Assembly (NCBI GenBank): GCA_039714975.1
Contig: JBDLIH010000007.1
Location: forward strand, 4,199 to 68,198
DNA from: Pseudomonadota bacterium
Lineage (GTDB): Bacteria > Pseudomonadota > Gammaproteobacteria > UBA9214
Length of the DNA: 64,000 nucleotides
Direction of reading: 5' to 3'
Below the pieces are notes generated by a model that saw nothing but the letters and a program-made list of their open reading frames with translations, did not search any database and had not been told where the DNA came from. The position numbers and the translations under genes were made by a program. Positions 1 to 64,000 of the stretch are shown here, one piece after another; within the stretch, counting starts at the first letter, position 1, and each line of letters opens with the position of its first letter.

Positions 1-382
1 CGTTTTTTACCGGAGCACGGGGGGGTTTATGTTTCATTCCTGACTCGAAACCACCGCCCTGTATAACAAAGTCAGGTATCACACGATGGAAAATGGTGTT
101 GTCGTAGAAACCATCGTCGACATAGGTCAGAAAATTTGCCACTGTTTTTGGTGCTTTTTCCGGATAGAGTTCCAGGGTAAAAGATCCCATGCTGGTCTCG
201 AAGACCACTTCTGTCCGTGACTCCTCAGACTGTGGATTTTCTGCATTGACGCCGGCAACATAGATTCCCAGCACAGTGAGTATGAATAAAATAAAGTATG
301 AGAGTTGTTTGATTTTCATGGATTATGATGGTTGTTTGATTATTTTATGGATAAGGAACAACAGATATATTCGTAGCCAGAT

Positions 383-1732
383 CTACCTGGCTGCCACCTT
401 AACAGACACCGTTTGCTTCTTGCCCGACTTGAAGGTCAGCGTCATATCGACCTCCTGCCCTGTACTCAGGTGTTCCTTCGGCCGCATCATCATCAAATGC
501 TTGCCCCCGGGCTCGAACTGGATTTGACCGTTCGCAGTAATCACCATGTCTGTCACTTCACGCATTTCCATAAAGCCATCGACCCTGGCCATTTCATGTA
601 CTTCGATAGTTTCATAAGCCTCGCTCTCCACCTTGACCAGTGTGATTTCTTCGGAGCCCGCGTTTACCAGCGTCATGTACCCGGCATTCACCGTCGCGTC
701 GGTATGCGCTTCACGAACCCATGCGTTCATGATTGCGACCACATCACCATCCAGTTTGGCCGGGCTGGTTGTGGACACTGCTTTCACGGGCGTCACAATA
801 CTATCCAGCGGTTCATCCCCCGCAATCCTTTGCGTTTCATCAGCCATGTAGTCGAGCAAGGACAATGCCTCTTCCTTGTTTAAGCGCATATTGGGCATGG
901 CCAGATTGTTGTACTGTTTGTAGAGTGCCATTGCGACAGGGTCTTTCTTCTTCAACATCTGGTCCGGCGCCTTCAGCCAGTCGAGTAGCCATTGCGGTTC
1001 ACGTTTGCGGGTAACACCCAGCAGGTCCGGCCCCAGCGCATCCGCCAGTTCATTACCGGTAATTGAATGGCATGAGGCACAGCGTGTACGAAATATTTGT
1101 TCACCCCGCGGAATACTGCGCAACTCGGGGGCATTCGCATAGTCATCACCACGCGGCGGCGCCTTCCAGCCTGACAGCCAGTTACCAACCTGATCAGCAA
1201 GCACATAGGGATTCTCGAAGGGCGAACGTTTCATCCACCGGCCGGTGGTCTGATTACCAATGATCATGTTGACATTGTGATTATTCGATCCTTCCTCCTG
1301 GATCTCCTCGATGTACAGGCCGAGCTTCCTGCGAATTTGAATAATGTCCGATTTTTTACCGGTCAAAAATGTCCAGTTGGCCTTGAATCTTTTGCGGTAC
1401 TCCTTGAAGACTTCCGGGGTGTCGTTTTCAGGATCGACTGAGATAGAGTAAAAGAAAACATCCTCGCCCACCCGGTCACCGAGGATATTTTGCACCCGGA
1501 CGAGTTGTGCCGTCTCCAGCGGACAGGTGTCCGGACAATGGGTATAGATGAAGTTGATCACGACGATCTTGTCCTTAATCAGATCATCAAAGAAATGCAC
1601 CGTTTTCCCTTCGTGGGTGACCAGCGGAACATTGGGGAAATAGTTCGCACCCCAGGGTGATGCTGAAGTGAAACCGGGGATACTACTCGTTATCAACAGG
1701 GCGAAGGCCGCCACCCAGGAATACCTATGCAT
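383..1732 (-). CDS. Three-domain copper-trafficking fusion: Sco1/SenC (thioredoxin fold) + class I cytochrome c + PCu(A)C (DUF461) copper chaperone; secreted
   Basis: N-terminal signal peptide. Sco motifs HCPDTCP (CxxxC) and DPENDTPEV. Heme c site CASCH. C-terminal PCuAC-type H/M copper motif (HEMARVDGFMEM..., GGKHLMMMRP). Confidence 0.75.
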   Translation of the reverse strand: MHRYSWVAAFALLITSSIPGFTSASPWGANYFPNVPLVTHEGKTVHFFDDLIKDKIVVINFIYTHCPDTCPLETAQLVRVQNILGDRVGEDVFFYSISVDPENDTPEVFKEYRKRFKANWTFLTGKKSDIIQIRRKLGLYIEEIQEEGSNNHNVNMIIGNQTTGRWMKRSPFENPYVLADQVGNWLSGWKAPPRGDDYANAPELRSIPRGEQIFRTRCASCHSITGNELADALGPDLLGVTRKREPQWLLDWLKAPDQMLKKKDPVAMALYKQYNNLAMPNMRLNKEEALSLLDYMADETQRIAGDEPLDSIVTPVKAVSTTSPAKLDGDVVAIMNAWVREAHTDATVNAGYMTLVNAGSEEITLVKVESEAYETIEVHEMARVDGFMEMREVTDMVITANGQIQFEPGGKHLMMMRPKEHLSTGQEVDMTLTFKSGKKQTVSVKVAAR

Positions 1733-1880
1733 AGTATTTATCTTACGAAAGTTGTTGCAATAAAAAAAGGGTTCGCGGTGAGCGTTATTCTGCTCACCGT
1801 GAACCCGGCTCTGTCAATCCAGCTGCTACAAAAACCAGGTAGCGGCTGGTACTACTCTGTTATTGACAGGACTCCCCTCC

Positions 1881-4800
1881 CTATTTACCCGCATTCCGTG
1901 CACGGTGGATAGCAGCATCCAGCGTGACCGGTGTCGGGCAGTTCACCACGTGTGGCGCGTTCGCGCTGGTGAAGTCGTAGTCATCGACTCGAACACCCGT
2001 GTTATCACCCTCTGCAACACGCGGCGGTGCCGGCCACTCAAGGATCTCCACCCTGCCGTCTTTACGCAGTTGCCTGAGCTCCTTCAACCCTTTAACTACC
2101 CGGTCGTGAGGCTCCAGCCAGTGTGCAAAGCCGATGTGCCACATCGGGCTGTAATCGTCTTCCGGCATGAAGTAGGACGGAAGACCGACCTGACTGCCGA
2201 ACGGACCACCGCCACCGTTGATACCACACCCTTCAGAGCCGCAGTTATACTCACCGCCATCTGCAGTCGCAGGTTGCGGCATTGGCGGGAAGGTTGGATC
2301 GACGTGACGTTTACCCGGCATCCACTGCACCAGCGGTACGGCCGTAGTACCGAGGAACTCATGCTTCGGCACATATGGCACACCCATGGCCCGTGCCGGA
2401 GGGAACGGGAAGGTGTCGACCACGATGTAGTATGGCAGGTAATCACCATGCTCACTAGCCCACGACTTGTGCAGCTTCAGCGTCACGTACGGAGGATTCG
2501 CATCGGTGTCCATTTCGACCACATGGCCGGAATTGTTGTAACGACCCCATGCAGTACCGTTGTAGGCACAGGTGGTGTTCGGCGGAGAATCAGGGAAGCT
2601 GTTACAGGTTCTGTCTGTCCTGTTCTGCTCCCAGTCTTCGTCACCCCATTTCATGAAGATTATGTTGAACACCACATCCTTGCCATCGATGTTCACACGA
2701 CGCAGCGGTGAGTAGGTGTTGGTGTCGCTGACATCAGGGATGTTAGCGTCGTTCAGACACGGTTCACCATTAACATCGGGATCACCTACGCGACAGGCCG
2801 GATTTGCCCAGACCGGGTTCGGCAGATCATCGTAGAAGGTCCACTCCAGCTTGTTGCCCTTGCGTTTCACACTGGCTTCAGCCGTAGCTGCCGGATTGAC
2901 ACCTGTCAGTCCACCGCCCCAGGCAATACCCAGCTCTTCCGAGAGTTCTTCATCACTGACATCGTGCATAATGAAGTAAACGTCTCTCTCATTGCCGTTG
3001 GCATCGACATGGGTGCCCTTCTCCAATTCGAAGGTTATCCCACCACGCTCGTTGTTGTCGTTCGGATCGAGCGCATCACCGATGGGTTCATCGCGGATGT
3101 TGTCGAAATGGCTGATCGTCACGCCATTCTTGATCCAGACTGACAGCGGATCCAGCTCAGGACCGAACTGACCGACATCGTCACCCTCCCTGAAGGTCGG
3201 CAGCGCAACAGAGTCGACATAGCCTACGCCATCCCAGGTCGGGAGTGGTGTCGGCATCAGCTTGACCTGTCCCGGATGCTCGATATCCCAACGCAGTAAC
3301 ATTGCGTGGTCTTCGTGCTGGGTGTTGTGGCAGTGCTCCATGTAGGTGCCTGCAAATTCCCTGAAGCGCAGTGCGATCTCAACCAGGTCGCCACTGTCGG
3401 GTTGCGGTCCCAGACGGTATACGTCCTTACGCGCCCACTGCTCATAATCAGGTGGCGCTACACCATTGCGGCGCAGGATAATACCTTCCTCGAAGTGAAT
3501 ATGAATCGGATGGCTCCAGGTGCCACTGTTGATCAGTCGCCAGACCTCCAGACCACCCGAGTTCTTGCTCGGCGCTGCTGATATACGGCGTGGATCCATG
3601 CCAAAGCCTTTACCACCATCGGTTTCGATCACCCAGGGTTTCTCGTCCGTGGGTTGTCTTTCAAATTCGAAAGAGCGATGCAGGGCGTTGGCCAGTTCCG
3701 CTTCGGTAGGCCTGTTCAGCGGAATCATCTTCTTGCCGCCGGCCACATACTCGGATGGATCCATACTGAGATCCTCGCCGTCGTATTCCGCCACGCGGAA
3801 TTCCAGGAACTTACCGACGACCGGGTCACCATTCACCCAGCAGTCACCGACAATGCCGTCTTCGTCACAGTCACCATGCTCAGCTGCGTAAACGCCACTG
3901 ACCACATCGGCCAACGGAATCGCTGCATCAGCTGTCACGCCATCCTTTTGCTGCATCAGGTTGACCATATAGAGCCTGTCGCCAGCATTAAACTGACTGA
4001 AATCTACAATGATGTCGTAACGTTCCGCGATACCCTGGGTGGGCAGCTCGCCGTTCTCGAAATAGACGCTGTGCTCCATGATGTTGCCGTCGTTGGCAAC
4101 CATGTAGAACGGTACCGGGGTACCTGTCTCGTCCACCAGTGCCAGCTTGAAGAAACGTGACACTGAACCGTTCAGGATACGGAAACGGTACTGGCGTGCA
4201 CGCACCTCCATGTAAGGCTTGTACAGCCAGTTGACGGTCATCACGTCACCAGCGAAGCCCATGAGATTGAAGGGGTTGAACCACAGCTGACCTTCATCGT
4301 CCCAGGCCTTTTCGGCAACCAGCAGGTTGACGTCGTAATCGCGGTTACCCCAGTCCAATTGTTCACCACTGGGGAAACGCAGGTTGACGCCATCATCGAT
4401 GGCTTCATTACCACGGTCAATTGCACTGTAGTAGTTCATCATGGCGGCATTGCCCTTGTAGACATTCTGCGCCGTGAAATCGAGCATATGATCATGGAAC
4501 CAGTGAGTACTCATGGTCTCACGCCAGTCACCCGGGACTTGATTGATGCCACCGGCACCATCCGGTGATCCAGCTCGAGGATCGCTGGCATCGGTGTTAA
4601 TGGTATCGCTGCCAGCCAGCGTCATCGGCCAGCGATAGTCATAGAACTGACCCGGGAAGAAGAAGCTGTTGGCATAGCCATCACTCTCGGCCGGGTTGTG
4701 TCCATTATGCTCGTGGGTAGAGATGGTGTGCACACCAAAGCCACGGTTCGCCGCCACATCGATGGGCAATGCATTGTAGTGACGGAACAGTACCGTCTCG

Positions 4801-5738
4801 CCATAACGGGCAGTGAGCAGTTTGGGCGGCAGGGTGCCGTCAAATGTCCACAGTGATTTGTGGTCCTGCACCGGCATGTCCGGATGGAACTTGATGGCGA
4901 TGCCTTCTGTCGTTCCCTCAAACCCGGGAGCGCCTACCGTGTTGTGGTAGAGCCCACCTAGACCAAATTCACCGTCATTGTAGTCGTGACCCTGCAACTG
5001 ATCACGTAAACCGCCGTTCACACGGGCGCCTGCCATCGCGCTCTGGAAATATTCTGTGGGAGTGAAATCGTCCCAGCGCTGATGCGACCAGCCCAGACCC
5101 GGCGGCCGACCTTCGGCAGGCGGATCATCCAGAGGTCTGCCGAGATAGTTTTCGATTTCCGCTGCCCAGGGATTCGTATCCTGGTCGTTGGCAAACACGG
5201 TTGGGACAGGCCAGATACTCTTGTCGAGAAAATCTTCAAGGGCCGCGCCATCCGGAGCACTCTGGGCACTCGCGGGTGCCGGTAACGACGTCCAGCCGTT
5301 TGGCTTTTTCGCGTCCAAGTCAAGTGCTTTGGTCCCGAACTCCTCGAAGCGCAAAATCTGCTGGGTAAATGCCTCGGCGCCAAACAATGGGCTGGGTGGT
5401 CCATTGCTCGGGACATTAAATACGGCCTCTTCTTCAGGCCGCTGATCTGCCGGCTGCAGCGTGTTAGACGCTTCCGCGTCTTCGGTATGGCCGGTTTCAC
5501 CGCCCTCAAAAGTACCCAGGTTCGCGTCTGGCAGGCCTTCGAGCGCACTACCATCACCATCGATCACCAGAGGAGTTAACGCTGAAGGATCTTGATTGTT
5601 GTCACCTCCGCCTCCTGGACCACCTTTGGCCGCTGCGCTGCTCGTGACGCCAAGGCACATGCTCAATAAGGCTGTCCCCAGGATTCCAGGAATGTGTGTA
5701 GTGTTACCAAAATACGGGAAATTTCTTTTTCTAGACAT
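1881..5738 (-). CDS. Giant multicopper oxidase, probable lipoprotein (~1285 aa; alternative start at 5762). CotA/bilirubin-oxidase-like core with long N- and C-terminal extensions
   Basis: All four MCO copper motifs are present in order: HTISTHEHNGH, THWFHDHM, HPIHIHFEEG, HCHNTQHEDHAM. Signal peptide with a lipobox-like LSMCLG. No Met-rich segment. About 300-aa low-complexity N-terminus and about 480-aa C-terminal extension. Confidence 0.8.
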   Translation of the reverse strand: MSRKRNFPYFGNTTHIPGILGTALLSMCLGVTSSAAAKGGPGGGGDNNQDPSALTPLVIDGDGSALEGLPDANLGTFEGGETGHTEDAEASNTLQPADQRPEEEAVFNVPSNGPPSPLFGAEAFTQQILRFEEFGTKALDLDAKKPNGWTSLPAPASAQSAPDGAALEDFLDKSIWPVPTVFANDQDTNPWAAEIENYLGRPLDDPPAEGRPPGLGWSHQRWDDFTPTEYFQSAMAGARVNGGLRDQLQGHDYNDGEFGLGGLYHNTVGAPGFEGTTEGIAIKFHPDMPVQDHKSLWTFDGTLPPKLLTARYGETVLFRHYNALPIDVAANRGFGVHTISTHEHNGHNPAESDGYANSFFFPGQFYDYRWPMTLAGSDTINTDASDPRAGSPDGAGGINQVPGDWRETMSTHWFHDHMLDFTAQNVYKGNAAMMNYYSAIDRGNEAIDDGVNLRFPSGEQLDWGNRDYDVNLLVAEKAWDDEGQLWFNPFNLMGFAGDVMTVNWLYKPYMEVRARQYRFRILNGSVSRFFKLALVDETGTPVPFYMVANDGNIMEHSVYFENGELPTQGIAERYDIIVDFSQFNAGDRLYMVNLMQQKDGVTADAAIPLADVVSGVYAAEHGDCDEDGIVGDCWVNGDPVVGKFLEFRVAEYDGEDLSMDPSEYVAGGKKMIPLNRPTEAELANALHRSFEFERQPTDEKPWVIETDGGKGFGMDPRRISAAPSKNSGGLEVWRLINSGTWSHPIHIHFEEGIILRRNGVAPPDYEQWARKDVYRLGPQPDSGDLVEIALRFREFAGTYMEHCHNTQHEDHAMLLRWDIEHPGQVKLMPTPLPTWDGVGYVDSVALPTFREGDDVGQFGPELDPLSVWIKNGVTISHFDNIRDEPIGDALDPNDNNERGGITFELEKGTHVDANGNERDVYFIMHDVSDEELSEELGIAWGGGLTGVNPAATAEASVKRKGNKLEWTFYDDLPNPVWANPACRVGDPDVNGEPCLNDANIPDVSDTNTYSPLRRVNIDGKDVVFNIIFMKWGDEDWEQNRTDRTCNSFPDSPPNTTCAYNGTAWGRYNNSGHVVEMDTDANPPYVTLKLHKSWASEHGDYLPYYIVVDTFPFPPARAMGVPYVPKHEFLGTTAVPLVQWMPGKRHVDPTFPPMPQPATADGGEYNCGSEGCGINGGGGPFGSQVGLPSYFMPEDDYSPMWHIGFAHWLEPHDRVVKGLKELRQLRKDGRVEILEWPAPPRVAEGDNTGVRVDDYDFTSANAPHVVNCPTPVTLDAAIHRARNAGK

Positions 5739-5873
5739 TGCGACCCCCCCAGGTTTTGACATGAATACACGCGCACCATTTTTTGAAGTTGCCTCATGGC
5801 CGCGATTGTTTGTTGGATTCGGGCGCTAATTTCTCACATGTAATAAATGTTGTATGTAACCCTGGATACGGGC

Positions 5874-5895
5874 TTGTGTAACCTGAATTACACAA
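5874..5895. promoter_or_regulatory. 22-bp palindrome TTGTGTAA-N6-TTACACAA in the divergent promoter between the oxidase and the Crp/Fnr regulator gene
   Basis: Perfect 8-bp inverted arms read directly from the sequence. Candidate Crp/Fnr-family operator. Confidence 0.4.
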
Positions 5896-6078
5896 CAAAT
5901 TTATCTCGAAAATATTTTTGTTTTTATGGAATAAACGAGTCTTCCCGGGCATCTATAAATATAAGTACGACTACCCGGGTGAATCACTTTCAGGACGGTT
6001 TATTGATGTAATTTTCACTTATATCGAAGCGGAGTTTATTTTTTGACGGTGAAAAATCAGGTTCCTGACCTACCAAAA

Positions 6079-6095
6079 ATAGGGATTTTCCCTAT
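6079..6095. promoter_or_regulatory. Palindrome ATAGGGATTTTCCCTAT (copy 1 of 3 of a recurring motif)
   Basis: 7-bp inverted arms. Near-identical copies at 17247-17263 and 19410-19426, all intergenic. Confidence 0.4.
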
Positions 6096-6308
6096 GCCCC
6101 CTTTCTTGATTCTTTCATTAAAATGGGGCGAGGCATTCCTCAGGGTTTACTACGTCAGAATTGGTCTTGCTTCACCAGTTTAAGACATGCTCCAGACTGG
6201 ACTGTTGTTCGCAACTGTAAAGAACACAAAATATAATGCCGGATGTAGCGGCCCAATAAACAACAAGTGATGTACTTGCGCATCTCCTGCAGACAGGACT
6301 GACAACCA

Positions 6309-6995
6309 GTGTTCAAAACCAGAACCATTGACTGGCGCCAACATTATCCACAGCTTGCGTCAATTGCAGATCCCGCCTGGATAGAGGCAATTAAGCATTT
6401 GGAGCCAATCACTGTGCCCGGCGGAACCCAGGCATATATAGCTGGTGATGAATGCCGAAACTTTCTGTTACTCCTAAAGGGCAATATTCGGGTTTATGCC
6501 TCCGGACGGGGTGGCCGTGAGATTGTCCTCTACCGTATACAGCCGGGCGAATTCTGTATTCTGTCACTCGTCTCATTCCTGCAGGGCAGCTCATTTCCTG
6601 CGAATGCGGTCACTGAAAACGAAGTGCAGGCCCTGGTCATGGACCGTAACGTCTTCATACGGGCCATGAAAAATTCACCGGCCTTGAATGACATCATGGT
6701 GATGGAACTGAGTAATCGATTTATTGAAGTCATTAACCGGGTTCAGGAGCTTGCGTTTGAACCGCTCGATATACGGATGGCCAATCTGTTATGCAGGCGG
6801 TTCCGTGAAGAACACGGGACAACGATTGAAATCACCCATAGCCAATTAGCCCAGGAACTGGGTACCACACGGGAAGTTGCAAGCCGAATGCTCAAGGACC
6901 TGGAACGCGGCAGTTACATCAGACTTTCGCGCGGTAAGGTCAGTTTGCACGACAATGAAGCAATCGGACGCATGTATCAGTTGGGAGAGCAGTAA
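6309..6995 (+). CDS. Crp/Fnr-family transcriptional regulator
   Basis: cNMP-binding-like N-terminal domain. C-terminal HTH ELAQELGTTREVASRMLKDLERGSYI. Confidence 0.8.
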   Translation: MFKTRTIDWRQHYPQLASIADPAWIEAIKHLEPITVPGGTQAYIAGDECRNFLLLLKGNIRVYASGRGGREIVLYRIQPGEFCILSLVSFLQGSSFPANAVTENEVQALVMDRNVFIRAMKNSPALNDIMVMELSNRFIEVINRVQELAFEPLDIRMANLLCRRFREEHGTTIEITHSQLAQELGTTREVASRMLKDLERGSYIRLSRGKVSLHDNEAIGRMYQLGEQ

Positions 6996-7035
6996 GCTGT
7001 AATTTACTGCTGTCAGTAACCGCAATACACTGTAC

Positions 7036-8355
7036 TCATTCCTCCGGTTTCCCCAGTACAACAATGTAACCCGCAACGGGCTGCCCCTTGTCCATTCGCA
7101 ACACGCTCTCCTCAAGGTACACTTCCTGCAAGCCAACGGCTTCTGCCAGTCTGATCAGATAGCCAATTGAGTGTGCATAGCGCCCGGTGGGCCTTAACAC
7201 AAAGTTGCCATCCCCCTCTTTCGCCTCGATGGAAAAGGCAAACAGCCCACCGGACCTCAACGCCGTGCCAATTGCCTCAAACACCTGATCCAGCCCGCCT
7301 ACATAAATAAAAACATCGGCAGCCAGGACAAGGTCATACGCATTGTCGTGTTTACGCAGTTCTTTTGTTATATCTGCCGTAACAAGCCTGTCATACAGCT
7401 TGCGTTGGCTTGCCCTGGCCAGCATTCCCGGCGAGAGATCCACACCCACCATGGTTCCGGCCATGCCACGAAACAGGGGGCCGCATAAACCGGTACCACA
7501 ACCGAGGTCCATCACATCCAGTTCCTGTTGTTCGGGACCGAGCAGCCGTGATACTGCCTTGTGGAGACTCCGGGGAACCTGATACCCGAGCTCCTCGACA
7601 AGGTGCTGGTTAAAATACGAAGCACACCCATCAAACAAACCGACTACATAGCCGGCCGGTGCGGATTTCGTAGTATGTCCTTCCAGTGCAGCCAGCATGT
7701 GTCGTGCACTGGTATTTTTGTTATCCAGTTGCAAGGTAAGTTCAAACAGGGCCCTGGCTTCATCCCTCCCTCCCTGCTCCATCAGCATGGTTGCCAGACT
7801 GTTACAGGCATCCGGAAAATTCGGCTCAAGGGTCAGCGCACGTTTCATTGCTGCAATGGCCTCATCCTGGCGCCCCTGCGTATGCAACAGGTCACCATAG
7901 TTGTAATGTGCCAGCGCGAAATCCGGGGCAATACTGATAGCCTGCCGGAATGCATCAAGCGCGGCATCCGGCTCCCCGGCAGCACGCAAGGCATTGCCCA
8001 GATTGTTATACGCCAGCGCGAAACCGGGGTTGATCCCGACAGCCTTCCGGAAGGCATTAATTGCCTCTTCGAAATTACCGCCAGCCTGCAGGGCGGAACC
8101 AATATTGGTGAACAGTTCAGCACTTGCCGGGCCCCGCTCGACAGCGACGGTTAAAAGCCTGATGGCTGTTTCACTATCCCCTGACTGGTGTTCAAGCAAA
8201 CCCAGCATATGGAGGGTGTCTGCATGCTGCGGTCTTGCCTTGAGAATCTTTTTGTATATCTGCCTTGCTTTCTGTAGTCTGCCGGCCCGGTGCTGTTGCA
8301 CCGCAAAGTCGAGTTTTTCCTGGATTGCGCTTCGTTTCATCCGGACTACGTTCAC
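7036..8355 (-). CDS. TPR-repeat protein fused to a class I SAM-dependent methyltransferase
   Basis: N-terminal TPR repeats (AxxYxxLGxxxxxxGxxxEA pattern, at least 5 copies). C-terminal VMDLGCGTGL SAM-binding motif. Confidence 0.7.
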   Translation of the reverse strand: MNVVRMKRSAIQEKLDFAVQQHRAGRLQKARQIYKKILKARPQHADTLHMLGLLEHQSGDSETAIRLLTVAVERGPASAELFTNIGSALQAGGNFEEAINAFRKAVGINPGFALAYNNLGNALRAAGEPDAALDAFRQAISIAPDFALAHYNYGDLLHTQGRQDEAIAAMKRALTLEPNFPDACNSLATMLMEQGGRDEARALFELTLQLDNKNTSARHMLAALEGHTTKSAPAGYVVGLFDGCASYFNQHLVEELGYQVPRSLHKAVSRLLGPEQQELDVMDLGCGTGLCGPLFRGMAGTMVGVDLSPGMLARASQRKLYDRLVTADITKELRKHDNAYDLVLAADVFIYVGGLDQVFEAIGTALRSGGLFAFSIEAKEGDGNFVLRPTGRYAHSIGYLIRLAEAVGLQEVYLEESVLRMDKGQPVAGYIVVLGKPEE

Positions 8356-10238
8356 TGGTCTCGCGCGGCACGCCGCACGCGCACCACGCCCAGGATTATA
8401 GCCAGCACAATCACCACCAGTGGCACCAGTGCGATGTTGATGATTTTCAGCCGGGTTCCCAGCAACTCGATATCCTTGCTGAGCGCATGCTGCACATTAC
8501 GCAGGTCTTTTCTTATTTGAATATGCTCAGCCCTGAATTTATTGATTTCATCCAGTTGAGCCTCGCTCATCACCGGCTCGCCCGTCTCGCTGGTCACTTC
8601 TTTCTGCAGTTCCCTGATCTTGTGCCCGGTCGCACTCAGCTTCTCCTGAAGCAGCAACTCCTTGATGCGGAATTCCTGGTCTGCAGCAGCCCTGAGATCC
8701 GCAACTCTTTCAAACGGCCTGACCGAGCGCCCGCGACTCCTGAGGTTGATGAGGTCATTACTGCCACTGAGGTTATCCAGCGCATTGATGACAAAGGTAT
8801 CGTTATCGGCACTTGGTACTGCGGCACGCCTGCCGTAAAAATCCTGAAAGCTCACCCAGAACATGTCCCGCAGCATGTCGGTATCGGCAACGATAATCAC
8901 ATTCGCCGGCTCACTTGATTCTGTCAGACGGCCTGACTCCCCGCCCCCATTGATACCCTCCGGGAAGGCGGATAGCACGTTCCCATTGACCCTGGCCGCC
9001 AGCACGAATGGTTCACCGCCAGACTGGTAGGCCTGCAGCAGTTCCTCGGGGCTGGTAAAAAACTGGATGCTGGCGGCATCGATCGGCATGGACTGGTCGC
9101 TGGTCATGACCATGGGTGTGAAACGTGTTTTCGCCCCGGCGCGCTGGCGCAGAATCCCGGCACTGCCCATCACCAGACTGTTCAGTCGGCCACTGACAAA
9201 GTCCTCGCGACTGAAATTATCCTCCCCCAGAGTCAACCAGGCGACATAGTCCACGACGCCCTTCTCCTGCCCGCCCACGGTAGACTTGATACGGGTTGCA
9301 GCCTGCCGGTCGGCGGCAACCAGGTAAGGCACCAGTTCAACCCCCCACGCCTCCATCAGCTTCCCGAGGTCCGATGCACGCGCCGAGGTGACGTACTCCT
9401 GTTCGCCCTCTGCCGGCTTCTCGATTTCCACATCGGCCTCGGCAAACGGGTCGAGGAAGGCGAGTACGCGGCCACCACCCAGCACGTACTGGTCAATGGC
9501 AAACAGTGTCTTCTCATCGGTTTGCTTCGGATGCACGATCATCAACACATCAACATTTTCAGGAATCGATTCGGGCGAATTCCCCAGGTCCTGTATATCA
9601 AACGAACGTTTTAACTGGGTCAGGATGAACCACTCCTGCGTCCTGTCGAGAAACACGTTGGCTGGACCACCATCCAGCGGCAGGGAGGAGATCAGTCCGA
9701 CCACCGGTCGTTGCGGATTCGCCAGGCCATAGACCAGCCCGGACAGTTCATACTCCAGTGACTCTTCCTGCTCCGGCTGAAAATAGGGTAGCGCGCGCCA
9801 TTTCCCGGCGGCATTGCCCCCAACCAACCCGAAATAGGCCAGACTGCCGGCCGTGTCCACAGGCGTCCCCTGCAGGCGGTAGTGCATTGCCTCGGCCTCT
9901 TCATCGGAGAATGGTTCCGGATTTTTGACCACCAGCTCGATCTGGCCGTCTGCCAGCGCGACGTATTGCTCAAGCAACTCCTTTACCTGCTGGCCATAGG
10001 TCGTGATCGCCGGCATACCACTGAACAGCTGTTCGGAGAAATAGAAACGCAGCGTGATTTTCTCATCAAGATTGCCAAGGATGTTCTGCGTACCCTCTGA
10101 CAGGGTGTACAGGCGGTTTGCGGTCATATCGAGATGCTGACCCTTGAGGAATACCCCGGCGGCCAGGTTGATAACAATCAGCAGCACCGCCACTGCGACC
10201 AGACCCGCCCCGGAAAATAATTTCTGCCCCTTCAGCAT
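8352..10238 (-). CDS. GldG-like ABC-transporter auxiliary component (large periplasmic protein with N- and C-terminal TM segments)
   Basis: Sits in an operon with an ABC-2 permease and ATPase and overlaps the preceding TPR-methyltransferase ORF by 4 bp. GldG-like size and topology, with an N-terminal TM segment (AGLVAVAVLLIVINLAAGVF) and a C-terminal one (IINIALVPLVVIVLAIILGVV). Confidence 0.6.
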   Translation of the reverse strand: MLKGQKLFSGAGLVAVAVLLIVINLAAGVFLKGQHLDMTANRLYTLSEGTQNILGNLDEKITLRFYFSEQLFSGMPAITTYGQQVKELLEQYVALADGQIELVVKNPEPFSDEEAEAMHYRLQGTPVDTAGSLAYFGLVGGNAAGKWRALPYFQPEQEESLEYELSGLVYGLANPQRPVVGLISSLPLDGGPANVFLDRTQEWFILTQLKRSFDIQDLGNSPESIPENVDVLMIVHPKQTDEKTLFAIDQYVLGGGRVLAFLDPFAEADVEIEKPAEGEQEYVTSARASDLGKLMEAWGVELVPYLVAADRQAATRIKSTVGGQEKGVVDYVAWLTLGEDNFSREDFVSGRLNSLVMGSAGILRQRAGAKTRFTPMVMTSDQSMPIDAASIQFFTSPEELLQAYQSGGEPFVLAARVNGNVLSAFPEGINGGGESGRLTESSEPANVIIVADTDMLRDMFWVSFQDFYGRRAAVPSADNDTFVINALDNLSGSNDLINLRSRGRSVRPFERVADLRAAADQEFRIKELLLQEKLSATGHKIRELQKEVTSETGEPVMSEAQLDEINKFRAEHIQIRKDLRNVQHALSKDIELLGTRLKIINIALVPLVVIVLAIILGVVRVRRAARDQ

Positions 10239-10265
10239 TACACTGCACCTGTTATCATTTTACTT

Positions 10266-11000
10266 TTAATCCGACTTCTTCATCTCGACGGCAATGATGT
10301 TTGCCAGCAGCCAGCAACCGATAAACGAAAAAAAGAACACCAGGTCACGCAGATCGATCACACCCTTTAGCATAGAATTGAAGTGGGTGGTAATACTCAT
10401 GCCACTGATAGTGTTGATCAACGGCTGCGGCAACCAGGCCTGGAACAGATCCAGTACCATCGGTGTGCCGGAAAGCATGAAGACAAAACAGATGACCACG
10501 GCAATCACAAAGGCAATCACCTGGTTGCGTGTGAAAGCCGAGACACAGGACCCGACAGCAAGATAGGCGCCCGCCATGAGATAACTGCCGATATAGCCGA
10601 CCAGGATCACAGGATTGTCCGGGTTGCCCAGGTAGTTCACCGTTAACCAGATCGGGAAAGTCAGCATCAGCGCAATACCGGTGAAGGTCCAGGCAGCGAG
10701 GAACTTGCCGGCAACCGCCTGCCAGGTGGAGATCGGCAAGGTCATTAGCAATTCGATGCTGCCTGACTTGCGCTCCTCGGCCCACAGCCGCATCGACAAG
10801 GCAGGGATAAGAAACAGGTACAGCAGTGGTTGATAGTCAAAGAAAGTCTGCAGATCGGCCTGCTCACGTTCGTACCAGCCACCCACGTAGAAGGTGAACA
10901 CGCCATTCAGTGCCAGGAAGATCACAATAAACACATAGGCTACCGGGGTGGTAAAATAGTTGCCCAGCTCACGCCGGAAGATGGCAGCCGTCGCACTCAT
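10266..11000 (-). CDS. ABC-2 family permease (GldF-like)
   Basis: Six predicted TM helices. Overlaps the ATPase gene by 4 bp. Confidence 0.7.
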   Translation of the reverse strand: MSATAAIFRRELGNYFTTPVAYVFIVIFLALNGVFTFYVGGWYEREQADLQTFFDYQPLLYLFLIPALSMRLWAEERKSGSIELLMTLPISTWQAVAGKFLAAWTFTGIALMLTFPIWLTVNYLGNPDNPVILVGYIGSYLMAGAYLAVGSCVSAFTRNQVIAFVIAVVICFVFMLSGTPMVLDLFQAWLPQPLINTISGMSITTHFNSMLKGVIDLRDLVFFFSFIGCWLLANIIAVEMKKSD

Positions 11001-11962
11001 GACAGATCACCCTCATCCACCGACCCGCCATGCGAGGTAATCCGCCGGAACACCTCGTCCAGCTGACCGGTGGCAACATAGACCTCTTCAATTTCCCAGC
11101 CCTCGTCTCGAACCAGACGGGTGACCTGCCCCACGATGGACACGCCGCCTCCGGGCATCACAATAAGGCGATTCAGTGCCTGCTCACGATTCACCCCGGC
11201 GACATTATCCAGTGCACTCAGACGTTGCTCGGCAATATCCGGAAGCCCGCCGGCGAAGGTGATAGTCACCGCATTGTGCTGTCGTGACATCGCCTCCAGT
11301 GCCTGTGGCGTGCCATTAAATACCAGCCGCCCCTGCGCAATAATCACGGCACGGTCGCAGATGGCATTCACCTCTTCCAGAATGTGCGTGGAAATGAGGA
11401 TGGCCTTGTCTCGCGCCATTTCACTGATCAACTCGCGCACTTCGTGCTTCTGGTTAGGATCCAGCCCGTCTGTGGGTTCATCCATGATTAAAATGGGAGG
11501 GTCGTGCAGAATTGCCTGCGCCAGACCCACGCGACGCTTGAAGCCCTTGGACAGGGTATCGATGGGTTTGTGGATCACACTACCCAGGTTTGCCTTCCGG
11601 ATAGATGAATGAATACGGTCCTGCTTTTCCGTTCCCCGGAAACCACGGATATCTGCAATAAAACCCAGAAACCCGGTGACGGTCATTTCACCGTAAGCCG
11701 GAGCACCTTCCGGCAGGTAACCGATACGCTGCTTGACTTGTGTTGGATACTTGCCGACATCGAGGCCATCCACCCGGATCTGCCCGCCACTTGATGCCAG
11801 GAAACCGGTGATCATTTTCATGGTGGTGGACTTGCCCGCGCCATTCGGGCCAAGAAACCCCAGCACCTCGCCCCGGTTCACATCAAAACTGACGCCATCC
11901 ACTGCAGTGAAGGCACCGAACTCCTTGCGCAGAGACTCAACTACAATTGCGGACTCCATCAT
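10997..11962 (-). CDS. ABC transporter ATP-binding protein (GldA-like)
   Basis: Walker A GPNGAGKST, signature LSKGFKRR, Walker B ILIMDEPT. Confidence 0.85.
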   Translation of the reverse strand: MMESAIVVESLRKEFGAFTAVDGVSFDVNRGEVLGFLGPNGAGKSTTMKMITGFLASSGGQIRVDGLDVGKYPTQVKQRIGYLPEGAPAYGEMTVTGFLGFIADIRGFRGTEKQDRIHSSIRKANLGSVIHKPIDTLSKGFKRRVGLAQAILHDPPILIMDEPTDGLDPNQKHEVRELISEMARDKAILISTHILEEVNAICDRAVIIAQGRLVFNGTPQALEAMSRQHNAVTITFAGGLPDIAEQRLSALDNVAGVNREQALNRLIVMPGGGVSIVGQVTRLVRDEGWEIEEVYVATGQLDEVFRRITSHGGSVDEGDLS

Positions 11963-12594
11963 TTAGTGCTATTAGCAGGCTCGGCTGGTTCCGGTACAGC
12001 GCCCTCTTCTTCCCCAGGCCAGTAGGTGGTAAACGTCTGTTCGACCAGCAGGTGGTCCTGATACCAGATCTGGAAAGTCCACTCGCCCTCCACCAGCTCA
12101 TAGTCCTCGTTGAAGGCATAGCCGTCAAAGCCAATCACCTGTCCAACGCTCAGGCGACCCTTGAAGGTACGCTCGGATCCCATGGTTGTGGACTCGTCGG
12201 GTAAGCTCATCTCGGGATGAATCAGGACCTTCCTCAATTCAACGGCCGGTTTTTTTGCCACTTCCGTTGGTAAATCCATGATGCGGTAGCGATAGGCAAA
12301 ATAGGTATCCTTTACCAGGGGAATGCGGTCGGTCTGTTCAGCCAGTTCAAGAACCGGCTTGTTGATCACCTTCCCGGTGTTTGCGGTTATTTCATCCCGT
12401 ACCCGGCCCTTTCTCTGTGCGTTATATATTCCGTGTTCGAAAACCCTGCCGTTCGGATCCTTGACGTCTGCGGGCTGCGCCCGGGCTTGTGTGTCCGCAG
12501 TGTCGGAATCCGTATTCGTTTTGCTGTCATTGTCAGTAGCCTTATCGCAGCCGGCCAGTACGGCCAAGACCAAACACGCTATCAGGTATTTCAT
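11959..12594 (-). CDS. Lipoprotein of unknown function, first gene of the ABC operon
   Basis: Start refined to MKYLIACLVLAVLAGC (lipobox LAGC). 4-bp overlap with the ATPase start. Confidence 0.55.
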   Translation of the reverse strand: MKYLIACLVLAVLAGCDKATDNDSKTNTDSDTADTQARAQPADVKDPNGRVFEHGIYNAQRKGRVRDEITANTGKVINKPVLELAEQTDRIPLVKDTYFAYRYRIMDLPTEVAKKPAVELRKVLIHPEMSLPDESTTMGSERTFKGRLSVGQVIGFDGYAFNEDYELVEGEWTFQIWYQDHLLVEQTFTTYWPGEEEGAVPEPAEPANSTK

Positions 12595-12744
12595 GGAATC
12601 CCCCTTTGTACAGAAAAACATTTTTAATGTTATACCTTAAAACAAGACAAATCAGAACAGGGAAAGTTTCCGCTTTAACCAGCAGGCCATGTACAACAAA
12701 GAAGGGGCTTGCGCCCCCTCTCCGGTATGCAGTATTACCTGCCC

Positions 12745-14139
12745 TTAGTCATCCAGTGGCAGTCCGCTCGGCACGCCGTTGACAACATCCTGGTCACTGC
12801 GAAGGTCAAGACTGGCCGGGTCCGTCAGCGCATTCAGGAAGTCGATAATGCGATCGACGTCCTCATCACTGTAGGCAAACGGGTCCAGCTCGTTGTGAGC
12901 CGCGATAAAATCAACACGATCCGGATCATCCATGGCGATATAGTTCTCCGCATCCAGGGTCGGATGGGTCGGAAGGACTGCCTGCCGGTTGCTGTTGTAG
13001 GTATAGAGTGCGTTGACCGCATCCACGTGGTGTTCGACAACTGCGCGCAGTGTATCGTAGGCACCGCCATGACCATAAGGTGCAGTCAAAGCCACATTAC
13101 GTAATGTTGGAGTGCGGAACTTGAGCGTATCTGCCGGATCTCCGGTTACCTGCTCACGACCAAAGTCTTCATGGCCACCGGTCTTGCCAGGGCTGTTACT
13201 GCCGCGGCCTGAGCCAATCTGCGGCATTGCAATAGCATGGAAAGAATTGTCGGTCTGGTACAGGCCACTGTGGCAGCTTGCACAGGCATTGCCATTACCA
13301 TCACCCTCGTAGAACAGTTCCATGCCGGCCAGGGCATTTTCACTCATGGCGCCTTCGTCGCCACGGAGCAACTGGTCGAAAGGGCTGTTATCCGCACGCC
13401 AGGTTTCACCCTCAAAAGCCGAAATGGCATTGGCGGCATGGGCATAGGTGATATCACCGGCGCTGAGTACGTCGCCGGGGAAAGCGGCTTTAAACATATC
13501 AACGTATACAGGAATGGCCTGCAGGCGTTGCGCCAGCTGCTCCCAGACACCGCCAGGATCGGCCAGGTTACCGGCACCTGCTGCATCGGCAATGGAGTTC
13601 TCACCCGGCTGACCCGCCATTTCTGTACCAGATGTCACAGGAAACATGGCCTGACATGCCAGCACGTTTTCCAGGTTGCCTGGCAGATTGTGACCAGCCG
13701 GTGTCTTGCAGCCGCTTGGGAAGCCTTCCCCACCGACGGTTGTCACACGGCCATCGTGGAACATGGTGTGGAATGAGTTGTCACCCAGATTCCATACATG
13801 CGGCGCATTGCGTGGCACACGTTCGACGACCAGATCTGCACCTGAACCCACATTACGGGTTACACCCAGACCTTTACCACCTTCACCAACGGGTAATGAA
13901 AGACCGTCACCGGTACCTGTCAAAGAGTGGTGGCAAGTACCGCAGGAAATGTTCTGATTACCACTCAGGATCTTATCGAACATCAAAACCCGACCCAATT
14001 CTACCTTTTCTGCACTCGGTGTGCGGAAGTCATAATTGGGTTCCGGCAGATCGAGACCGTTGCCCTTGGCGTTTACCGTGCCACTGATTCCCAGCATCGC
14101 GACAGCGACAGCGGCAGCAATACAGCTATTTGTTTTCAT
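12745..14139 (-). CDS. Di-heme cytochrome c peroxidase / MauG-family enzyme
   Basis: Signal peptide. Two heme c motifs, CGTCHH and CASCHSG, spaced as in the CCP/MauG family. Confidence 0.8.
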   Translation of the reverse strand: MKTNSCIAAAVAVAMLGISGTVNAKGNGLDLPEPNYDFRTPSAEKVELGRVLMFDKILSGNQNISCGTCHHSLTGTGDGLSLPVGEGGKGLGVTRNVGSGADLVVERVPRNAPHVWNLGDNSFHTMFHDGRVTTVGGEGFPSGCKTPAGHNLPGNLENVLACQAMFPVTSGTEMAGQPGENSIADAAGAGNLADPGGVWEQLAQRLQAIPVYVDMFKAAFPGDVLSAGDITYAHAANAISAFEGETWRADNSPFDQLLRGDEGAMSENALAGMELFYEGDGNGNACASCHSGLYQTDNSFHAIAMPQIGSGRGSNSPGKTGGHEDFGREQVTGDPADTLKFRTPTLRNVALTAPYGHGGAYDTLRAVVEHHVDAVNALYTYNSNRQAVLPTHPTLDAENYIAMDDPDRVDFIAAHNELDPFAYSDEDVDRIIDFLNALTDPASLDLRSDQDVVNGVPSGLPLDD

Positions 14140-14396
14140 CGTATAGTCTCCCCATTATGTTTAAGTGCACTTTGGCTTGTGTAGATATCCAGACAACAGG
14201 CAGTGCTCGTTCCCGAAACCCTGCACTGAAAAACAATACAAACGACTGACGTTTTCCAGACACCCGCCCCCTTGTCATACCTGTCGTGACAGGCTGATCT
14301 AGAATCAGTCTTTGTATTGATGAAATTCAGACCGAATTTATTCCCTGATTTTTACCCGTTGTAAAAATGGCAGGGAAGTATTTTGCAGGCGAGCAT

Positions 14397-14429
14397 AAAA
14401 AACCGGCGGGCAGTTGCCTGCCACGCCGG
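14397..14429 (-). terminator. Rho-independent terminator downstream of the 239-aa secreted protein gene
   Basis: On the minus strand: CCGGCGTGGCAGG-caa-CTGCCCGCCGG followed by TTTTTT. Confidence 0.6.
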
Positions 14430-14541
14430 TAGAAGCTAGTCTTGCACGTACGGGGAAGCGCGCAAGACCGAAAGCTTTTCTTCAACGGGCTATCAAATAA
14501 ATCAGGCCTGTCGAGTTAAAGCTTTTTTAGACGACCTGGTA

Positions 14542-15246
14542 TCAGGGATACTGGAACCAGGCTTCACGCTTGCTCGGAGACAGGCCATGACCGAGACCAT
14601 CCTGGCAGTGTGACACGATGCGCAGCATGAACGGACCGCCAATTCCTGCATCAGTTGGATTCACAATTGTTGTCGGAATCGGCTGAGCATTGGGGTTTTT
14701 TGTCTGCGCAAGCAAATGGTCGGCATGATCCATTCTGTTGAATGGATAGGAACCACCCAGTACCGGGAAATCCAGGCTGAGGTTTAACACACCTTCACCA
14801 TCGGAGTTGGTTGTGAAACCGTTTGGCTGTGTAGAGCTACCGGCTCCAACCCAGTCAGCGACCAACTGAGCCAGGCCACTACTGGGTGCCAGAGGTGTTG
14901 CACCACCACCGGTGATCGGGCTGCCACCGAAACTTGCGCCATGGGCAGCGCCTTTCATCCGCACCCACACGGTATACAGTGTGTTGGGCGCAGCGCCTCC
15001 CACTTCGATCTCTACCGTACTGTTTCCATTGGTCTGGCTGATCACAAGCGAAGCGGTTGCATCCTGCCAGCTGTTACCGCTCGGGTCTACCGGGCATTCT
15101 GCTTCCACAGTGTCACCACTGCCACTGGCGCTGCCTGCAGGCCGACGGCTGAAGTCATCCTTCAGGGTCGCGGCCTGGGCGATACCAGAAAGGGTAAGCC
15201 CGCTAACTAAAGCGGCGATTGCTGTTGTTAAAATGGAACGTTTCAT
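14542..15246 (-). CDS. Secreted protein of unknown function
   Basis: Signal peptide MKRSILTTAIAALVSGLTLSGIAQA. Gly/Thr/Ser-rich. No recognisable motif. Confidence 0.5.
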   Translation of the reverse strand: MKRSILTTAIAALVSGLTLSGIAQAATLKDDFSRRPAGSASGSGDTVEAECPVDPSGNSWQDATASLVISQTNGNSTVEIEVGGAAPNTLYTVWVRMKGAAHGASFGGSPITGGGATPLAPSSGLAQLVADWVGAGSSTQPNGFTTNSDGEGVLNLSLDFPVLGGSYPFNRMDHADHLLAQTKNPNAQPIPTTIVNPTDAGIGGPFMLRIVSHCQDGLGHGLSPSKREAWFQYP

Positions 15247-15404
15247 TAGAACTCCTCCCAATTATTGCTATTTAAAAGTAAGTATTACTACTTCTTGATA
15301 AAAAGACCTGTTATCGCCCTAAGGCTCCCCCCGGCCTTTAAACGTGGCCTCCGGCAGGCGATACGCCGCCCGCCGGAAGACAAGTGCTTGCTATTGCTAA
15401 CTGC

Positions 15405-17009
15405 TTACTGAATGAACGCCTCGTGAATGACCATCAGCATGCGCGGGTCGACGAAGTCATCGACGAGCACATTATTGCCATTGGCCCGGCCCAGGTAGGT
15501 CGCGATTGGCTGGGCACAACCACTGTTGTCAGCACCCGGGGCTTGGCTACCATCACATGGGGTCGTTTTGTCCCAGCTTTCGGCGAGATCGTTAAACTCA
15601 GGATTGCCATCAGCATCTTCCGGCAGGATCGAGTACTCGCCAACACCACCACCCGGAACGAAGCACGGAGCCGGCGGAACCCCACCCGTTACCGTGCAAC
15701 CCGGATTGAAGGCAGACGCTGCAATTAACAGGGTTTCCACATCACAGGCCGTGCCATCAACACCAGGACCACCGATGTTGTCACAGGCCACGGCGGACAT
15801 GCGGTTGGGACGGATACCGGCAATGACGTTCACACCCGGGTCCAGACCAATGGTGCGATCCGGTGAGTCACTGCCCAGATCGACAACCTGGACCTTCTGA
15901 CGGAACACGCCCGGGTTACAACCACCCGGTGTGCCGGGAATTTCTCCCTCGAGGCAGTCCCTGGAACGTTCCCGGTCGGTCACGTAGATGGTACCGTCTT
16001 CGTCATAGCCCCAGGCACGCAGCGAGTCGCGACGTGACGGATCATCGGCCGGTGTACCTGGACGCATGTCGATCCAGCGAGTAATGACAGCATTATTTTC
16101 AGGTTCGTCAAGCTCGAATGAATCGTCATCCTTATTGGAACCTACGCCAGCGACTTCATCAGAAAGACCGGCTTTCCAGTCAACCATGGCGATAGCTGCA
16201 CCGTGGAACATACTGACGCCCATGCCTTCCTCAGAGAATGCAAGGCCAGCCATACAGGTCCAGCGAGCATCTGCATCAGCAGGCTGGTTGTATTCGTCGA
16301 TTACATTCAGAGATTCCTGATCCAGCACCAGCACACGGCTGTTGGCAGAGCGAGCAGCTGTCTGGTACACCGGAGGGAAGAACAGGTTGGAGGCATTCGC
16401 TTGCGAGTCGTCACCGCTTGGGCTGACTGAATCCGAGTTCTGCGCATTGAAGAAGTTGGCATCGCAGATGGCCTGTACGATATTTCCGTTCGGCATCATC
16501 TGGGTACCCAGTGGACGCGGCAAGGAACCACGACCAGCAGGACCTGTGGGGTTACCCAGCAGTGGTCGGAAAGACACTGTGCGGATCGGGGTGCCATCAC
16601 GATGGAACTCGGTCAATGACTGCTGCGCCGCACTGGTGATGAAGGCGTGGCCGTTCAGACCACCGGACAGTACACCGGTGGGCTTGAAGGGACCGGGGCA
16701 TTCCTGTGAATCTGGACAAATCGGGCCACCAGCATTACCGGGATTGAACGGGTTGTTTACCGTGATACCGCGAGCACCGGTGACAATGTTAACTTCCAGC
16801 ACGTTACCTGGACCATTAGCGGCCGCCCATCTCGTTGCATCAGGGTTTGCAGGTGAAGGGCCGTTCATCGCATTAGCCATCATAAAGTTGGCCTCGAGAC
16901 AGGCCGGTGTACCGACGTCATCAAGACCATGTGCTGCTGCCGTGCCCACGGCTCCTGCAAGCAGGGCACCGCTCATTGCAGCAACGGTTTTTTTAAGTGA
17001 CATATTCAT
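15405..17009 (-). CDS. Secreted protein of unknown function (534 aa, Gly/Pro/Asn-rich, many Cys pairs)
   Basis: Signal peptide MNMSLKKTVAAMSGALLAGAVGTAAA. No recognisable catalytic motif. Confidence 0.5.
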   Translation of the reverse strand: MNMSLKKTVAAMSGALLAGAVGTAAAHGLDDVGTPACLEANFMMANAMNGPSPANPDATRWAAANGPGNVLEVNIVTGARGITVNNPFNPGNAGGPICPDSQECPGPFKPTGVLSGGLNGHAFITSAAQQSLTEFHRDGTPIRTVSFRPLLGNPTGPAGRGSLPRPLGTQMMPNGNIVQAICDANFFNAQNSDSVSPSGDDSQANASNLFFPPVYQTAARSANSRVLVLDQESLNVIDEYNQPADADARWTCMAGLAFSEEGMGVSMFHGAAIAMVDWKAGLSDEVAGVGSNKDDDSFELDEPENNAVITRWIDMRPGTPADDPSRRDSLRAWGYDEDGTIYVTDRERSRDCLEGEIPGTPGGCNPGVFRQKVQVVDLGSDSPDRTIGLDPGVNVIAGIRPNRMSAVACDNIGGPGVDGTACDVETLLIAASAFNPGCTVTGGVPPAPCFVPGGGVGEYSILPEDADGNPEFNDLAESWDKTTPCDGSQAPGADNSGCAQPIATYLGRANGNNVLVDDFVDPRMLMVIHEAFIQ

Positions 17010-17246
17010 ATGGTTCCTCTCCTTTTCTTATATATAAACAACGATCGTTGTGAAGAAGACACGCCTGATCAAGCACAAGACGCCCCTCTCACTAGTAGAC
17101 GCACCCGGGGATGAATTTATTCCAGTGTTTTTAATTGCGGGTTACAGCTTATTTGATGATTATCCAAATATTCAGCTGCTTACACTGTGAATTGTTTCAG
17201 GTGATATCAGGACAGGAAGATCGTGCAGGGAATCCGGTCGGTCACA

Positions 17247-17263
17247 ATGAGGATTTTCCCTAT
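17247..17263. promoter_or_regulatory. Recurring palindrome, copy 2 (ATGAGGATTTTCCCTAT) upstream of csrA
   Basis: Right half-site is identical to the copy at 6079. The left arm is degenerate. Confidence 0.35.
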
Positions 17264-17387
17264 AGGTGCACCCCCCGGACCGGAGTAGTATCAAGCACGT
17301 TTCTTTAGTAACAGTGGTCCCGGAACAACATTCCAGCCTGGAGCCTGTCACGGAGAGAGCACAGACCTGACAAGGAGATAACATATC

Positions 17388-17576
17388 ATGTTAGTACTTA
17401 CGAGGAGAGTCAATGAGACACTGATGATCGGTAATGAAGTAACGGTGACCGTGCTTGGTGTTAATGGGAACCAGGTAAGGATCGGCATTAATGCACCAAA
17501 AGAGGTGGCCGTGCATCGAGAAGAGGTTTATGAACGCATTAAGGCCCAGGTGGACCTGAAGATGGTAACGAATTAA
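17388..17576 (+). CDS. csrA: Carbon storage regulator CsrA/RsmA
   Basis: [53 protein letters not shown] is canonical CsrA. Confidence 0.9.
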
Positions 17577-17648
17577 TCCCTGGTAACCTTAACAACTCCA
17601 GTAAACACAATAAAAATAAATTTACAAAAACGAGAATAAAGTGGTTTT

Positions 17649-18227
17649 GTGAATCATCTATTATGTGGGGGCGCAGTAATGATAAAAAACATGATTTGTG
17701 CAAGCCCGGCACTGAAAAGACGGATTGCCGATTCAAGAGACCGTCTTTACCGTGTCGCATTTTCCTGGTGTGGCGATGAAATGCTTGCAGATGACCTGGT
17801 TCAGGAGGCCATTGAAACAGGCATTCGTAAAAGACGACAGCTAAGGGATGAAAGCAAACTGTTTCCATGGCTGTATCGTATTCTGAACAATGCATGGTAT
17901 GCGCATCTAAGGAAGGACAGGACACATGAAATGCTGGATGACGACATGCCCACTGAGGATATCGGGCCATGCAACATTTGTCAGGAACTTGAATTAGTCA
18001 CACGGGTGCGTGCAGCAGTTGCATCACTGCCACGAGACCAGCGACAGGTAGTCTCTCTGGTCGACCTGGGCGGGTTACCATACTGTGAAGTTGCCGAGAC
18101 ACTTGAAATACCCATTGGTACGGTTATGAGCCGGTTACACCGGGCAAGAAAGGGGTTGCTGGCCAGTATGGATGGTGCTCCTGCTGAATTAATGACAACC
18201 CGGGGAAACATACGTCTAGTGGAGTAG
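17649..18227 (+). CDS. ECF (sigma-70 family) RNA polymerase sigma factor
   Basis: Region 2 (YRVAFSWCGDEMLADDLVQEA) and region 4 (LEIPIGTVMSRLHRARKGL). Start may be the internal MIKNM. Confidence 0.8.
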   Translation: MNHLLCGGAVMIKNMICASPALKRRIADSRDRLYRVAFSWCGDEMLADDLVQEAIETGIRKRRQLRDESKLFPWLYRILNNAWYAHLRKDRTHEMLDDDMPTEDIGPCNICQELELVTRVRAAVASLPRDQRQVVSLVDLGGLPYCEVAETLEIPIGTVMSRLHRARKGLLASMDGAPAELMTTRGNIRLVE

Positions 18228-18233
18228 TGTTGT

Positions 18234-18977
18234 ATGACAAAGTCTGACGATATTCTTGATGATCAGGCGCTGGGGAGTTTCACAGACGGCCTGCTCGATG
18301 CTGCCCACAGCGAAAAGATCATCAAGGCTATGGAAGACGACCCTGAGGTACGGGAGCGTGTATATCAGCTTCGCCGTGCAAAAGACCTGATGAGACTGGG
18401 ATTTGGTGACACCAGCACACCATCAGGCAACACAGCAAAAGAAAAATTCCGGAACTGGAAAATCTTTTCACCGGAAATTGCTGCATCCATTGCAGCCCTG
18501 GCGGTCGCCTTTGGCGCCGGCATGCTTGGCCATGGGTACCATGAGGGGCCAGTGAACGCTGTTGCCGGCCAGGCTGTCGCATCAAGCCGTCAGCATCAAC
18601 CGGAAAAAGTGATTCTGCACATTTCCGAGTCAGACCCTGCAAGGTTTTCCACCATACTCGAGTACACAGAAAAGTTTCTGCAGGAACATCAGGGAGAGGG
18701 AGATCAGATTGAGGTCGTCGCACACGCAGGAGGCCTTGATCTGATGCGGTCTGATGTTTCCCCGTTCAAGGAACAGATACTCGAGATGATTTCCAAATAC
18801 AAGAACGTGCATTTCTTTGGCTGCGCCAATGCCATCCGTATGTTACAAAACAATGGCATTAACCCTGCCATAATCAGTGGCATCAACACGCACGTGACCA
18901 CATTCGAGCACATCGTCAGTCGACTGCAAACAGGCGGCTGGAAGTATATAAAGGTTGATTCGATTAAGAGTATCTAA
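18234..18977 (+). CDS. Membrane anti-sigma factor with a periplasmic DsrE/DsrF-like (COG1416, sulfur-relay fold) domain
   Basis: Begins 7 bp after the sigma factor gene. N-terminal anti-sigma-like helix region. One TM segment (IAASIAALAVAFGAGMLG). C-terminal domain KVILHISESDP...IEVVAHAGGLDLM...VHFFGCANAIRML matches the DsrE-like pattern, including the conserved Cys. Confidence 0.6.
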   Translation: MTKSDDILDDQALGSFTDGLLDAAHSEKIIKAMEDDPEVRERVYQLRRAKDLMRLGFGDTSTPSGNTAKEKFRNWKIFSPEIAASIAALAVAFGAGMLGHGYHEGPVNAVAGQAVASSRQHQPEKVILHISESDPARFSTILEYTEKFLQEHQGEGDQIEVVAHAGGLDLMRSDVSPFKEQILEMISKYKNVHFFGCANAIRMLQNNGINPAIISGINTHVTTFEHIVSRLQTGGWKYIKVDSIKSI

Positions 18978-19159
18978 CCCCCCTCGGGATTGTCTGATTG
19001 TTCAGGCATCTCCAGCCACTCCGCCTCTTCGATACCGTTCATGCGCCGGTCGGGCTGCTTTCGACGTTCTTCAAGTACCCTCTCCCCATTGCTATCCCTG
19101 AGCAGAAATGACCGTTTCCCTGCCAACTGTCGTCGATCTTCCGGTTTGCGCTGACTCAT
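18974..19159 (-). CDS. Possible small charged protein (61 aa), function unknown
   Basis: Protein-like composition. An RBS-like AGAAGGG lies upstream. Palindrome copy 3 lies about 250 bp upstream. Confidence 0.25.
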   Translation of the reverse strand: MSQRKPEDRRQLAGKRSFLLRDSNGERVLEERRKQPDRRMNGIEEAEWLEMPEQSDNPEGG

Positions 19160-19409
19160 GATCCGCCCTTCTACCTCTGGAAGTTACCCGGGCAAATAAA
19201 AAAGACCCTGCGACAGGTACCGGAGGTTACGCTGTCACAGGGCTGCTGAAATTGTATGTAATATTCAGTTACCGTGCTTACTCATGAACAGCATGCCCGG
19301 AGAAAACAATGGGCATGCTGGCAGGACCCGGATACCCGTCACCACGCAACATGTCTCATCACTGCCCCGGAGTGAAGCCAAAGAATAATTGCCTCTGATG
19401 ACGGTGGAT

Positions 19410-19426
19410 ATAGGGAATTTCCCTAT
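19410..19426. promoter_or_regulatory. Recurring palindrome, copy 3 (ATAGGGAATTTCCCTAT)
   Basis: Near-perfect 8-bp arms. Intergenic. Confidence 0.4.
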
Positions 19427-19585
19427 TCTGATAGATGCACAAACTGATAGCGCGATGGCCCGGGCACGATCACCGAATGGATCATAGGTCCGTTGCGCAC
19501 GCTGAACCTGGCATCCCGCTCAGGCAAGCTGCCTGCACGATTGAGAGCAGGATCCATCTGCGAGAGAAAACCATACGGGTATCGA

Positions 19586-20233
19586 TCAGGGCGTGATGAC
19601 CCCCATCCGGACGGCAAGACGGGTCAGTGCCGCAATATCGGAAACGCCGAGTTTCTTCTTCACGTTGGTGCAGTGGTGACCGACTGTTTTGGGACTCAGA
19701 TTCAGGATTCCGGCAATATCATTCACGGACTTGCTGTCTGCCAGCAAGTGAAAGACCTCAAACTCCCTGGGTGTCAAACCGGCAACCGCGTCCGACTCCG
19801 GCGTGGTTTTACGTTTAACAAGATATGACATCATTTCCTGTCCGACGTAGACCGAACCTGATGCGACTTGCCGGACGGCCTCTATCATGACCCGTGATGC
19901 GCTGCGCTTGGAAATGTAGCCCAATATTCCTGAATCGAGTGCACGCGCAAGGAAGACTTCGTTTTCATGCACGCTGAAGACGAGTATTTTCGCGGTGCTG
20001 TCCTTTGCCAGTATCCTCATACTGGCTTCCAGTCCGCCCATACCCGGCATTGACAGGTCCATCACCAGCACATCGGGCTGGTATTGGAAAAAGTCTGTAT
20101 AGGCAGATTCGCCATCTGCCGCCTCTGCAATCACCACAATATCCTCGGTGCCCTCAAGCAGCCTGCGGTAACCGGCGCGCACCACCTCGTGATCATCCAC
20201 CAGCAATACTTTTATCTTTCTGTCAGCGTTCAA
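19586..20233 (-). CDS. NarL/FixJ-family response regulator (REC + LuxR HTH)
   Basis: KVLLVDDHEVVR receiver. LuxR HTH LTPREFEVFHLLADSKSVNDIAGILNLSPKTV. Confidence 0.85.
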   Translation of the reverse strand: MNADRKIKVLLVDDHEVVRAGYRRLLEGTEDIVVIAEAADGESAYTDFFQYQPDVLVMDLSMPGMGGLEASMRILAKDSTAKILVFSVHENEVFLARALDSGILGYISKRSASRVMIEAVRQVASGSVYVGQEMMSYLVKRKTTPESDAVAGLTPREFEVFHLLADSKSVNDIAGILNLSPKTVGHHCTNVKKKLGVSDIAALTRLAVRMGVITP

Positions 20234-21633
20234 GCCTGCGCCTCTTCACCGGTCAATGGCACCGAAATCATAATTGAAAGACCTTTCCCTTCCCGGGCAT
20301 CCAGACTGAATTCACCACCCAGCGATTCCACTCTTTCCCGCATACCGATCAGGCCCAGACCACCTGCGGGCATTGTCGCAGGCAACCCGCGTCCATCATC
20401 CTCTATCTTGAGTAACAGCCGGTCAATTTCACCTGCCAGGTCAATAGTAACCTTGCTGGCCCCGGCATGCCTGGTGATATTCGTCAGGCATTCCTGAACA
20501 ATTCTGTATATCGTTATATTGATGCGCTCACCCAGATTATCCAGTTGACCCGTGGCATGCAGTAAGCAGCTTGTATCAGGATTTCTTTGCATCCAGGCAG
20601 ATATATCGTCCTTGAGTGCAGCGACCAGCCCGAGGTCATCGAGTATGCCCGGTCGCAGCCGTGCCATCATCGAGTGAACGCCATCATAGATTCGCGAGGA
20701 AACATCAAGAATCGCTCCGGCACTCGCCTCAACTCTCTCATCCCGTCCAGCGGAAATATCGCGGATCAACTCGGCATCCGCCTGTATCGCTGTAATACAT
20801 TGTCCCAGCTCGTCATGAAGTTCACGTGCCAAATGCTTGCGTTCCTCCTCCTGCACATCGAGGGAGGCATGCACCAGCTGGCGGTTTTCTGCCAGCAGTC
20901 TTCTGGATTTCCCTTCTTCCTGCTCAAGCAACCCCGTGCGGCTGGACACTTCACCTACCATGCGATTGAAGGCCGTTGCCGTCTTGCCCACCTCATCGGC
21001 CGTCTCGGTGGGAACCACAACGGAATAGTCGCCCGCACCGACCGACTCGGCTGCATCGGCCAGTACACCCAGCCGTCGGGTCAGGTGCAAACCGATCAAT
21101 ACCGTGGCCACCACCGTCAGAAAAATCTCCGATACGGCAATCACAATACCCCTGAAGCGGGCTTTGTGTATTGCGCTCTCCATCTGCGCAAGAGAAAAAC
21201 CGGCAAGCATCTTTCCCATGGGTTCACCTGAGACCTGAATGGCCCGCGAGGCATTAAAAACCGCATCGTCAACTGCTGAAGGATGTGAATCAACCCGGGG
21301 CCATGGCTGGGCCGGGGTGTTCCCCAGTGAGACGACCGGGTTTTCATCCCGGTCCAGCACGACCACGTAAGACAACTCCTTGTGGTTGACAACCTTGTTC
21401 AGATAATCCTGCAACGATGCATAGTCAACCGCAACCATGTAACTACCGGACGTGTCGGCGATCTGCTCAAGCAGGCTGCTTGCAGTATCCTGCAAGCGGT
21501 CCGCATGCGTCGTGTGAATAATCCTGATATTGCTCCACACCAGCAATGACAGCATCACGACCTCGATAGTCACCACCCCGGCAATCAGGCGGAAACGCAG
21601 GCTCTGGAAAAAGGAGAATTTTCCTTGCGTCAT
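20230..21633 (-). CDS. NarX-like sensor histidine kinase (2 TM, periplasmic domain, HAMP, HisKA_3, HATPase)
   Basis: H-box RELHDELGQCITAI. GxGxG ATPase region DDGRGL...GGLGLIGMRERV. Confidence 0.85.
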   Translation of the reverse strand: MTQGKFSFFQSLRFRLIAGVVTIEVVMLSLLVWSNIRIIHTTHADRLQDTASSLLEQIADTSGSYMVAVDYASLQDYLNKVVNHKELSYVVVLDRDENPVVSLGNTPAQPWPRVDSHPSAVDDAVFNASRAIQVSGEPMGKMLAGFSLAQMESAIHKARFRGIVIAVSEIFLTVVATVLIGLHLTRRLGVLADAAESVGAGDYSVVVPTETADEVGKTATAFNRMVGEVSSRTGLLEQEEGKSRRLLAENRQLVHASLDVQEEERKHLARELHDELGQCITAIQADAELIRDISAGRDERVEASAGAILDVSSRIYDGVHSMMARLRPGILDDLGLVAALKDDISAWMQRNPDTSCLLHATGQLDNLGERINITIYRIVQECLTNITRHAGASKVTIDLAGEIDRLLLKIEDDGRGLPATMPAGGLGLIGMRERVESLGGEFSLDAREGKGLSIMISVPLTGEEAQA

Positions 21634-22496
21634 TCGGTATCAATCCGCTCCGCGGCCCATATCAGACTGTCATATATATCAGGCAAAGATTTTACAAACC
21701 CCCTGAAACCGGCCGTCTTCAGGGCTTCCCGCCCCGCAGGAGTTGACGGCATCGCTAGCAACACAGCCACCATCGCATCCCTGCATTCAGGATCAATCCA
21801 GGGGGCGGCACTGATCGGCATATGCGGTGTACTTTCAGTGACCGAAATAATCTTCATGCTCTCCCTTACCCCGGGATTGGCCACCTTGAAAGGTGGCATC
21901 ATCAGGGAAGAGGCATCAGTCGCACCGTAATAGGATGAGAGCAATGAAGCATTGTGTGAGGGTGTCGTTACCAGGTTCAGGTCTGCATCCGGATCAAGGC
22001 CGTTATCTTCAAGCTGTTTTCTTACCAGGAGTGTTGCCAGGCTCAGCGGGTCGACCGTTGCCAGCTTCAGGCCTGCCAGATCCTTGATGGTTTCGATCTG
22101 ACTATTCTTGGGGACAACAATGACGGCTGACATGCCGCGAGAATCAACACTGACCAGCAAATGATACCCTGCCTTTTTTCTTGCCAGGTAAAATAGGTGC
22201 GGTGCTGTAAAGAGGAGATCGTAGCGCTTGTCATTATTTGTCCGCCGAATAAATGTTTCGAAATCCGCTGCCGTTTCTATTCGGATGGGTGTACCCAACT
22301 CGGCAGACAGATGATGAACCAGCGGCGCAAATCGTTGTACCAGTTTTTCCGTACTGACCAGTGGAAGAAAACCGAATGTGAGTGCACCATCACGCCCACA
22401 TGGCACATCAAGGGTACTCTGTGCCGCGTTTGCAAGGCCAGGAACAAACAAGGCACAGGTAATGCAGGTACGCAGGAAACGGGTAATCGTTCGCAT
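21630..22496 (-). CDS. Periplasmic PhnD/SsuA-like substrate-binding protein, probable sensory partner of the kinase
   Basis: Start refined to MRTITRFLRTCITCALFVPGLANA (signal peptide). Phosphonate-binding-protein-like fold. Overlaps the kinase start. Confidence 0.6.
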   Translation of the reverse strand: MRTITRFLRTCITCALFVPGLANAAQSTLDVPCGRDGALTFGFLPLVSTEKLVQRFAPLVHHLSAELGTPIRIETAADFETFIRRTNNDKRYDLLFTAPHLFYLARKKAGYHLLVSVDSRGMSAVIVVPKNSQIETIKDLAGLKLATVDPLSLATLLVRKQLEDNGLDPDADLNLVTTPSHNASLLSSYYGATDASSLMMPPFKVANPGVRESMKIISVTESTPHMPISAAPWIDPECRDAMVAVLLAMPSTPAGREALKTAGFRGFVKSLPDIYDSLIWAAERIDTE

Positions 22497-22500
22497 CAAT

Positions 22501-24184
<1,684 letters not shown>

Positions 24185-24185
<1 letters not shown>

Positions 24186-25009
24186 TATGTATTAGCCAGT
24201 AACGTTTGCAAGCGCGTGGTAACAGGCCCTTTTTGAAAGGTGTGTTTATCGACTCCGGTCACAGGCCAGATACCCATCAGGCTGTTACAGACAAACACCT
24301 CGTCGGCCTGCAGCAACGCATCTTGATCTAACCGTTGAATCCTCGCCACTATAGAATTCTCTGCTGCCATCTCCAGCACCCTTGCCCGCATAATACCGGC
24401 AACGCCGCAGAGCTGCAGGTCAGGCGTTATCAACACGCCATCCTGCACCATAAACACGTTACTCATGGTCCCTTCCACGAGGTCCCCGCCAACATCCAGC
24501 ATCAGACCTTCCATAATAGCGGGATCCCCCCACTCCTGGCGCGCCAGAACCTGTTCCAACCGGTTAAGGTGCTTGATGCCTGCCAGTGATGAATTATGTC
24601 CCAGTCGAGTCCGGCAGATTCTTGTCTTAACGCCTCCTTCTTTACAGCTTGCCGGATAGTCGGGCCATGCGTGCAATTGTATAATACGTGTCGATCGTGG
24701 TTCCCCGGGTAAACGGTAACCACGGCCACCACTGCCGCGAGTGATGATGATCTTTATCACGGCCAGTTGCGACTGTTTTATGAGTGAACGGCACTCCTCC
24801 TCCAGCAATGTTTCGTTGACCGACTCCATGCCCAGGCGCTCGCACCCGGATTGCAGGCGGCGCAGATGCCGTGACCAGTATTGGAGTTGCCCATTCTCTA
24901 CGGCAATCGTCTCAAAAACACCATCACCGTAGAGCAGGCCACGATCTGACGTGGGAACACAGTCATTCGGTTTGCCATTCACCAGCACTTGCACAGCGTC
25001 ACCCATCAC
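24185..25009 (-). CDS. pabC: Aminodeoxychorismate lyase (class IV aminotransferase fold)
   Basis: Class IV PLP enzyme pattern. Position between pabB and mltG. Confidence 0.8.
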
Positions 25010-26376
25010 GCATCATCCAGTCCAAGTGCACGCAACAGCCCGCGCGCCTTGGCACGGGTTTCTTCCAGTTCGGCTTGCGCATTCGAATCAGCCACAATTC
25101 CGGCACCGGCACGCAACTCCAGCCGGTCTCCCTGGCAGACCATACTGCGTATCAGGATATTCAGGTCCATACTGCCATCACGGTTGACATAGCCCATGGA
25201 ACCCGTATAGGCACCACGCGGCACTTGTTCAAGCTCGGCGATAATTTGCATGCAACGCACCTTCGGGCAGCCTGTGATGGTACCACCCGGAAAGACGGCA
25301 CGAATCACGTCTCCCGGCGAGACCCTGTCACGCAAGCGCCCGCGCACATTGGAAACGATATGGTGTACATGCGCATAGGACTCGAGCACCATCAGTTCGT
25401 TAACTTCAATCGAACCCGGCACACACAGGCGGCCGAGATCATTACGTTCAAGATCGATTAACATGATGTGCTCGGCACGCTCCTTGGGATGTGCCAGCAA
25501 TTCTTCCGAAGATGCCCTGTCTGACACAAACTCATTACTACGCGGGCGTGTGCCGGCAATCGGCCGTGTTTCAACCATGCCGTCATGAACACAGACCAGA
25601 CGCTCCGGAGAAGAACTGATAATCGACACATCCTTCCATGTCGCCAGGCCGGCAAACGGTGAGGGATTGTGCTGTGCAAGATTGTTAAACAACGTGGCAG
25701 CAGCGGCTGGCTGTTCAAGTGTTATTTCCCAGCGCCTGGAAAGATTCACCTGGAAGACATCACCCTCACGAATGTACGAATGTATCCGCTCAATGGCATC
25801 CAGATAATCCTGTGAATCATCTTCACTGACAGTGGCGACTGTGGCCATATCTGTCGCAAATGTACCTGACAAAGAAGCGATATCCTCAAGGATGCTTTCA
25901 ACTGACATTGAGTGATCCTGTTCAGCAACAATGAAAGACTTCTGCTGTTCATTATCCCGAATCACCGCCGATCTGAAACGTGTCGCGATAGCAACCGGCA
26001 GATCGCAACTTGATTTTGGCAAACACAGACAGGGTTCTATTTGCCCTGCCAACTCATAACCCAGGTAGACAAACCAGCCACCGGTAAAAGGCAGGTTGGT
26101 CTCATCCTGAACAACGGCTCTCTCCTGCTGCCACCAGTCATCAAGGGCAGTCAGGAAATCACTCCCGGCTGATTTCCCCCTGTCCGTATACGTGAGACTT
26201 CCATCCACACCCAGAACCAGGCTGTCACCCGGAAAGGCGAACAGGATGTCATAACGACCATGCGCCGTACTCTGCAAAAGATGGGGATAGCGCTCCGGAT
26301 CAGAGCGGTGTAATTCTATCAGGTCGATTGCGTAATCGACCTTGTGGACATGGCACTGGCTGTGAGATTGCCGCAC
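25006..26376 (-). CDS. pabB: Aminodeoxychorismate synthase component I
   Basis: Chorismate-binding family motifs (GGTITGCPK, TGSMGY). Confidence 0.85.
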   Translation of the reverse strand: MRQSHSQCHVHKVDYAIDLIELHRSDPERYPHLLQSTAHGRYDILFAFPGDSLVLGVDGSLTYTDRGKSAGSDFLTALDDWWQQERAVVQDETNLPFTGGWFVYLGYELAGQIEPCLCLPKSSCDLPVAIATRFRSAVIRDNEQQKSFIVAEQDHSMSVESILEDIASLSGTFATDMATVATVSEDDSQDYLDAIERIHSYIREGDVFQVNLSRRWEITLEQPAAAATLFNNLAQHNPSPFAGLATWKDVSIISSSPERLVCVHDGMVETRPIAGTRPRSNEFVSDRASSEELLAHPKERAEHIMLIDLERNDLGRLCVPGSIEVNELMVLESYAHVHHIVSNVRGRLRDRVSPGDVIRAVFPGGTITGCPKVRCMQIIAELEQVPRGAYTGSMGYVNRDGSMDLNILIRSMVCQGDRLELRAGAGIVADSNAQAELEETRAKARGLLRALGLDDA

Positions 26377-26529
26377 GCGCAGGTAAAAATAAGCCGAGTG
26401 CCAGTTTTATTTAATAGCCACGGAATCCACGAAATAACACGGAAAAATAAAAAACGTTCTGGAAATATTTTCGTGTTCTTCCGTGGATTCCGTGGCCATC
26501 TTGTCTGTCTTTCTCAGGTTGATCCGGGA

Positions 26530-27771
26530 CTAACTCATCCGGCGGAATATCAGTGTGCCGTTGGTGCCACCAAAACCAAAAGAGTTGGACATGGCAACAT
26601 CAAGCTTCATTTCCCTGGCTGTATTCGGTACGTAGTCCAGGTCACATTCCGGATCAGGGTTTTCCAGGTTAATCGTGGGGGGGGCCACCTGATCACGCAG
26701 TGCCAGAAGGGAAAACACCGCTTCAACACCGCCGGCAGCGCCCAGCAGATGGCCTGTCATGGACTTGGTTGAACTGATCGCCACCTTGCTCGCCTTGTCA
26801 CCAAATGAACGTTTGATGGCCAGTGTCTCGGCAATATCGCCCGCGGGTGTCGATGTGCCATGGGCATTGACGTAATCCACGTCCGTATGGTTCAGACCGG
26901 CATCGGCCAGCGCAGCATCCATACACTGTGCAGGTCCTTCCCCACCTTCGGAGGGTTGCGTCATGTGGTAAGCATCACCACTCATACCAAAGCCGACTAT
27001 TTCCGCATAGATATCCGCGCCCCGGGCATGCGCCATTTCGTACTCCTCCAGCACCAGCACACCGGCACCGTCACTGAGCACAAAGCCATCCCGGTCCTTG
27101 TCCCAGGGACGGCTGGCTGCCGCGGGATTCTCATTACGGGTGGAGAGTGCACGCGCTGCTGCAAACCCGCCTATGCCCGTGGGACAGGTCGCCATTTCCG
27201 CACCACCGGCGACCATGATGTCGGCGTCACCATAGGCAATGGTTCGCGCTGCAACACCAATGTTGTGTGTTGCTGAAGTACAGGCAGTGACGATGGCAAT
27301 GTTGGGGCCTTTCAGGCCGTACATAATGGACAGATTCCCGGCAATCATATTAATAATGTTACCAGGAACAAAGAAGGGAGAAATCTTGCGCGGGCCGCCA
27401 TCCAGAAATGCCTGATAGGCTGTTTCTATGCCGTGCAAGCCACCGATACCAGACCCGATCGCAACACCTGCGCGGCTGGCATTGGCTTCTGTAAGCTCTA
27501 TGCCCGAGTCTTCAATGGCATGGCTGGCAGCCGCTATACCATAGTGAATAAACCTGCCCATGCGACGCGCATCTTTCTTCGGGATAAAGTCAGAGACATC
27601 GAAGTCTCTTACTTCACCACCAAAGCGCACTGCGAAATCGGAGACATCAAAACCGGCAATCGGGCCGATACCGCTTTTGCCGGCAAGAATATTATCCCAG
27701 GCAACCTTAATGGCATTGCCAACAGGAGAAATTATACCCAGGCCGGTTACAACAACGCGTCTTTTGGACAA
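26530..27771 (-). CDS. fabF: 3-oxoacyl-ACP synthase II
   Basis: KAS II active-site context (ACTSATH, HGTSTP). Confidence 0.95.
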
Positions 27772-27864
27772 GACTCATCCCTCACAAACGTACTGCTCAA
27801 AAAACACATAACAAAAAGCCGCACCCGTCAAACAAGGGTACGGCCGGAATTCTTGGGAAAAGAA

Positions 27865-28101
27865 TCAGTCCTTGTTGGCGTTGACGTAATCAATTGCCTG
27901 TTGGACAGTGGTGATCTTTTCTGCTTCTTCATCAGGAATCTCGCACTCGAATTCCTCTTCCAGCGCCATAACCAGTTCAACGGTATCAAGTGAATCAGCA
28001 CCAAGATCATCAACGAATGAAGAGCTGTTGCTCACCTCGTCTTCCTTCACCCCCAATTGCTCGATAACAATTTTCTTGACGCGTTCATCAATATTGCTCA
28101 T
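27865..28101 (-). CDS. acpP: Acyl carrier protein
   Basis: [20 protein letters not shown] phosphopantetheine attachment site. Confidence 0.95.
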
Positions 28102-28123
28102 TTCGGATTATTCCTCTTTGATT

Positions 28124-28148
28124 AAAAAAGGCAGCTGCAGCTGCGAGG
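28124..28148 (-). terminator. Palindromic hairpin GCAGCTGCAGCTGC followed by a T-run, between fabG and acpP (possible attenuator)
   Basis: Perfect 14-mer palindrome followed by TTTTTTT on the minus strand. Confidence 0.3.
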
Positions 28149-28306
28149 GTATTGTAGTGAATGCAAGATACAACATACAAGTTGCATCTATACCCCATTT
28201 ACCCCGGATTCTCCCGACTTATGGAGATTCTCATGGCCGTCATACTATAGTTAATTTATTTTCAATTACAGTTACTTACCAAGCATATCTCAGGAAACCG
28301 ATCATC

Positions 28307-29050
28307 CTAACTCATGTACATGCCACCATTCACATGAATGGTTTCACCGGTTATATAGGCCGCATCAGCCGATGCCAGAAATGCAACCGCATTGGCAACA
28401 TCCTCTACCGCCCCCAGCTTCCCAAGTGCAATCTGCTCCAGTAATGCGTCACGTTGCTCCTCCGGCAATGCCCGCGTCATATCCGTATCGATAAAACCCG
28501 GTGCTACCGCATTGACTGTAATCCCCCGTGATCCAATTTCCCTGGCCAGTGATTTGGTAAAACCGATAACACCGGCCTTGGTAGCCGCATAGTTCGATTG
28601 CCCCGCATTTCCGGTTGCACCGATCACTGATGTAATGGTGATGATTCTGCCGTGTTTTGCTTTCATCATGCCGCGCAGGCAAGCCTTGCTCATCCTGAAA
28701 GCCGACGTCAGATTGGTGTCAATCACATCATTCCATTCATCATCTTTCATGCGCATCAGTAAATTATCACGCGTGATACCGGCATTATTCACCAGGATAG
28801 TAGGTGCACCGTATTCAGCCTGGACATCTTTAATCAATGACGCAATGGAATCAGGATCAGTCACATTCAGTACCTTGCCGACACCCTTGATTCCACTTGC
28901 TGCAAACGACTCCGAAATCACCTGTGCACCATTCCCGGACGTTGCAGTTCCGACAACAGTCGCTCCCTTGCTGCCAAGGGCCTCTGCAATCGCTTTACCT
29001 ATGCCGCGACTTGCCCCTGTCACCAGGGCTATTTCATTTAATAAGGACAT
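28307..29050 (-). CDS. fabG: 3-oxoacyl-ACP reductase
   Basis: SDR family with TGASRGIG and YAATKAG. Confidence 0.95.
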   Translation of the reverse strand: MSLLNEIALVTGASRGIGKAIAEALGSKGATVVGTATSGNGAQVISESFAASGIKGVGKVLNVTDPDSIASLIKDVQAEYGAPTILVNNAGITRDNLLMRMKDDEWNDVIDTNLTSAFRMSKACLRGMMKAKHGRIITITSVIGATGNAGQSNYAATKAGVIGFTKSLAREIGSRGITVNAVAPGFIDTDMTRALPEEQRDALLEQIALGKLGAVEDVANAVAFLASADAAYITGETIHVNGGMYMS

Positions 29051-29094
29051 AATAGCTTTCCGTTGTTTACCGGTCTTAACATTTCAAAGCACTA

Positions 29095-30030
29095 TTAATC
29101 CAGTGCTGACTGTAATGAGGACTCATCAAATATGGCTGCGGCTGCAATCGTTTTATCAATGCGTTTGCACAAACCTGTCAGTACTTTTCCGGGCCCTGCT
29201 TCTATGATCCGGGTCACGCCCTGTTTGCCCATAGCCTGTACAGAGCCAACCCATTGCACCGGGCTGTACAACTGTCTGTCCAGGTTTGCACGGATCGTGT
29301 CCGGATCATCATGCAATGTCGCATCCACATTCTGGATGACCTTGATTGAAGGTGTTTTGATCATGGCCTTATCAAGGCGATCGGCGAACTGTTCTGCTGC
29401 CGGTCGCATCAGTGCACAATGTGACGGCACACTGACCGGCAGTTGTACTGCCCGCCTGGCACCTGCCTCTGTCGCCAGCGCGATGGCGCGCTGTACGGCC
29501 TCGGCATGCCCTGCAATAACGACCTGTCCGGGTGAGTTATAGTTAACCGGTGACACCACGTCTCCATCAGCCGCCTGTTCGCATACAACGGCAACCGCGA
29601 CATCATCCAGTCCGAGAATGGCAGCCATTGCGCCAGTGCCAACCGGCACAGCAGACTGCATACAGCGCCCGCGTTCTTCAACCAGGCTGACGGCCTCCTG
29701 AAAATCCAGGGCACCGGCACACACCAGAGCGGTGTATTCACCGAGGCTATGCCCCGCCATCAGAACGGGCGCCAAACCGCTGGCATCCTGCCACACTCGC
29801 CAAACAGCCACGCCTGCCGCCAGCATTGCCGGTTGCGTCTTGTCCGTCTCGTTCAGTTCATCCTCAGGCCCATCCTGCGCCAGCTGCCATAGATCATAGC
29901 CAAGCACGTCACTGGCCTGGTCAAAAGTGTCGACAACCTGTGAGTGGTCCGTGGCAAGCGCGGACAACATGCCGAGCGACTGGGAACCCTGACCGGGAAA
30001 TACAATTGCGAGAGTTGAGTTCATAATCAA
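29095..30030 (-). CDS. fabD: Malonyl-CoA:ACP transacylase
   Basis: GHSLGEY active-site motif. Confidence 0.95.
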
Positions 30031-30995
30031 TATTTAATGAGTGCCGAGCCCCAGGTAAAACCACCACCAAAGGCTTCCAGCAGCAGGGTTTCACCACGTT
30101 TGATGCGACCATCGCGTACCGCAACATCCAGCGCCAGCGGCACCGATGCAGCTGAGGTGTTACCGTGTTCATCCACCGTTACCACCACGTTATCCATGGA
30201 CATCTTCAGCTTGCGGGCAGTCGCCTGGATAATACGGATATTGGCCTGGTGTGGAATCAGCCAGTCAACGTCGGACTTCTCCATTTGATTGGCTGCCAGG
30301 GTTTCATCGACGATGCGGCCCAGGGTATTGACTGCCATCTTGAAGACTTCATTACCCTGCATTTGTACATAGGCCTGCCCGGCTTGCACCTTGTCATAAC
30401 CACTCGATATACCGGCAGGGACAGTCAGCAGATGTTCGTAACTGCCGTCAGCGTGCAAGTGAGTGGAAAGAATACCGGGCTCATCACTGGCCTCAAGGAC
30501 CACGGCACCTGCACCATCACCGAACAGGATACCGGTACTGCGATCATTCCAGTCAACAATACGTGACAGGGTCTCGGCACCCACAACCAGTGCACATTTG
30601 GCGGAGCCGGTTTTAATAAATTTGTCAGCGATCCCGAGAGCATAGACGAACCCCGTGCATACGGCCTGCACATCAAACGCAGCCGTGCCATGAATATCCA
30701 GCCGCTGCTGTAACAGGCAGGCCGTACTTGGAAATACGCGGTCAGGCGTCGTCGTCGCCAGTACAATCAGATCAATCTGCCGGGGAGTACGTCCGGCGGT
30801 CTCCATTGCCCGGGTTGCCGCGATTTCCGCGAGATCGCATGAGGTTTCATCACCGGCGGCGATATGTCGCTTGTAGATACCGGTGCGTTCCCTTATCCAC
30901 TCATCGGTCGTATCCATGATCTTTTCAAGATCATGGTTGGTCAGTACTTTTTCCGGCAAGTAACTGCCGGTACCGGTTATCCGCGAGTATTTCAT
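30027..30995 (-). CDS. fabH: 3-oxoacyl-ACP synthase III
   Basis: KAS III family, with active-site Cys in [11 protein letters not shown]. Confidence 0.9.
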
Positions 30996-32020
30996 ATGGC
31001 TTGCCTGCTTTCTTCGTAGGACTGCAACTGGGTCGAAATACGTTCAGGTACATTTTCACGGACCTGAAGAATGGCAACCTTGATAGCATTTGCAAAGGCA
31101 AAGGCATCCGCGCCACCATGGCTCTTGATAACAATGCCACGCAAACCGAGCAGACTGGCACCATTGTATGCACGCGGATCAATGCGGCGACGAAACGCCT
31201 TGAGTACCGGCATGGCGATCAATGCGGCAAGTTTGGTAAAAACATTACGCCTGAATTCCTGCCTGATAAATTCAGCGATCATCTTGGCGACACCTTCACT
31301 GGTCTTCAGCGAAATGTTGCCGACAAAGCCGTCACAGACAATGACGTCGAAACCGCCCTTGTAGATATCATCACCCTCGGCATAACCCGCATAATCCGGC
31401 ATGCCCGCGCTGAGTAATTGTGCCGCTTCCTTGACCTGCTCGTTTCCCTTGATTTCTTCCTCGCCGATGTTCAGCAGACCAATACGTGGATGCCTGTTTC
31501 CGTCTACCGCAGCGGCCAGTACGGACCCCATCAGGGAAAACTGGAACAGGTGTTCAGCGTTGCAATCAACATTGGCACCAAGATCAAGCATCCAGGTGTG
31601 CCCGGTCAGGGAAGGCAAGGATGTACAAATCGCCGGCCGGTCGATGCCGGGAAGCATTTTCAGTACAAAACGGGATGTCGCCATTAACGCACCGGTATTG
31701 CCGGCGCTGACACAGGCATTCGCCACCCCGTCTTTCACCAGGTTAAGCGCAACCCGCATGGATGAATCCTTCTTGTTGCGCATGGCTAAAGAGGCCAACT
31801 CATCCATCTCTACCTTCTGGCTGGCATGATGAATTTTCAGGCGTGGATTGTCGGCTGCACCGGCCGCGGTGATAGCCGGTTTCAGCTTTGCTTCATCACC
31901 AACAAGAATGATCTGAACATCCGGGTGCTGGTTGGCGGCCGTGATGGCCGCAGGCACGACAACATCCAGACCGGCATCACCGCCCATTGCATCGAGCGCA
32001 ATCGATATTTCATTACTCAT
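30992..32020 (-). CDS. plsX: Phosphate acyltransferase PlsX
   Basis: PlsX family. Position upstream of fabH and downstream of rpmF. Confidence 0.9.
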
Positions 32021-32135
32021 GATGTGAGCGGCAGATGTAGATAGACAAGGGCCTGATTATTCAGGCGTCACAAGACATGTGATAACCGACGATTGAAACC
32101 GGGTACATTCACAGTCCGTATTAAAAGGCCGGTAA

Positions 32136-32315
32136 CTAGTCCTGGTCTTTATTGATGACCTTGCGACCCTTGTAAAACCCGTCAGCACTGACATGATGAC
32201 GCAGGTGCGTTTCACCCGTTGTCGGTTCAATCGACAGAGTGCTGCCAGTCAGCTTGTCATGCGAGCGGCGCATGCCACGACGTGATGGCGTTTTGCGACT
32301 TTTCTGTACGGCCAT
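32136..32315 (-). CDS. rpmF: 50S ribosomal protein L32. Missing from the ORF track because it is 59 aa, below the cutoff
   Basis: Translation [59 protein letters not shown], in the conserved position between yceD and plsX. Confidence 0.9.
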
Positions 32316-32331
32316 GTTGATAACTCCTAAA

Positions 32332-32844
32332 CTACTGTTTCAATTTCAGTCCCGCCAGGACAGCAAACGGGTTCTCGCGTTGCTCGTTCACCGGCGGCGC
32401 ATGTTCTTTAACAAATTCCTGGCAATCCAGCCCGTCCTTGTGGGTTGGCACGATGGGTAACGCCAGCAACACTTCATCTGCAATCACGTCGGCCATGTGT
32501 GCAGGTTCCGCCGTTACTACCAATGGCTCATACCACTCAGGAAGCGCATTTGCTGCAACATCACTGGACACCAGGCCAAGGCGGCATGTCAGATCCAGCG
32601 GCAAAGTCATTTTGCCCAGACAACGCTGACATTTCAGTGCCACTTCGCCCCGGATGGACCCGGTCAGATAACGCGTGCCATCCGGGTCCTTACCCAGTTC
32701 CATCTCGACCTGTAACTCGCCCGCATCAGAAATCAATGCCGGCACTAACCGTTCAAGATTGCTTATGGCTATGCGGCCCCGCAGCAGACGCCCTGCCTCG
32801 GCCGTAGCGATCAGATCGAGTCGATCTGGCAGGTGGTTTATCAT
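32332..32844 (-). CDS. yceD: Large-subunit rRNA accumulation protein YceD (DUF177)
   Basis: CQRCLGKM...C zinc-ribbon-like motif. Synteny with rpmF. Confidence 0.85.
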
Positions 32845-32947
32845 AACCCGCGAATATTATCTGCTGACATTATTACTGTCAATCTGAATATACCTGTGAA
32901 AACCCATACATCTTGCTAGAATTCAGTCACTTATTCTGCCTGACCCC

Positions 32948-33532
32948 ATGAACATGACACATACAGTCACACTTGCCTCAACCTCGCCATTTCGCAAGGA
33001 ACTGCTGCAGCGACTGGGTATCCCGTTCGTAACAGCCGCACCGGATGTCGACGAAACGCCGCAGACCAACGAAACAGCAGAAGCCCTGGTACGTCGCCTG
33101 TCAGAAGACAAGGCGCGTGCAATAGCCGCAAACCACCGGGGGCTCATTATCGGTTCCGACCAGGTCGCGACCACGGGTAACAATATTCTTGGAAAACCCG
33201 GTACGCATGAACGGGCATTTGAACAGCTACGGAATCTCTCGGGAAAACGCGTCACCTTTCAGACAGGCCTGTGCTTGCTGAACAGCGACACCGATGAGGC
33301 ACAGGTGGATGTCATCCCCTTTATAGTGAAATTCAGACAGCTCAAAGACGAGCAGATAGATCGTTACCTGCAGCAGGAACAACCCTATAATTGTGCTGGC
33401 AGCTTCAAGTCAGAGGGGCTGGGTATCACCTTGTTTGAGTATATGGAGGGTACCGACCCCACCGCGCTGGTTGGCCTGCCTCTGATCCGGCTGACCGGTA
33501 TGCTGGCACGGGCCGGGATTGTCCTGCCGTAG
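32948..33532 (+). CDS. Maf-like nucleoside triphosphate pyrophosphatase
   Basis: [19 protein letters not shown] Maf signature. Confidence 0.85.
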
Positions 33533-33561
33533 CCCCCTTGCAGGAGATGGTATCACCTTGC

Positions 33562-34539
33562 CTACCGTACCGAGCCAACACCATTGGCGAATAGCTCGCT
33601 CATTCCCTTGGCCATTGCCACGCCGATACGGTCGCTGAGCCGCTTGAAGAAATCCGGCTTCTCGGTAAATTCGACAATGTCCTCAACACCGATAACTTCA
33701 CGCGCCACGTAACTGCTACTGCCGATTTCATCCGCAAGCCCCATCGGGATGCCTTCTTCTCCTGTCCACACCAGCCCGGTAAACAGGCTCTCGTTATCTT
33801 TCAGGCGGTCACCCCGCCCCTCTTTCACTGCGCTGATAAATTGCTGATGGATACTATCGAGCAATAACTTCACGTGCTCGACATCGGCAGATTTTGAAGG
33901 TGTAAACGGGTCCAGGAATCCCTTGCTCTTGCCTGCCGTGTACAGACGCCGCTCGACGCCGAGTTTTTCCATGCTGTCGACAAAGCCAAAACTGTCCATA
34001 CGTACACCGATAGAACCTATAATACTGGACTCATCCACATATATATCGTCGGCCGCAGATGCCACGTAGTAGCAGCCGGAGGCACACATATCCGTTACCA
34101 CCGCATACATCGGTGTATCCGGATGCAACTCCCGGAGCCGCTTGATCTCCTTGTAGATATAACCGGACTGTACCGGGCTGCCACCGGGCGAATTTGCCCG
34201 CAGGATGACGCCTGCTGTCTTTTCATCTTCAAAGGCTTTACGCAGTCCTTTTATCACGGTGTCGGCACTGGCCTCGGACGAATCTGAAATAACACCCCTC
34301 AGATCTACCAGCGCCGTATGTTTATCAGCCACCTTGCCCAACTCATCCCAGTCAGTTGGCATATACAGAATCAACAGCGCCAGCAGGTAACAGGCCAGTA
34401 ATACTTTAAAGAAGATATTCCAGCGCCGGGTACGTCGCTGCTCATCAACCGCAGCAAAGGCAAGCCGGTTAATAACATCCCGATTCCACTCGTCACTGCC
34501 CATTTCTGCCTTGCTGCTTTCTGATTCCTTGCCAAACAT
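33562..34539 (-). CDS. sppA: Signal peptide peptidase SppA (S49, 36K type)
   Basis: S49 family. Start refined to MFGKESESS, which has an AGGTGA RBS. The track ORF extends 32 aa upstream. Confidence 0.8.
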   Translation of the reverse strand: MFGKESESSKAEMGSDEWNRDVINRLAFAAVDEQRRTRRWNIFFKVLLACYLLALLILYMPTDWDELGKVADKHTALVDLRGVISDSSEASADTVIKGLRKAFEDEKTAGVILRANSPGGSPVQSGYIYKEIKRLRELHPDTPMYAVVTDMCASGCYYVASAADDIYVDESSIIGSIGVRMDSFGFVDSMEKLGVERRLYTAGKSKGFLDPFTPSKSADVEHVKLLLDSIHQQFISAVKEGRGDRLKDNESLFTGLVWTGEEGIPMGLADEIGSSSYVAREVIGVEDIVEFTEKPDFFKRLSDRIGVAMAKGMSELFANGVGSVR

Positions 34540-34565
34540 CTTGTCACCTGTTGTATGTAATGAAA

Positions 34566-35273
34566 TTACTCGCAAACATCTATGAGACCCGCCTCTGCCA
34601 GCCACATCGGCATATCGATGAGCTGCTCCAGGCATACCAGGGGCGCATGCCGATTCAAACGCTCTTCCGAATGCACGCCGGTTCGCACCGCAATCTTGGC
34701 AGCACCGGCATTGGTTGCCATCTCCATGTCATACTCGGTATCGCCAACCATCAGGGTTTCCTTAGGCAATACATTCAACTTCGCCATTATATCCAGCAGC
34801 ATTTGAGGGTGCGGCTTGGATGGTGCCTCATCGGCACAGCGCGTCGCATGGAAACAGGACGCAAGATCGGTCTCACCCAGTACCCGCTCCAGTCCACGAC
34901 GCGCTTTCCCGGTTGCGACCCCCAGTAACAGATCCTGCTGTATCAGGGTATTCAGCACGTCACGCACCCCCTCGAACAACACCGAGGCTTCAGACTGGAA
35001 CCAGTACTTTCTGTAATGATCCACAAACGCCCGGTGAAACCGCTCGTCGCGTCCGGGCACCAGCGTATCAATCGCCTCACGCAGTCCCAGCCCGATGACA
35101 TTCTTGACCGTTTCATCATCCATCGGTTCCAGGCCCAGGTCGGCGATCGCCGCATGCAGGCAGGCCACGATTTGTGCCTCGGAGTCCATCAAGGTGCCAT
35201 CCCAGTCAAATACAATGAGTTTGATCTTTTCGGTCATGGTTTGTGCGGATAAAGTCGGGTAATTTTTGTGCAA
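34566..35273 (-). CDS. HAD-superfamily phosphatase (phosphoglycolate-phosphatase-like)
   Basis: LIVFDWDGTLMDS motif I and GDTEYD motif IV. Confidence 0.8.
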   Translation of the reverse strand: MHKNYPTLSAQTMTEKIKLIVFDWDGTLMDSEAQIVACLHAAIADLGLEPMDDETVKNVIGLGLREAIDTLVPGRDERFHRAFVDHYRKYWFQSEASVLFEGVRDVLNTLIQQDLLLGVATGKARRGLERVLGETDLASCFHATRCADEAPSKPHPQMLLDIMAKLNVLPKETLMVGDTEYDMEMATNAGAAKIAVRTGVHSEERLNRHAPLVCLEQLIDMPMWLAEAGLIDVCE

Positions 35274-35279
35274 GGCAGA

Positions 35280-36230
35280 TTACGTCAACTCAAGCTGGTC
35301 TAATACAGCCTTCAACCCGTCATCCAGCGGCGCACTCACGGTTATCTTTTCACCACTGGCTGTATCCGTAAATTCAATGTAATGCGCGTGCAGCAGCATA
35401 CGACGCAACCCCAGTCGTTTCATAGCAAGATTAAAGGCCGGGTCACCGTATTTTTCATCGCCGGCCAGCGGATGGCCAATATGTGTGCCATGAACACGGA
35501 TCTGGTGTGTCCTGCCTGTTTTCAATTCAACCTCGACCAGTGTTGCCTCACGGAAACAGGTCACAGGCTTGAAGATACTGATCGCTTCCTTGCCCGATTC
35601 ATCCACGGTAACCATGCGTTCCCCACCGCGCAGCAGATTCTTGCGCAGGGGCACCGTCACCGTTTGCCTGCCGCCTTCCCAGGTCCCGGACACCAGTGCC
35701 AGGTAGTGTTTCACCACCTCACCCTGCCGCAGTTGTTCCTGAAATGCACGCAGGAAGCTGCGACGTTTTGCCAGTACCAGGCAGCCAGAGGTACCCCGAT
35801 CAAGGCGATGTGCCAGTTCCAGATAGGGAGCCTGTGGTCGCCCGGCCCGCATGGCCTCAATGACGCCATAGCTCAGGCCGCTGCCACCGTGGACAGCGAT
35901 GCCGGACGGCTTGTTGAGAACCAGGCAACGACTATTCTCATAAAGAATGCGGTCCTCGAGGCTGAGTCCGGGTCTGACCTTGCCAGGAGTGGACGCCGAC
36001 ACCCTGACCGGCGGAATTCGCACCGTATCACCCGCGCATACCTTATATTGGGCACGTTTGCGGCCACTGTTCACTCGCACTTCACCGCGCCTGATGATGC
36101 GGTAGATGTGACTCTTGGGAACGCCCTTCAGGTAGCGCGCCAAGAAATTGTCGATACGCTGACCGGCCTCCTCCTCGGTCACATTTACCTGACGCACCTT
36201 GGGGAAGCTATATGCCGGCTCCTGACTCAT
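35280..36230 (-). CDS. rluC: 23S rRNA pseudouridine synthase RluC
   Basis: S4 domain plus HRLDRGTSGCLVLAK catalytic motif. Divergent from rne, as in other gammaproteobacteria. Confidence 0.85.
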   Translation of the reverse strand: MSQEPAYSFPKVRQVNVTEEEAGQRIDNFLARYLKGVPKSHIYRIIRRGEVRVNSGRKRAQYKVCAGDTVRIPPVRVSASTPGKVRPGLSLEDRILYENSRCLVLNKPSGIAVHGGSGLSYGVIEAMRAGRPQAPYLELAHRLDRGTSGCLVLAKRRSFLRAFQEQLRQGEVVKHYLALVSGTWEGGRQTVTVPLRKNLLRGGERMVTVDESGKEAISIFKPVTCFREATLVEVELKTGRTHQIRVHGTHIGHPLAGDEKYGDPAFNLAMKRLGLRRMLLHAHYIEFTDTASGEKITVSAPLDDGLKAVLDQLELT

Positions 36231-36655
36231 CGACTCGCTATCTACCTGAAAACGGGTAAGGAATTGTACAGGGTTTACAGCAGAGGTATTACCTCCTTTG
36301 TTTGCGGGTATAGAGCAGGGTTGCTATAGTCCCCCTCACGGTTTGACCTTAATCGGACGTTCTGCGTCTGCATGTCAACCCGAAGACACCAAATTTATAC
36401 TGGGGATGTTGGCAGCTGCATAAAGCCGATAATCTCCTTGATGTGCAGCAACGTGCTGTTATAAATAAAACCAGACCAGATAAACAACCAACGCCCCCAT
36501 GATTCGCGTACAGCATCATATGCCAGCTCTTATTACCTGCCTGCTATGGCTGATGGGTGTAAAACCCGCGCCCCGCCGGCAACACGGTCCGTCATGGACA
36601 CGTCAGGCAATATGCGCTGTGCGTCATCAGGTCGAGCGTATGAGAGAAATAAAAC
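36231..36655 (+). promoter_or_regulatory. Long rne 5' leader (about 425 nt), expected site of RNase E autoregulation
   Basis: No credible ORF. Position matches the known long structured rne 5'UTR. Confidence 0.5.
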
Positions 36656-39124
36656 ATGAAAAGAATGTTAATCAATACCACGCAGCCCGAAGAGCTGCGT
36701 GTGGCCATGGTCGATGGCCAGAAGCTCTACGATCTTGATATCGAGGTACCCTCACGCGGTCAGAAAAAGTCCAACGTATATAAAGGTAAAATCACACGCA
36801 TCGAGCCCAGCCTCGAAGCGGCCTTCATTGACTACGGTGGCAATCGTCATGGCTTCCTGCCATTAAAGGAAATCGCGCGCAGCTATTTCAGCGAATCCGC
36901 CAAACAGGGCGGCGGCCGCCTCAGTATCAAGGATGCCCTCACCGAAGGCCAGGAACTGGTCGTACAGGTAGAGAAAGAAGAACGCGGCAACAAGGGTGCC
37001 GCCCTCACCACCTTTATCAGCCTTGCCGGACGTTACCTGGTTCTGATGCCCAACAATCCGCGTGCCGGCGGGGTCTCCCGGCGGATACAGGGCGAAGACC
37101 GCAACCTTGTACGCGATGCCATGAGCAGCATGAACATACCCGACGGTATGGGCATGATTGTCCGCACAGCCGGCATTGGCCGCAGCAGTGAAGAATTACA
37201 GTGGGACCTGGATTATCTGACGCACCTGTGGAGCGTCATCAAGGAGGCCTCGGATGAACGCCCCGCTCCGTTCCTGGTTTACCAGGAAAGTAATGTCATA
37301 ATCCGGGCACTGCGTGACTACCTGCGCCCGGATGTCTCGGAAATCCTGATTGACAGCCAGGAGGTGTTTGAAACAGCACGTGAGTTCATGGAGCGCGTCA
37401 TGCCCCACAACCTGGGGAAACTGAAGCTCTATCAGGACACCATTCCGCTGTTCAACCGCTTCCAGATTGAATCACAAATCGAGTCTGCCTTTCAGCGGGA
37501 AGTCACACTGCCTTCCGGTGGTGCCATCGTCATTGACCACACCGAGGCAATGATTTCTATCGACATCAACTCTGCACGGGCAACCAAGGGCAGCGATATT
37601 GAAGAAACCGCGCTGAATACCAACCTGGAAGCCGCTGATGAAATTGCCCGGCAACTGCGCATTCGTGACCTGGGCGGGCTGGTCGTCATTGACTTCATTG
37701 ACATGCAGCCGGCCCGCAACCAGCGTGAAGTTGAAAACCGCCTGCGTGATGCACTCAAGATGGACCGCGCACGCGTCCAGATCGGCCGCATATCCCGCTT
37801 CGGTCTGCTGGAAATGTCACGTCAGCGTCTGCGACCTTCCCTGGGCGAATCCAGTCAGATTGTCTGTCCGCGCTGCATCGGTCAGGGCACCATCCGTGGT
37901 GTCGAATCCCTGTCATTATCGGTGCTGAGAATCATTGAGGAAGAAGTCATGAAGGACAATACCCTGCGGGTTGTCGCTCATGTCCCGGTCGATGTCGGCA
38001 CCTACCTGCTGAACGAGAAGCGCGAATTGCTTGTGGGCCTTGAGGCGCGCCACAAGATTGCCGTCATGCTGATCCCGTCCCCGGCACTGGAAACCCCTAA
38101 TTACGATGTGCAGCGTATACGTAAGGACGAATCAGCCACCGCACAATCCACCCCGAGTTACCACATGGCGAAAGCACCCGCCGAACCGGAGCTACCGATC
38201 GCAACATCCATGGAAACAGTTAGCGCCGAAGTACCGGCAGTCAAGTCTGTCAAACCGACCGCGCCCGCTCCTGCACCATCACCGGCACCTGCACGCGATA
38301 AAAAGGCTGCCAAGGCCTCAAAACCCGGCCTGTTTAAACGCCTGTTTGCCAGCCTCTTCGGTTCCGCCGAGGAAGCGCCAAAACCTGCGCCCGGCAAAAC
38401 AGGGCAACAGCGCAGCAGCCAGCAAGATCGGAGGCGCGGAGGCAACCGGAGCAGACAGCAGCCACAGGGTAACCGTCGCAGGCCGCAGCCTCAGGACAGC
38501 CGCCGCAAGCCGCAGCCTCAGGGCAGCCGCCGCAAGCCACAGCCTCAGGGCAACCACCCGTCATCAGGACAAAACGCCAGCCAGCGACAAGCGGCCGACA
38601 ACCGTAAACAGCCGCGCCCGGCGCAAAAGCCGGAGGCCGAAAAGCAGGCTGCATCAACGCAGGCATCCTCGACCACGCAAGCCGAGCAACCGACACCCTC
38701 AGGTGACACTACAAGCCCGCAACAACGGCGGGGATCACGACGTGGCCGCCGTGGTGGCAGGCGGCGTTCATCCAGTCAGAACAGGAATGCCAGCGACCAA
38801 AAGGCAGCAGCAACTGAAAACACAACGACTGGTAGTACAAATACCGAGAGTTCGGGCCAATCCCGGCCAGCTGCTGACAGGAATCAGCCACGGGACAGCA
38901 GCAGTACTCCACCACAAGACAGTCAGAACAAGGCCAGTGTTCCGCAGCAAACTGCAGTCAGTACAGCAACGGATTCCAGGCCAAAGGTACCCGCAGCACC
39001 GTCGACACCCGATGAAAACAAGGCCGCGCCCAAGGCACCCACAGCACTATCGACAACAGATGGAAACAAGGCATCGCCTGCGGCAGATACTGCGCCCAAA
39101 CAGGAAAAGATCGCCTCGGAATAA
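36656..39124 (+). CDS. rne: Ribonuclease E
   Basis: [31 protein letters not shown]-terminal catalytic domain. Arg/Pro-rich repetitive C-terminal scaffold. Confidence 0.95.
38474..38563 (+). repeat. Three tandem roughly 30-bp repeats encoding RRxPQPQ(D/G)S within the rne C-terminal scaffold
   Basis: ccgcaggccgcagcctcagg / ccgcaagccgcagcctcagg / ccgcaagccacagcctcagg. In-frame Arg-rich RNA-binding-like segments. Confidence 0.7.
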
Positions 39125-39132
39125 GATTACGG

Positions 39133-39624
39133 CTACAGTCGGTGCTGCCGGCGAATTTCTGCCAGCAGCCCGGCTGATGCCTCTTCAATCAAGTCCAGTA
39201 CACGCTCAAACCCGGTAGTGCCCCCATAGTAAGGGTCCGGTACTTCATTCGTCTCCTGATCAGCTGCAAACTCCATAAACAGGCGCAGCTTCGCTTCGTG
39301 TTCTGGCGGGCAGCTGGAAGCAAGGTCCCCGAAATTGCTGCTGTCCATGGCAATGACATAATCAAATTCATGGAAATCATCGGGGCCGACACGACGCGCC
39401 TGTTGTGAACTTAAATCAACGCCGCGCTTCAATGCAGCAGCAGACGCGCGCTCATCCGGGCTCTCACCTATATGGTAGGCATGTGTCCCCGCAGAATCTA
39501 TCTGTATGAGGTCCGCAAGGTCATTGTCCGCAACCAACCGTTCGAAAACACCTTGGGCTGTGGGTGATCGGCAGATATTGCCCATGCATACAAATAACAC
39601 CGAAATCGTTGAATTGTTTATCAT
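39133..39624 (-). CDS. ptpA: Low-molecular-weight protein tyrosine phosphatase
   Basis: CMGNICRSP P-loop and DPYY motif. Confidence 0.9.
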   Translation of the reverse strand: MINNSTISVLFVCMGNICRSPTAQGVFERLVADNDLADLIQIDSAGTHAYHIGESPDERASAAALKRGVDLSSQQARRVGPDDFHEFDYVIAMDSSNFGDLASSCPPEHEAKLRLFMEFAADQETNEVPDPYYGGTTGFERVLDLIEEASAGLLAEIRRQHRL

Positions 39625-40016
39625 AACGGTTTGATTTTAATACATTGCAAGGTTCTGTCAGACTGGCTATAGTTTGCCCTGATTGCTCGCACAAGTGTAT
39701 CTATATGTGTAGCTGACAGGCAAACTGACTGCAGCAAAAGTTCGCACTTTCAAGGCAACAGACAAAGACCAGTGGCTAAATGATGGCGATGGTTAAGCCA
39801 GTTTCCACAGATTACCTTTGATGACAGAAGTGGGCGCGACTTACAGCGCCGTTACCGGATACAGATCACCCGCAAATATACACTGTGAGATTGGCCGCAT
39901 ACCCCTCGCTTAACCGGCTGGACCTGGCTCTGCTGTGCGCTAATCTTCTGACAGTGCGCGGCTGTAAGTATTTAATTTACTTTTGTTTACTTTGAAATCC
40001 CGCATAGAAGTGCATA

Positions 40017-40208
40017 ATGAACAACATGAAAACCCTTGTCATAGCTATGGTCTTTATGGCGGTGATTTACCTGGCCGGGATAATTTCCAATTCAAATTCT
40101 GCCATGCAACTGGCCGCAGTCATGTTATGTGGATTAGTCATTGTCTGGTATGCCTTGAGAGCTATTTGCTGCGCATGCAAGACCAGAGACAAATCTACTT
40201 CCCGGTAA
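40017..40208 (+). CDS. Putative small two-TM membrane protein (63 aa)
   Basis: Two hydrophobic helices, Cys-rich tail. Weak RBS. Confidence 0.3.
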   Translation: MNNMKTLVIAMVFMAVIYLAGIISNSNSAMQLAAVMLCGLVIVWYALRAICCACKTRDKSTSR

Positions 40209-40494
40209 TCAGCCACAGGCCTCCTTTGACAGCCTGCCACTCCCCGTCCTGGTGACAGGACTTTCTTTGTCCGTCTGTACCTCAGGACAATAGGCAGACC
40301 GGGAATTATGCCATATCGTATTAACCAGTGGCGCAGCTAATAACTCCAAATTCGCCACTAATACGTCCCGGGTCAATCCGTCTCGGGGCGTATTTTTCCA
40401 TGCATAAACAAAAACACTGACCAACGAATGAACGCAGGCCACCTTGAGGAAAGATAAATACTATCTATATGACCAGCTCTCTGGCCCTTTCCGG

Positions 40495-40590
40495 TCATTC
40501 GTCAAAAAGATAAATAATAACTGCCATAAGCATTACCATTAAGATTATGGCAACATCCTCCCATCGATACGATGGCCTGTGATTGCTCAT
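40495..40590 (-). CDS. Unannotated small hydrophobic peptide (31 aa) MSNHRPSYRWEDVAIILMVMLMAVIIYLFDE
   Basis: ATG with an AGGAAG RBS, single TM helix, downstream of the orphan receiver on the same strand. Confidence 0.3.
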   Translation of the reverse strand: MSNHRPSYRWEDVAIILMVMLMAVIIYLFDE

Positions 40591-40611
40591 ATGTCACTTC
40601 CTGTGCCGGTG

Positions 40612-40710
40612 TTAGAATCCGGCCTTATCAATGATGAGAATAGCTGGCGGGATTAAGGCCGCCAAGAGTATCAGTGCACCGCATATAGAGGCATAGATTG
40701 TTCGTATCAT
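40612..40710 (-). CDS. Unannotated small hydrophobic peptide (32 aa) MIRTIYASICGALILLAALIPPAILIIDKAGF
   Basis: ATG with a GGGGG RBS, single TM helix, tandem with the preceding peptide. Confidence 0.3.
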   Translation of the reverse strand: MIRTIYASICGALILLAALIPPAILIIDKAGF

Positions 40711-40794
40711 AGAAGCCCCCGATCTGTAGACAGAAGAAAATCTTTTATGCAGGCTTTTGACAGTATTGCCAGCCTGACCTGGCACCGCCCTGAA

Positions 40795-41178
40795 TCAGTG
40801 GCGTGCTCCCCTGGCCATTGCCCCCTCGACCAATGCCAGTATGTCCTCCAAACAGGAGTCGTCTCCCTTTGAAATAAAGAAGTCCGCCCCGTCACGAAAG
40901 GCTTGCTGACGATACTCCGGCAGATTGTTGGCAGAGAGAATAACGACCACAATATCACCGTACACCCGCTTTATCTCTTTTGTTACGTCCAGTCCGTTTT
41001 CTCCAGGCAACTGAATGTCTATGAAGATAATATTCGGACGCAGGTATTCCACTTTATTCAGTGCTTCCACCCCGTCGCCCACTTCCTCGACGCCAATCAA
41101 CGGGAAGTACGAAAGCAATACGTCCGAGAGTGCTTGTCTGAAGCTGACATTATCCTCAACAAGCAGGGTATTGAACAT
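40795..41178 (-). CDS. Orphan single-domain response regulator (CheY-like receiver)
   Basis: Start refined to MFNTLLVEDN (GGAGG RBS). Conserved receiver Asp/Lys pattern (IFIDIQLPGENG, ...ILSANN..., K in FFISKG). Confidence 0.75.
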   Translation of the reverse strand: MFNTLLVEDNVSFRQALSDVLLSYFPLIGVEEVGDGVEALNKVEYLRPNIIFIDIQLPGENGLDVTKEIKRVYGDIVVVILSANNLPEYRQQAFRDGADFFISKGDDSCLEDILALVEGAMARGARH

Positions 41179-41581
41179 TGATGTATCCTCCGCGGAGCCT
41201 GGCCCGTGTTTTTTTTTCATTTGTTCACATAATTTCCTAATGAAATTATTGCCGGTTTTCCGGCAGGTAAGCACCCCATATTTTTCCATGTACCTGCGTC
41301 CTTGCGATTGCCGGTACCCCCGATACCGTCGCGGTGAATGTTGAGATGTTTCCTTGCCATTGAAAAAAGACCTGCATTCATCGCTCATCGTAGCCCTGGC
41401 AGCATCATAAATAGTCAAGTGCATATCCTGTGCCATTCTGCTCAAGGCGGGGAAAGTCCTGCAGTTTGAAGCGGTAACGGGATTTGAGCCGAGTGCTAAC
41501 ATGATCGGGACCGTATATTCTGTCGCCGTTGCCCGACGGTTAATCCGCAGCGTTAGCTATCTAGCTGATTGGAACAGAAAT

Positions 41582-41607
41582 CTTGTGTCGCCTTATAGCG
41601 ACACAAG
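41582..41607. repeat. Perfect 10-bp inverted repeat CTTGTGTCGC-cttata-GCGACACAAG in a 700-bp noncoding region
   Basis: Read directly from the sequence. Strong hairpin, or a dimeric-protein operator. Confidence 0.5.
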
Positions 41608-41874
41608 TCAGTCGGTCTGAGCGAGGATCCACAGAACCCGGGGCTGGTCGACTTTCTTGGCACCCGATGCGATACCTGTCAACGATCTGAACTATCGGGA
41701 GAGGGTGCAGCAGTGCCATCCTTACGGGGTAGCTTTACTTTTATGTTTGTTTATCACCCGAGAGTAGCGCCAGAAGTGTATCCAGCAAGAAGCTTCCTCC
41801 CTCTGCTGTTATTTTTATTGTCTTTATTTGCCCATGCAAGCAAAAATAACATTGGCCATAAGGACCCCTGCTTG

Positions 41875-42633
41875 CTAGCGACTGTTTGTTAACAACTCAT
41901 CAACCCGCACCAGGTCTTCCCGGGTGTCGACACCGTGGCCGGGTATTTCACTGGCGATACCCACATGGATCTTCATCCCGTGCCACAGCACCCGCAGCTG
42001 TTCGAGTTTCTCAATTGACTCCAGTGGTGATGGCTCCATTTGCATATAGTGCTTTAGAAAACCGGCGCGGTAGGCATACAGGCCAATGTGGCGTAATGCA
42101 GTGGTGGTAGTATCCACCCTTGGACTATCGCGATGACAGGGTATCGATGCGCGGCTGAAATACAGTGCATAGCCCTGCCTGTCCAGGACAACCTTGACGA
42201 CATGCGGGTCAGCGGCCTCATCAGTGGACTGAATCGGATATGCGAGGGTCGCTACCGGGGCGGCGGTATGGTTTGCGAGATCATCGGCGATTTGCCTGAT
42301 GAGTACAACCGGAATTAACGGTTCATCGCCCTGCACGTTAACAACAATGTCGTCGTCATCCCAGCCATGTATCTCGACAACCTCTGCAAGGCGCTCGGTC
42401 CCTGACGAGTGCCCGGGCGATGTCATGCACACTGTCGCATCAAAGCCCTGTGCAGCGTCTGCAATGCGTCGATCATCGGTCGCGATTATGACCTCGTTCG
42501 CACCGCTCTGCAGTGACCGTTCATGTACATACTGCAGCATGGGGCGACCGGCAAGCTCAAGCAGTGGTTTACCCGGTAGCCGTGTTGATGCATAACGTGC
42601 CGGGATGACGACTTTAAACTCTGTGATGCCCAT
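41875..42633 (-). CDS. kdsB: 3-deoxy-manno-octulosonate cytidylyltransferase
   Basis: [17 protein letters not shown]-terminal motif. lpxK-ycaR-kdsB synteny. Confidence 0.9.
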
Positions 42634-42644
42634 GCAATTCGGTA

Positions 42645-42821
42645 TCAGACCTCTTCATCGGCCGGCAGCTGCCGCGCTTCATCTTCCAGCATCACCGGGA
42701 TACCGTCCCGGATGGGGTAAGCCAGTCGATCTACCTTGCAAATCAATTCATTTTCATCCTTGTGATAAACAAGTGGCCCCTTGCAAATCGGGCAAGCCAA
42801 TATATCCAGTAATTTTTTATC
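42645..42821 (-). CDS. ycaR: Trm112/YcaR-family small protein (UPF0434)
   Basis: [17 protein letters not shown]...DGIPVML signature. Likely a GTG start, since the track ORF extends upstream into lpxK. Confidence 0.7.
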
Positions 42822-42865
42822 CACGCTGCACTCCTGCCCTCTATAGATTCTGTTTTGAAGCACCA

Positions 42866-43855
42866 TTATCCCCGATGTATGAGCCGGGTATCCAGTAGCT
42901 CATCCAGACAAACACAGAATTCGTCTGACATCCGGGTCTCAATCGACACATACCAGTCATTTGCCGACGCAAAATGGCGGCATTTGACCGCATCCTTTTC
43001 AGTCATGAAAACCGGTCTGTCATCGCCGAAGCGAATGTCCTCGGGCCGGTATTGAAAATGATCGGGAAAACTGTGCGTCTTCAGTCGCAGACCGGCATCC
43101 GTCAACGACTGGAAAAAACGTTCCGGATTACCGATACCTGCCACCGCATGCACAGTTTGAGACCGGAAGTCAGCCATTGCGCAAACCTTGTCAGGATCCA
43201 GCAGATTATGTACGTCCCCCTGTACCACCCTCATCTGGTGCTCCTGTCCATTGCCCAGGCCATTAATGACAACCAGGTCAACTTCCTGCAAACGACCGGC
43301 CGGTTCACGCAGCGGCCCGGCGGGCATTAAAAAGCCTGTACCAAACCGCCTCACACCATCAATGACGGCAATCTCGATATCGCGCTGCAGGGCATAGTGT
43401 TGCAACCCATCATCACTGAGGATGACATCACAATCTCCAGACTCTATCAGCGCGTTTGCCGCTGCCACGCGATCTGGTGCAACGGCCATTGGGCAGTGTG
43501 TCATGGCCGCAAGCAAAACCGCCTCGTCACCGACCACAGCGGGATCACTGTCTGGCCTGACCTGTTGCGGCCAGCTACTCGCCTGCCCGCCGTACCCCCG
43601 GGATATGATACCGGGCTTGTAACCCTTGCCTTGCAGGTATTTTGCCAGCCATGCAACCAGTGGTGTTTTACCGGTCCCGCCAACAGTAATATTCCCGACA
43701 ATAATGACCGGCAGTGAAACCCTGGTGCTGCGGAGAATACCGCCCTTGTAAGCCAACCGTCGCAGGCTGACTATCACACGGAAGACCAGCGAGAGTGGTG
43801 TCAGTAACACCAGCCATGGACTGCGTGTATACCAGTAATAATCCAGGTGCTTCAT
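42866..43855 (-). CDS. lpxK: Tetraacyldisaccharide 4'-kinase
   Basis: [13 protein letters not shown]-loop and conserved synteny. Confidence 0.9.
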
Positions 43856-44004
43856 TTAACCTAGTTGGTATCTGTCTATATTTTTGATAATTTCTCTCGC
43901 AAAGGCGCGAAGACGCAAAGAAAGTTTTTTATATACTCTTTAGATAATAATCAGTTATAACTTTGCGATCTTGGCGAGAGTTATTCTTTCTGGACTAACG
44001 CCAG

Positions 44005-44424
44005 CTATTCTTCCTCTAGCGTTGATGTTGCCAGGGAAATTTGTGTCAGGCCGAGCTGGCTGGTGGCATCAAGGGCCGTGATCACAGCCTGATGAGGAGT
44101 ACTGGCGTCAGCGCGGATGATGACAGTTAAGGACTCACGCCCTTCTACCGCCTTGCTGATGGCACTTTTCAATGTCTTGAGTTCGGTGTTAACCACCTGC
44201 CGCTCTCCGATGAAATAGCGTCCCTGTGCATCAATCACGATTTCAAGGGACTCATCTTCAGCTTCTGCCGGTGTAGCCGTGGCCTCGGGCAATTCAATCT
44301 GGATACGTGATTGCTGTTCGAAGGTCGTTGAGACCATGAAAAAGATCAGCAACAGAAACACCACGTCGATCAGCGGCGTCAGGTTGACTTCCGGTTCATC
44401 CTCGTCGCCGGGCTGGAGGTTCAT
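44005..44424 (-). CDS. exbD: ExbD/TolR-family biopolymer transport protein
   Basis: INLTPLIDVVFLLLIFFM signature. Confidence 0.85.
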   Translation of the reverse strand: MNLQPGDEDEPEVNLTPLIDVVFLLLIFFMVSTTFEQQSRIQIELPEATATPAEAEDESLEIVIDAQGRYFIGERQVVNTELKTLKSAISKAVEGRESLTVIIRADASTPHQAVITALDATSQLGLTQISLATSTLEEE

Positions 44425-44427
44425 CGC

Positions 44428-45174
44428 CTATTGCCTCTCGACCGGCATGCGCTGACCATGCATGATTTCCACCATCCCCAGCGCCTCCTGCTCCATCCTC
44501 AGCACCAGCATCCTGACCCGCCCCCTGAAATAACGGTAGAACATCAGCGTCGGTATCGCGACTACCATACCCGCGGCTGTGGTTATCAATGCTTCCGAGA
44601 TGCCGCCTGCGAGCGCGCCGGGATCACCGACACCTTGTGTGGTGATGGTTGAGAATACCTTGATCATACCAATCACCGTACCTAGCAAGCCCAACAAGGG
44701 TGTTATGGCCGCAATGGTGCCGAGCGAATTGAGGTAGCGTTCCAGTTCATGAACAATGTGCCGGCCGGTGTCCTCGATGCTTTCTTTCATGACCTCGCGG
44801 TTCTGATGGCGGTTGGATATACCGGCTGAAAGAATGGAACCCAGCGGCGAACTGGCCTGAAGTTCTTGCAGGTGTTCTTCATTCAACTGGTGAATCTTCT
44901 CCCAGCGCCACACCTGTGACACCAGGTTTTTCGGCAAGACCCGGCGCACCTGCAAAGACCAGAGCCGTTCAACAATTATTGCCAGCGCAATAACCGAACA
45001 TAAAATAATGGGCAGCATCAGCCAGCCGCCTGCTTTCACCAGTTCTAGCACAACATGACCATCCTTCGTTAGGGCGGGAATCAGAAAACGATGCAAATCA
45101 TACTGTATTTGCTCCGCCAGCCAAACCGTGTTTTCAGGGAATCTTGACCGGTTGCCAATATCGCCGCCGCTCAT
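44428..45174 (-). CDS. exbB: MotA/TolQ/ExbB-family proton channel
   Basis: Three TM helices, TolQ/ExbB C-terminal motif. Start uncertain and overlaps the comEC 3' end. Confidence 0.8.
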   Translation of the reverse strand: MSGGDIGNRSRFPENTVWLAEQIQYDLHRFLIPALTKDGHVVLELVKAGGWLMLPIILCSVIALAIIVERLWSLQVRRVLPKNLVSQVWRWEKIHQLNEEHLQELQASSPLGSILSAGISNRHQNREVMKESIEDTGRHIVHELERYLNSLGTIAAITPLLGLLGTVIGMIKVFSTITTQGVGDPGALAGGISEALITTAAGMVVAIPTLMFYRYFRGRVRMLVLRMEQEALGMVEIMHGQRMPVERQ

Positions 45175-47440
45175 CCCGAAAACGCCGGACTGCCGGCTTT
45201 TCATCGTCCGAGGATAATGTCACCGTAAGCGCACCGCTGAGACCTGTTTCGTACATTTCTGCATGAATGTCGGCATAGCGATCCACTACCGGAGATTTCG
45301 GGAAACCGTAGCGATTGCGATAACCACTCGGAAACAGCACAATGTCGGGATAAACCGCCTTGATGAATGCCGGGGTTGACGAAGTGTCGCTGCCGTGATG
45401 CGGTGCGACTAACACCGCTGCAGAAAGCTGCTGGCGCGGCTGCCGCAGCAATGCCTGCTCGGCCGGCCCCTCTATATCACCTGTCAACATGACACGATGA
45501 CCACCTGCCGATTCGATACGCAGAACGCAGGAGGCATCATTTCCCCGAAACTGACTGCTCCTGTAGGGGTGCAGCAAGGTAAAACTGACGCCTTCCCAGA
45601 CCCACCGCTGGTCACGCCAGCAATCCCTGGCCCCGGTGACCGGCATTTTTTCAGTGACGCTGGTCAGTAACTGGTCTGCCGGGAAATCGGCAAGCAGTGA
45701 CGCGACCCCGCCGATGTGGTCATTATCACCGTGACTGACAATCAGCATATTCAGCTTGCGGATACCCGAGTGCCGTAAAAATGGCGCCACAACGGCCTTA
45801 CCGGTATCAAAGGTTTCGCTGAAGCGCGGCCCGGCATCATAGACAAGCACATGTCGCTGTGTCTGCACCACCGCCGAAAGCCCCTGCCCCACATCCAGCA
45901 AGGTAAGCTGTGCTTCCCCCCATTCAGGGCGCTCCGGTTCAACAACAACCAGAGGCAATAACAGCAGCAGCGCCAGCCATCTGCCCGGCATGCCTCGCGG
46001 CATAAACAAAATCGCGAGTCCGACAAATGCAGGAACCAGGGTCCAGGCCACCGGCTGATGCTGCTGCCACAGCGCAAACTCCAGCCCGGCCAGACTGTCC
46101 AGCCACGGCCAGACAATATCCATCACTTCAGCCGCAGCTCTCAGCACCCATTCACCGGCTGTCTCGCTGAGACTGAACCCCAGCGTACCGATCAGTGCAA
46201 CGGGCACAACAAGCATCCCTACAAAGGGTACGGCAACACTGTTTGCCAGCGGGGCTATTACAGAAGCCTGCTGAAAAAAAACCAGCAACAACGGCACCAT
46301 GGTCAGTGCCAGGACAAGGTGCATATAAACCCATTTTTGCGTAAAACCCCGAGTACCACGACGCCCGCCTATACAATAGGCAATGACGGTCACCGCCCAG
46401 AAAGACAGCCACCAGCCAGGCGACAGGACAGCAAGCGGGTCCAGTAGCAGAATAATCATGACAGCCAACGCTATGGAACGGGAAAAGGATGCATTCTGAT
46501 CAGACACAATCGACAACATGAAGATACTCACCATGATCAGGGCACGGCGCACCGGGATACCGAACCCGGCCAGTAACGCATAGGCAAGCGCCGCAAAAAC
46601 CGCTACCACAGCGGCCACCTTGTTCGCAGGACAGCGTTCAACCAGGTACCCGCAACGCATCCAGACAAACCTGGCCAACCAGAACACCAGTCCCGCCACC
46701 AGGCTGACATGCAAGCCCGATATCGCCACCAGGTGGCTGGTGCCGGTCGCCCGCAACACTTCCCATTGAGAGGTACTCAGCGCACTGCGATCTCCGATAG
46801 TCAAGGCACGAATGATTGCCAGTGAAGGGGTATCTGCCGACATCCCGTCGTAGGCGGACATTAACCGCGATCTGAATCTGTTTATAATCGAAACCCCGGT
46901 AACAGATAGCAGACGATTACGCGCCTTGTCCTGACGAACATAACCGGTTGCCATGATCCCCTGCTGAAACAACCATTGCTCGAAATCAAACCCGCCGGGA
47001 TTTGAAAAACCGTGCGGCCGTTTCAGGCGGACAGCCAGTTGCCAGCGCTCACTGTGAGCTACTTTGAGGTCGGGACTATAGCTGCTGAGACGTACTTTTC
47101 CCTGGAAATCCGACCAGCCCTGCCCTGCATCCAGTCGTTCAATGTAAAACAGGAAGCGTGTCTGCCGGTGTGTTATCTGCCGGGGCCGATCAAGCACCCG
47201 GCCCTCTACCAGGACCGTCTTGCCTTCCAGTACCGGGTCGAGCGCCGGATCAAGGGCAAACTCTGCCAGCAATGCAGTCCAGAAAAAACCCAGGATAAAA
47301 ACGGCGGGTAACCGGACAGCTCGCCAGACCAGCGAGAGCAATGCAAGAGGCACCACGGAGTATGCCCAGAGAGGCGGCAGGCCAGCACACCATTGAAGTA
47401 TAATCACACCACCCGCAAAGGCGGTGGCAAGCAAGAGCAT
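45134..47440 (-). CDS. comEC: ComEC/Rec2 DNA-internalisation competence protein with a C-terminal metallo-beta-lactamase domain
   Basis: Polytopic membrane region plus the SHGDNDHIGG MBL motif. Confidence 0.85.
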   Translation of the reverse strand: MLLLATAFAGGVIILQWCAGLPPLWAYSVVPLALLSLVWRAVRLPAVFILGFFWTALLAEFALDPALDPVLEGKTVLVEGRVLDRPRQITHRQTRFLFYIERLDAGQGWSDFQGKVRLSSYSPDLKVAHSERWQLAVRLKRPHGFSNPGGFDFEQWLFQQGIMATGYVRQDKARNRLLSVTGVSIINRFRSRLMSAYDGMSADTPSLAIIRALTIGDRSALSTSQWEVLRATGTSHLVAISGLHVSLVAGLVFWLARFVWMRCGYLVERCPANKVAAVVAVFAALAYALLAGFGIPVRRALIMVSIFMLSIVSDQNASFSRSIALAVMIILLLDPLAVLSPGWWLSFWAVTVIAYCIGGRRGTRGFTQKWVYMHLVLALTMVPLLLVFFQQASVIAPLANSVAVPFVGMLVVPVALIGTLGFSLSETAGEWVLRAAAEVMDIVWPWLDSLAGLEFALWQQHQPVAWTLVPAFVGLAILFMPRGMPGRWLALLLLLPLVVVEPERPEWGEAQLTLLDVGQGLSAVVQTQRHVLVYDAGPRFSETFDTGKAVVAPFLRHSGIRKLNMLIVSHGDNDHIGGVASLLADFPADQLLTSVTEKMPVTGARDCWRDQRWVWEGVSFTLLHPYRSSQFRGNDASCVLRIESAGGHRVMLTGDIEGPAEQALLRQPRQQLSAAVLVAPHHGSDTSSTPAFIKAVYPDIVLFPSGYRNRYGFPKSPVVDRYADIHAEMYETGLSGALTVTLSSDDEKPAVRRFRDERRRYWQPVKIP

Positions 47441-47503
47441 GTTCGTCCCTGAACAGTGTTGTTAAATTTGCGAAACCGTAACCAACCGGCAGCTGGCAGG
47501 CGG

Positions 47504-48175
47504 CTATATCAAATGACCATCCTCCAGCTGCACAACCCGGTCCATACGATCGGCTATCAACGGGTCATGTGTAGCCACCAGCAAACTGGTCGAAAAGTCC
47601 CGGTTCAGCTCCAGCATCAACTCGAGGACTTGCCCGGCATTGTGACGATCCAGGTTGCCCGTCGGTTCGTCGGCCACCACACAGGCCGGCCGGGTCACCA
47701 GCGCACGGGCAACCGCCGCACGCTGACGCTCACCACCGGACAGCTCACCGGGTTTGTGTGTTGTCCGCTCGGACAGTCCGACACGGCCGAGTATTGCAAT
47801 CGCCTGTTCGCCCGCATCCGCAGGACGCACCCCCCTGACCAGCAACGGCATGGCCACGTTTTCAAGCGCAGTAAATTCCTGCAACAGATGATGGAACTGA
47901 TAGACAAACCCCAGTTTCCTGTTGCGCAAGCGTCCCAGCTGTACCGGTGACAAGGTATCGAGAGACTGCCCGGCTATCCTGACGTCACCACTGCTTGGTT
48001 CATCAAGTCCACCCAGCAGGTGCAGCAGCGTACTCTTGCCACTGCCGGAAGCACCCACAATCGCAATACGCTCGCCGGCAGCAACGTTAAAATCTACGTT
48101 GTGCAGAATCTCCAGTGCAACATCCCCCTCACCGAAGGTTTTACACAGTTGATCGCAGGCAAGCACGCTACTCAT
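47504..48175 (-). CDS. lolD: Lipoprotein-releasing system ATP-binding protein
   Basis: [11 protein letters not shown] Walker A, LSGGERQR signature. Overlaps the permease gene. Confidence 0.9.
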
Positions 48176-49424
48176 AGCGCAAGGCCTCTGCCGGGTGGGT
48201 ACGTGCCGCCCGCCAGGCAGGATACAGTGTCGCCAGCAGACTCAGGCCCATGGACACCGACGCCATCACCCAGACATCCTTCCAGTGCAGTTCCGAGGGC
48301 ACCTCGCTGATGTAATACACATCAGCCGCGAGGAACTCTACATTAAAGAAATTTTCAATCGCAGGGACAATGGTCTCTACATTCAGGGCCAGACCAAGGC
48401 CTCCGGCAACACCCAGCGCCGTACCCAGCACACCGATTACCACTCCCTGGATGATAAATATTTTCATGATCGATCCTGGCGAGGCACCCAGTGTTCGCAG
48501 AATCGCGATATCAGAGCGCTTGTCAGTCACCACCATAATCAATGTCGATACGATATTAAATGCGGCAACGGCGACAATCAGTGTAAGAATAATGAACATC
48601 ACCCGCTTCTCCGTTTTTACAGCGCGGAAGAAATTTGCGTGCTGGCGTGTCCAGTCCTCGACCCGGTAACCACCTGGCAGCTGCACGGACAACTCCCGGG
48701 CCAGCCTGGGTGCATCATAGATATCTTCCAGCTTCAAACGCAGACCGGTGACGTTGTCATCCAGACTGAAGAGTCTGGCAGCATCCTTGATATGAACCAG
48801 TGCCACACCCCGGTCATATTCATACATGCCAACCTCAAAAATCCCGACAACCGTAAAACGCCTCAGTCTCGGCAGGATGCCCGTTGGGCCAATTGTGACC
48901 TGGGGTGAAACAACGGTAACCGAGTCTCCGACACCGGCCCCCAGTACGATAGCCAGCTCACTGCCAAGGATGATGTTGTACTCACCTGCTTCTAATAAGG
49001 TCAGGTCACCGCCGTTGATGTGCGAGACAACATCGGAGACCCCGCCTTCCATCCCCGGCATCACCCCCCTGATCAAGGCACCACTGACGCGCTTGCCCTG
49101 ACTCAGCATTGACTCACCCTGCACGTAGGGCGCCATTGCCAGAATTTCCGGCTGCGCCTCAAGGCTTTGTGACAGTTCCTGCCAGTCAGCCAGTTTTCCC
49201 GCGTAGGTGGTAACGGTGGCATGCGAGGCCATTCCGAGAATGCGATCCCGCAATTCCTTTTCAAATCCATTCATAACAGACAGCACCGTAATCAGCGCCG
49301 TCACGCCAAGAGCTATCCCGAGCATTGAGGTCATGGAGATAAAGGAGATGAAATGCGTCCGTCTCTTTGAATGCGTATAGCGCAGACCGACGAATAATTC
49401 GAGTGGACGAAACATAGCCGGCAA
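48168..49424 (-). CDS. lolC: Lipoprotein-releasing system permease (LolC/LolE, FtsX-like)
   Basis: MacB-like periplasmic domain and four TM helices. Single permease gene present. Confidence 0.85.
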
Positions 49425-49527
49425 TTAAATCACATCTACCGGTTAATTGCGCATGCTTATATCCACGAAAGAAGGTGTGCCGGTGTCCATCCGGGCCACG
49501 GCAAGGGTTAGTGCTCGCCCGGCTGCG

Positions 49528-50016
49528 CTAGTTAAGCTTGCTCCTGTCAACCAGGTCTGCCGATAATTCAGTCCAGCAGGTCAATTCACTTTCCCGGGTT
49601 AGCTGATTACGTAACGGCACCGCCAGCCCCCTTGATAACCACGCTTCACCGCTGTAAAGCGCAATAATGGCCTTGCGTAACATGGAGACGGTGGAGGTAC
49701 GACCGATGACACCCTGAACGCCGAGGGAAACGGCCGCCAGCGTTTTGTACTCATGCTCACCTTCCACCACCATCAGAGACCGGATCGACGGATAGAATTC
49801 ATGCAAGGAGCGGATCGCCTGGTGACCTACCTGCTCCATGAGGGCTTCATCCAGCACCAGCACATCACTCCGGCTCAGCGCGGTCCAGATGCCAACCTCG
49901 TCCAGACTGACCGGTTGAGCAATGAGGTTGATATCAGGGCAGTCAGCAAGCAACTCGGCACAGCCCGGGTAGTCCATGCTGCCAGCACACGCGACAGTAA
50001 CATTTATTTTCTTCAT
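49528..50016 (-). CDS. Stand-alone atypical receiver-like domain (NarL-type REC fold lacking the N-terminal acidic pair)
   Basis: LVLDEALM at the phospho-acceptor position and a GVQGVIGR...AIIALYSGEAWLS alpha4-beta5-alpha5 pattern, but the acidic pair is replaced (VTVACAG). Confidence 0.5.
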   Translation of the reverse strand: MKKINVTVACAGSMDYPGCAELLADCPDINLIAQPVSLDEVGIWTALSRSDVLVLDEALMEQVGHQAIRSLHEFYPSIRSLMVVEGEHEYKTLAAVSLGVQGVIGRTSTVSMLRKAIIALYSGEAWLSRGLAVPLRNQLTRESELTCWTELSADLVDRSKLN

Positions 50017-50204
50017 AACCAGTTGTTTTTATAAGCCTAAATTACTTTACGTCGCGAGGCGTTTTGACACAATTGGACTTAGGTACCAACCACTTGCCGT
50101 GTCCCGATCCTGCACCACAATCACCGCGCAACCTTTTCTCAAAGGAGCATCCGCTGCTGCCGATAAGCTGATGAATAACTTCCGTAAATATTTACAGGTT
50201 CATC

Positions 50205-50900
50205 ATGACACTGCCAGGTCTGCGCCGCTATTTCTTCAAGCAACTGTCCGCCATCCTTATTGCAGGACTGATCAACCTGGCATGCGTTCCCCGCTTACCG
50301 GCCGATGAGTTTACCCCGTCAAGACAGATTTTAGGGAAAGTTGAGCAGGACTACGGTAATTATGCACGACAGCGCGTATTCACCTGGTACAAGCTGATTA
50401 ATGACTACAATGATGCACGCCCTCTGGACAAGCTTGAACTCGTCAACAACTTTTTTAACCAGCTGGCTTTCGTTAATGACAGTGAACTTTGGGGCCAGGA
50501 AGATTACTGGGCCACTCCGCTACAGATGCTCTCCTCCAATGGCGGCGATTGTGAAGACTTCTCGATTGCAAAATACTTTACCTTGCGGGAAATGGGCATC
50601 CCGGAAGAGCGCATGCGCCTGACCTACGTCAAGGCACTTCAGCTCGACCAGGCACATATGGTTCTCACCTATTTCCAGACACCGGACTCAGAACCACTGA
50701 TACTTGACAATCTTGTCGCCGATATACGCCTTTCATCAGAAAGAACCGACCTGTTACCTGTCTACAGCTTCAACGGTAATGGCCTGTGGCTCGCAAAAAA
50801 GAAGGGGGAAGACGAGCGCGTCGGTCGCTCAGCACGCCTGAGCCGATGGCAGGAGGTGATTGCCCGAATCAACGATGAACAAATCCCGCTGATTCGATAA
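50205..50900 (+). CDS. lapG: Periplasmic transglutaminase-like cysteine protease (BTLCP), LapG homologue
   Basis: Signal peptide. GGDCEDFSIAKYFTLREMGI catalytic-Cys motif of DUF920/BTLCP. Immediately upstream of the lapD-like gene. Confidence 0.8.
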   Translation: MTLPGLRRYFFKQLSAILIAGLINLACVPRLPADEFTPSRQILGKVEQDYGNYARQRVFTWYKLINDYNDARPLDKLELVNNFFNQLAFVNDSELWGQEDYWATPLQMLSSNGGDCEDFSIAKYFTLREMGIPEERMRLTYVKALQLDQAHMVLTYFQTPDSEPLILDNLVADIRLSSERTDLLPVYSFNGNGLWLAKKKGEDERVGRSARLSRWQEVIARINDEQIPLIR

Positions 50901-50946
50901 GCCGCACTGCAAGTACCGCGCAGCCATTCATAAGCCGGATCAGTAG

Positions 50947-52914
50947 ATGACCCTGTACCGACAACTAACACTCAGCATCGCTCTGTTGCTCGTCACCGGT
51001 TTCCTGGGTTCCGTGATCATCAGCACGGAAAACCTGCGCACTTTTCTGCTGACCCAACTGGAATCACATGCACAGGACACCGCCACATCGCTGGGCCTAT
51101 CACTGTCTCCACCCATGCAAGTTCGTGACATGACAATCATCACCTCTATGGTTGATGCGGTCTTTGACCGGGGTTACTACCAGCAAATAGACATCACTTC
51201 ACTCAATGGCGAGACGCTGTTGTCCCGCAGCAATCAAACAGGGAACAGGGACGTACCTGCCTGGTTCACGGAGCTCGTTGACCTGCAGCCACCCGCCGCA
51301 GAAGCACTGATCATGTCAGGCTGGCAACAGGCAGGGAAAGTACATGTCGCCAGTCATACAGGGCATGCCTACAATGAATTATGGTCCAACACTGTTGATA
51401 CTTTCCGCCTGTTTCTGGCATTGGCGATCGTCATCATCGTTACCGGTCTCATTGCAGTAAACATCCTGCTACGCCCATTACGTCTGCTTGAGTCACAGGC
51501 GGATGCTATTTGCAATGCGTCATACCCGTTACAAAAGAAGTTACCGCGCACACGTGAACTTCGACGCGTTGTCACGGCCATGAATCGCATGTCCGGGAAA
51601 ATTGGCATTATCTTTGCAGAACAATCCGCATTGACCGAAAGTTTGCGCGTACAAGCCTACAAAGATCCCGTCACCGGCCTGGGTAACAGGCGTTATTTCG
51701 ATCGCCAACTGGAAACACTTCTGGGATCACGCGAAGAACCATCCACGGGGGCATTACTGCTGCTTGAGTTACACGGTCTGTCGGAGATCAACCTGTCCGC
51801 CGGCTATCCGGCAGGTGACCAATACCTGCAAGCTGCCGCCAACCTTATCAGCAAACGGATTAAACGGCTTGATAGTTGTTTTGCTGCAAGAATTTCAGGT
51901 GCCGGTTACGGCATCGTTGCAGTCGGGCTGGACAGGGAGGGTGCAGAGTCTCTGGCTGAGGACCTTTGCCATGAACTGCTACAGCTGCACACCGATGGGC
52001 TCGAAAGCAATGAGAACATCATCGTCCATATTGGAGTAACCCTGTGGAAACAACAGGATGTTTTACACGATCTGCTCGCCGAGGCAGATAGCTCCTTGCG
52101 TGCAGCGCAATCCACCGGCAAGAACAGCTGGAAACATTTTACACCTTCATCAGGTACACAGAAGCCGATTTATGGTAGCGGGCACTGGCGCACTATCCTG
52201 CAGCATGCGATTAACACTGAAAACATCACCCTGTGTACACAGCCTGTCTTCCATACCGGCAGTAAATCAATCATTCTGCCCCATCATGAGATTTTGCTGC
52301 GCATTCCGGACCATGCCGGCAACCCCATCACGGCAGGACTATTTATGCCTATGGCCGAGCGTTTTGGACTGGCGAGTGATTTCGACAAGCTGGCAGTCCG
52401 CAAGCTGCTAACACACATGGAATCGGAGCATAACACCCAACCCGCTTATGCGATCAATCTCTCATCCGGTTCTTTACATAACCCGGTCTTCATCCAGTGG
52501 CTTTGCCGCCGGCTGGAAAGCGCGTCCGAAAACGCCGGACGAATATTAATCGAGTTCCCTGAATACGGTGCACTGATCAATATACAGGACACGCGCAATC
52601 TTATAGAACGACTGGATTCGCTTGGCTGCCAGTGCGGTATAGACCATTTTGGCCAGGGTTTTCATTCTTTTGGCTACTTGCGCAATATAAAGGTCGGCTA
52701 CCTTAAACCTGACGGCAGCTACACACGTGATATTGACAAGGACGAAGACAACCAGTTTCTCATACGCGCACTCACCGAAGCTGCCCACAGCGTAGACATC
52801 GCCGTCATTGCACAGGCAGTTGAGACCAGCGCAGAACGAGATACCCTGACAGCCATGTATCTTGACGGCATCCAGGGATTCCTGACCGGCAGCCCACAAC
52901 CACTACAGACCTGA
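50947..52914 (+). CDS. lapD: LapD-like inner-membrane c-di-GMP receptor (LapD_MoxY_N periplasmic domain, HAMP, degenerate GGDEF and EAL)
   Basis: 655 aa. GGDEF is replaced by ISGAGYG, EAL is degenerate, and DDFG becomes DHFG. Architecture and size match LapD. Confidence 0.75.
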   Translation: MTLYRQLTLSIALLLVTGFLGSVIISTENLRTFLLTQLESHAQDTATSLGLSLSPPMQVRDMTIITSMVDAVFDRGYYQQIDITSLNGETLLSRSNQTGNRDVPAWFTELVDLQPPAAEALIMSGWQQAGKVHVASHTGHAYNELWSNTVDTFRLFLALAIVIIVTGLIAVNILLRPLRLLESQADAICNASYPLQKKLPRTRELRRVVTAMNRMSGKIGIIFAEQSALTESLRVQAYKDPVTGLGNRRYFDRQLETLLGSREEPSTGALLLLELHGLSEINLSAGYPAGDQYLQAAANLISKRIKRLDSCFAARISGAGYGIVAVGLDREGAESLAEDLCHELLQLHTDGLESNENIIVHIGVTLWKQQDVLHDLLAEADSSLRAAQSTGKNSWKHFTPSSGTQKPIYGSGHWRTILQHAINTENITLCTQPVFHTGSKSIILPHHEILLRIPDHAGNPITAGLFMPMAERFGLASDFDKLAVRKLLTHMESEHNTQPAYAINLSSGSLHNPVFIQWLCRRLESASENAGRILIEFPEYGALINIQDTRNLIERLDSLGCQCGIDHFGQGFHSFGYLRNIKVGYLKPDGSYTRDIDKDEDNQFLIRALTEAAHSVDIAVIAQAVETSAERDTLTAMYLDGIQGFLTGSPQPLQT

Positions 52915-52973
52915 ATGCCGGCAATTCGGTCAATATTGCCTTCCTGACAGATTCGCTAAATCGTAGCGGATGT

Positions 52974-53690
52974 GTGCCGATAACAAGCAGGTACACGACT
53001 ATTCAGGAAATTGAAGACATGCCAGCGAGTGACTCACGAAAAGTACCCGTTATTCTTGTAGCGAGTAACAACACACCGCTTACCGACAGATTGACAAGCG
53101 TTCTTGATGAAGTCTTCTCACTCGAGGTCACTACCAGTTCCTCAGGTTTTGGCAGACTGATTAGCCAGTCAAACCCGCACCTGGTTTTTCTTGACCCGGC
53201 CCTTTTTAACGACACCTTGATGGAAACCATCACTGTTGTAATTAATCAGGCCACACAGACACGCATCATTATTCTCGAGGATGATGAAAACATGCCTGTT
53301 GACCAGATGTCCCTGTTCAAAACGGGTGTACACGGGTTTCTATCGCATACGATCACATCCACTCTGCTGTTGAAAGCTGCACACGCCATCTGTAACGGTG
53401 AAATCTGGGTGCCGCGACAGCTTATTACCAAATTAATCGGTGAGCTTGCACGTGACAGCAGCGCAGGTACACACACGCTCAGCTTCGCCGGCAACAGCTC
53501 GATCGAGCATTTAACGCCACGGGAAATGCAAGTCGCGGAAATGGTTCACCGCGGTGGCAACAACAAGGCGATCGCACGTAAACTCGACATATCCGAACGT
53601 ACTGTAAAGGCCCACTTGAGCGCCATATTCCGGAAACTGGACATTGAAAACCGCCTGCACCTGGCACTGTTTTTTAGTGAATTAAGGTAG
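52974..53690 (+). CDS. LuxR-family regulator with an atypical (pseudo) receiver domain
   Basis: C-terminal LuxR HTH LTPREMQVAEMVHRGGNNKAIARKLDISERTVKAHL. N-terminal REC-like domain with the acidic pair replaced (ILVASNN). Confidence 0.7.
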   Translation: MPITSRYTTIQEIEDMPASDSRKVPVILVASNNTPLTDRLTSVLDEVFSLEVTTSSSGFGRLISQSNPHLVFLDPALFNDTLMETITVVINQATQTRIIILEDDENMPVDQMSLFKTGVHGFLSHTITSTLLLKAAHAICNGEIWVPRQLITKLIGELARDSSAGTHTLSFAGNSSIEHLTPREMQVAEMVHRGGNNKAIARKLDISERTVKAHLSAIFRKLDIENRLHLALFFSELR

Positions 53691-53778
53691 CCACTACAAG
53701 GTACCGCCAAGCCGGTCCCGTCCCGGGTTCCTCACAGCAACAGCAAATCACTTTATTTCAGGCATTACTGGCTATAGG

Positions 53779-54957
53779 ATGTCAGTCATGTCGCATGACT
53801 CGATACTATTCTCAATTTTTCTGATTTTTACCGGTGCCGCGGTGCTCGCGGCGCTGGCACTGTATGCACGACAGTCCCTGCTGGTTGCCTACATACTGCT
53901 CGGTGGACTGGTTGGGCCATGGGGTTTGAAGCTGGTCAGCGACACTGCCATCATCCAGCAAATTGGTCACATCGGGATTATTTTCCTGCTGTTCCTTCTC
54001 GGGCTGAACCTGCAGCCCGCACAACTGGTGCGCATGCTGCGTGAAGCCATCGTGGTCACCGTTATCAGTTCCCTGGTTTTTGGCATCGTCGGCATGCTGA
54101 TAGGCTGGGCTTTTGGCTACAACCACTTTGAAAGCCTGATCATTGGTGCTGTCATGATGTTCTCGAGCACAATTATCGGCCTGAAACTGTTACCAACAAC
54201 TGCCTTGCACCACCGTCATGTGGGTCAGGTCATGATCAGTATCCTGCTGCTGCAGGACATCCTTGCCATCGGCATACTGCTTTTCCTGGAGGGCCTGTCA
54301 CAGGCGGTGATGGAGTGGCAACAGGTTGCGGCACTGGCCCTGTCATTGCCCTTGCTCGTCATCATCTCCCTGCTCTTTGAACGCTTCATACTGCAACGAT
54401 TGATGCGGCGTTTCGACACCATACAGGAATACATTTTTCTCACCGCCATTGGCTGGTGCCTTGGCATGGCGCAACTGGCGGAAATCATGGGGCTGTCATA
54501 TGAAATCGGTGCCTTTATTGCCGGCGTCTCGCTGGCTACCAATCCCATTGCCCTGTTTATAGCAGAAAGCTTCAAGCCACTGAGAGACTTCTTTCTTATT
54601 ATGTTTTTCTTCTCCCTGGGTGCCAGTTTTAACATTACAATATTACCGGAAGTCATTATTCCTGCTGCAGTTATTGCCTCATTAATGCTGATTTTCAAGC
54701 CCCTTGTATTTGCCCACCTGCTGCGGCAATCCGGCGAATCATCGGGGCTCTCAAACGAGGTTGGCGTGCGTCTGGGGCAAGTCAGTGAATTCTCCCTGAT
54801 GATCGCCGTGCTGGCGCTTAATGCTGGCGCCATAGGCTCCAGGGCCTCCTATCTGATTCAGGCAACCACCCTGATCACATTTATTGTTTCTTCCTACATC
54901 ATCATGCTGAATTATCCAACCCCGATAGCCGTAAGCGACCGACTCAGAAAAGACTAG
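53779..54957 (+). CDS. Cation:proton antiporter (CPA/Kef-type Na+/H+ exchanger family membrane protein)
   Basis: About 11 TM helices. Na_H exchanger family pattern. Confidence 0.7.
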   Translation: MSVMSHDSILFSIFLIFTGAAVLAALALYARQSLLVAYILLGGLVGPWGLKLVSDTAIIQQIGHIGIIFLLFLLGLNLQPAQLVRMLREAIVVTVISSLVFGIVGMLIGWAFGYNHFESLIIGAVMMFSSTIIGLKLLPTTALHHRHVGQVMISILLLQDILAIGILLFLEGLSQAVMEWQQVAALALSLPLLVIISLLFERFILQRLMRRFDTIQEYIFLTAIGWCLGMAQLAEIMGLSYEIGAFIAGVSLATNPIALFIAESFKPLRDFFLIMFFFSLGASFNITILPEVIIPAAVIASLMLIFKPLVFAHLLRQSGESSGLSNEVGVRLGQVSEFSLMIAVLALNAGAIGSRASYLIQATTLITFIVSSYIIMLNYPTPIAVSDRLRKD

Positions 54958-55082
54958 CCGGGGTATCAGGATGTCCTGCACTTTGATGGCTAATATTGTG
55001 TACAATCATCCGCGACACTGGCACAGGCAGTACCCGGGCCGGTAACCAGAAAACAGAACAGACCTCTGGAGCTCAGGGATAT

Positions 55083-56483
55083 ATGGCACACCCGCAGCAT
55101 GCCAAGACACCCAAACTTAATGCCCTGTTGATTGGCAAAAGGACTGTACCCAGCGGTTGCAGGGTGCTCAATGTCAGCCAGCAAGGCATGTCATTGCAAT
55201 GTGATCCTGATGGCCGTTTGCTGACCTTCATTAATGGCGACACTGTTGATATCTACCTGTCTGTCCAGCATATCAACGGACACAATAAATTCACTATTCC
55301 CGCCATAGTCAGTCACGTTGATGAAAGCACTATTGATGTTGTCTTTCACTGTACCGACCCCGAACTCGCCGGATTGATTGAGTCTTACCGAACCAGCAAG
55401 TCACACAACCTTGAAGCCTCGATTGACCACCGACAGGCCGGCAGGAAAGAGAGTACGGTCAAACCTGTCGCTGCAAATGAAAGCGTCAGCTATAACGCAC
55501 AAACCAAGGGACCCACCAGCCAGAGCAGTCGATCATTTTATTCAGGTCTATTTGCCCTGTTTATTACCACTCTGGTCCTTCTCGGTGCGTACTACTACAT
55601 TTCCAGTATCAATAAGCGCCTGAATACACTGGAAACGGCCAGCCGTTCCCACACTGATGAACTTGCCGAGGTGCAGACGCAGGTATTCAGCAGCCGCCTG
55701 CAAGACGGCAGATACGCATCGCTCAATGCACGCATGAAAGCCCTGACCGATGCCTTCCAGTCATTTGAAAAACGGGTCACACAAACACTGCCACAAGAAC
55801 CGGTTATCGTCGCTACGGCAGCGCCTGAACCAGTCAGGGAAGCAGCACCTCGTGAAGCTCGAAAACCGACCGTTGGCACTCCAAAACCACAGACAGAAGC
55901 AAGGAAGAAGGCCACCGCACCTGTCGAGAAGAAACCAAAGACCGCATCACCTGCCAAAGAAGCACACGTCGTCATGGCAGAGAAGCAAACTATTGAGGAA
56001 CCAGATACACCTTCCCTGCAGAAATACCCGGCCATCAAGACCCAAGCCACTGCTCCAGCCGCAACCACACCGGCCCAAACTGTGCCGAAAGCGGCCCCAT
56101 CAGCCACGAGCCAGGACAAACCTGACAAGACCGGAACAAAACAAACACCCGCAATCAAACAGGGACCTGCAGCAAGACCCGCTGCACCCCCTGTGGTGCC
56201 CCCTGTAGCCACGCCAACGCGGACAGAGAAACCTGCAACCGCTCGTACAGGACCGTGGGTTATCAACCTGCTCTCATCAACTGACAAGGCATATGTAGAA
56301 AAAGCCATGGCTGATATACAGTCAAAGGGATTTAACGTTGTCATAAAAAGTGCAACTGTCAAGGGCAGGCAATACTGGCGCCTGCAAGCACCCGGTTTCG
56401 GGTCAATGGCAAAAGCCAAAACCGCCGCCGAGCCCATCAAAGAGCAACTGAAAATAAAGGATGTCTGGATCTTCAAGCGCTAA
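55083..56483 (+). CDS. PilZ-like N-terminal domain, TM helix, Pro/Ala-rich linker and C-terminal SPOR peptidoglycan-binding domain
   Basis: NVSQQGMSL (DxSxxG-like) with an RxxxxxxR upstream. One TM helix. SPOR-like C-terminus GPWVINLLSSTDKAYVEKA...VKGRQYWRLQAPGFGSMAKAK. Start refined to MAHPQHAK. Confidence 0.55.
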   Translation: MAHPQHAKTPKLNALLIGKRTVPSGCRVLNVSQQGMSLQCDPDGRLLTFINGDTVDIYLSVQHINGHNKFTIPAIVSHVDESTIDVVFHCTDPELAGLIESYRTSKSHNLEASIDHRQAGRKESTVKPVAANESVSYNAQTKGPTSQSSRSFYSGLFALFITTLVLLGAYYYISSINKRLNTLETASRSHTDELAEVQTQVFSSRLQDGRYASLNARMKALTDAFQSFEKRVTQTLPQEPVIVATAAPEPVREAAPREARKPTVGTPKPQTEARKKATAPVEKKPKTASPAKEAHVVMAEKQTIEEPDTPSLQKYPAIKTQATAPAATTPAQTVPKAAPSATSQDKPDKTGTKQTPAIKQGPAARPAAPPVVPPVATPTRTEKPATARTGPWVINLLSSTDKAYVEKAMADIQSKGFNVVIKSATVKGRQYWRLQAPGFGSMAKAKTAAEPIKEQLKIKDVWIFKR

Positions 56484-56520
56484 TGCACCAGACACGATCC
56501 AAACTTCAAGGACAACAAAA

Positions 56521-56546
56521 AAGCCCGCACAAAGCGGGCGTTTTTT
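56521..56546. terminator. Bidirectional rho-independent terminator (GCCCGC-acaa-GCGGGC flanked by A- and T-runs)
   Basis: Lies between the convergent PilZ-SPOR gene and tRNA-Glu. Confidence 0.75.
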
Positions 56547-56549
56547 ATG

Positions 56550-56626
<77 letters not shown>

Positions 56627-56670
56627 TAGAAACATAAAACAAGGGCTGAACGGGTCAGCCCTTGTTCGTT

Positions 56671-56746
56671 TGGTGGAGCCAGGCGGGATCGAACCGCCGA
56701 CCCCTTGCATGCCATGCAAGTGCTCTCCCAGCTGAGCTATGGCCCC
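56671..56746 (-). tRNA. tRNA-Ala (UGC)
   Basis: Reverse complement GGGGCCATAGCTCAGCTGGGAGAGCACTTGCATGGCATGCAAGGGGTCGGCGGTTCGATCCCGCCTGGCTCCACCA. Confidence 0.9.
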
Positions 56747-56857
56747 GTAAAACGAAGCGCGCAATTTACGTCAGGCGCCCTGTGCTGTCAAGACAGAAGC
56801 CGCATTTTCCCGCCTTTGCCACCCCCTAACTGCCTGAAGTTCTGAAAAATACTGTCT

Positions 56858-58555
56858 CTATGCCTTTTGCTGCTGCTCAATCTTCGCCCATGAGTCACGC
56901 AAGGTCACAGTACGATTGAAGACAAGCCGAGCGCTATCCTGTTGATCCTGATCCAGACAGAAATAACCTTCCCGTTCAAACTGGAAACGCTCTCCCGCCT
57001 GTGCCTCTGCCAGGGATGGTTCAACAATGCAGTGCATAACCGTTCGCAGTGAATCCGGGTTCAGGTAGTCCTTGTAGTCCCCGTCCTCTTTTGCCGCATC
57101 CGGGATCGGGTTGCTAAATAATCGATCATACAGACGAACTTCCGCCTCTATACCGTGCATGACAGATACCCAGTGAATGACACCTTTCACCTTGCGCCCT
57201 TCAGGATTAGCCCCCAGTGTCGCAGGATCATAACTGCAATGCAGTTCAATAATCTCACCATGCGCGTCCTTGATCACTTCATCACAACGTATCACGTAGG
57301 CATTTCGCAACCGCACTTCACCTCCACTCACAAGCCGCTTGAACTTCTTTGATGCCTCTTCCCTGAAATCGTTCCTGTCTATGTACAGTTCAGCGGTGAA
57401 GGGAATTTTACGGTTACCCAGCGACTCTTCCTGCGGGTGATTGGCAACGTCAAGCTGTTCAACCTGATCCTGCGGGTAATTCCTTATAATAACCTTCAAA
57501 GGATGAATGACCCCCATTCGTCGTGGTGCATTCACATTCAGGTCTTCACGAATGCAGTTTTCCAGCACACCCATCTGTACCGTGTTTTCTGATTTGCTAA
57601 CGCCAATACGGGTACAAAAATCGCGTATTGATTCTGGCGTATAACCACGTCGCCGCAGCCCGGCAATCGTCGGCATACGCGGGTCATTCCAGCCTTCCAC
57701 CCGGCCTTCATCGACCAATTCCGTCAGCTTGCGCTTGCTCATTACCGTGTACTCAAGGTTCAGGCGTGAGAACTCGATTTGCTGTGGATGACAGGGCACG
57801 GAAGTATTATCCAGCACCCAGTCGTACAACGGGCGGTGATCCGCAAATTCCAGCGTACACAGGGAGTGCGTAATACCTTCAAGCGCATCTGAGATCGGGT
57901 GGGTAAAATCGTACATCGGGTAGATGCACCAGGCCTCACCGGTCTGATGGTGAATGACGCCATGACGAATGCGGTACAGCGTCGGGTCACGCATATTCAT
58001 ATTGGGCGAAGCCATATCAATCCTGGCACGCAGCACCCGAGCCCCGTCTTCGAACTCACCAGCACGCATGCGTGCCAGCAGATCAAGATTTTCCTCAACA
58101 CTACGGTCCCGGTATGGGCTTGGCGTACCGGGTTCCGTCAGGGTACCGCGATATTCACGGGTTTGCTCGGCTGTCAGATCACAGACATAGGCCTTGCCCG
58201 CCTGTACCAGCTCGACTGCTGCATCGAACAGATGTTCGAAATAATCTGATGCATAGAAAAGGTGATCACCCCAGTTGTAGCCCAGCCAGCGCACATCCTG
58301 CTGAATCGACTCGACATACTCAATGTTTTCTTTATGCGGATTGGTATCATCGAAACGCAGATTACAGGTACCCTGGTAGTCATCCGCGATCCCGAAATTC
58401 AGACAGATCGACTTGGCATGACCGATATGCAGATAGCCATTCGGTTCCGGTGGAAATCGTGTTGTAACCTTGCCGCCATTCTTGTTTGCCTCAATATCGC
58501 CATCGATAATATGGCGTATAAAGTTGCCTGCCGTTACTGCTACCTCATCATTCAT
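56858..58555 (-). CDS. glnS: Glutaminyl-tRNA synthetase
   Basis: [16 protein letters not shown] (HIGH) and VMSKR (KMSKS). Overlaps the gltX stop. Confidence 0.9.
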
Positions 58556-59967
58556 GCTGCGTTCTCTTCCACACGTTTATTTATGTACTGCAGCGCCCTG
58601 TCGATACGGCGCAGGCAGGCCTCTCTTCCAACCAATTCCAGCGTGACATCAATGCCGGGAGAGGCAGCCCTGCCGACCACGGCCACACGCAATGGCTGCG
58701 CAACCTTGCCCATTTTCAGATCCAGCGACTCAGCCACATCGATAACCACCTGATGCAGTTTCTCTGCTTCCCAGTCTTCCTGTATGGCAAGCCGTTCCCG
58801 GACCTGTTGCAGTGGTTCACGGGCAGTTGCCTTCAGATGTTTCTTGGCCGCCTTTTCATCAAAGTCTTCATAATCACGATAGAAGAATGCACTAATCTCT
58901 GCCATTTCTACCAGCGTCCTGGCACGCTCCTGCTGTTGGCGCACTACTTCAACAATATCCGGACCGCTTGCAGGATCAATATCCAGATCACCCAGATGCG
59001 GGCTAAGCAAGCGCGCAATTCTTACAGGGTCCGCACTCTTGATATAATGCTGATTGATCCACAGCAGCTTCTCTGTATTGAAGGCGGATGCCGCCTTGTT
59101 GACATCCTTAATATCAAACAGCTCGACCATCTGATCGAGGGTAAAGAGTTCCTCATCACCATGCGACCAGCCCAGACGTACCAGATAGTTAAGCAGCGCT
59201 TCAGGCAATATGCCCTGATTGCGGTACTCCATGACGCTGACTGCGCCATGGCGTTTTGACAAGCGTGAACCATCATCCCCAAGAATCATCGGCACATGGG
59301 CATAACGCGGTGGATCCTCACCCAGAGCCTTGAGAATATTTACCTGACGTGGCGTGTTGTTGACATGATCATCTCCGCGAATTACATCGGTAATCCCCAT
59401 GTCCAGGTCATCAACCACCACCGTCAGGTTATAGGTCGGAGACCCGTCTGTTCGACGAATAATCAGGTCATCCAGTTCATCATTCCGGAAAACGATTTTA
59501 CCGCGCACCTGGTCATCGACAATGACACTGCCTTCAGGCGGGTTACGGAAGCGGACGACATGCAGCTCATCGGCAGTAATCAATTTCCCGCGACAATGGC
59601 CATCATAGCGCGGTTTCTCCTTGCGCTGCATCTGCCCTTCACGCAAGGCCTCCAGGCGTTCCCTGGAACAACTACAGCGATAAGCCAGTTTTTTGTCCAG
59701 CAATTCATCAATGACTTCGTTGTAGCGATCAAACCGTTTGGTCTGGTAGAACGGGCCTTCATCATAGTCCAGCCCCAACCAGGTCATCGCTTCCAGGATG
59801 GCATTAATGGACTCAGTCGTGGAACGCTCAAGGTCGGTATCTTCAATACGCAGCACATACTTGCCGCCATGCTTGCGGGCATGCAACCAGGAAAACAGGG
59901 CGGTGCGTGCACCACCGACATGCAGATAGCCCGTCGGACTGGGTGCAAAGCGTGTTTTGGTGCTCAT
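58552..59967 (-). CDS. gltX: Glutamyl-tRNA synthetase
   Basis: [26 protein letters not shown]-terminus. KLSKR motif. Confidence 0.95.
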
Positions 59968-60026
59968 CAGGTCAATTACTCGATAAAAAAGAGAGAAAGT
60001 TTACCCCATAAGTCGACCAACAGGTA

Positions 60027-62093
60027 TCAGACAATGCCCGGGTCAGGATCACTGATCGTAATCAGGCTGGTGAGTGCATAACGCAATTTTTCCTGATCTA
60101 CAGGTTTCAGAAGAAATCGGGACACACCTAACCGGTCACATTTTTCATATATCTCGGTCGTTGCATCACCGGTCACGACAAAAATCGGTATGGCCACATC
60201 CTCCGACGTCCGTGCCCGGTACAATTCAATCACGTCAAAACCGGACATACCCGGCATCTGGATGTCAAGCACCATCAAGTTATATACACCACTGCGCAAT
60301 TTTTCCAGTGCCATTGGGCCTGATGAGGCGAAATCCGACTCGACACCGATATCATCCAGCATGGCTTTCATCACATGACGATTCAGCCTGCAGTCGTCCG
60401 TCACCAGCACATTGAGCCTTTTTCCACTCTCCAAAAAAATCGCAAGATCATCTCTCAGATTATCTCGTGTGTGTGTATCCAGCATCCGGGAAGCATAAGA
60501 AAGCACATTCTCAATCTGCTCACAGGTCTCTATTACCAGGTGAAATCCTGCACGAAGATAGTCATCGTGTTTACTTGCATCCTCACAAAGTACAACCAGG
60601 CAGGAACCTGCCTTATGACCCTGGCGGATTACATCATCAATCTCGGCATCAGTAACCGCACACGAATCCACGATTACGCAGCATTCACCCAAATCAATAT
60701 CAGAGCGATCCAGTTCGCCCCAGTTATCGAATGCCCTCATCCCGCCAAATACGGCAGGTACTGTGTCTTGCGGTAGCCTCGTGCCAACTACACAGCAACC
60801 GGGCAGCGTACCCTTTGATCTACTTCCTGTTTGCTGATCACCAGACACCTCTACCAAAGGTATATGAAACCAGAATCGACTCCCCTTATTTTCTTCGCTC
60901 TCAAGGCCAATCTGTCCACCCATCAAGTCAACAAGTCGTTTCGCAATCGATGTTCCCAGCCCGGTTCCGCCATAGCGTCGTTGCACAGAGTCATCCGCCT
61001 GCCGAAAACGCTCAAAGATACGAGACTGCATGGCTGACGGTACTCCAACACCGGTATCGATCACCTCAAACAGGATTTGCCTGTTGCCATCTTCACTCTG
61101 AAAACTGCTGATCCTGACCTTAATCTCACCAACGGACGTAAATTTGACTGCATTCCCCACCAGATTCACCAGAATCTGTTGCAAATGGTCAACATCACCA
61201 CGCACCCGGGGCGGCAGGGTGATATCCATATCAGTGATGTACCTGACGCCACCCTGCTCAGCATGCATCGAGAACATGCCTTCGACCGAGCGAATCAGCC
61301 CATATAAATTGAACGTTTCCTCTTCTATGCGTACATGGCCTGACTCAATCCTGGATAAATCCAGTACACCCTCAACGAGCGTTGTAAGACTTGCGGAGGC
61401 ATCTCTTATACTTCTCGTTATCTGTGCCCGCCTGACATCATCCATTTCCCGGTCCAGCATCTGACTAAACCCCGCCACAGCATTCAGCGGTGTCCTGATC
61501 TCATGACTGACGTTTGCCAGAAATCTGGTTTTTTCCTGATTGGCTTTCTCTGCTTTGTCTTTTTCCAATTGCAATCTCTTCAACATTATCGACACGTACA
61601 GCGGAATAATAGAGAGCAAAATGATACCCATAACTGTAAACAGCACCTCTTCACTCCAGAATGTTGTTGTATTAACAACAACGATAAAGCCAGCTAACGA
61701 CAATATCGCACAAATAATAAGCTCCTTATATCCATATCTAAAACCATTTCCAACCGTGAGCCATAGATATACAGCAAAGAATGGGACACCATAGTCACCT
61801 AACAAAAAGAGCAGAGCGCACACTAGTGCAACATCAAATACCATGTAGACAGTATGTCTCCACTGCATACCATTCGGGTATAAATATGTTTGAAAAATAA
61901 TTATTAGCGAGAAAACTGTATAAAAGACACCCAATGTAATAACTGGATGATGGAAACCACCATCTAATCTATCTGTTAGCGCCAGAAACGCCGCATATAA
62001 AACACCGCTGACAACCAGCAATAACCGCATACCAGCCTGCTCCAGTTCGACATTCCTGCTTGCCTCTTGCAACAACCCCTTTCTAGCTTCCAT
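60027..62093 (-). CDS. Hybrid sensor histidine kinase / response regulator with an N-terminal polytopic membrane sensor domain
   Basis: About six N-terminal TM helices. H-box ANVSHEIRTPLNAV. HATPase G-boxes. C-terminal REC (VLVTDDCRLNRHVMKAML...LMVLDIQMPGMSG). Confidence 0.85.
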   Translation of the reverse strand: MEARKGLLQEASRNVELEQAGMRLLLVVSGVLYAAFLALTDRLDGGFHHPVITLGVFYTVFSLIIIFQTYLYPNGMQWRHTVYMVFDVALVCALLFLLGDYGVPFFAVYLWLTVGNGFRYGYKELIICAILSLAGFIVVVNTTTFWSEEVLFTVMGIILLSIIPLYVSIMLKRLQLEKDKAEKANQEKTRFLANVSHEIRTPLNAVAGFSQMLDREMDDVRRAQITRSIRDASASLTTLVEGVLDLSRIESGHVRIEEETFNLYGLIRSVEGMFSMHAEQGGVRYITDMDITLPPRVRGDVDHLQQILVNLVGNAVKFTSVGEIKVRISSFQSEDGNRQILFEVIDTGVGVPSAMQSRIFERFRQADDSVQRRYGGTGLGTSIAKRLVDLMGGQIGLESEENKGSRFWFHIPLVEVSGDQQTGSRSKGTLPGCCVVGTRLPQDTVPAVFGGMRAFDNWGELDRSDIDLGECCVIVDSCAVTDAEIDDVIRQGHKAGSCLVVLCEDASKHDDYLRAGFHLVIETCEQIENVLSYASRMLDTHTRDNLRDDLAIFLESGKRLNVLVTDDCRLNRHVMKAMLDDIGVESDFASSGPMALEKLRSGVYNLMVLDIQMPGMSGFDVIELYRARTSEDVAIPIFVVTGDATTEIYEKCDRLGVSRFLLKPVDQEKLRYALTSLITISDPDPGIV

Positions 62094-62151
62094 TAAATAA
62101 TTTCCTTTATTAATAAGCCAATAATACTAGCTCAAGAGTCCCGAATTTTCA

Positions 62152-63552
62152 TCATGATGCCATCCGAAATACGTCCAGTCTATCAGGGTCTTGTCGATCG
62201 ACAATGAATTTCGCGAAGATACTGTCCTGAACGTTATTCAAGAGAAATTCAGGCAACGAGTGGCGTAGCGCGGTAGCCACAACCAACTCAGAGGGAGCAA
62301 TACCAGGGCGAATGGTTCGCAACCAGGAACCGAAAGAGGCCCACACCAGCTTGGGAACGTTGGCAGACAGATACTGAAGCAGTCCCTGGGAGACAACGCC
62401 AGCGTGAATAAATACATGGTAGGCGTTGATCTTGCGCTTGACGGCATCGCGGTAGGCTGAGGATTCCCGATGAAGGTATTGGTTACCATTTCTCCGATGT
62501 AGCGGTTTCATCTCCTTCATCCAGAAATGGTATGAGAAGGAGCCGACGACGCGTACCGCTTGCTTAAAGCCGTGTTCGATTTTGAATCGCAGACCGTAGA
62601 GACGAATAATGTCTATGGCACTCAGGGACGTGTCAGTAGCCATCAGCAGGCAGCGTCCCCGGGTCGGGTGAATGACCACCACGAAGCGCACGATCCGTCC
62701 AACGGGCCGCCAAAGCAGGTCACAGACCCGATACTGGAGGGTGACATTTTTATCGCCATAGACAGGGCTGGCGGCTTGCTCCATCGCCTGTCCATCATTG
62801 AACAGTGACTTGAGCGCGATTTTCTTGCCATAGACTCTGGGCCGGCCTCTTTTCTTGACGCCTTGGTGTTTATATGGGGTGTAGGCCACCGCATTGGATC
62901 TCACCCGCGTTACCAAATGATTATCCTGGTCCAGCAGACCAGTGATGATTTTCTGACTGGCATAATATGCGTCCGCCACAAAATAGAACGGTTGCTGGAT
63001 ATCGACAATCTTGAGCAAGGCAAGCATTTCATCGAGCAAGGTGCGTTTGTCGCGATTGGACCACACCAGGCCTTCGTGAATGCGAGTGGCCAGCGGCACG
63101 GCAAACACACTCTCGGCGGCCTGAACCAGCACCGAGACCGCCTGCAAGGAGTGCCCCATGATGTATTCCGGCTTCGTATTCGAGTCCGATTCCTGGTGAA
63201 GCAGTTTGACGGCAGGCATTTTCTTGCCGCTCTTTGGTACCTTGATGCCATCACCGACCAATACCAGTCGGCCATTGACGCGCAGCGGGTCAGGAAATAG
63301 TCGCAGCACCACTTGCGCCCACGGCGCGGACATCCTATCAAGCAGCACACCGGTGCTGTGAAAGTTATCGAGCAGGTTGTCATAGAACCGCTCATGTAAT
63401 CCCAGTGCGTGCACAATGCTGGTCACACCGAGCAAATCCGTGCGCACCGTCAAGCCTGCCACGCAGGTCGCAAACCACAGAAAGGTTCGCAGACGCGTAC
63501 AGCCCGGGCGCAATAGCCAGATTGCATCCCACCAGCAGATCCACAATTGCAT
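62152..63552 (-). mobile_element. DDE transposase (IS4/IS701-like) with a candidate IS span of about 62115-63587
   Basis: Transposase-like protein of about 466 aa. Imperfect terminal inverted repeat (aagccaataata vs atgccaacaata, 10 of 12). Inserted about 22 bp upstream of the hybrid kinase start codon. Confidence 0.55.
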
Positions 63553-63638
63553 GTTGTGTCGGCTCCTGTGTCTTCTATTGTTGGCATTGAAGAATAGCAT
63601 ATGTATGCTAAGCTTTTAGCAGGCAAAGGCCATTACAA

Positions 63639-63953
63639 ATGACAAATAGACGACTCGCACAAATTGAAAGACGCATTGGAAAGATCAAGGGGGAACTGGC
63701 CGAGATAGGTGAAATGCGGCCGGGGTCACTGACCAGACAGTACAAAGATCCCGAGACCGGGAGCGGACCTTACTACCAGCTAAGCTATACGCTTGATATG
63801 AAAAGCCGGACTGAGTATATTCGTCGCGAATGGGTCAACGACATTCGCCGCCAGATCAGGAACTACAAGCGCTTCAAGAAACTGAGTGGCGAATGGATCG
63901 CGTTAAGCATCGAGCACTCCAGGCTGACGATGAAGCTGGCGCGCCGCCAGTAA
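63639..63953 (+). CDS. Small basic coiled-coil protein of unknown function (104 aa), adjacent to the IS
   Basis: Intact ORF with ATG start. Charged helical composition. Confidence 0.4.
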   Translation: MTNRRLAQIERRIGKIKGELAEIGEMRPGSLTRQYKDPETGSGPYYQLSYTLDMKSRTEYIRREWVNDIRRQIRNYKRFKKLSGEWIALSIEHSRLTMKLARRQ

Positions 63954-64000
63954 CCAGCAAGCGATGTCCATAAACCATGAACAAAGAGCATGAAGGCAGC

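Follow-up and report, generated by a model that had tools for sequence, protein, structure and literature searches.

A lineage-specific insertion in the 5' end of ptpA with a conserved receiver and membrane micro-protein unit, putatively sigma-54-controlled, and a separate Cys-rich small-protein gene

An insertion between kdsB and ptpA

Between kdsB and ptpA, the gammaproteobacterial DNA analyzed here (the window, a single stretch of 64,000 nucleotides) carries a stand-alone receiver, two short hydrophobic ORFs (pep32 and pep31), a Gly-rich upstream ORF, a 63-aa two-TM protein gene on the opposite strand (orf63), and several promoter-like and dyad elements (Table 1). The receiver, both peptides, and the 63-aa ORF lie where the first-pass annotation had placed them. 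Its observation of an insertion with small hydrophobic ORFs largely holds. Its main interpretation, an sRNA with type I toxin-like peptides, is unsupported.

Table 1. Features of the insert and its borders in window coordinates.
Feature	Coordinates	Strand	Basis or remark
Lineage-specific insertion, 2,228 bp, ptpA 5' end	39601-41828		Absent in L001-L006, L018, L020
23-bp direct repeat, right copy GTGTTATTTGTATGCATGGGCAA	39578-39600	-	Now codons 9-16 of functional ptpA
23-bp direct repeat, left copy, duplicated ptpA target GTTATTTTTGCTTGCATGGGCAA	41829-41851	-	Repeat scan; 18/23 vs right copy
Ancestral ptpA start remnant, ATG GCC AAT GTT ATT TTT GCT TGC ATG GGC AAA TAA	41825-41860	-	Aligns with relatives' TAGCAAGCAGGAGTCGTA ATGGTCAATGTGCTTTTTGTCTGCATGGGCAAT
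Sigma-70-like promoter CTGACA-16-TAAAAT, inside insert	39634-39661	-	Promoter scan, 10/12 matches
orf63 unit: conserved upstream region (39961-40016) and 63-aa two-TM Cys-rich protein (40017-40208)	39961-40213	+	Homologues
Terminator-like hairpin GTCCTGGTGACAGGAC then TTTCTTTG	40246-40261	+	Terminator scan; 38 nt past orf63 stop
pep31, 31-aa hydrophobic ORF, genome-specific, doubtful	40495-40590	-	Good Shine-Dalgarno; 21-nt gap to pep32
pep32, 32-aa single-pass membrane peptide (MIRTIYASICGALILLAALIPPAILIIDKAGF)	40612-40710	-	Behind receiver in related loci
Small hairpin GCCAGGTCAGGCTGGC just past receiver stop	40768-40783	-	Conserved; one G-C to A-T compensatory change in L042, L036
Stand-alone receiver (single-domain response regulator), 127 aa	40795-41178	-	PF00072, E 1.5e-19
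Conserved upstream ORF, 54 aa here (MNAGLFSMARKHLNIHRDGIGGTGNRKDAGTW...), core GGIGGTGNRK	41217-41381	-	14 distinct loci
Sigma-54-type promoter TGGCACAGGATATGCA, GG and GC at -24/-12 spacing	41420-41435	-	Sole TGGCAC-N5-WTGCW match in window
Dyad site 2, core GTCGGGCAACGGCGAC (41522-41537)	41517-41542		65 bp from site 1, same half-sites
Dyad site 1, CTTGTGTCGC-N6-GCGACACAAG (the inverted repeat)	41582-41607		Sequence conserved in 8 homologous loci, pairing not

The whole interval is missing from the closest relatives, in which kdsB and ptpA are separated by about 20-30 bp, with a distance from the kdsB stop to the ptpA start of about 20-60 bp over all loci compared. Comparison of related loci places the two genes next to each other in L001-L006, L018, and L020, and the GC content of the insert is 0.477 vs 0.532 for the window. 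The reading of the segment as an insertion is thus borne out, and its bounds are corrected from 39625-41874 to 39601-41828. The ptpA-murB-kdsB order against which it was first described is not the reference arrangement: murB is at the kdsB-ptpA junction in no relative, and the other genes found there encode an ankyrin-repeat protein, a CRP-family regulator, and a cytochrome c peroxidase. Lineage-specific genes have thus been gained repeatedly at this junction.

The 2.23-kb block, read as foreign DNA, entered the first codons of ptpA and duplicated 23 bp of the target. As in mobile elements, direct target repeats from the ptpA 5' end lie at both ends of the insert, and the two copies are identical at 18 of 23 positions. 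Beside kdsB, the old ptpA ribosome-binding region and 11 codons are left over from the split 5' end, and their alignment with the relatives breaks down after GGGCAA. The ORF list and profile search revealed no transposase or integrase in the insert. In the repeat scan for terminal inverted repeats, the sole long-range inverted pair near the insert ends was 12 nt long, and the 64-kb window holds no further copy of the block. A plasmid or phage origin was rejected after DNA comparison with plasmids and phages gave no match.

As a side effect, the insertion would leave ptpA without coupling to kdsB and without its own ribosome-binding site, and the start of the gene would now consist of 8 new codons behind a promoter-like site within the insert. 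The sigma-70-like promoter ends 10 nt ahead of the new ptpA ATG (39624), and inspection of the upstream sequence found no Shine-Dalgarno sequence before this codon. Expression of ptpA may accordingly be leaderless and driven from within the insert.

Two small-gene units

Two small-gene units lie in the insert. They are independent of each other, and both recur in conserved form at other loci with differing genomic surroundings. Unit 2 is a gene convergent to unit 1, with its own terminator-like hairpin, and encodes a member of a separate conserved Cys-rich family. The opposite-strand two-TM ORF noticed in the first reading belongs to a real family, with 10 homologues among 1.84 billion representatives (best E 6.9e-21, 73% identity) that share a W-Y-A-x-K-x-I-C-C-A-C-K motif. 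DNA homology to L117, L118, and L119 is confined to the coordinates of this unit.

Unit 1 (~41650 to 40611, minus strand) comprises, in order, two dyads, a sigma-54-type promoter, the Gly-rich upstream ORF, the 127-aa receiver, and the 32-aa membrane peptide, with fixed spacing in at least 9 unrelated metagenomic contexts. About 1 kb (40611 to ~41617-41647) is kept at 74-81% nucleotide identity in eight loci (L025, L027, L028, L031, L034, L035, L036, and L042), and the flanking genes vary from locus to locus. The possibility that a divergent partner gene is conserved ahead of the unit was rejected, as the 139-aa neighbor in L025 and the 129-aa neighbor in L028 are unrelated; neither protein has a Pfam match.

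The only profile that the receiver matches is PF00072 (residues 5-105; 70.6 bits, cutoff 30.2); the NCBIfam models all fall short of their cutoffs. At 127 aa, the protein has no output domain. The acidic pocket (E8, D9), the phospho-acceptor D54 (in FIDIQLPG), S82, and K104 occupy the canonical positions. E8 and K104 do not vary, conservation of D54 is 90% or higher, and each of 24 homologues has serine or threonine at position 82. Among 491 homologues, the best 120 (72-100% identity) are nearly all 124-147 aa long and carry PF00072 only. The closest solved structure is the EvgA receiver domain (E 4e-12). Defence and phage protein libraries returned generic receiver matches only, and an assignment of the insert genes to defence or phage families was rejected. 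A longer, 235-aa in-frame ORF (40795-41502) was also rejected for the receiver; homologues begin at the same MFNTL, and 1-nt indels disrupt the upstream frame in them.

The label "orphan" proved apt for this receiver, as the insert contains no kinase and the window has a single one, at a distance of 19 kb. Close paralogues open receiver-hybrid kinase-OmpR-type regulator operons, and on this ground unlinked PAS histidine kinases are the probable phosphate donors of the receiver. With an intact phospho-acceptor pocket but no output domain, it would serve as a diffusible partner or as a phosphate sink, the latter role being suggested purely by analogy. CheY, DivK, and Xanthomonas VemR likewise consist of PF00072 alone; the acidic pocket, phospho-acceptor Asp, and Lys are intact here, and no kinase is linked to the receiver. 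Unlike CheY, the receiver described here is of the NarL/EvgA type in sequence, and unlike all three proteins, it is flanked by a conserved upstream ORF and a conserved membrane micro-protein. To our knowledge, such an arrangement has not been described for CheY, DivK, or VemR.

Behind the receiver, pep32 recurs in L025-L029, L034, L035, L036, and L042 at 78-86% amino-acid identity; it shares the strand of the receiver in 7 distinct loci. Differences at its three codon positions are 0.124/0.097/0.363, and pN/pS is 0.29 vs about 1.4 in the other two frames. The peptide is clearly under purifying selection, which upholds the proposal that it is a real unannotated gene. Nevertheless, gene finders rarely report it: pep32 is represented by just 5 called clusters, and a collection of about 15 billion sequences contains none of the insert's small ORFs as a called protein. 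Pfam and NCBIfam searches at E up to 1 left pep32 unmatched, including to MgrB, SafA, MzrA, and KdpF. The small ORFs are hydrophobic, as first described (maximum KD17 2.65-3.11 for the three; 2.65 for pep32 and 3.11 for pep31), and each peptide start is preceded at 5-8 nt by a ribosome-binding sequence (GGGGG and AGGAAG).

Of the tandem pair, pep32 alone is conserved. No homologue of pep31 was found in 119 loci, homology with other unit 1 modules stops at about 40605-40614, and the standing of pep31 as a gene is doubtful. In turn, pep32 is missing from about two thirds of the close receiver loci, which indicates that the receiver can do without it. Because the interval between receiver and pep32 holds a hairpin and possibly an internal promoter, their co-transcription is putative. 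Read-through of the receiver TGA into a membrane-anchored receiver-pep32 fusion was also considered; in the window, the receiver and the two peptides are in a common frame. As a conserved mechanism it was rejected, since of the 7 loci, 3 have a different frame and another 2 carry additional in-frame stops.

Small membrane peptides are known to control sensor kinases, an example being the 47-aa MgrB, which feeds back on PhoQ (PMC2789325, PMC8404706). pep32 resembles the peptides of the MgrB-PhoQ, SafA-PhoQ, and MzrA-EnvZ pairs in its size of less than 50 aa, in its single membrane pass, in its conservation under purifying selection, and in lying next to a gene of a two-component system. It differs from them in lacking sequence similarity to any described family and in being encoded adjoining a receiver rather than elsewhere in the regulon. 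The suggestion that it regulates a membrane complex is a reasonable reading. The likeliest role of pep32, which is co-conserved with the receiver, would be to modulate a partner in the membrane, for instance a sensor kinase as MgrB does with PhoQ; the role of kinase modulator is proposed strictly by analogy.

Putative promoter, dyad sites, and leader upstream of the receiver

The "700-bp ORF-free stretch" of the first reading contains a conserved 54-aa ORF, a sigma-54-type promoter, and two dyads. In 9 distinct loci, the promoter element precedes the receiver ATG by about 255 nt (-245 to -267); in L038, where the leader is deleted, it is retained at -54. The published sigma-54 consensus is mrNrYTGGCACG-N4-TTGCW (PMC2725144). 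The window copy agrees with this consensus, with GG and GC 10 nt apart in TGGCAC-N5-TTGC, and several copies from other loci (GGCACAGGTTTTGCA) are close to it. The single-domain regulator VemR of Xanthomonas has also been linked to sigma-54 regulation (PMC6637908).

Relative to the predicted transcription start, two dyad sites that share their half-sites stand about 120 and 185 bp upstream, site 1 being the one at about 185 bp. The pattern GTCG-N7-GCGAC occurs in the 64 kb at these two sites only (0.35 expected), and a pair spaced 64-65 bp is present in L025, L027, L031, L034, L036, L042, and L113. A conserved, IHF-site-like AATCAG-N4-ATA block adjoins site 1. This layout recalls the glnAp2/NtrC and nifH/NifA promoters, which likewise combine GG/GC at -24/-12 spacing in accordance with the consensus, two upstream dyads on the same helix face (here 65 bp apart, at ~120 and 185 bp), and an IHF-site-like block. 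The half-site GTC-N10-GAC (GTCGN-N6-GCGAC) of the present case is not known as an activator site; NifA binds TGT-N10-ACA and NtrC binds TGCACC-N5-GGTGCA.

A promoter that does not depend on sigma-54, with the dyads as operators of an ordinary dimeric activator or repressor on a sigma-70 promoter, is an unlikely alternative, for which a NarL-type regulator like those beside paralogous receivers would be an example. It draws on the motif search of the window, in which neither rpoN nor an enhancer-binding protein (GAFTGA or Walker A motif) turned up, and on the lack of a sigma-54 activator domain in the genes called around L025, L028, L113, and L114. Moreover, paralogous receivers are divergent from NarL/GerE regulators, and a lone match to the sigma-54 pattern is expected 0.3 times per window by chance. 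Against it, the distance of the conserved GG-N10-GC element is fixed across 9 distinct loci, the element survives deletion of the leader in L038, and several copies are near the published consensus. The promoter scan gave no sigma-70-like site between the dyads and the upstream ORF, and the paralogues beside NarL-type regulators have neither the dyads nor the GG-N10-GC element. The sigma-54-type assignment is thus preferred.

Dyad site 1 is the inverted repeat that was first noted as a strong hairpin. The repeat is indeed perfect over 10 bp and folds at -17.9 kcal/mol (z = -5.6); the 64-kb window has 3 such repeats where about 0.6 are expected. In homologues, 4-8 of the 10 pairs remain, with zero compensatory changes, and the sequence GTCAC...GCGACA is retained. 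The "hairpin" is most likely one of two candidate regulator-binding sites and not part of a small RNA, as judged from these sequence patterns.

The strength of the fold would also suit a Rho-independent terminator, of kdsB or of a gene in the donor genome, in place of a protein-binding site. On the minus strand, the terminator scan reports a stem of 11 pairs, 6 of them G-C, with ATTTCTGTTC behind it as a weak tail, and kdsB lies 270 nt upstream on the same strand, without another obvious terminator since the insertion. Yet homologues keep the sequence and not the pairing expected of a terminator, and 8 loci have a second site with the same half-sites 64-65 bp away. In L025 and L028, the upstream neighbor is transcribed away from the repeat, so that nothing reads into it there. 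A terminator in place of a binding site is consequently quite improbable, although the two roles could exist side by side in this genome.

Even less probable, to the point of being very hard to sustain, is the reading of the peptides as type I toxin-like, membrane-damaging products controlled by an sRNA from the hairpin stretch. Peptides of 31-32 aa that are strongly hydrophobic and preceded by ribosome-binding sites fit this reading, as do the predicted stability of the repeat as RNA and the minus-strand terminator-like call on it. Like the peptides of hok/sok, ibs/sib, and tisB/istR, pep32 is short and hydrophobic with one predicted membrane helix. In contrast to these systems, no antisense or adjacent sRNA was detected. 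Between the candidate stretch and the peptides there are 470-1,000 nt, which include the entire receiver gene, and the two do not overlap. Rfam has no match in the insert stretch, even at E = 5, and a known RNA family was rejected for it; the proposed sRNA also loses its footing because conserved promoter elements, the dyads, and the upstream ORF explain the stretch and the pairing of the hairpin is not kept. Nothing positive emerged for a toxin either. pep32 evolves as an ordinary protein gene, follows a regulator gene of like orientation, and matches no toxin family; defence, phage, Pfam, and NCBIfam libraries hold no match to the peptides, and pep31 is wholly unconserved.

The upstream ORF is present in 14 distinct loci and as an isolated copy in L032/L111 (L111 9610-9708). 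It has no protein family match and is represented by just 2 clusters in the protein collection. Codon-position differences in its core are 0.12/0.146/0.339, a 2.5-fold excess of third-position change over 10 codons. Over its whole length, pN/pS is 0.755 vs 0.88 in the other frames, which is a weak coding signal, and the C-terminal length ranges from 30 to 60 aa. Conservation could partly act at the RNA or DNA level.

Taken further, the leader (41408-41179) would be a cis-regulatory RNA, attenuator- or riboswitch-like, and the ORF would yield no functional peptide. Besides the whole-length pN/pS, about 105 nt past the ORF core are conserved without a reading frame (1-nt indels, shifting stops), and the hairpin TGCCGG-AAAA-CCGGCA becomes CCAG-ATAA-CTGG in relatives, with a single compensatory change; AUUAUUUCA comes directly behind it. 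The leader can also be missing (L038) or stand alone (L111). Against a purely RNA-level role, the third-position excess in the core is accompanied by indels of -6 and -3 nt and by an ATG kept in all 14 loci, and in L040, after a frameshift, an internal ATG keeps the core in frame. Rfam again gives no match at E = 5, and the RNAalifold consensus is weak, with mostly unvarying pairs and single compensatory changes in two short hairpins. A structured leader RNA is therefore retained as a rival, though a doubtful one, to a translated upstream ORF.

A putative sigma-54-driven receiver and micro-protein unit

In the proposed mechanism, an enhancer-binding protein encoded elsewhere would bind both dyads and activate sigma-54 RNA polymerase about 120-185 bp downstream. 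Transcription is predicted to start at ~41410, and translation of a single transcript would yield receiver, pep32, and leader peptide, perhaps together with the non-conserved pep31 in the present genome. Unit 1 appears to be a conserved, almost never annotated mini-operon, seemingly under a putative sigma-54 promoter. The explanation that we consider probable overall, with moderate confidence, is an inserted block in which unit 1 is a putatively sigma-54-driven, accessory two-component device of receiver and membrane micro-protein and unit 2 is separate.

A more ambitious joint reading, which is speculative, treats leader peptide, receiver, and pep32 as an undescribed signalling device, a self-contained sigma-54-controlled cassette that would move between genomes. 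In such a device, pep32 might conceivably work directly with the diffusible receiver, for example by docking or gating phosphotransfer at a membrane kinase. Equally tentatively, the Gly-rich leader peptide GGIGGTGNRK might tie receiver synthesis to a translational signal.

Gene finders almost never call three small-protein families that are nonetheless conserved in many metagenomes from soil and sediment: those of the 63-aa two-TM Cys-rich protein, the membrane peptide of 32 aa, and the Gly-rich ORF upstream of the receiver. Two of them are joined, with a fixed promoter layout, to a very abundant orphan-receiver family. Should the functional inference fail, hundreds of loci would still gain a corrected annotation, without wider reach. 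The locus also exemplifies how an "ORF-free, possible sRNA" label can resolve to promoter elements and a missed small ORF. Unit 1 would offer a concrete case of micro-proteins wired into two-component signalling beyond the model enterobacteria.

Gene gain at the kdsB-ptpA junction

The segment between ptpA and kdsB is an insertion, as the first-pass annotation had proposed. Among 24 loci fetched around relatives of kdsB, eight (L001-L006, L018, L020) have ptpA close behind kdsB, with a gap of ~20-60 bp from the kdsB stop, and the junctions are readable. The closest relatives, L002-L004, have the junction TAG CAAGCAGGAGTCGTA ATG GTC AAT GTG CTT TTT GTC TGC ATG GGC AAT ATC, which varies slightly in L001, L005, and L006. 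Straight after the kdsB stop, the window reads TAG CAAGCAGGGGTCCTT ATG GCC AAT GTT ATT TTT GCT TGC ATG GGC AAA TAA (41860 to 41825, minus strand) and then diverges from the relatives. In today's ptpA, eight new codons (MINNSTIS) precede the return to GTG TTA TTT GTA TGC ATG GGC AAT. The junction comparison therefore sets the limits of a 2,228-bp insert. Two directly repeated copies of 23 bp from the ptpA 5' end flank it (18/23 identical; also family D1 of the repeat scan), and its GC content is 0.477 vs 0.532 for the window. The insert contains no transposase, integrase, or terminal inverted repeat, has no second copy within the 64-kb window, and matches no plasmid or phage DNA.

The arrangement ptpA-murB-kdsB, previously taken as the reference, is not that of the relatives, whose junction is empty or holds other lineage-specific genes. 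In L007, L009, L010, L012, L014, L015, and L023, these vary and include a 166-aa protein with an ankyrin-repeat protein, a CRP-family regulator, and a di-haem cytochrome c peroxidase with a YtkA-like protein. This suggests that the junction is a recurrent site of gene gain. The insertion has, we infer, broken the coupling of ptpA to kdsB. Its new ATG is without a Shine-Dalgarno sequence, and its expression is perhaps leaderless.

Features of the insert, its flanks, and the remainder of the window
Feature	Coordinates	Strand	Description
Perfect 10-bp inverted repeat	30914-30936		CCATGATCTT-TTC-AAGATCATGG
RNase E C-terminal third	38250-38900		extreme Pro, Gln, Arg richness; RRKPQPQG-type repeats; GC content up to 0.67, AT skew up to 0.7
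ptpA	39133-39624	minus	low-molecular-weight phosphotyrosine phosphatase, PF01451, E 4e-42
Insert	39601-41828
Sigma-70-like site	39661-39634	minus	CTGACA-16-TAAAAT; within the insert, end 10 nt ahead of new ptpA ATG
orf63	40017-40208	plus	63 aa, two-TM, Cys-rich
Terminator-like hairpin	40246-40261		past orf63
pep31	40495-40590	minus	31 aa
pep32	40612-40710	minus	32 aa; window MIRTIYASICGALILLAALIPPAILIIDKAGF; L025 MMRTVFASICGALILVAALIPPAILIFDKAGF; L028 MMQTIYASMCGALILIAALIPPVILIMDKIGF
Hairpin	40768-40783	minus	GCCAGGTCAGGCTGGC; directly past receiver stop
Receiver	40795-41178	minus	127 aa; matches only PF00072
Upstream ORF	41381 to 41217	minus	54 aa, MNAGLFSMARKHLNIHRDGIGGTGNRKDAGTW...
Sigma-54-type promoter	41435 to 41420	minus	TGGCACAGGATATGCA; GG-N10-GC spacing as in sigma-54 promoters
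Site 2 (dyad)	41517-41542
Site 1 (dyad)	41582-41607		perfect 10-bp inverted repeat
kdsB	41875-42633	minus	TIGR00466, E 6e-95
Perfect 12-bp inverted repeat	56638-56666		AACAAGGGCTGA-N5-TCAGCCCTTGTT; inside 44-nt tRNA-Glu/tRNA-Ala gap
Sole kinase of window	60027-62093	minus	hybrid HisKA + HATPase_c + receiver; adjoins DDE transposase gene
DDE transposase gene	62152-63600	minus

The 63-aa ORF (orf63) is a conserved gene in its own right. When 1.84 billion representatives were searched exhaustively, 10 relatives emerged (best E 6.9e-21, 73% identity), all two-TM proteins (~61-113 aa) in which a W-Y-A-x-K-x-I-C-C-A-C-K segment past the second helix is conserved. DNA homology to three loci spans 39961-40213 alone, which corresponds to orf63 and 56 nt upstream. 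These loci have no relation to the receiver module. The insert is thus a mosaic in which two small-gene units are conserved. About 0.9 kb of it (41651-41828, 40214-40610, and 39601-39960) has no detectable relatives.

Promoter region and leader of the receiver module

The stretch upstream of the receiver had been described as ORF-free; it holds a conserved promoter region and a missed 54-aa ORF. The DNA 5' of the receiver shows 74-81% identity up to ~41617-41647 in eight loci with differing neighbour genes. Alignment resolves it into four elements. The sigma-54-type promoter element is the sole match to TGGCAC-N5-WTGCW in 64 kb. Nine distinct loci have it at -245 to -267 relative to the receiver ATG, and in several it reads GGCACAGGTTTTGCA. 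The published sigma-54 consensus is mrNrYTGGCACG-N4-TTGCW, with TTGGCACGGTTTTTGCT in Geobacter (PMC2725144). L038 (~260-324) keeps the element, 54 nt ahead of the receiver, but has lost the whole leader, with the upstream ORF, between two CAATG motifs; this speaks for the element as the promoter of the receiver. The region could also be read as a sigma-70 promoter with ordinary operators: no GAFTGA protein was found in the window, and the genes called beside the module in L025, L028, L113, and L114 have no annotated sigma-54 activator domain. Set against the spacing and recurrence of the element, we consider this reading unlikely.

Site 1, the perfect inverted repeat reported earlier, is present and has a predicted fold of -17.9 kcal/mol (z = -5.6); such repeats number three in the window vs ~0.6 expected by chance. 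The motif GTCG-N7-GCGAC occurs exactly twice in the window (chance expectation 0.35), within site 1 (41587-41602) and 65 bp away within site 2 (41522-41537). No other GTC-N10-GAC pair in the window has a spacing of 60-70 bp. L025, L027, L031, L034, L036, L042, and L113 have dyad pairs 64-65 bp apart, with the sites again at offsets of -420 and -355. A fold of this kind could be that of a terminator. However, the homologues keep the sequence of site 1 (CTTgnGTCACC..ATAGCGACAAAag) but only 4-8/10 complementary positions, with no compensatory changes. This pattern points to a DNA site bound by a protein rather than to an RNA hairpin, and a terminator is quite improbable, although in this genome the repeat may additionally halt transcription running on from kdsB. 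Relative to the predicted transcription start, the dyads lie ~120 and 185 bp upstream, on the same helical face, and are candidate activator sites for an enhancer-binding protein.

The upstream ORF starts ~29 nt past the predicted transcription start. Its profile matches ahead of the receiver in 14 distinct loci and also finds an isolated copy in L032/L111. That copy is Gly-rich (MNTGLLATVMKSPDIHCDGIVGTGNRKGAGAW...; L111/L112 9610-9708, equivalent to L032 7610-7708), has no receiver behind it, and precedes a glucose-6-phosphate dehydrogenase gene by ~400 nt. The ATG of the upstream ORF is conserved, indels are of -6 and -3 nt, and in L040 the core stays in frame via an internal ATG. Differences by codon position are 0.12/0.146/0.339 in the ten-codon core GGIGGTGNRK. 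Over the entire ORF, the signal is weak (pN/pS 0.755 vs 0.88 in other frames), the C-terminus is variable (30 to 60 aa), and no Pfam or NCBIfam family matched. The ORF is probably translated and is perhaps a regulatory leader peptide. The last 105 nt ahead of the ribosome-binding site of the receiver show conservation, though not of a reading frame, and include a small hairpin with one compensatory change. These features fit a leader acting purely as an RNA element, which, next to the codon pattern of the core, seems rather unlikely. An sRNA had been suggested for this stretch, a reading that does not stand; the region has no Rfam match at E up to 5, and the promoter, dyads, and upstream ORF occupy it.

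The receiver and the genes behind it

The architecture of the module is conserved, and the receiver, pep32, and orf63 are coding. All ORFs named in the first-pass annotation are present where it placed them; its observation is confirmed in part, and so is its interpretation supported in part. The receiver was rightly called an orphan, the sole kinase of the window being 19 kb off. The protein search gave 491 homologues, of which the best 120 share 72-100% identity and are nearly all 124-147 aa long. Conserved residues are E8, D54, and K104, with serine or threonine at position 82 without exception. The nearest solved structure is the EvgA receiver domain; the protein is therefore a NarL-type receiver without a DNA-binding domain. 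On longer contigs, some close paralogues open an operon of receiver, PAS-HisKA hybrid kinase, and OmpR-type regulator, with a NarL-type regulator and a PAS-HisKA_3 kinase encoded divergently. These genomes have extra stand-alone receiver copies too.

One of the two tandem small peptides described earlier is real. A pep32 homologue lies right behind the receiver, on the same strand, in seven distinct loci (78-86% identity). Pairwise differences at codon positions 1/2/3 are 0.124/0.097/0.363, and pN/pS is 0.29 for pep32, ~1.4 for its two other frames, and 0.32 for the receiver. Called pep32 clusters number only five in 5.8 billion, and the window's own pep32 is absent from a 15-billion collection of called proteins. 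About two-thirds of close receiver loci are without pep32 and have other genes downstream, for instance an 89-aa protein or a large kinase, or none. In L039, L040, L041, and L044, a conserved 87-100-aa soluble protein (MNLNDIQKTILKWVTKKH...), with no Pfam match, replaces pep32 as an alternative partner gene. The second peptide, pep31, is not supported. It has a good ribosome-binding site and lies 21 nt behind pep32, but homology to all other modules ends at 40605-40614, short of it, and no fetched locus holds a relative; that it is a real gene is doubtful. The reading of these hydrophobic peptides as type I toxins does not stand, and a type I toxin with its sRNA is a highly improbable account of a module in which pep32 recurs behind a receiver.

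Several smaller features were observed around these genes. The receiver, pep32, and pep31 share one frame, with a single TGA between the receiver and pep32 frame; this is not kept in homologous loci. The hairpin directly past the receiver stop is conserved and followed by a conserved GCATAAAAGATTYTCTTCT. In L042 and L036, a G-C pair is replaced by A-T, a compensatory change. The hairpin might work as an internal attenuator or as a piece of an internal pep32 promoter. Just behind pep32, L034 (1398-1606) has a partial second copy of the upstream-ORF 3' half, the spacer, and the first ~20 receiver codons, which hints at tandem duplication of the module. In L042, the module lies between two inverted paralogous genes (332-685, minus, 117 aa; 2172-2444, plus, 90 aa; 50% identical), which none of the other fetched loci showed.

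A proposed regulatory circuit

Our confidence in the structural re-annotation is high. The explanation as a whole, which we favour with some reserve, is that an unlinked enhancer-binding protein would bind both dyads and drive sigma-54 transcription of the leader ORF, receiver, and pep32. The specific functional roles are tentative. The receiver might be phosphorylated by unlinked PAS kinases and serve as a diffusible partner or sink, and pep32 might act on a membrane partner in the way that MgrB acts on PhoQ (PMC2789325, PMC8404706). VemR is a precedent for a receiver-only regulator tied to sigma-54 (PMC6637908). Accessory two-component-system components under a sigma-54 promoter are a known kind; here, they come from three unannotated small-protein families.

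Follow-up and report, generated by a model that had tools for sequence, protein, structure and literature searches.

An adhesin-less LapG/LapD locus with a LuxR-type regulator and an HTH-less receiver-like paralog

Known Lap systems and regulators, and how the locus compares

[quoted passage not shown] The catalytic Cys is required for LapG activity, and LapG substrates are defined by an N-terminal retention module with a [T/A/P]AA[G/V] site. [quoted passage not shown] Orphan lapGD genes are therefore common and already published, and are not in themselves a novel feature.

Truncated members of the LuxR family are known from Agrobacterium, where TrlR and TraS are autoinducer-binding anti-activators that arose by recent truncation. 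Among regulators with a receiver domain, VpsT of V. cholerae carries a c-di-GMP motif (K120, W131 and R134) consisting of a Lys and W[F/L/M][T/S]R at the base of the post-receiver helix. QstR (V. cholerae) and BrpT (V. vulnificus) carry a proline variant of this motif and are reported to be c-di-GMP-independent; QstR P129T becomes c-di-GMP-dependent, QstR R130A has only a modest effect, and VpsT and QstR appear able to do without their putative phosphorylation sites.

The locus examined here lies in a 64-kb window, by which we mean the whole stretch of DNA that was analysed, and its features are collected in Table 1. All four ORFs proposed by an earlier sequence-only reading were found where that reading had placed them. 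The ORF of the LuxR-type regulator opens at 52974, and since most of its homologs are 223 aa long, translation probably starts at Met16 (53019).

Table 1. Features of the locus, with positions in the 64-kb window
Feature	Position	Strand	Basis
REC162, 162-aa stand-alone receiver-like protein, no HTH; K115, W126-L-S-R129 (nt 49630-49641)	49528..50016	-	
A-rich leader ATAAAAACAA, 6 nt upstream of REC162 start codon	50023..50032	-	in every locus examined
Putative -10 hexamer TAAAGT of REC162 promoter	50044..50049	-	conserved geometry
Putative -35 TTGTGT of REC162 promoter, 17 nt upstream of -10	50067-50072	-	conserved geometry
20-nt box TTGGTACCTAAGTCCAATTG, dyad TTGG-N9-CCAA plus TTG of weak -35	50070..50089	-	conserved across loci
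LapG-type periplasmic cysteine protease (BTLCP; Cys116, His151, Asp168)	50205..50900	+	profile matches and alignment to sequences of LapG structures
LapD-type c-di-GMP receptor: LapD_MoxY_N, weak HAMP, S helix, SGAGY, EIL	50947..52914	+	profile matches, ortholog alignment
LuxR/GerE-type regulator with pseudo-receiver; K134, W145-V-P-R148 (nt 53406-53417)	53019..53690	+	GerE and Response_reg matches
Context: membrane protein, C-terminal SPOR and weak N-terminal PilZ-like domain	55083..56483	+	syntenic in relatives

With the Lap system the locus shares a BTLCP protease with a Cys-His-Asp triad and a LapD with a LapD_MoxY_N domain, a GWxQ Trp loop, a putative S helix, a dead GGDEF domain and a probably non-catalytic EAL domain. 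In relatives the likeness goes further, since the same locus there includes a type I secretion system (T1SS) and an RTX adhesin whose N-terminus has a retention-type module. The window locus differs in having neither adhesin nor T1SS, in a LapG and a LapD that fall below the NCBIfam equivalog cut-offs, and in having its own LuxR-type regulator and HTH-less paralog. It resembles the P. aeruginosa LapG/LapD-CdrA system in that lapGD would lie away from the substrate gene, but the ancestral substrate of this locus appears to be a T1SS RTX adhesin, whereas CdrA is a two-partner-secretion protein.

The reading that we prefer, and hold with moderate confidence, is that LapG and LapD are intact, that the adhesin and T1SS genes have been lost, that the target of LapG is encoded elsewhere, that the conserved 20-nt box is the operator of the LuxR-type regulator, and that REC162 modulates this regulator.

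LapG, LapD and the absent adhesin

The protease ORF had been read as a BTLCP with its catalytic Cys in GGDCEDF, and the profile and alignment data bear this out. It scores 59.5 bits against Pfam Peptidase_C93 (PF06035; cut-off 27), LapG is its top NCBIfam model, at 249.8 bits against an equivalog cut-off of 320 that it does not reach, and it can be aligned to the LapGs of P. fluorescens (4U65_E, E=7e-56) and L. pneumophila (4FGO, E=9e-51). Cys116 lies in GGDCEDF, His151 in AHMVL and Asp168 in LILDNL, each in a column (GDCED, AHMVL and LxLD, respectively) common to the two solved proteins, so that the triad, whose lack would have told against the protease assignment, is kept. LapG is present at every related locus with dN/dS of 0.07-0.19, and by these sequence comparisons the ORF encodes an intact LapG protease.

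The architecture proposed for LapD was recovered in most respects, with Pfam scores of 150.6 bits for LapD_MoxY_N (PF16448), 81.8 for GGDEF and 171.3 for EAL; the HAMP domain was detected weakly, its 20.1 bits falling short of the cut-off of 25. The NCBIfam LapD model could be aligned over its full length at 542.6 bits, under its cut-off of 1020. The periplasmic domain carries the Trp loop G125-W126-Q-Q, in which G-W-x-[QE] is kept in 15/15 orthologs (W125 of P. fluorescens LapD is the LapG-binding Trp), and F223, S227 and R234 of the S helix align with the autoinhibitory F222, A226 and R233 of the P. fluorescens protein. The signature S317-G-A-G-Y321 aligns on RGGEF of P. fluorescens LapD, and in all LapD orthologs SG[AG]x[YF] replaces GG[DE]EF, as in a dead GGDEF domain. 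An exact-match look-up of the window's LapD returned one 2.9-kb Logan contig and nothing more.

The EAL domain had also been called degenerate, and this stands in part. Judged by the seven-residue catalytic criterion from the literature the domain is not intact, although narrowly so and with less degeneracy than had been implied: the signature is E-I-L, and the RocR-equivalent positions E175, N233, E265, E268, D295 and K316 are kept (6/7), as are R179 and D318. E352 is replaced by Gln623 and D296 by His567, identically in 12/12 orthologs compared. P. fluorescens LapD, by contrast, has KVL and has lost both Asp of DDFG, whereas the window LapD keeps the E of EAL. The domain is subtly degenerate and may have residual phosphodiesterase activity; LapD is predicted to bind c-di-GMP, and the LapG and LapD of the locus would work as an inside-out switch in the manner of the established Lap system.

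The sequence-only reading had noted that no RTX adhesin is encoded within at least 9 kb on either side, and this absence extends over the whole window: no RTX repeat cluster or T1SS gene was found anywhere in the 64 kb, nor any large protein with an N-terminal [T/A/P]AA[G/V] site, nor homology to adhesin N- or C-termini. An adhesin hidden in the window is ruled out by the lack of RTX clusters and of adhesin terminus homology. In five deep-branching relatives (L020, L021, L023, L024 and L025) this very locus includes T1SS genes and a gene for an RTX adhesin. For example, the adhesin ORF of L023 is 1743 aa long with Big_9, Cadherin_4, VWA and RTX repeats, and HlyD-type and ABC-transporter genes lie alongside. 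The N-terminal module of these adhesins (example sequence ...DPAEIQAAILAGRDP...) contains PAAGE in L020 and L021 and PG[TV]GE in L023-L025. A C-terminal adhesin remnant persists in L026 and HlyD remnants in L002/L022, L016 and L027, while the window holds no remnant of either adhesin or T1SS. Comparison of these loci shows a reconstructed ancestral order of LuxR, HlyD-type membrane fusion protein, HlyB-type ABC transporter, LapD and LapG, with REC162 and the RTX adhesin divergent, and shows that the lineage of the window has lost its adhesin and T1SS genes from this site. REC162 adjoins lapG in divergent orientation in 19/19 genome loci.

Of the 19 related genomes, 5 have no LapD at the locus, and the same holds for the L005 type; in L013 LapD has been left without its EAL domain. 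Some relatives can therefore do without the LapD sequestration arm. Downstream, the PilZ-like domain of the SPOR protein scores 15.2 bits against a cut-off of 22.5; of the two motifs tested (RxxxR and [D/N]xSxxG), the window clade keeps NVSQQG and has lost RxxxR, and the L002/L022 ortholog has both, with a PilZ score of 35.9 bits, above the cut-off.

All four genes are under purifying selection (dN/dS 0.10-0.19; 0.10-0.18 for LapD). Against the close relatives L009-L011 the values are 0.17-0.19 for LapG, 0.15-0.18 for LapD, 0.10-0.12 for REC162 and 0.13-0.16 for the LuxR-type regulator, with about 0.06 for LolC as a reference. Since all four are still so constrained, LapG probably cleaves a substrate encoded elsewhere in this genome, one of the possibilities raised by the sequence-only reading; speaking against this, no adhesin or T1SS could be tied to the genome from the one contig that was covered. 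It has also to be weighed whether lapG and lapD are instead a decaying relic, target-less after the loss of adhesin and T1SS and on its way out, a proposal to which we return after the regulators.

The regulator pair and the conserved box

Both proteins flanking the Lap genes had been described as lacking the N-terminal acidic pair of receivers, and both do: it is replaced by C-A in REC162 and by A-S in the LuxR-type regulator. The alignment of the receiver domains proposed to confirm the loss of phospho-acceptor residues gave a mixed result, in that REC162 has V for the Thr/Ser and R for the Lys, and the LuxR-type protein has E and H, respectively, but the phospho-acceptor Asp (D56 and D74) is retained as the only one of the conserved residues. 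A NarL-type regulator elsewhere in the window (19586-20233), used as a control, has DD, D, S and K and a receiver score of 90 bits. Against Pfam Response_reg (cut-off 30.2) REC162 scores 17.5 bits and the LuxR-type protein 18.7 bits, both below; the latter scores 67.7 bits for GerE. The proposal that the flanking regulators are phosphorylation-independent holds as an interpretation of these replacements.

REC162 and the LuxR-type regulator are paralogs (hhalign, 96.4%) that differ at the VpsT-type motif. REC162 has the canonical form, a Lys followed by W[F/L/M][T/S]R, and 40/52 members of its family fit this motif strictly; W and R occur in 52/52 and D56 in 50/52, and the third motif position drifts between lineages (S, P, Q). 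The LuxR-type family departs from the VpsT motif with W-[VI]-P-R in 121/121 homologs, the Pro being invariant, and keeps D74 in 120/120; its dN/dS is 0.13-0.16. Because of this proline variant the LuxR-type regulator is probably c-di-GMP-independent, and would act without phosphorylation. Its motif resembles that of QstR and BrpT, which share the W-x-P-R and the LuxR-type HTH and whose putative phospho-site is apparently dispensable; it differs in having V/I rather than L at position 2, in its linkage to a Lap locus and in its pairing with an HTH-less paralog.

VpsT is the third-best PDB sequence match of the LuxR-type protein (E=1.7e-9), with WVPR aligned on WLTR; both have the GerE HTH and, at the I141 dimer position, an Ile, and the Pro at motif position 3 sets the LuxR-type protein apart. 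In the fold search VpsT ranks 5-7, no better than LiaR, VraR or NarL. REC162 shares with VpsT a phosphorylation-independent receiver followed by an extra helix, the Lys at W-11 and W-x-x-R, aligned on K120, W131 and R134, but has no HTH and no detectable specific similarity, and has Arg136 at the I141 position. Its AF2 model (pLDDT 81.4) has a (beta-alpha)5 fold with an extra helix at 129-142. VpsT is absent from the PDB profile matches of the REC162 family at E<=1 and from the top 50 fold matches of the model; by fold or PDB profile, REC162 resembles VpsT no more than it does ordinary NarL/FixJ receivers. The AF2 models of both flanking proteins brought up generic NarL/FixJ receivers and did not discriminate VpsT-like folds. 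Members of the REC162 family are uniformly 162 aa long, with dN/dS of 0.10-0.13, and a truncated pseudogene is ruled out by this length and a dN/dS of about 0.1. TrlR and TraS are similar in being paralogs that lack a DNA-binding domain near a full-length regulator and could form inactive heterodimers, but REC162 belongs to an old, fixed-length family under purifying selection.

In our preferred reading REC162, with its canonical K...W[L/F]SR, modulates the LuxR-type regulator by protein-protein contact, and may be its c-di-GMP-sensing partner. This reading also draws on the recurrence of such pairs, a short W..R receiver with a full-length LuxR-type W..R protein, in 7/20 metagenome loci that are unrelated and without Lap genes. 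A stronger form, which we think unlikely, would make REC162 one member of a widespread, uncharacterised class of HTH-less receivers with K...W-x-x-R, typically found beside a full-length LuxR-type paralog. The short subunit would then sense c-di-GMP and relay it by heterodimerising with a c-di-GMP-blind DNA-binding partner, as a split VpsT and a new type of c-di-GMP effector, wired here to a Lap adhesin promoter via a lux-box-like operator.

Alternatively, REC162 may be no c-di-GMP sensor but a dominant-negative or partner subunit that heterodimerises with the LuxR-type regulator via the receiver and extra helix, the W..R serving dimerisation as in QstR and BrpT; as REC162 would itself be the box-controlled gene, this would give feedback on the box promoter. 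We rate this as quite possible though short of probable. The proline-variant LuxR family shows the same invariance of W and R, and so do most of the short proteins in the wider class, predominantly as WVPR; W[VM]PR is found in five REC162-family representatives and at the L005 locus, c-di-GMP is not needed by QstR or BrpT, the effect of R130A in QstR is only modest, and neither the sequence nor the fold of REC162 is specifically VpsT-like. Against it, REC162 of the window's clade keeps the canonical W[L/F]SR with Lys at W-11, and its gene lies inside a c-di-GMP effector locus.

The 20-nt box (search string TTGGTACCTAAGTCCAA) occurs once in the window, where 0 copies are expected by chance. It lies upstream of the REC162 gene in 21/21 loci (identical in 15, with 1-2 mismatches in the others) at a fixed distance from the ATG, and a second copy precedes the adhesin gene in 5/5 adhesin-bearing loci. 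The box sits at the position of a class II activator in the REC162 promoter, and the arrangement box, TTGnnn, 17 nt and TA[AG][AG][CG]T is conserved in 19 gap-free aligned sequences. A generic sigma-70 scan found nothing in the REC162-lapG intergenic region; the putative promoter, with its weak -35, falls under the threshold of the tool. Every locus of sufficient length encodes a GerE-type regulator, which as the nearest candidate is predicted to bind the box; the dyad, centred about 44 nt upstream of the putative REC162 transcription start (expected some 21 nt before the ATG) and present before the adhesin gene in relatives, would then be its operator.

That the box instead serves a different factor, or belongs to an RNA element, seems to us doubtful. 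Its near-identity over 20 nt across lineages with only 40-50% protein identity is unusually strict for a transcription-factor site and speaks for such a role. However, an Rfam scan of 49400-53900 at E<=1 gave one chance snoRNA match and nothing else, and for the REC162-lapG intergenic alignment RNAalifold reported one compensatory pair and a covariation term of -0.34, so a riboswitch or structured leader is ruled out by the lack of Rfam and covariation support. The dyad symmetry, the constant placement next to a weak -35 that is separated by 17 nt from a -10 at two different promoters, and the presence of the GerE-type gene in each sufficiently long locus also favour the operator of our preferred reading.

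Standing of the locus among Lap systems

The relic explanation raised above draws on the loss of adhesin and T1SS from the window without remnant and on the loss or shortening of LapD in several relatives, but we consider it very improbable, as the ORFs are intact with all functional residues conserved, adhesin-less lineages show dN/dS of 0.15-0.19, no locus has lost LapG, and unlinked LapG targets are well documented. Least credible of all is that the flanking proteins are ordinary phosphorylation-dependent response regulators, for instance of the hybrid histidine kinase at 60027-62093, since the near-universal Asp in both families and the position of that kinase only a few genes away, syntenic in relatives, are outweighed by the replaced acidic pair, Thr/Ser and Lys, by receiver scores of about 18 bits against 90 for the NarL-type control, and by the apparent dispensability of the putative VpsT and QstR phosphorylation sites.

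The locus is a genuine but ordinary LapG/LapD switch, its core one more member of a well-mapped family, and only the regulator pair and its putative operator are mildly new. The related loci present a stepwise reduction of the Lap system: the adhesin and T1SS disappear before LapD does, and LapG and the regulators persist throughout, suggesting that LapG can persist under control without an adjacent LapD. The box could lead directly to the unlinked LapG target, through a second copy before a gene for a large surface protein. Finally, a LuxR-type regulator coupled with an HTH-less paralog that has the VpsT motif, an arrangement found outside Lap loci too, is a candidate for a split c-di-GMP-responsive switch.

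Gene layout and the Lap core

The window is a housekeeping stretch of the chromosome of an uncultured gammaproteobacterial MAG (fab cluster, pabBC, mltG, tmk, RNase E, kdsB, lpxK, exbBD, comEC, lolCDE, gltX, glnS and two tRNAs), and the four-gene block of interest sits between lolC and a Na+/H+ exchanger gene.

Coordinates of the four-gene block, its spacer elements and other features of the window
Feature	Position	Strand	Description
REC162	49528-50016	-	162-aa receiver-like gene
lapG	50205-50900	+	LapG-type protease gene
lapD	50947-52914	+	LapD-type receptor gene
LuxR-type gene	52974/53019-53690	+	two candidate starts
Box	50070-50089	-	20 nt, reads TTGGTACCTAAGTCCAATTG on the REC162 strand
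ATCAGCTTACG arm	50038-50050		near REC162 side of spacer
Blocks CAAAGGAG, GCCGATAAGCTGATGAAT	50140-50187		lapG-proximal half of spacer
Syntenic downstream gene	55083-56483	+	membrane protein, SPOR domain C-terminal, PilZ-like domain N-terminal
Two-component pair	19586-21633	-	canonical NarL-type; HisKA_3 kinase with HAMP, response regulator (19586-20233) with full DD/D/S/K receiver
Hybrid histidine kinase	60027-62093	-	HisKA, HATPase_c, receiver; syntenic in relatives
DDE transposase gene	62152-63600		adjoins hybrid histidine kinase
Multicopper-oxidase gene	1881-5762	-	1293-aa protein, multicopper-oxidase domain and DUF7482
Copper-chaperone gene	383-1732	-	fused SCO1/cytochrome c/PCuAC protein, neighbour of 1881-5762 gene

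The assignment of LapG and LapD in the sequence-only reading was right, and we regard the pair with high confidence as an ordinary Lap core. LapG scores 59.5 bits against Peptidase_C93, and among NCBIfam models it matches LapG best (249.8 bits, short of the equivalog cut-off of 320). Over its whole mature length it aligns to the LapG proteins of P. fluorescens (4U65_E, E=7e-56) and L. pneumophila (4FGO, E=9e-51), with Cys116, His151 and Asp168 in the conserved GDCED, AHMVL and LxLD columns; the catalytic Cys of LapG is published as essential. LapD, which the NCBIfam LapD model covers from one end to the other, has a LapD_MoxY_N domain (150.6 bits), a G-W-Q-Q loop that corresponds in position to the LapG-binding W125, a weak HAMP match (20.1 bits), and F223, S227 and R234 at the autoinhibitory positions of the S-helix. 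The GGDEF signature is degenerate, as proposed (SGAGY), while the claim of a degenerate EAL domain holds in part. The EAL signature is E-I-L and the RocR-equivalent residues E175, R179, N233, E265, E268, D295, K316 and D318 are kept; E352 is replaced by Gln623 (placed by spacing from the Lys) and D296 by His567, both in 12/12 orthologs compared, so that the site is not intact by the published seven-residue criterion. It is nevertheless much nearer to intact than that of P. fluorescens LapD, whose signature is KVL and whose DD is replaced by QR. We infer that LapD binds c-di-GMP with little or no hydrolytic activity.

The syntenic gene downstream of the block is possibly another c-di-GMP-linked neighbour. 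In the window clade its PilZ-like domain retains the [D/N]xSxxG motif as NVSQQG and RxxxR is gone; the ortholog in the related loci L002/L022 has both PilZ motifs and scores above the PilZ cut-off.

Adhesin loss at the locus

RTX repeats, a retention module and T1SS genes were not found within the 64-kb window, in agreement with the proposed lack of a local adhesin. An orphan lapGD state is not unusual, since a LapA-like protein is not recognisable in 2,720 of 3,740 species encoding LapD and LapG, and the LapG substrate of P. aeruginosa, CdrA, is unlinked. When species-representative genomes were scanned with the REC162 family, 19 loci were recovered, each from the MAG of an uncultured gammaproteobacterium, and REC162 adjoins a divergently transcribed lapG in every one. 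Three of these (L023, L025, L027) bear the GTDB title 'Halobacteria archaeon', probably through mislabelling or bin contamination; the locus is clearly gammaproteobacterial, with lolCDE/lpxK/comEC synteny.

In five deep-branching loci (L020, L021, L023, L024, L025), genes for an HlyD-type MFP and an ABC transporter separate luxR from lapD, and REC162 is followed immediately, on its own strand, by an RTX adhesin gene; contig ends cut three of these loci. The L023 adhesin ORF encodes 1743 aa with Big_9, Cadherin_4, VWA and RTX repeats. Remnants occur in other loci (an adhesin C-terminal piece in L026; HlyD pieces in L002/L022, L016 and L027), and no adhesin or T1SS remnants were found at the window locus. 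The orphan state is explained by gene loss at this site, and it is a situation already known.

The adhesin N-termini share an invariant linker, DPAxIQAAILAGRDPxxDAPAP (L020:10625-, L021:6264-, L023:10596-, L024:6379-, L025:10591-). The canonical di-alanine site PAAGE follows it only in L020 and L021; L023-L025 have PG[TV]GE, suggesting that their LapG site is either different or located elsewhere.

LapD is itself missing from 5/19 genome loci (L009, a close relative of the window, and L016-L019) and from the L005 type (L005-L007), all of which still keep LapG, REC162 and LuxR, and LapD of L013 (L013:2291-3520) is cut after residue 411, without the EAL domain. Among adhesin-less lineages dN/dS is low (0.15-0.19 for LapG and LapD, 0.10-0.16 for REC162 and LuxR, compared with about 0.06 for LolC), which indicates that the genes are in use. 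Most likely, the LapG target is encoded elsewhere in the genome. In the long-contig assemblies L008/L012 and L015, frameshifts split LapD, the Na+/H+ exchanger, LuxR and LapG; assembly indel errors are likelier than pseudogenes, because housekeeping neighbours are also hit.

Flanking pseudo-receivers and a VpsT-type motif

The receivers of REC162 and LuxR both score below the Pfam receiver cut-off and are paralogs (hhalign 96.4%, E=1e-9). The canonical NarL-type regulator of the window (receiver 90 bits), used as internal control, has DD, D, S and K at the key positions, which are C-A, D56, V and R in REC162 (held across 52 homologs) and A-S, D74, E and H in LuxR (held across 120 homologs). 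This replacement of the acidic pair, Thr/Ser and Lys across both families argues well for the suggestion that the flanking regulators act independently of phosphorylation. The predicted loss of the acidic pair is thus borne out, whereas the phospho-acceptors D56 and D74 are kept.

The VpsT c-di-GMP site, as published, includes K120 and W[F/L/M][T/S]R. REC162 has the canonical motif (K115, W126-L-S-R129). In a PDB search, 'GEIWVPRQL' of LuxR aligned on 'DEMWLTRKL' of VpsT, with K134 on the VpsT Lys; LuxR thus reads W-V-P-R, its Pro being invariant in 121/121 homologs. Published descriptions of QstR and BrpT have the proline variant accompanying c-di-GMP-independent function, and describe QstR P129T as c-di-GMP-dependent. 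The W and R are constant in all lineages and the third residue drifts: REC162 and LuxR have W[L/F]SR and W[V/I]PR in the window clade, WVSR and WIQR in the deep, adhesin-bearing clade, and WMPR and WIQR in the L005 type. Confident AF2 models (pLDDT 81.4 and 81.8) comprise a receiver with an extra helix beginning directly after the motif, and fold searches returned generic NarL/FixJ receivers for both. VpsT ranked 5-7 for LuxR, was not among the top 50 fold matches of REC162, and was not retrieved by a PDB profile search with the REC162 family. On the basis of aligned motif and genomic context, REC162 may bind or sense c-di-GMP, which we propose with low to moderate confidence.

Searched exhaustively by profile, a set of 1.84 billion representatives contains a small REC162 family proper, with about 21 members at E<=2.4e-23. 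Below it comes a tier of 56 short HTH-less proteins, 51 with the GE-x-W-x-x-R element, mostly WVPR. A metagenome scan with one such subgroup returned 80 loci, 20 long enough for analysis; in seven of these the same-strand gene directly upstream encodes a full-length LuxR-type protein with GE[VI]W[VI]xR, and no Lap genes were found near these seven. A LuxR-type regulator paired with an HTH-less paralog is therefore a recurring module, its linkage to Lap being specific to the window's clade. The broad class (proteins P0195-P0323; loci L029-L108) consists of apparently unannotated HTH-less receivers of ~145-180 aa with K...GE-x-W-x-x-R. In metagenomes from soil and sediment, their gene often follows directly on that of a full-length LuxR-type protein sharing the element, with no Lap genes present (for example, L048, L058, L060, L073, L079, L081 and L082).

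An operator-like box

A 20-nt box in the 188-bp REC162-lapG spacer occurs once in the window (chance expectation 0). Its sequence is identical in 15/21 loci, and the others differ at 1-2 positions, even with REC162 at 40-48% identity. The REC162 upstream regions align without gaps, in the order dyad TTGG-N9-CCAA, weak -35 TTGnnn, 17-nt spacer, -10 TA[AG][AG][CG]T, A-rich leader ATAAAAACAA and ATG. The dyad overlaps the -35 and is centred ~44 nt before the inferred start, which is the geometry of class II activator sites, the lux box among them. The box core occurs a second time, with the same orientation and spacing to an extended -10, in the REC162-adhesin spacer of 5/5 adhesin-bearing loci; no second copy was found at the corresponding place in adhesin-less loci. 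With the box at both promoters, REC162 and the adhesin appear to be controlled by one factor. The LuxR-type protein encoded at the locus is the obvious candidate, and we propose with moderate confidence that the box is its operator.

The lapG-proximal half of the spacer holds further blocks conserved in the window clade only, CAAAGGAG and GCCGATAAGCTGATGAAT; the latter forms an inverted pair with ATCAGCTTACG in 7/8 relatives, although the window's own ATCAGCTTACG arm is degenerate. A check for RNA covariation was negative.

What is new here is modest: a dedicated regulator pair, an HTH-less protein bearing the canonical VpsT motif, and a conserved box linking the regulator pair to the adhesin.
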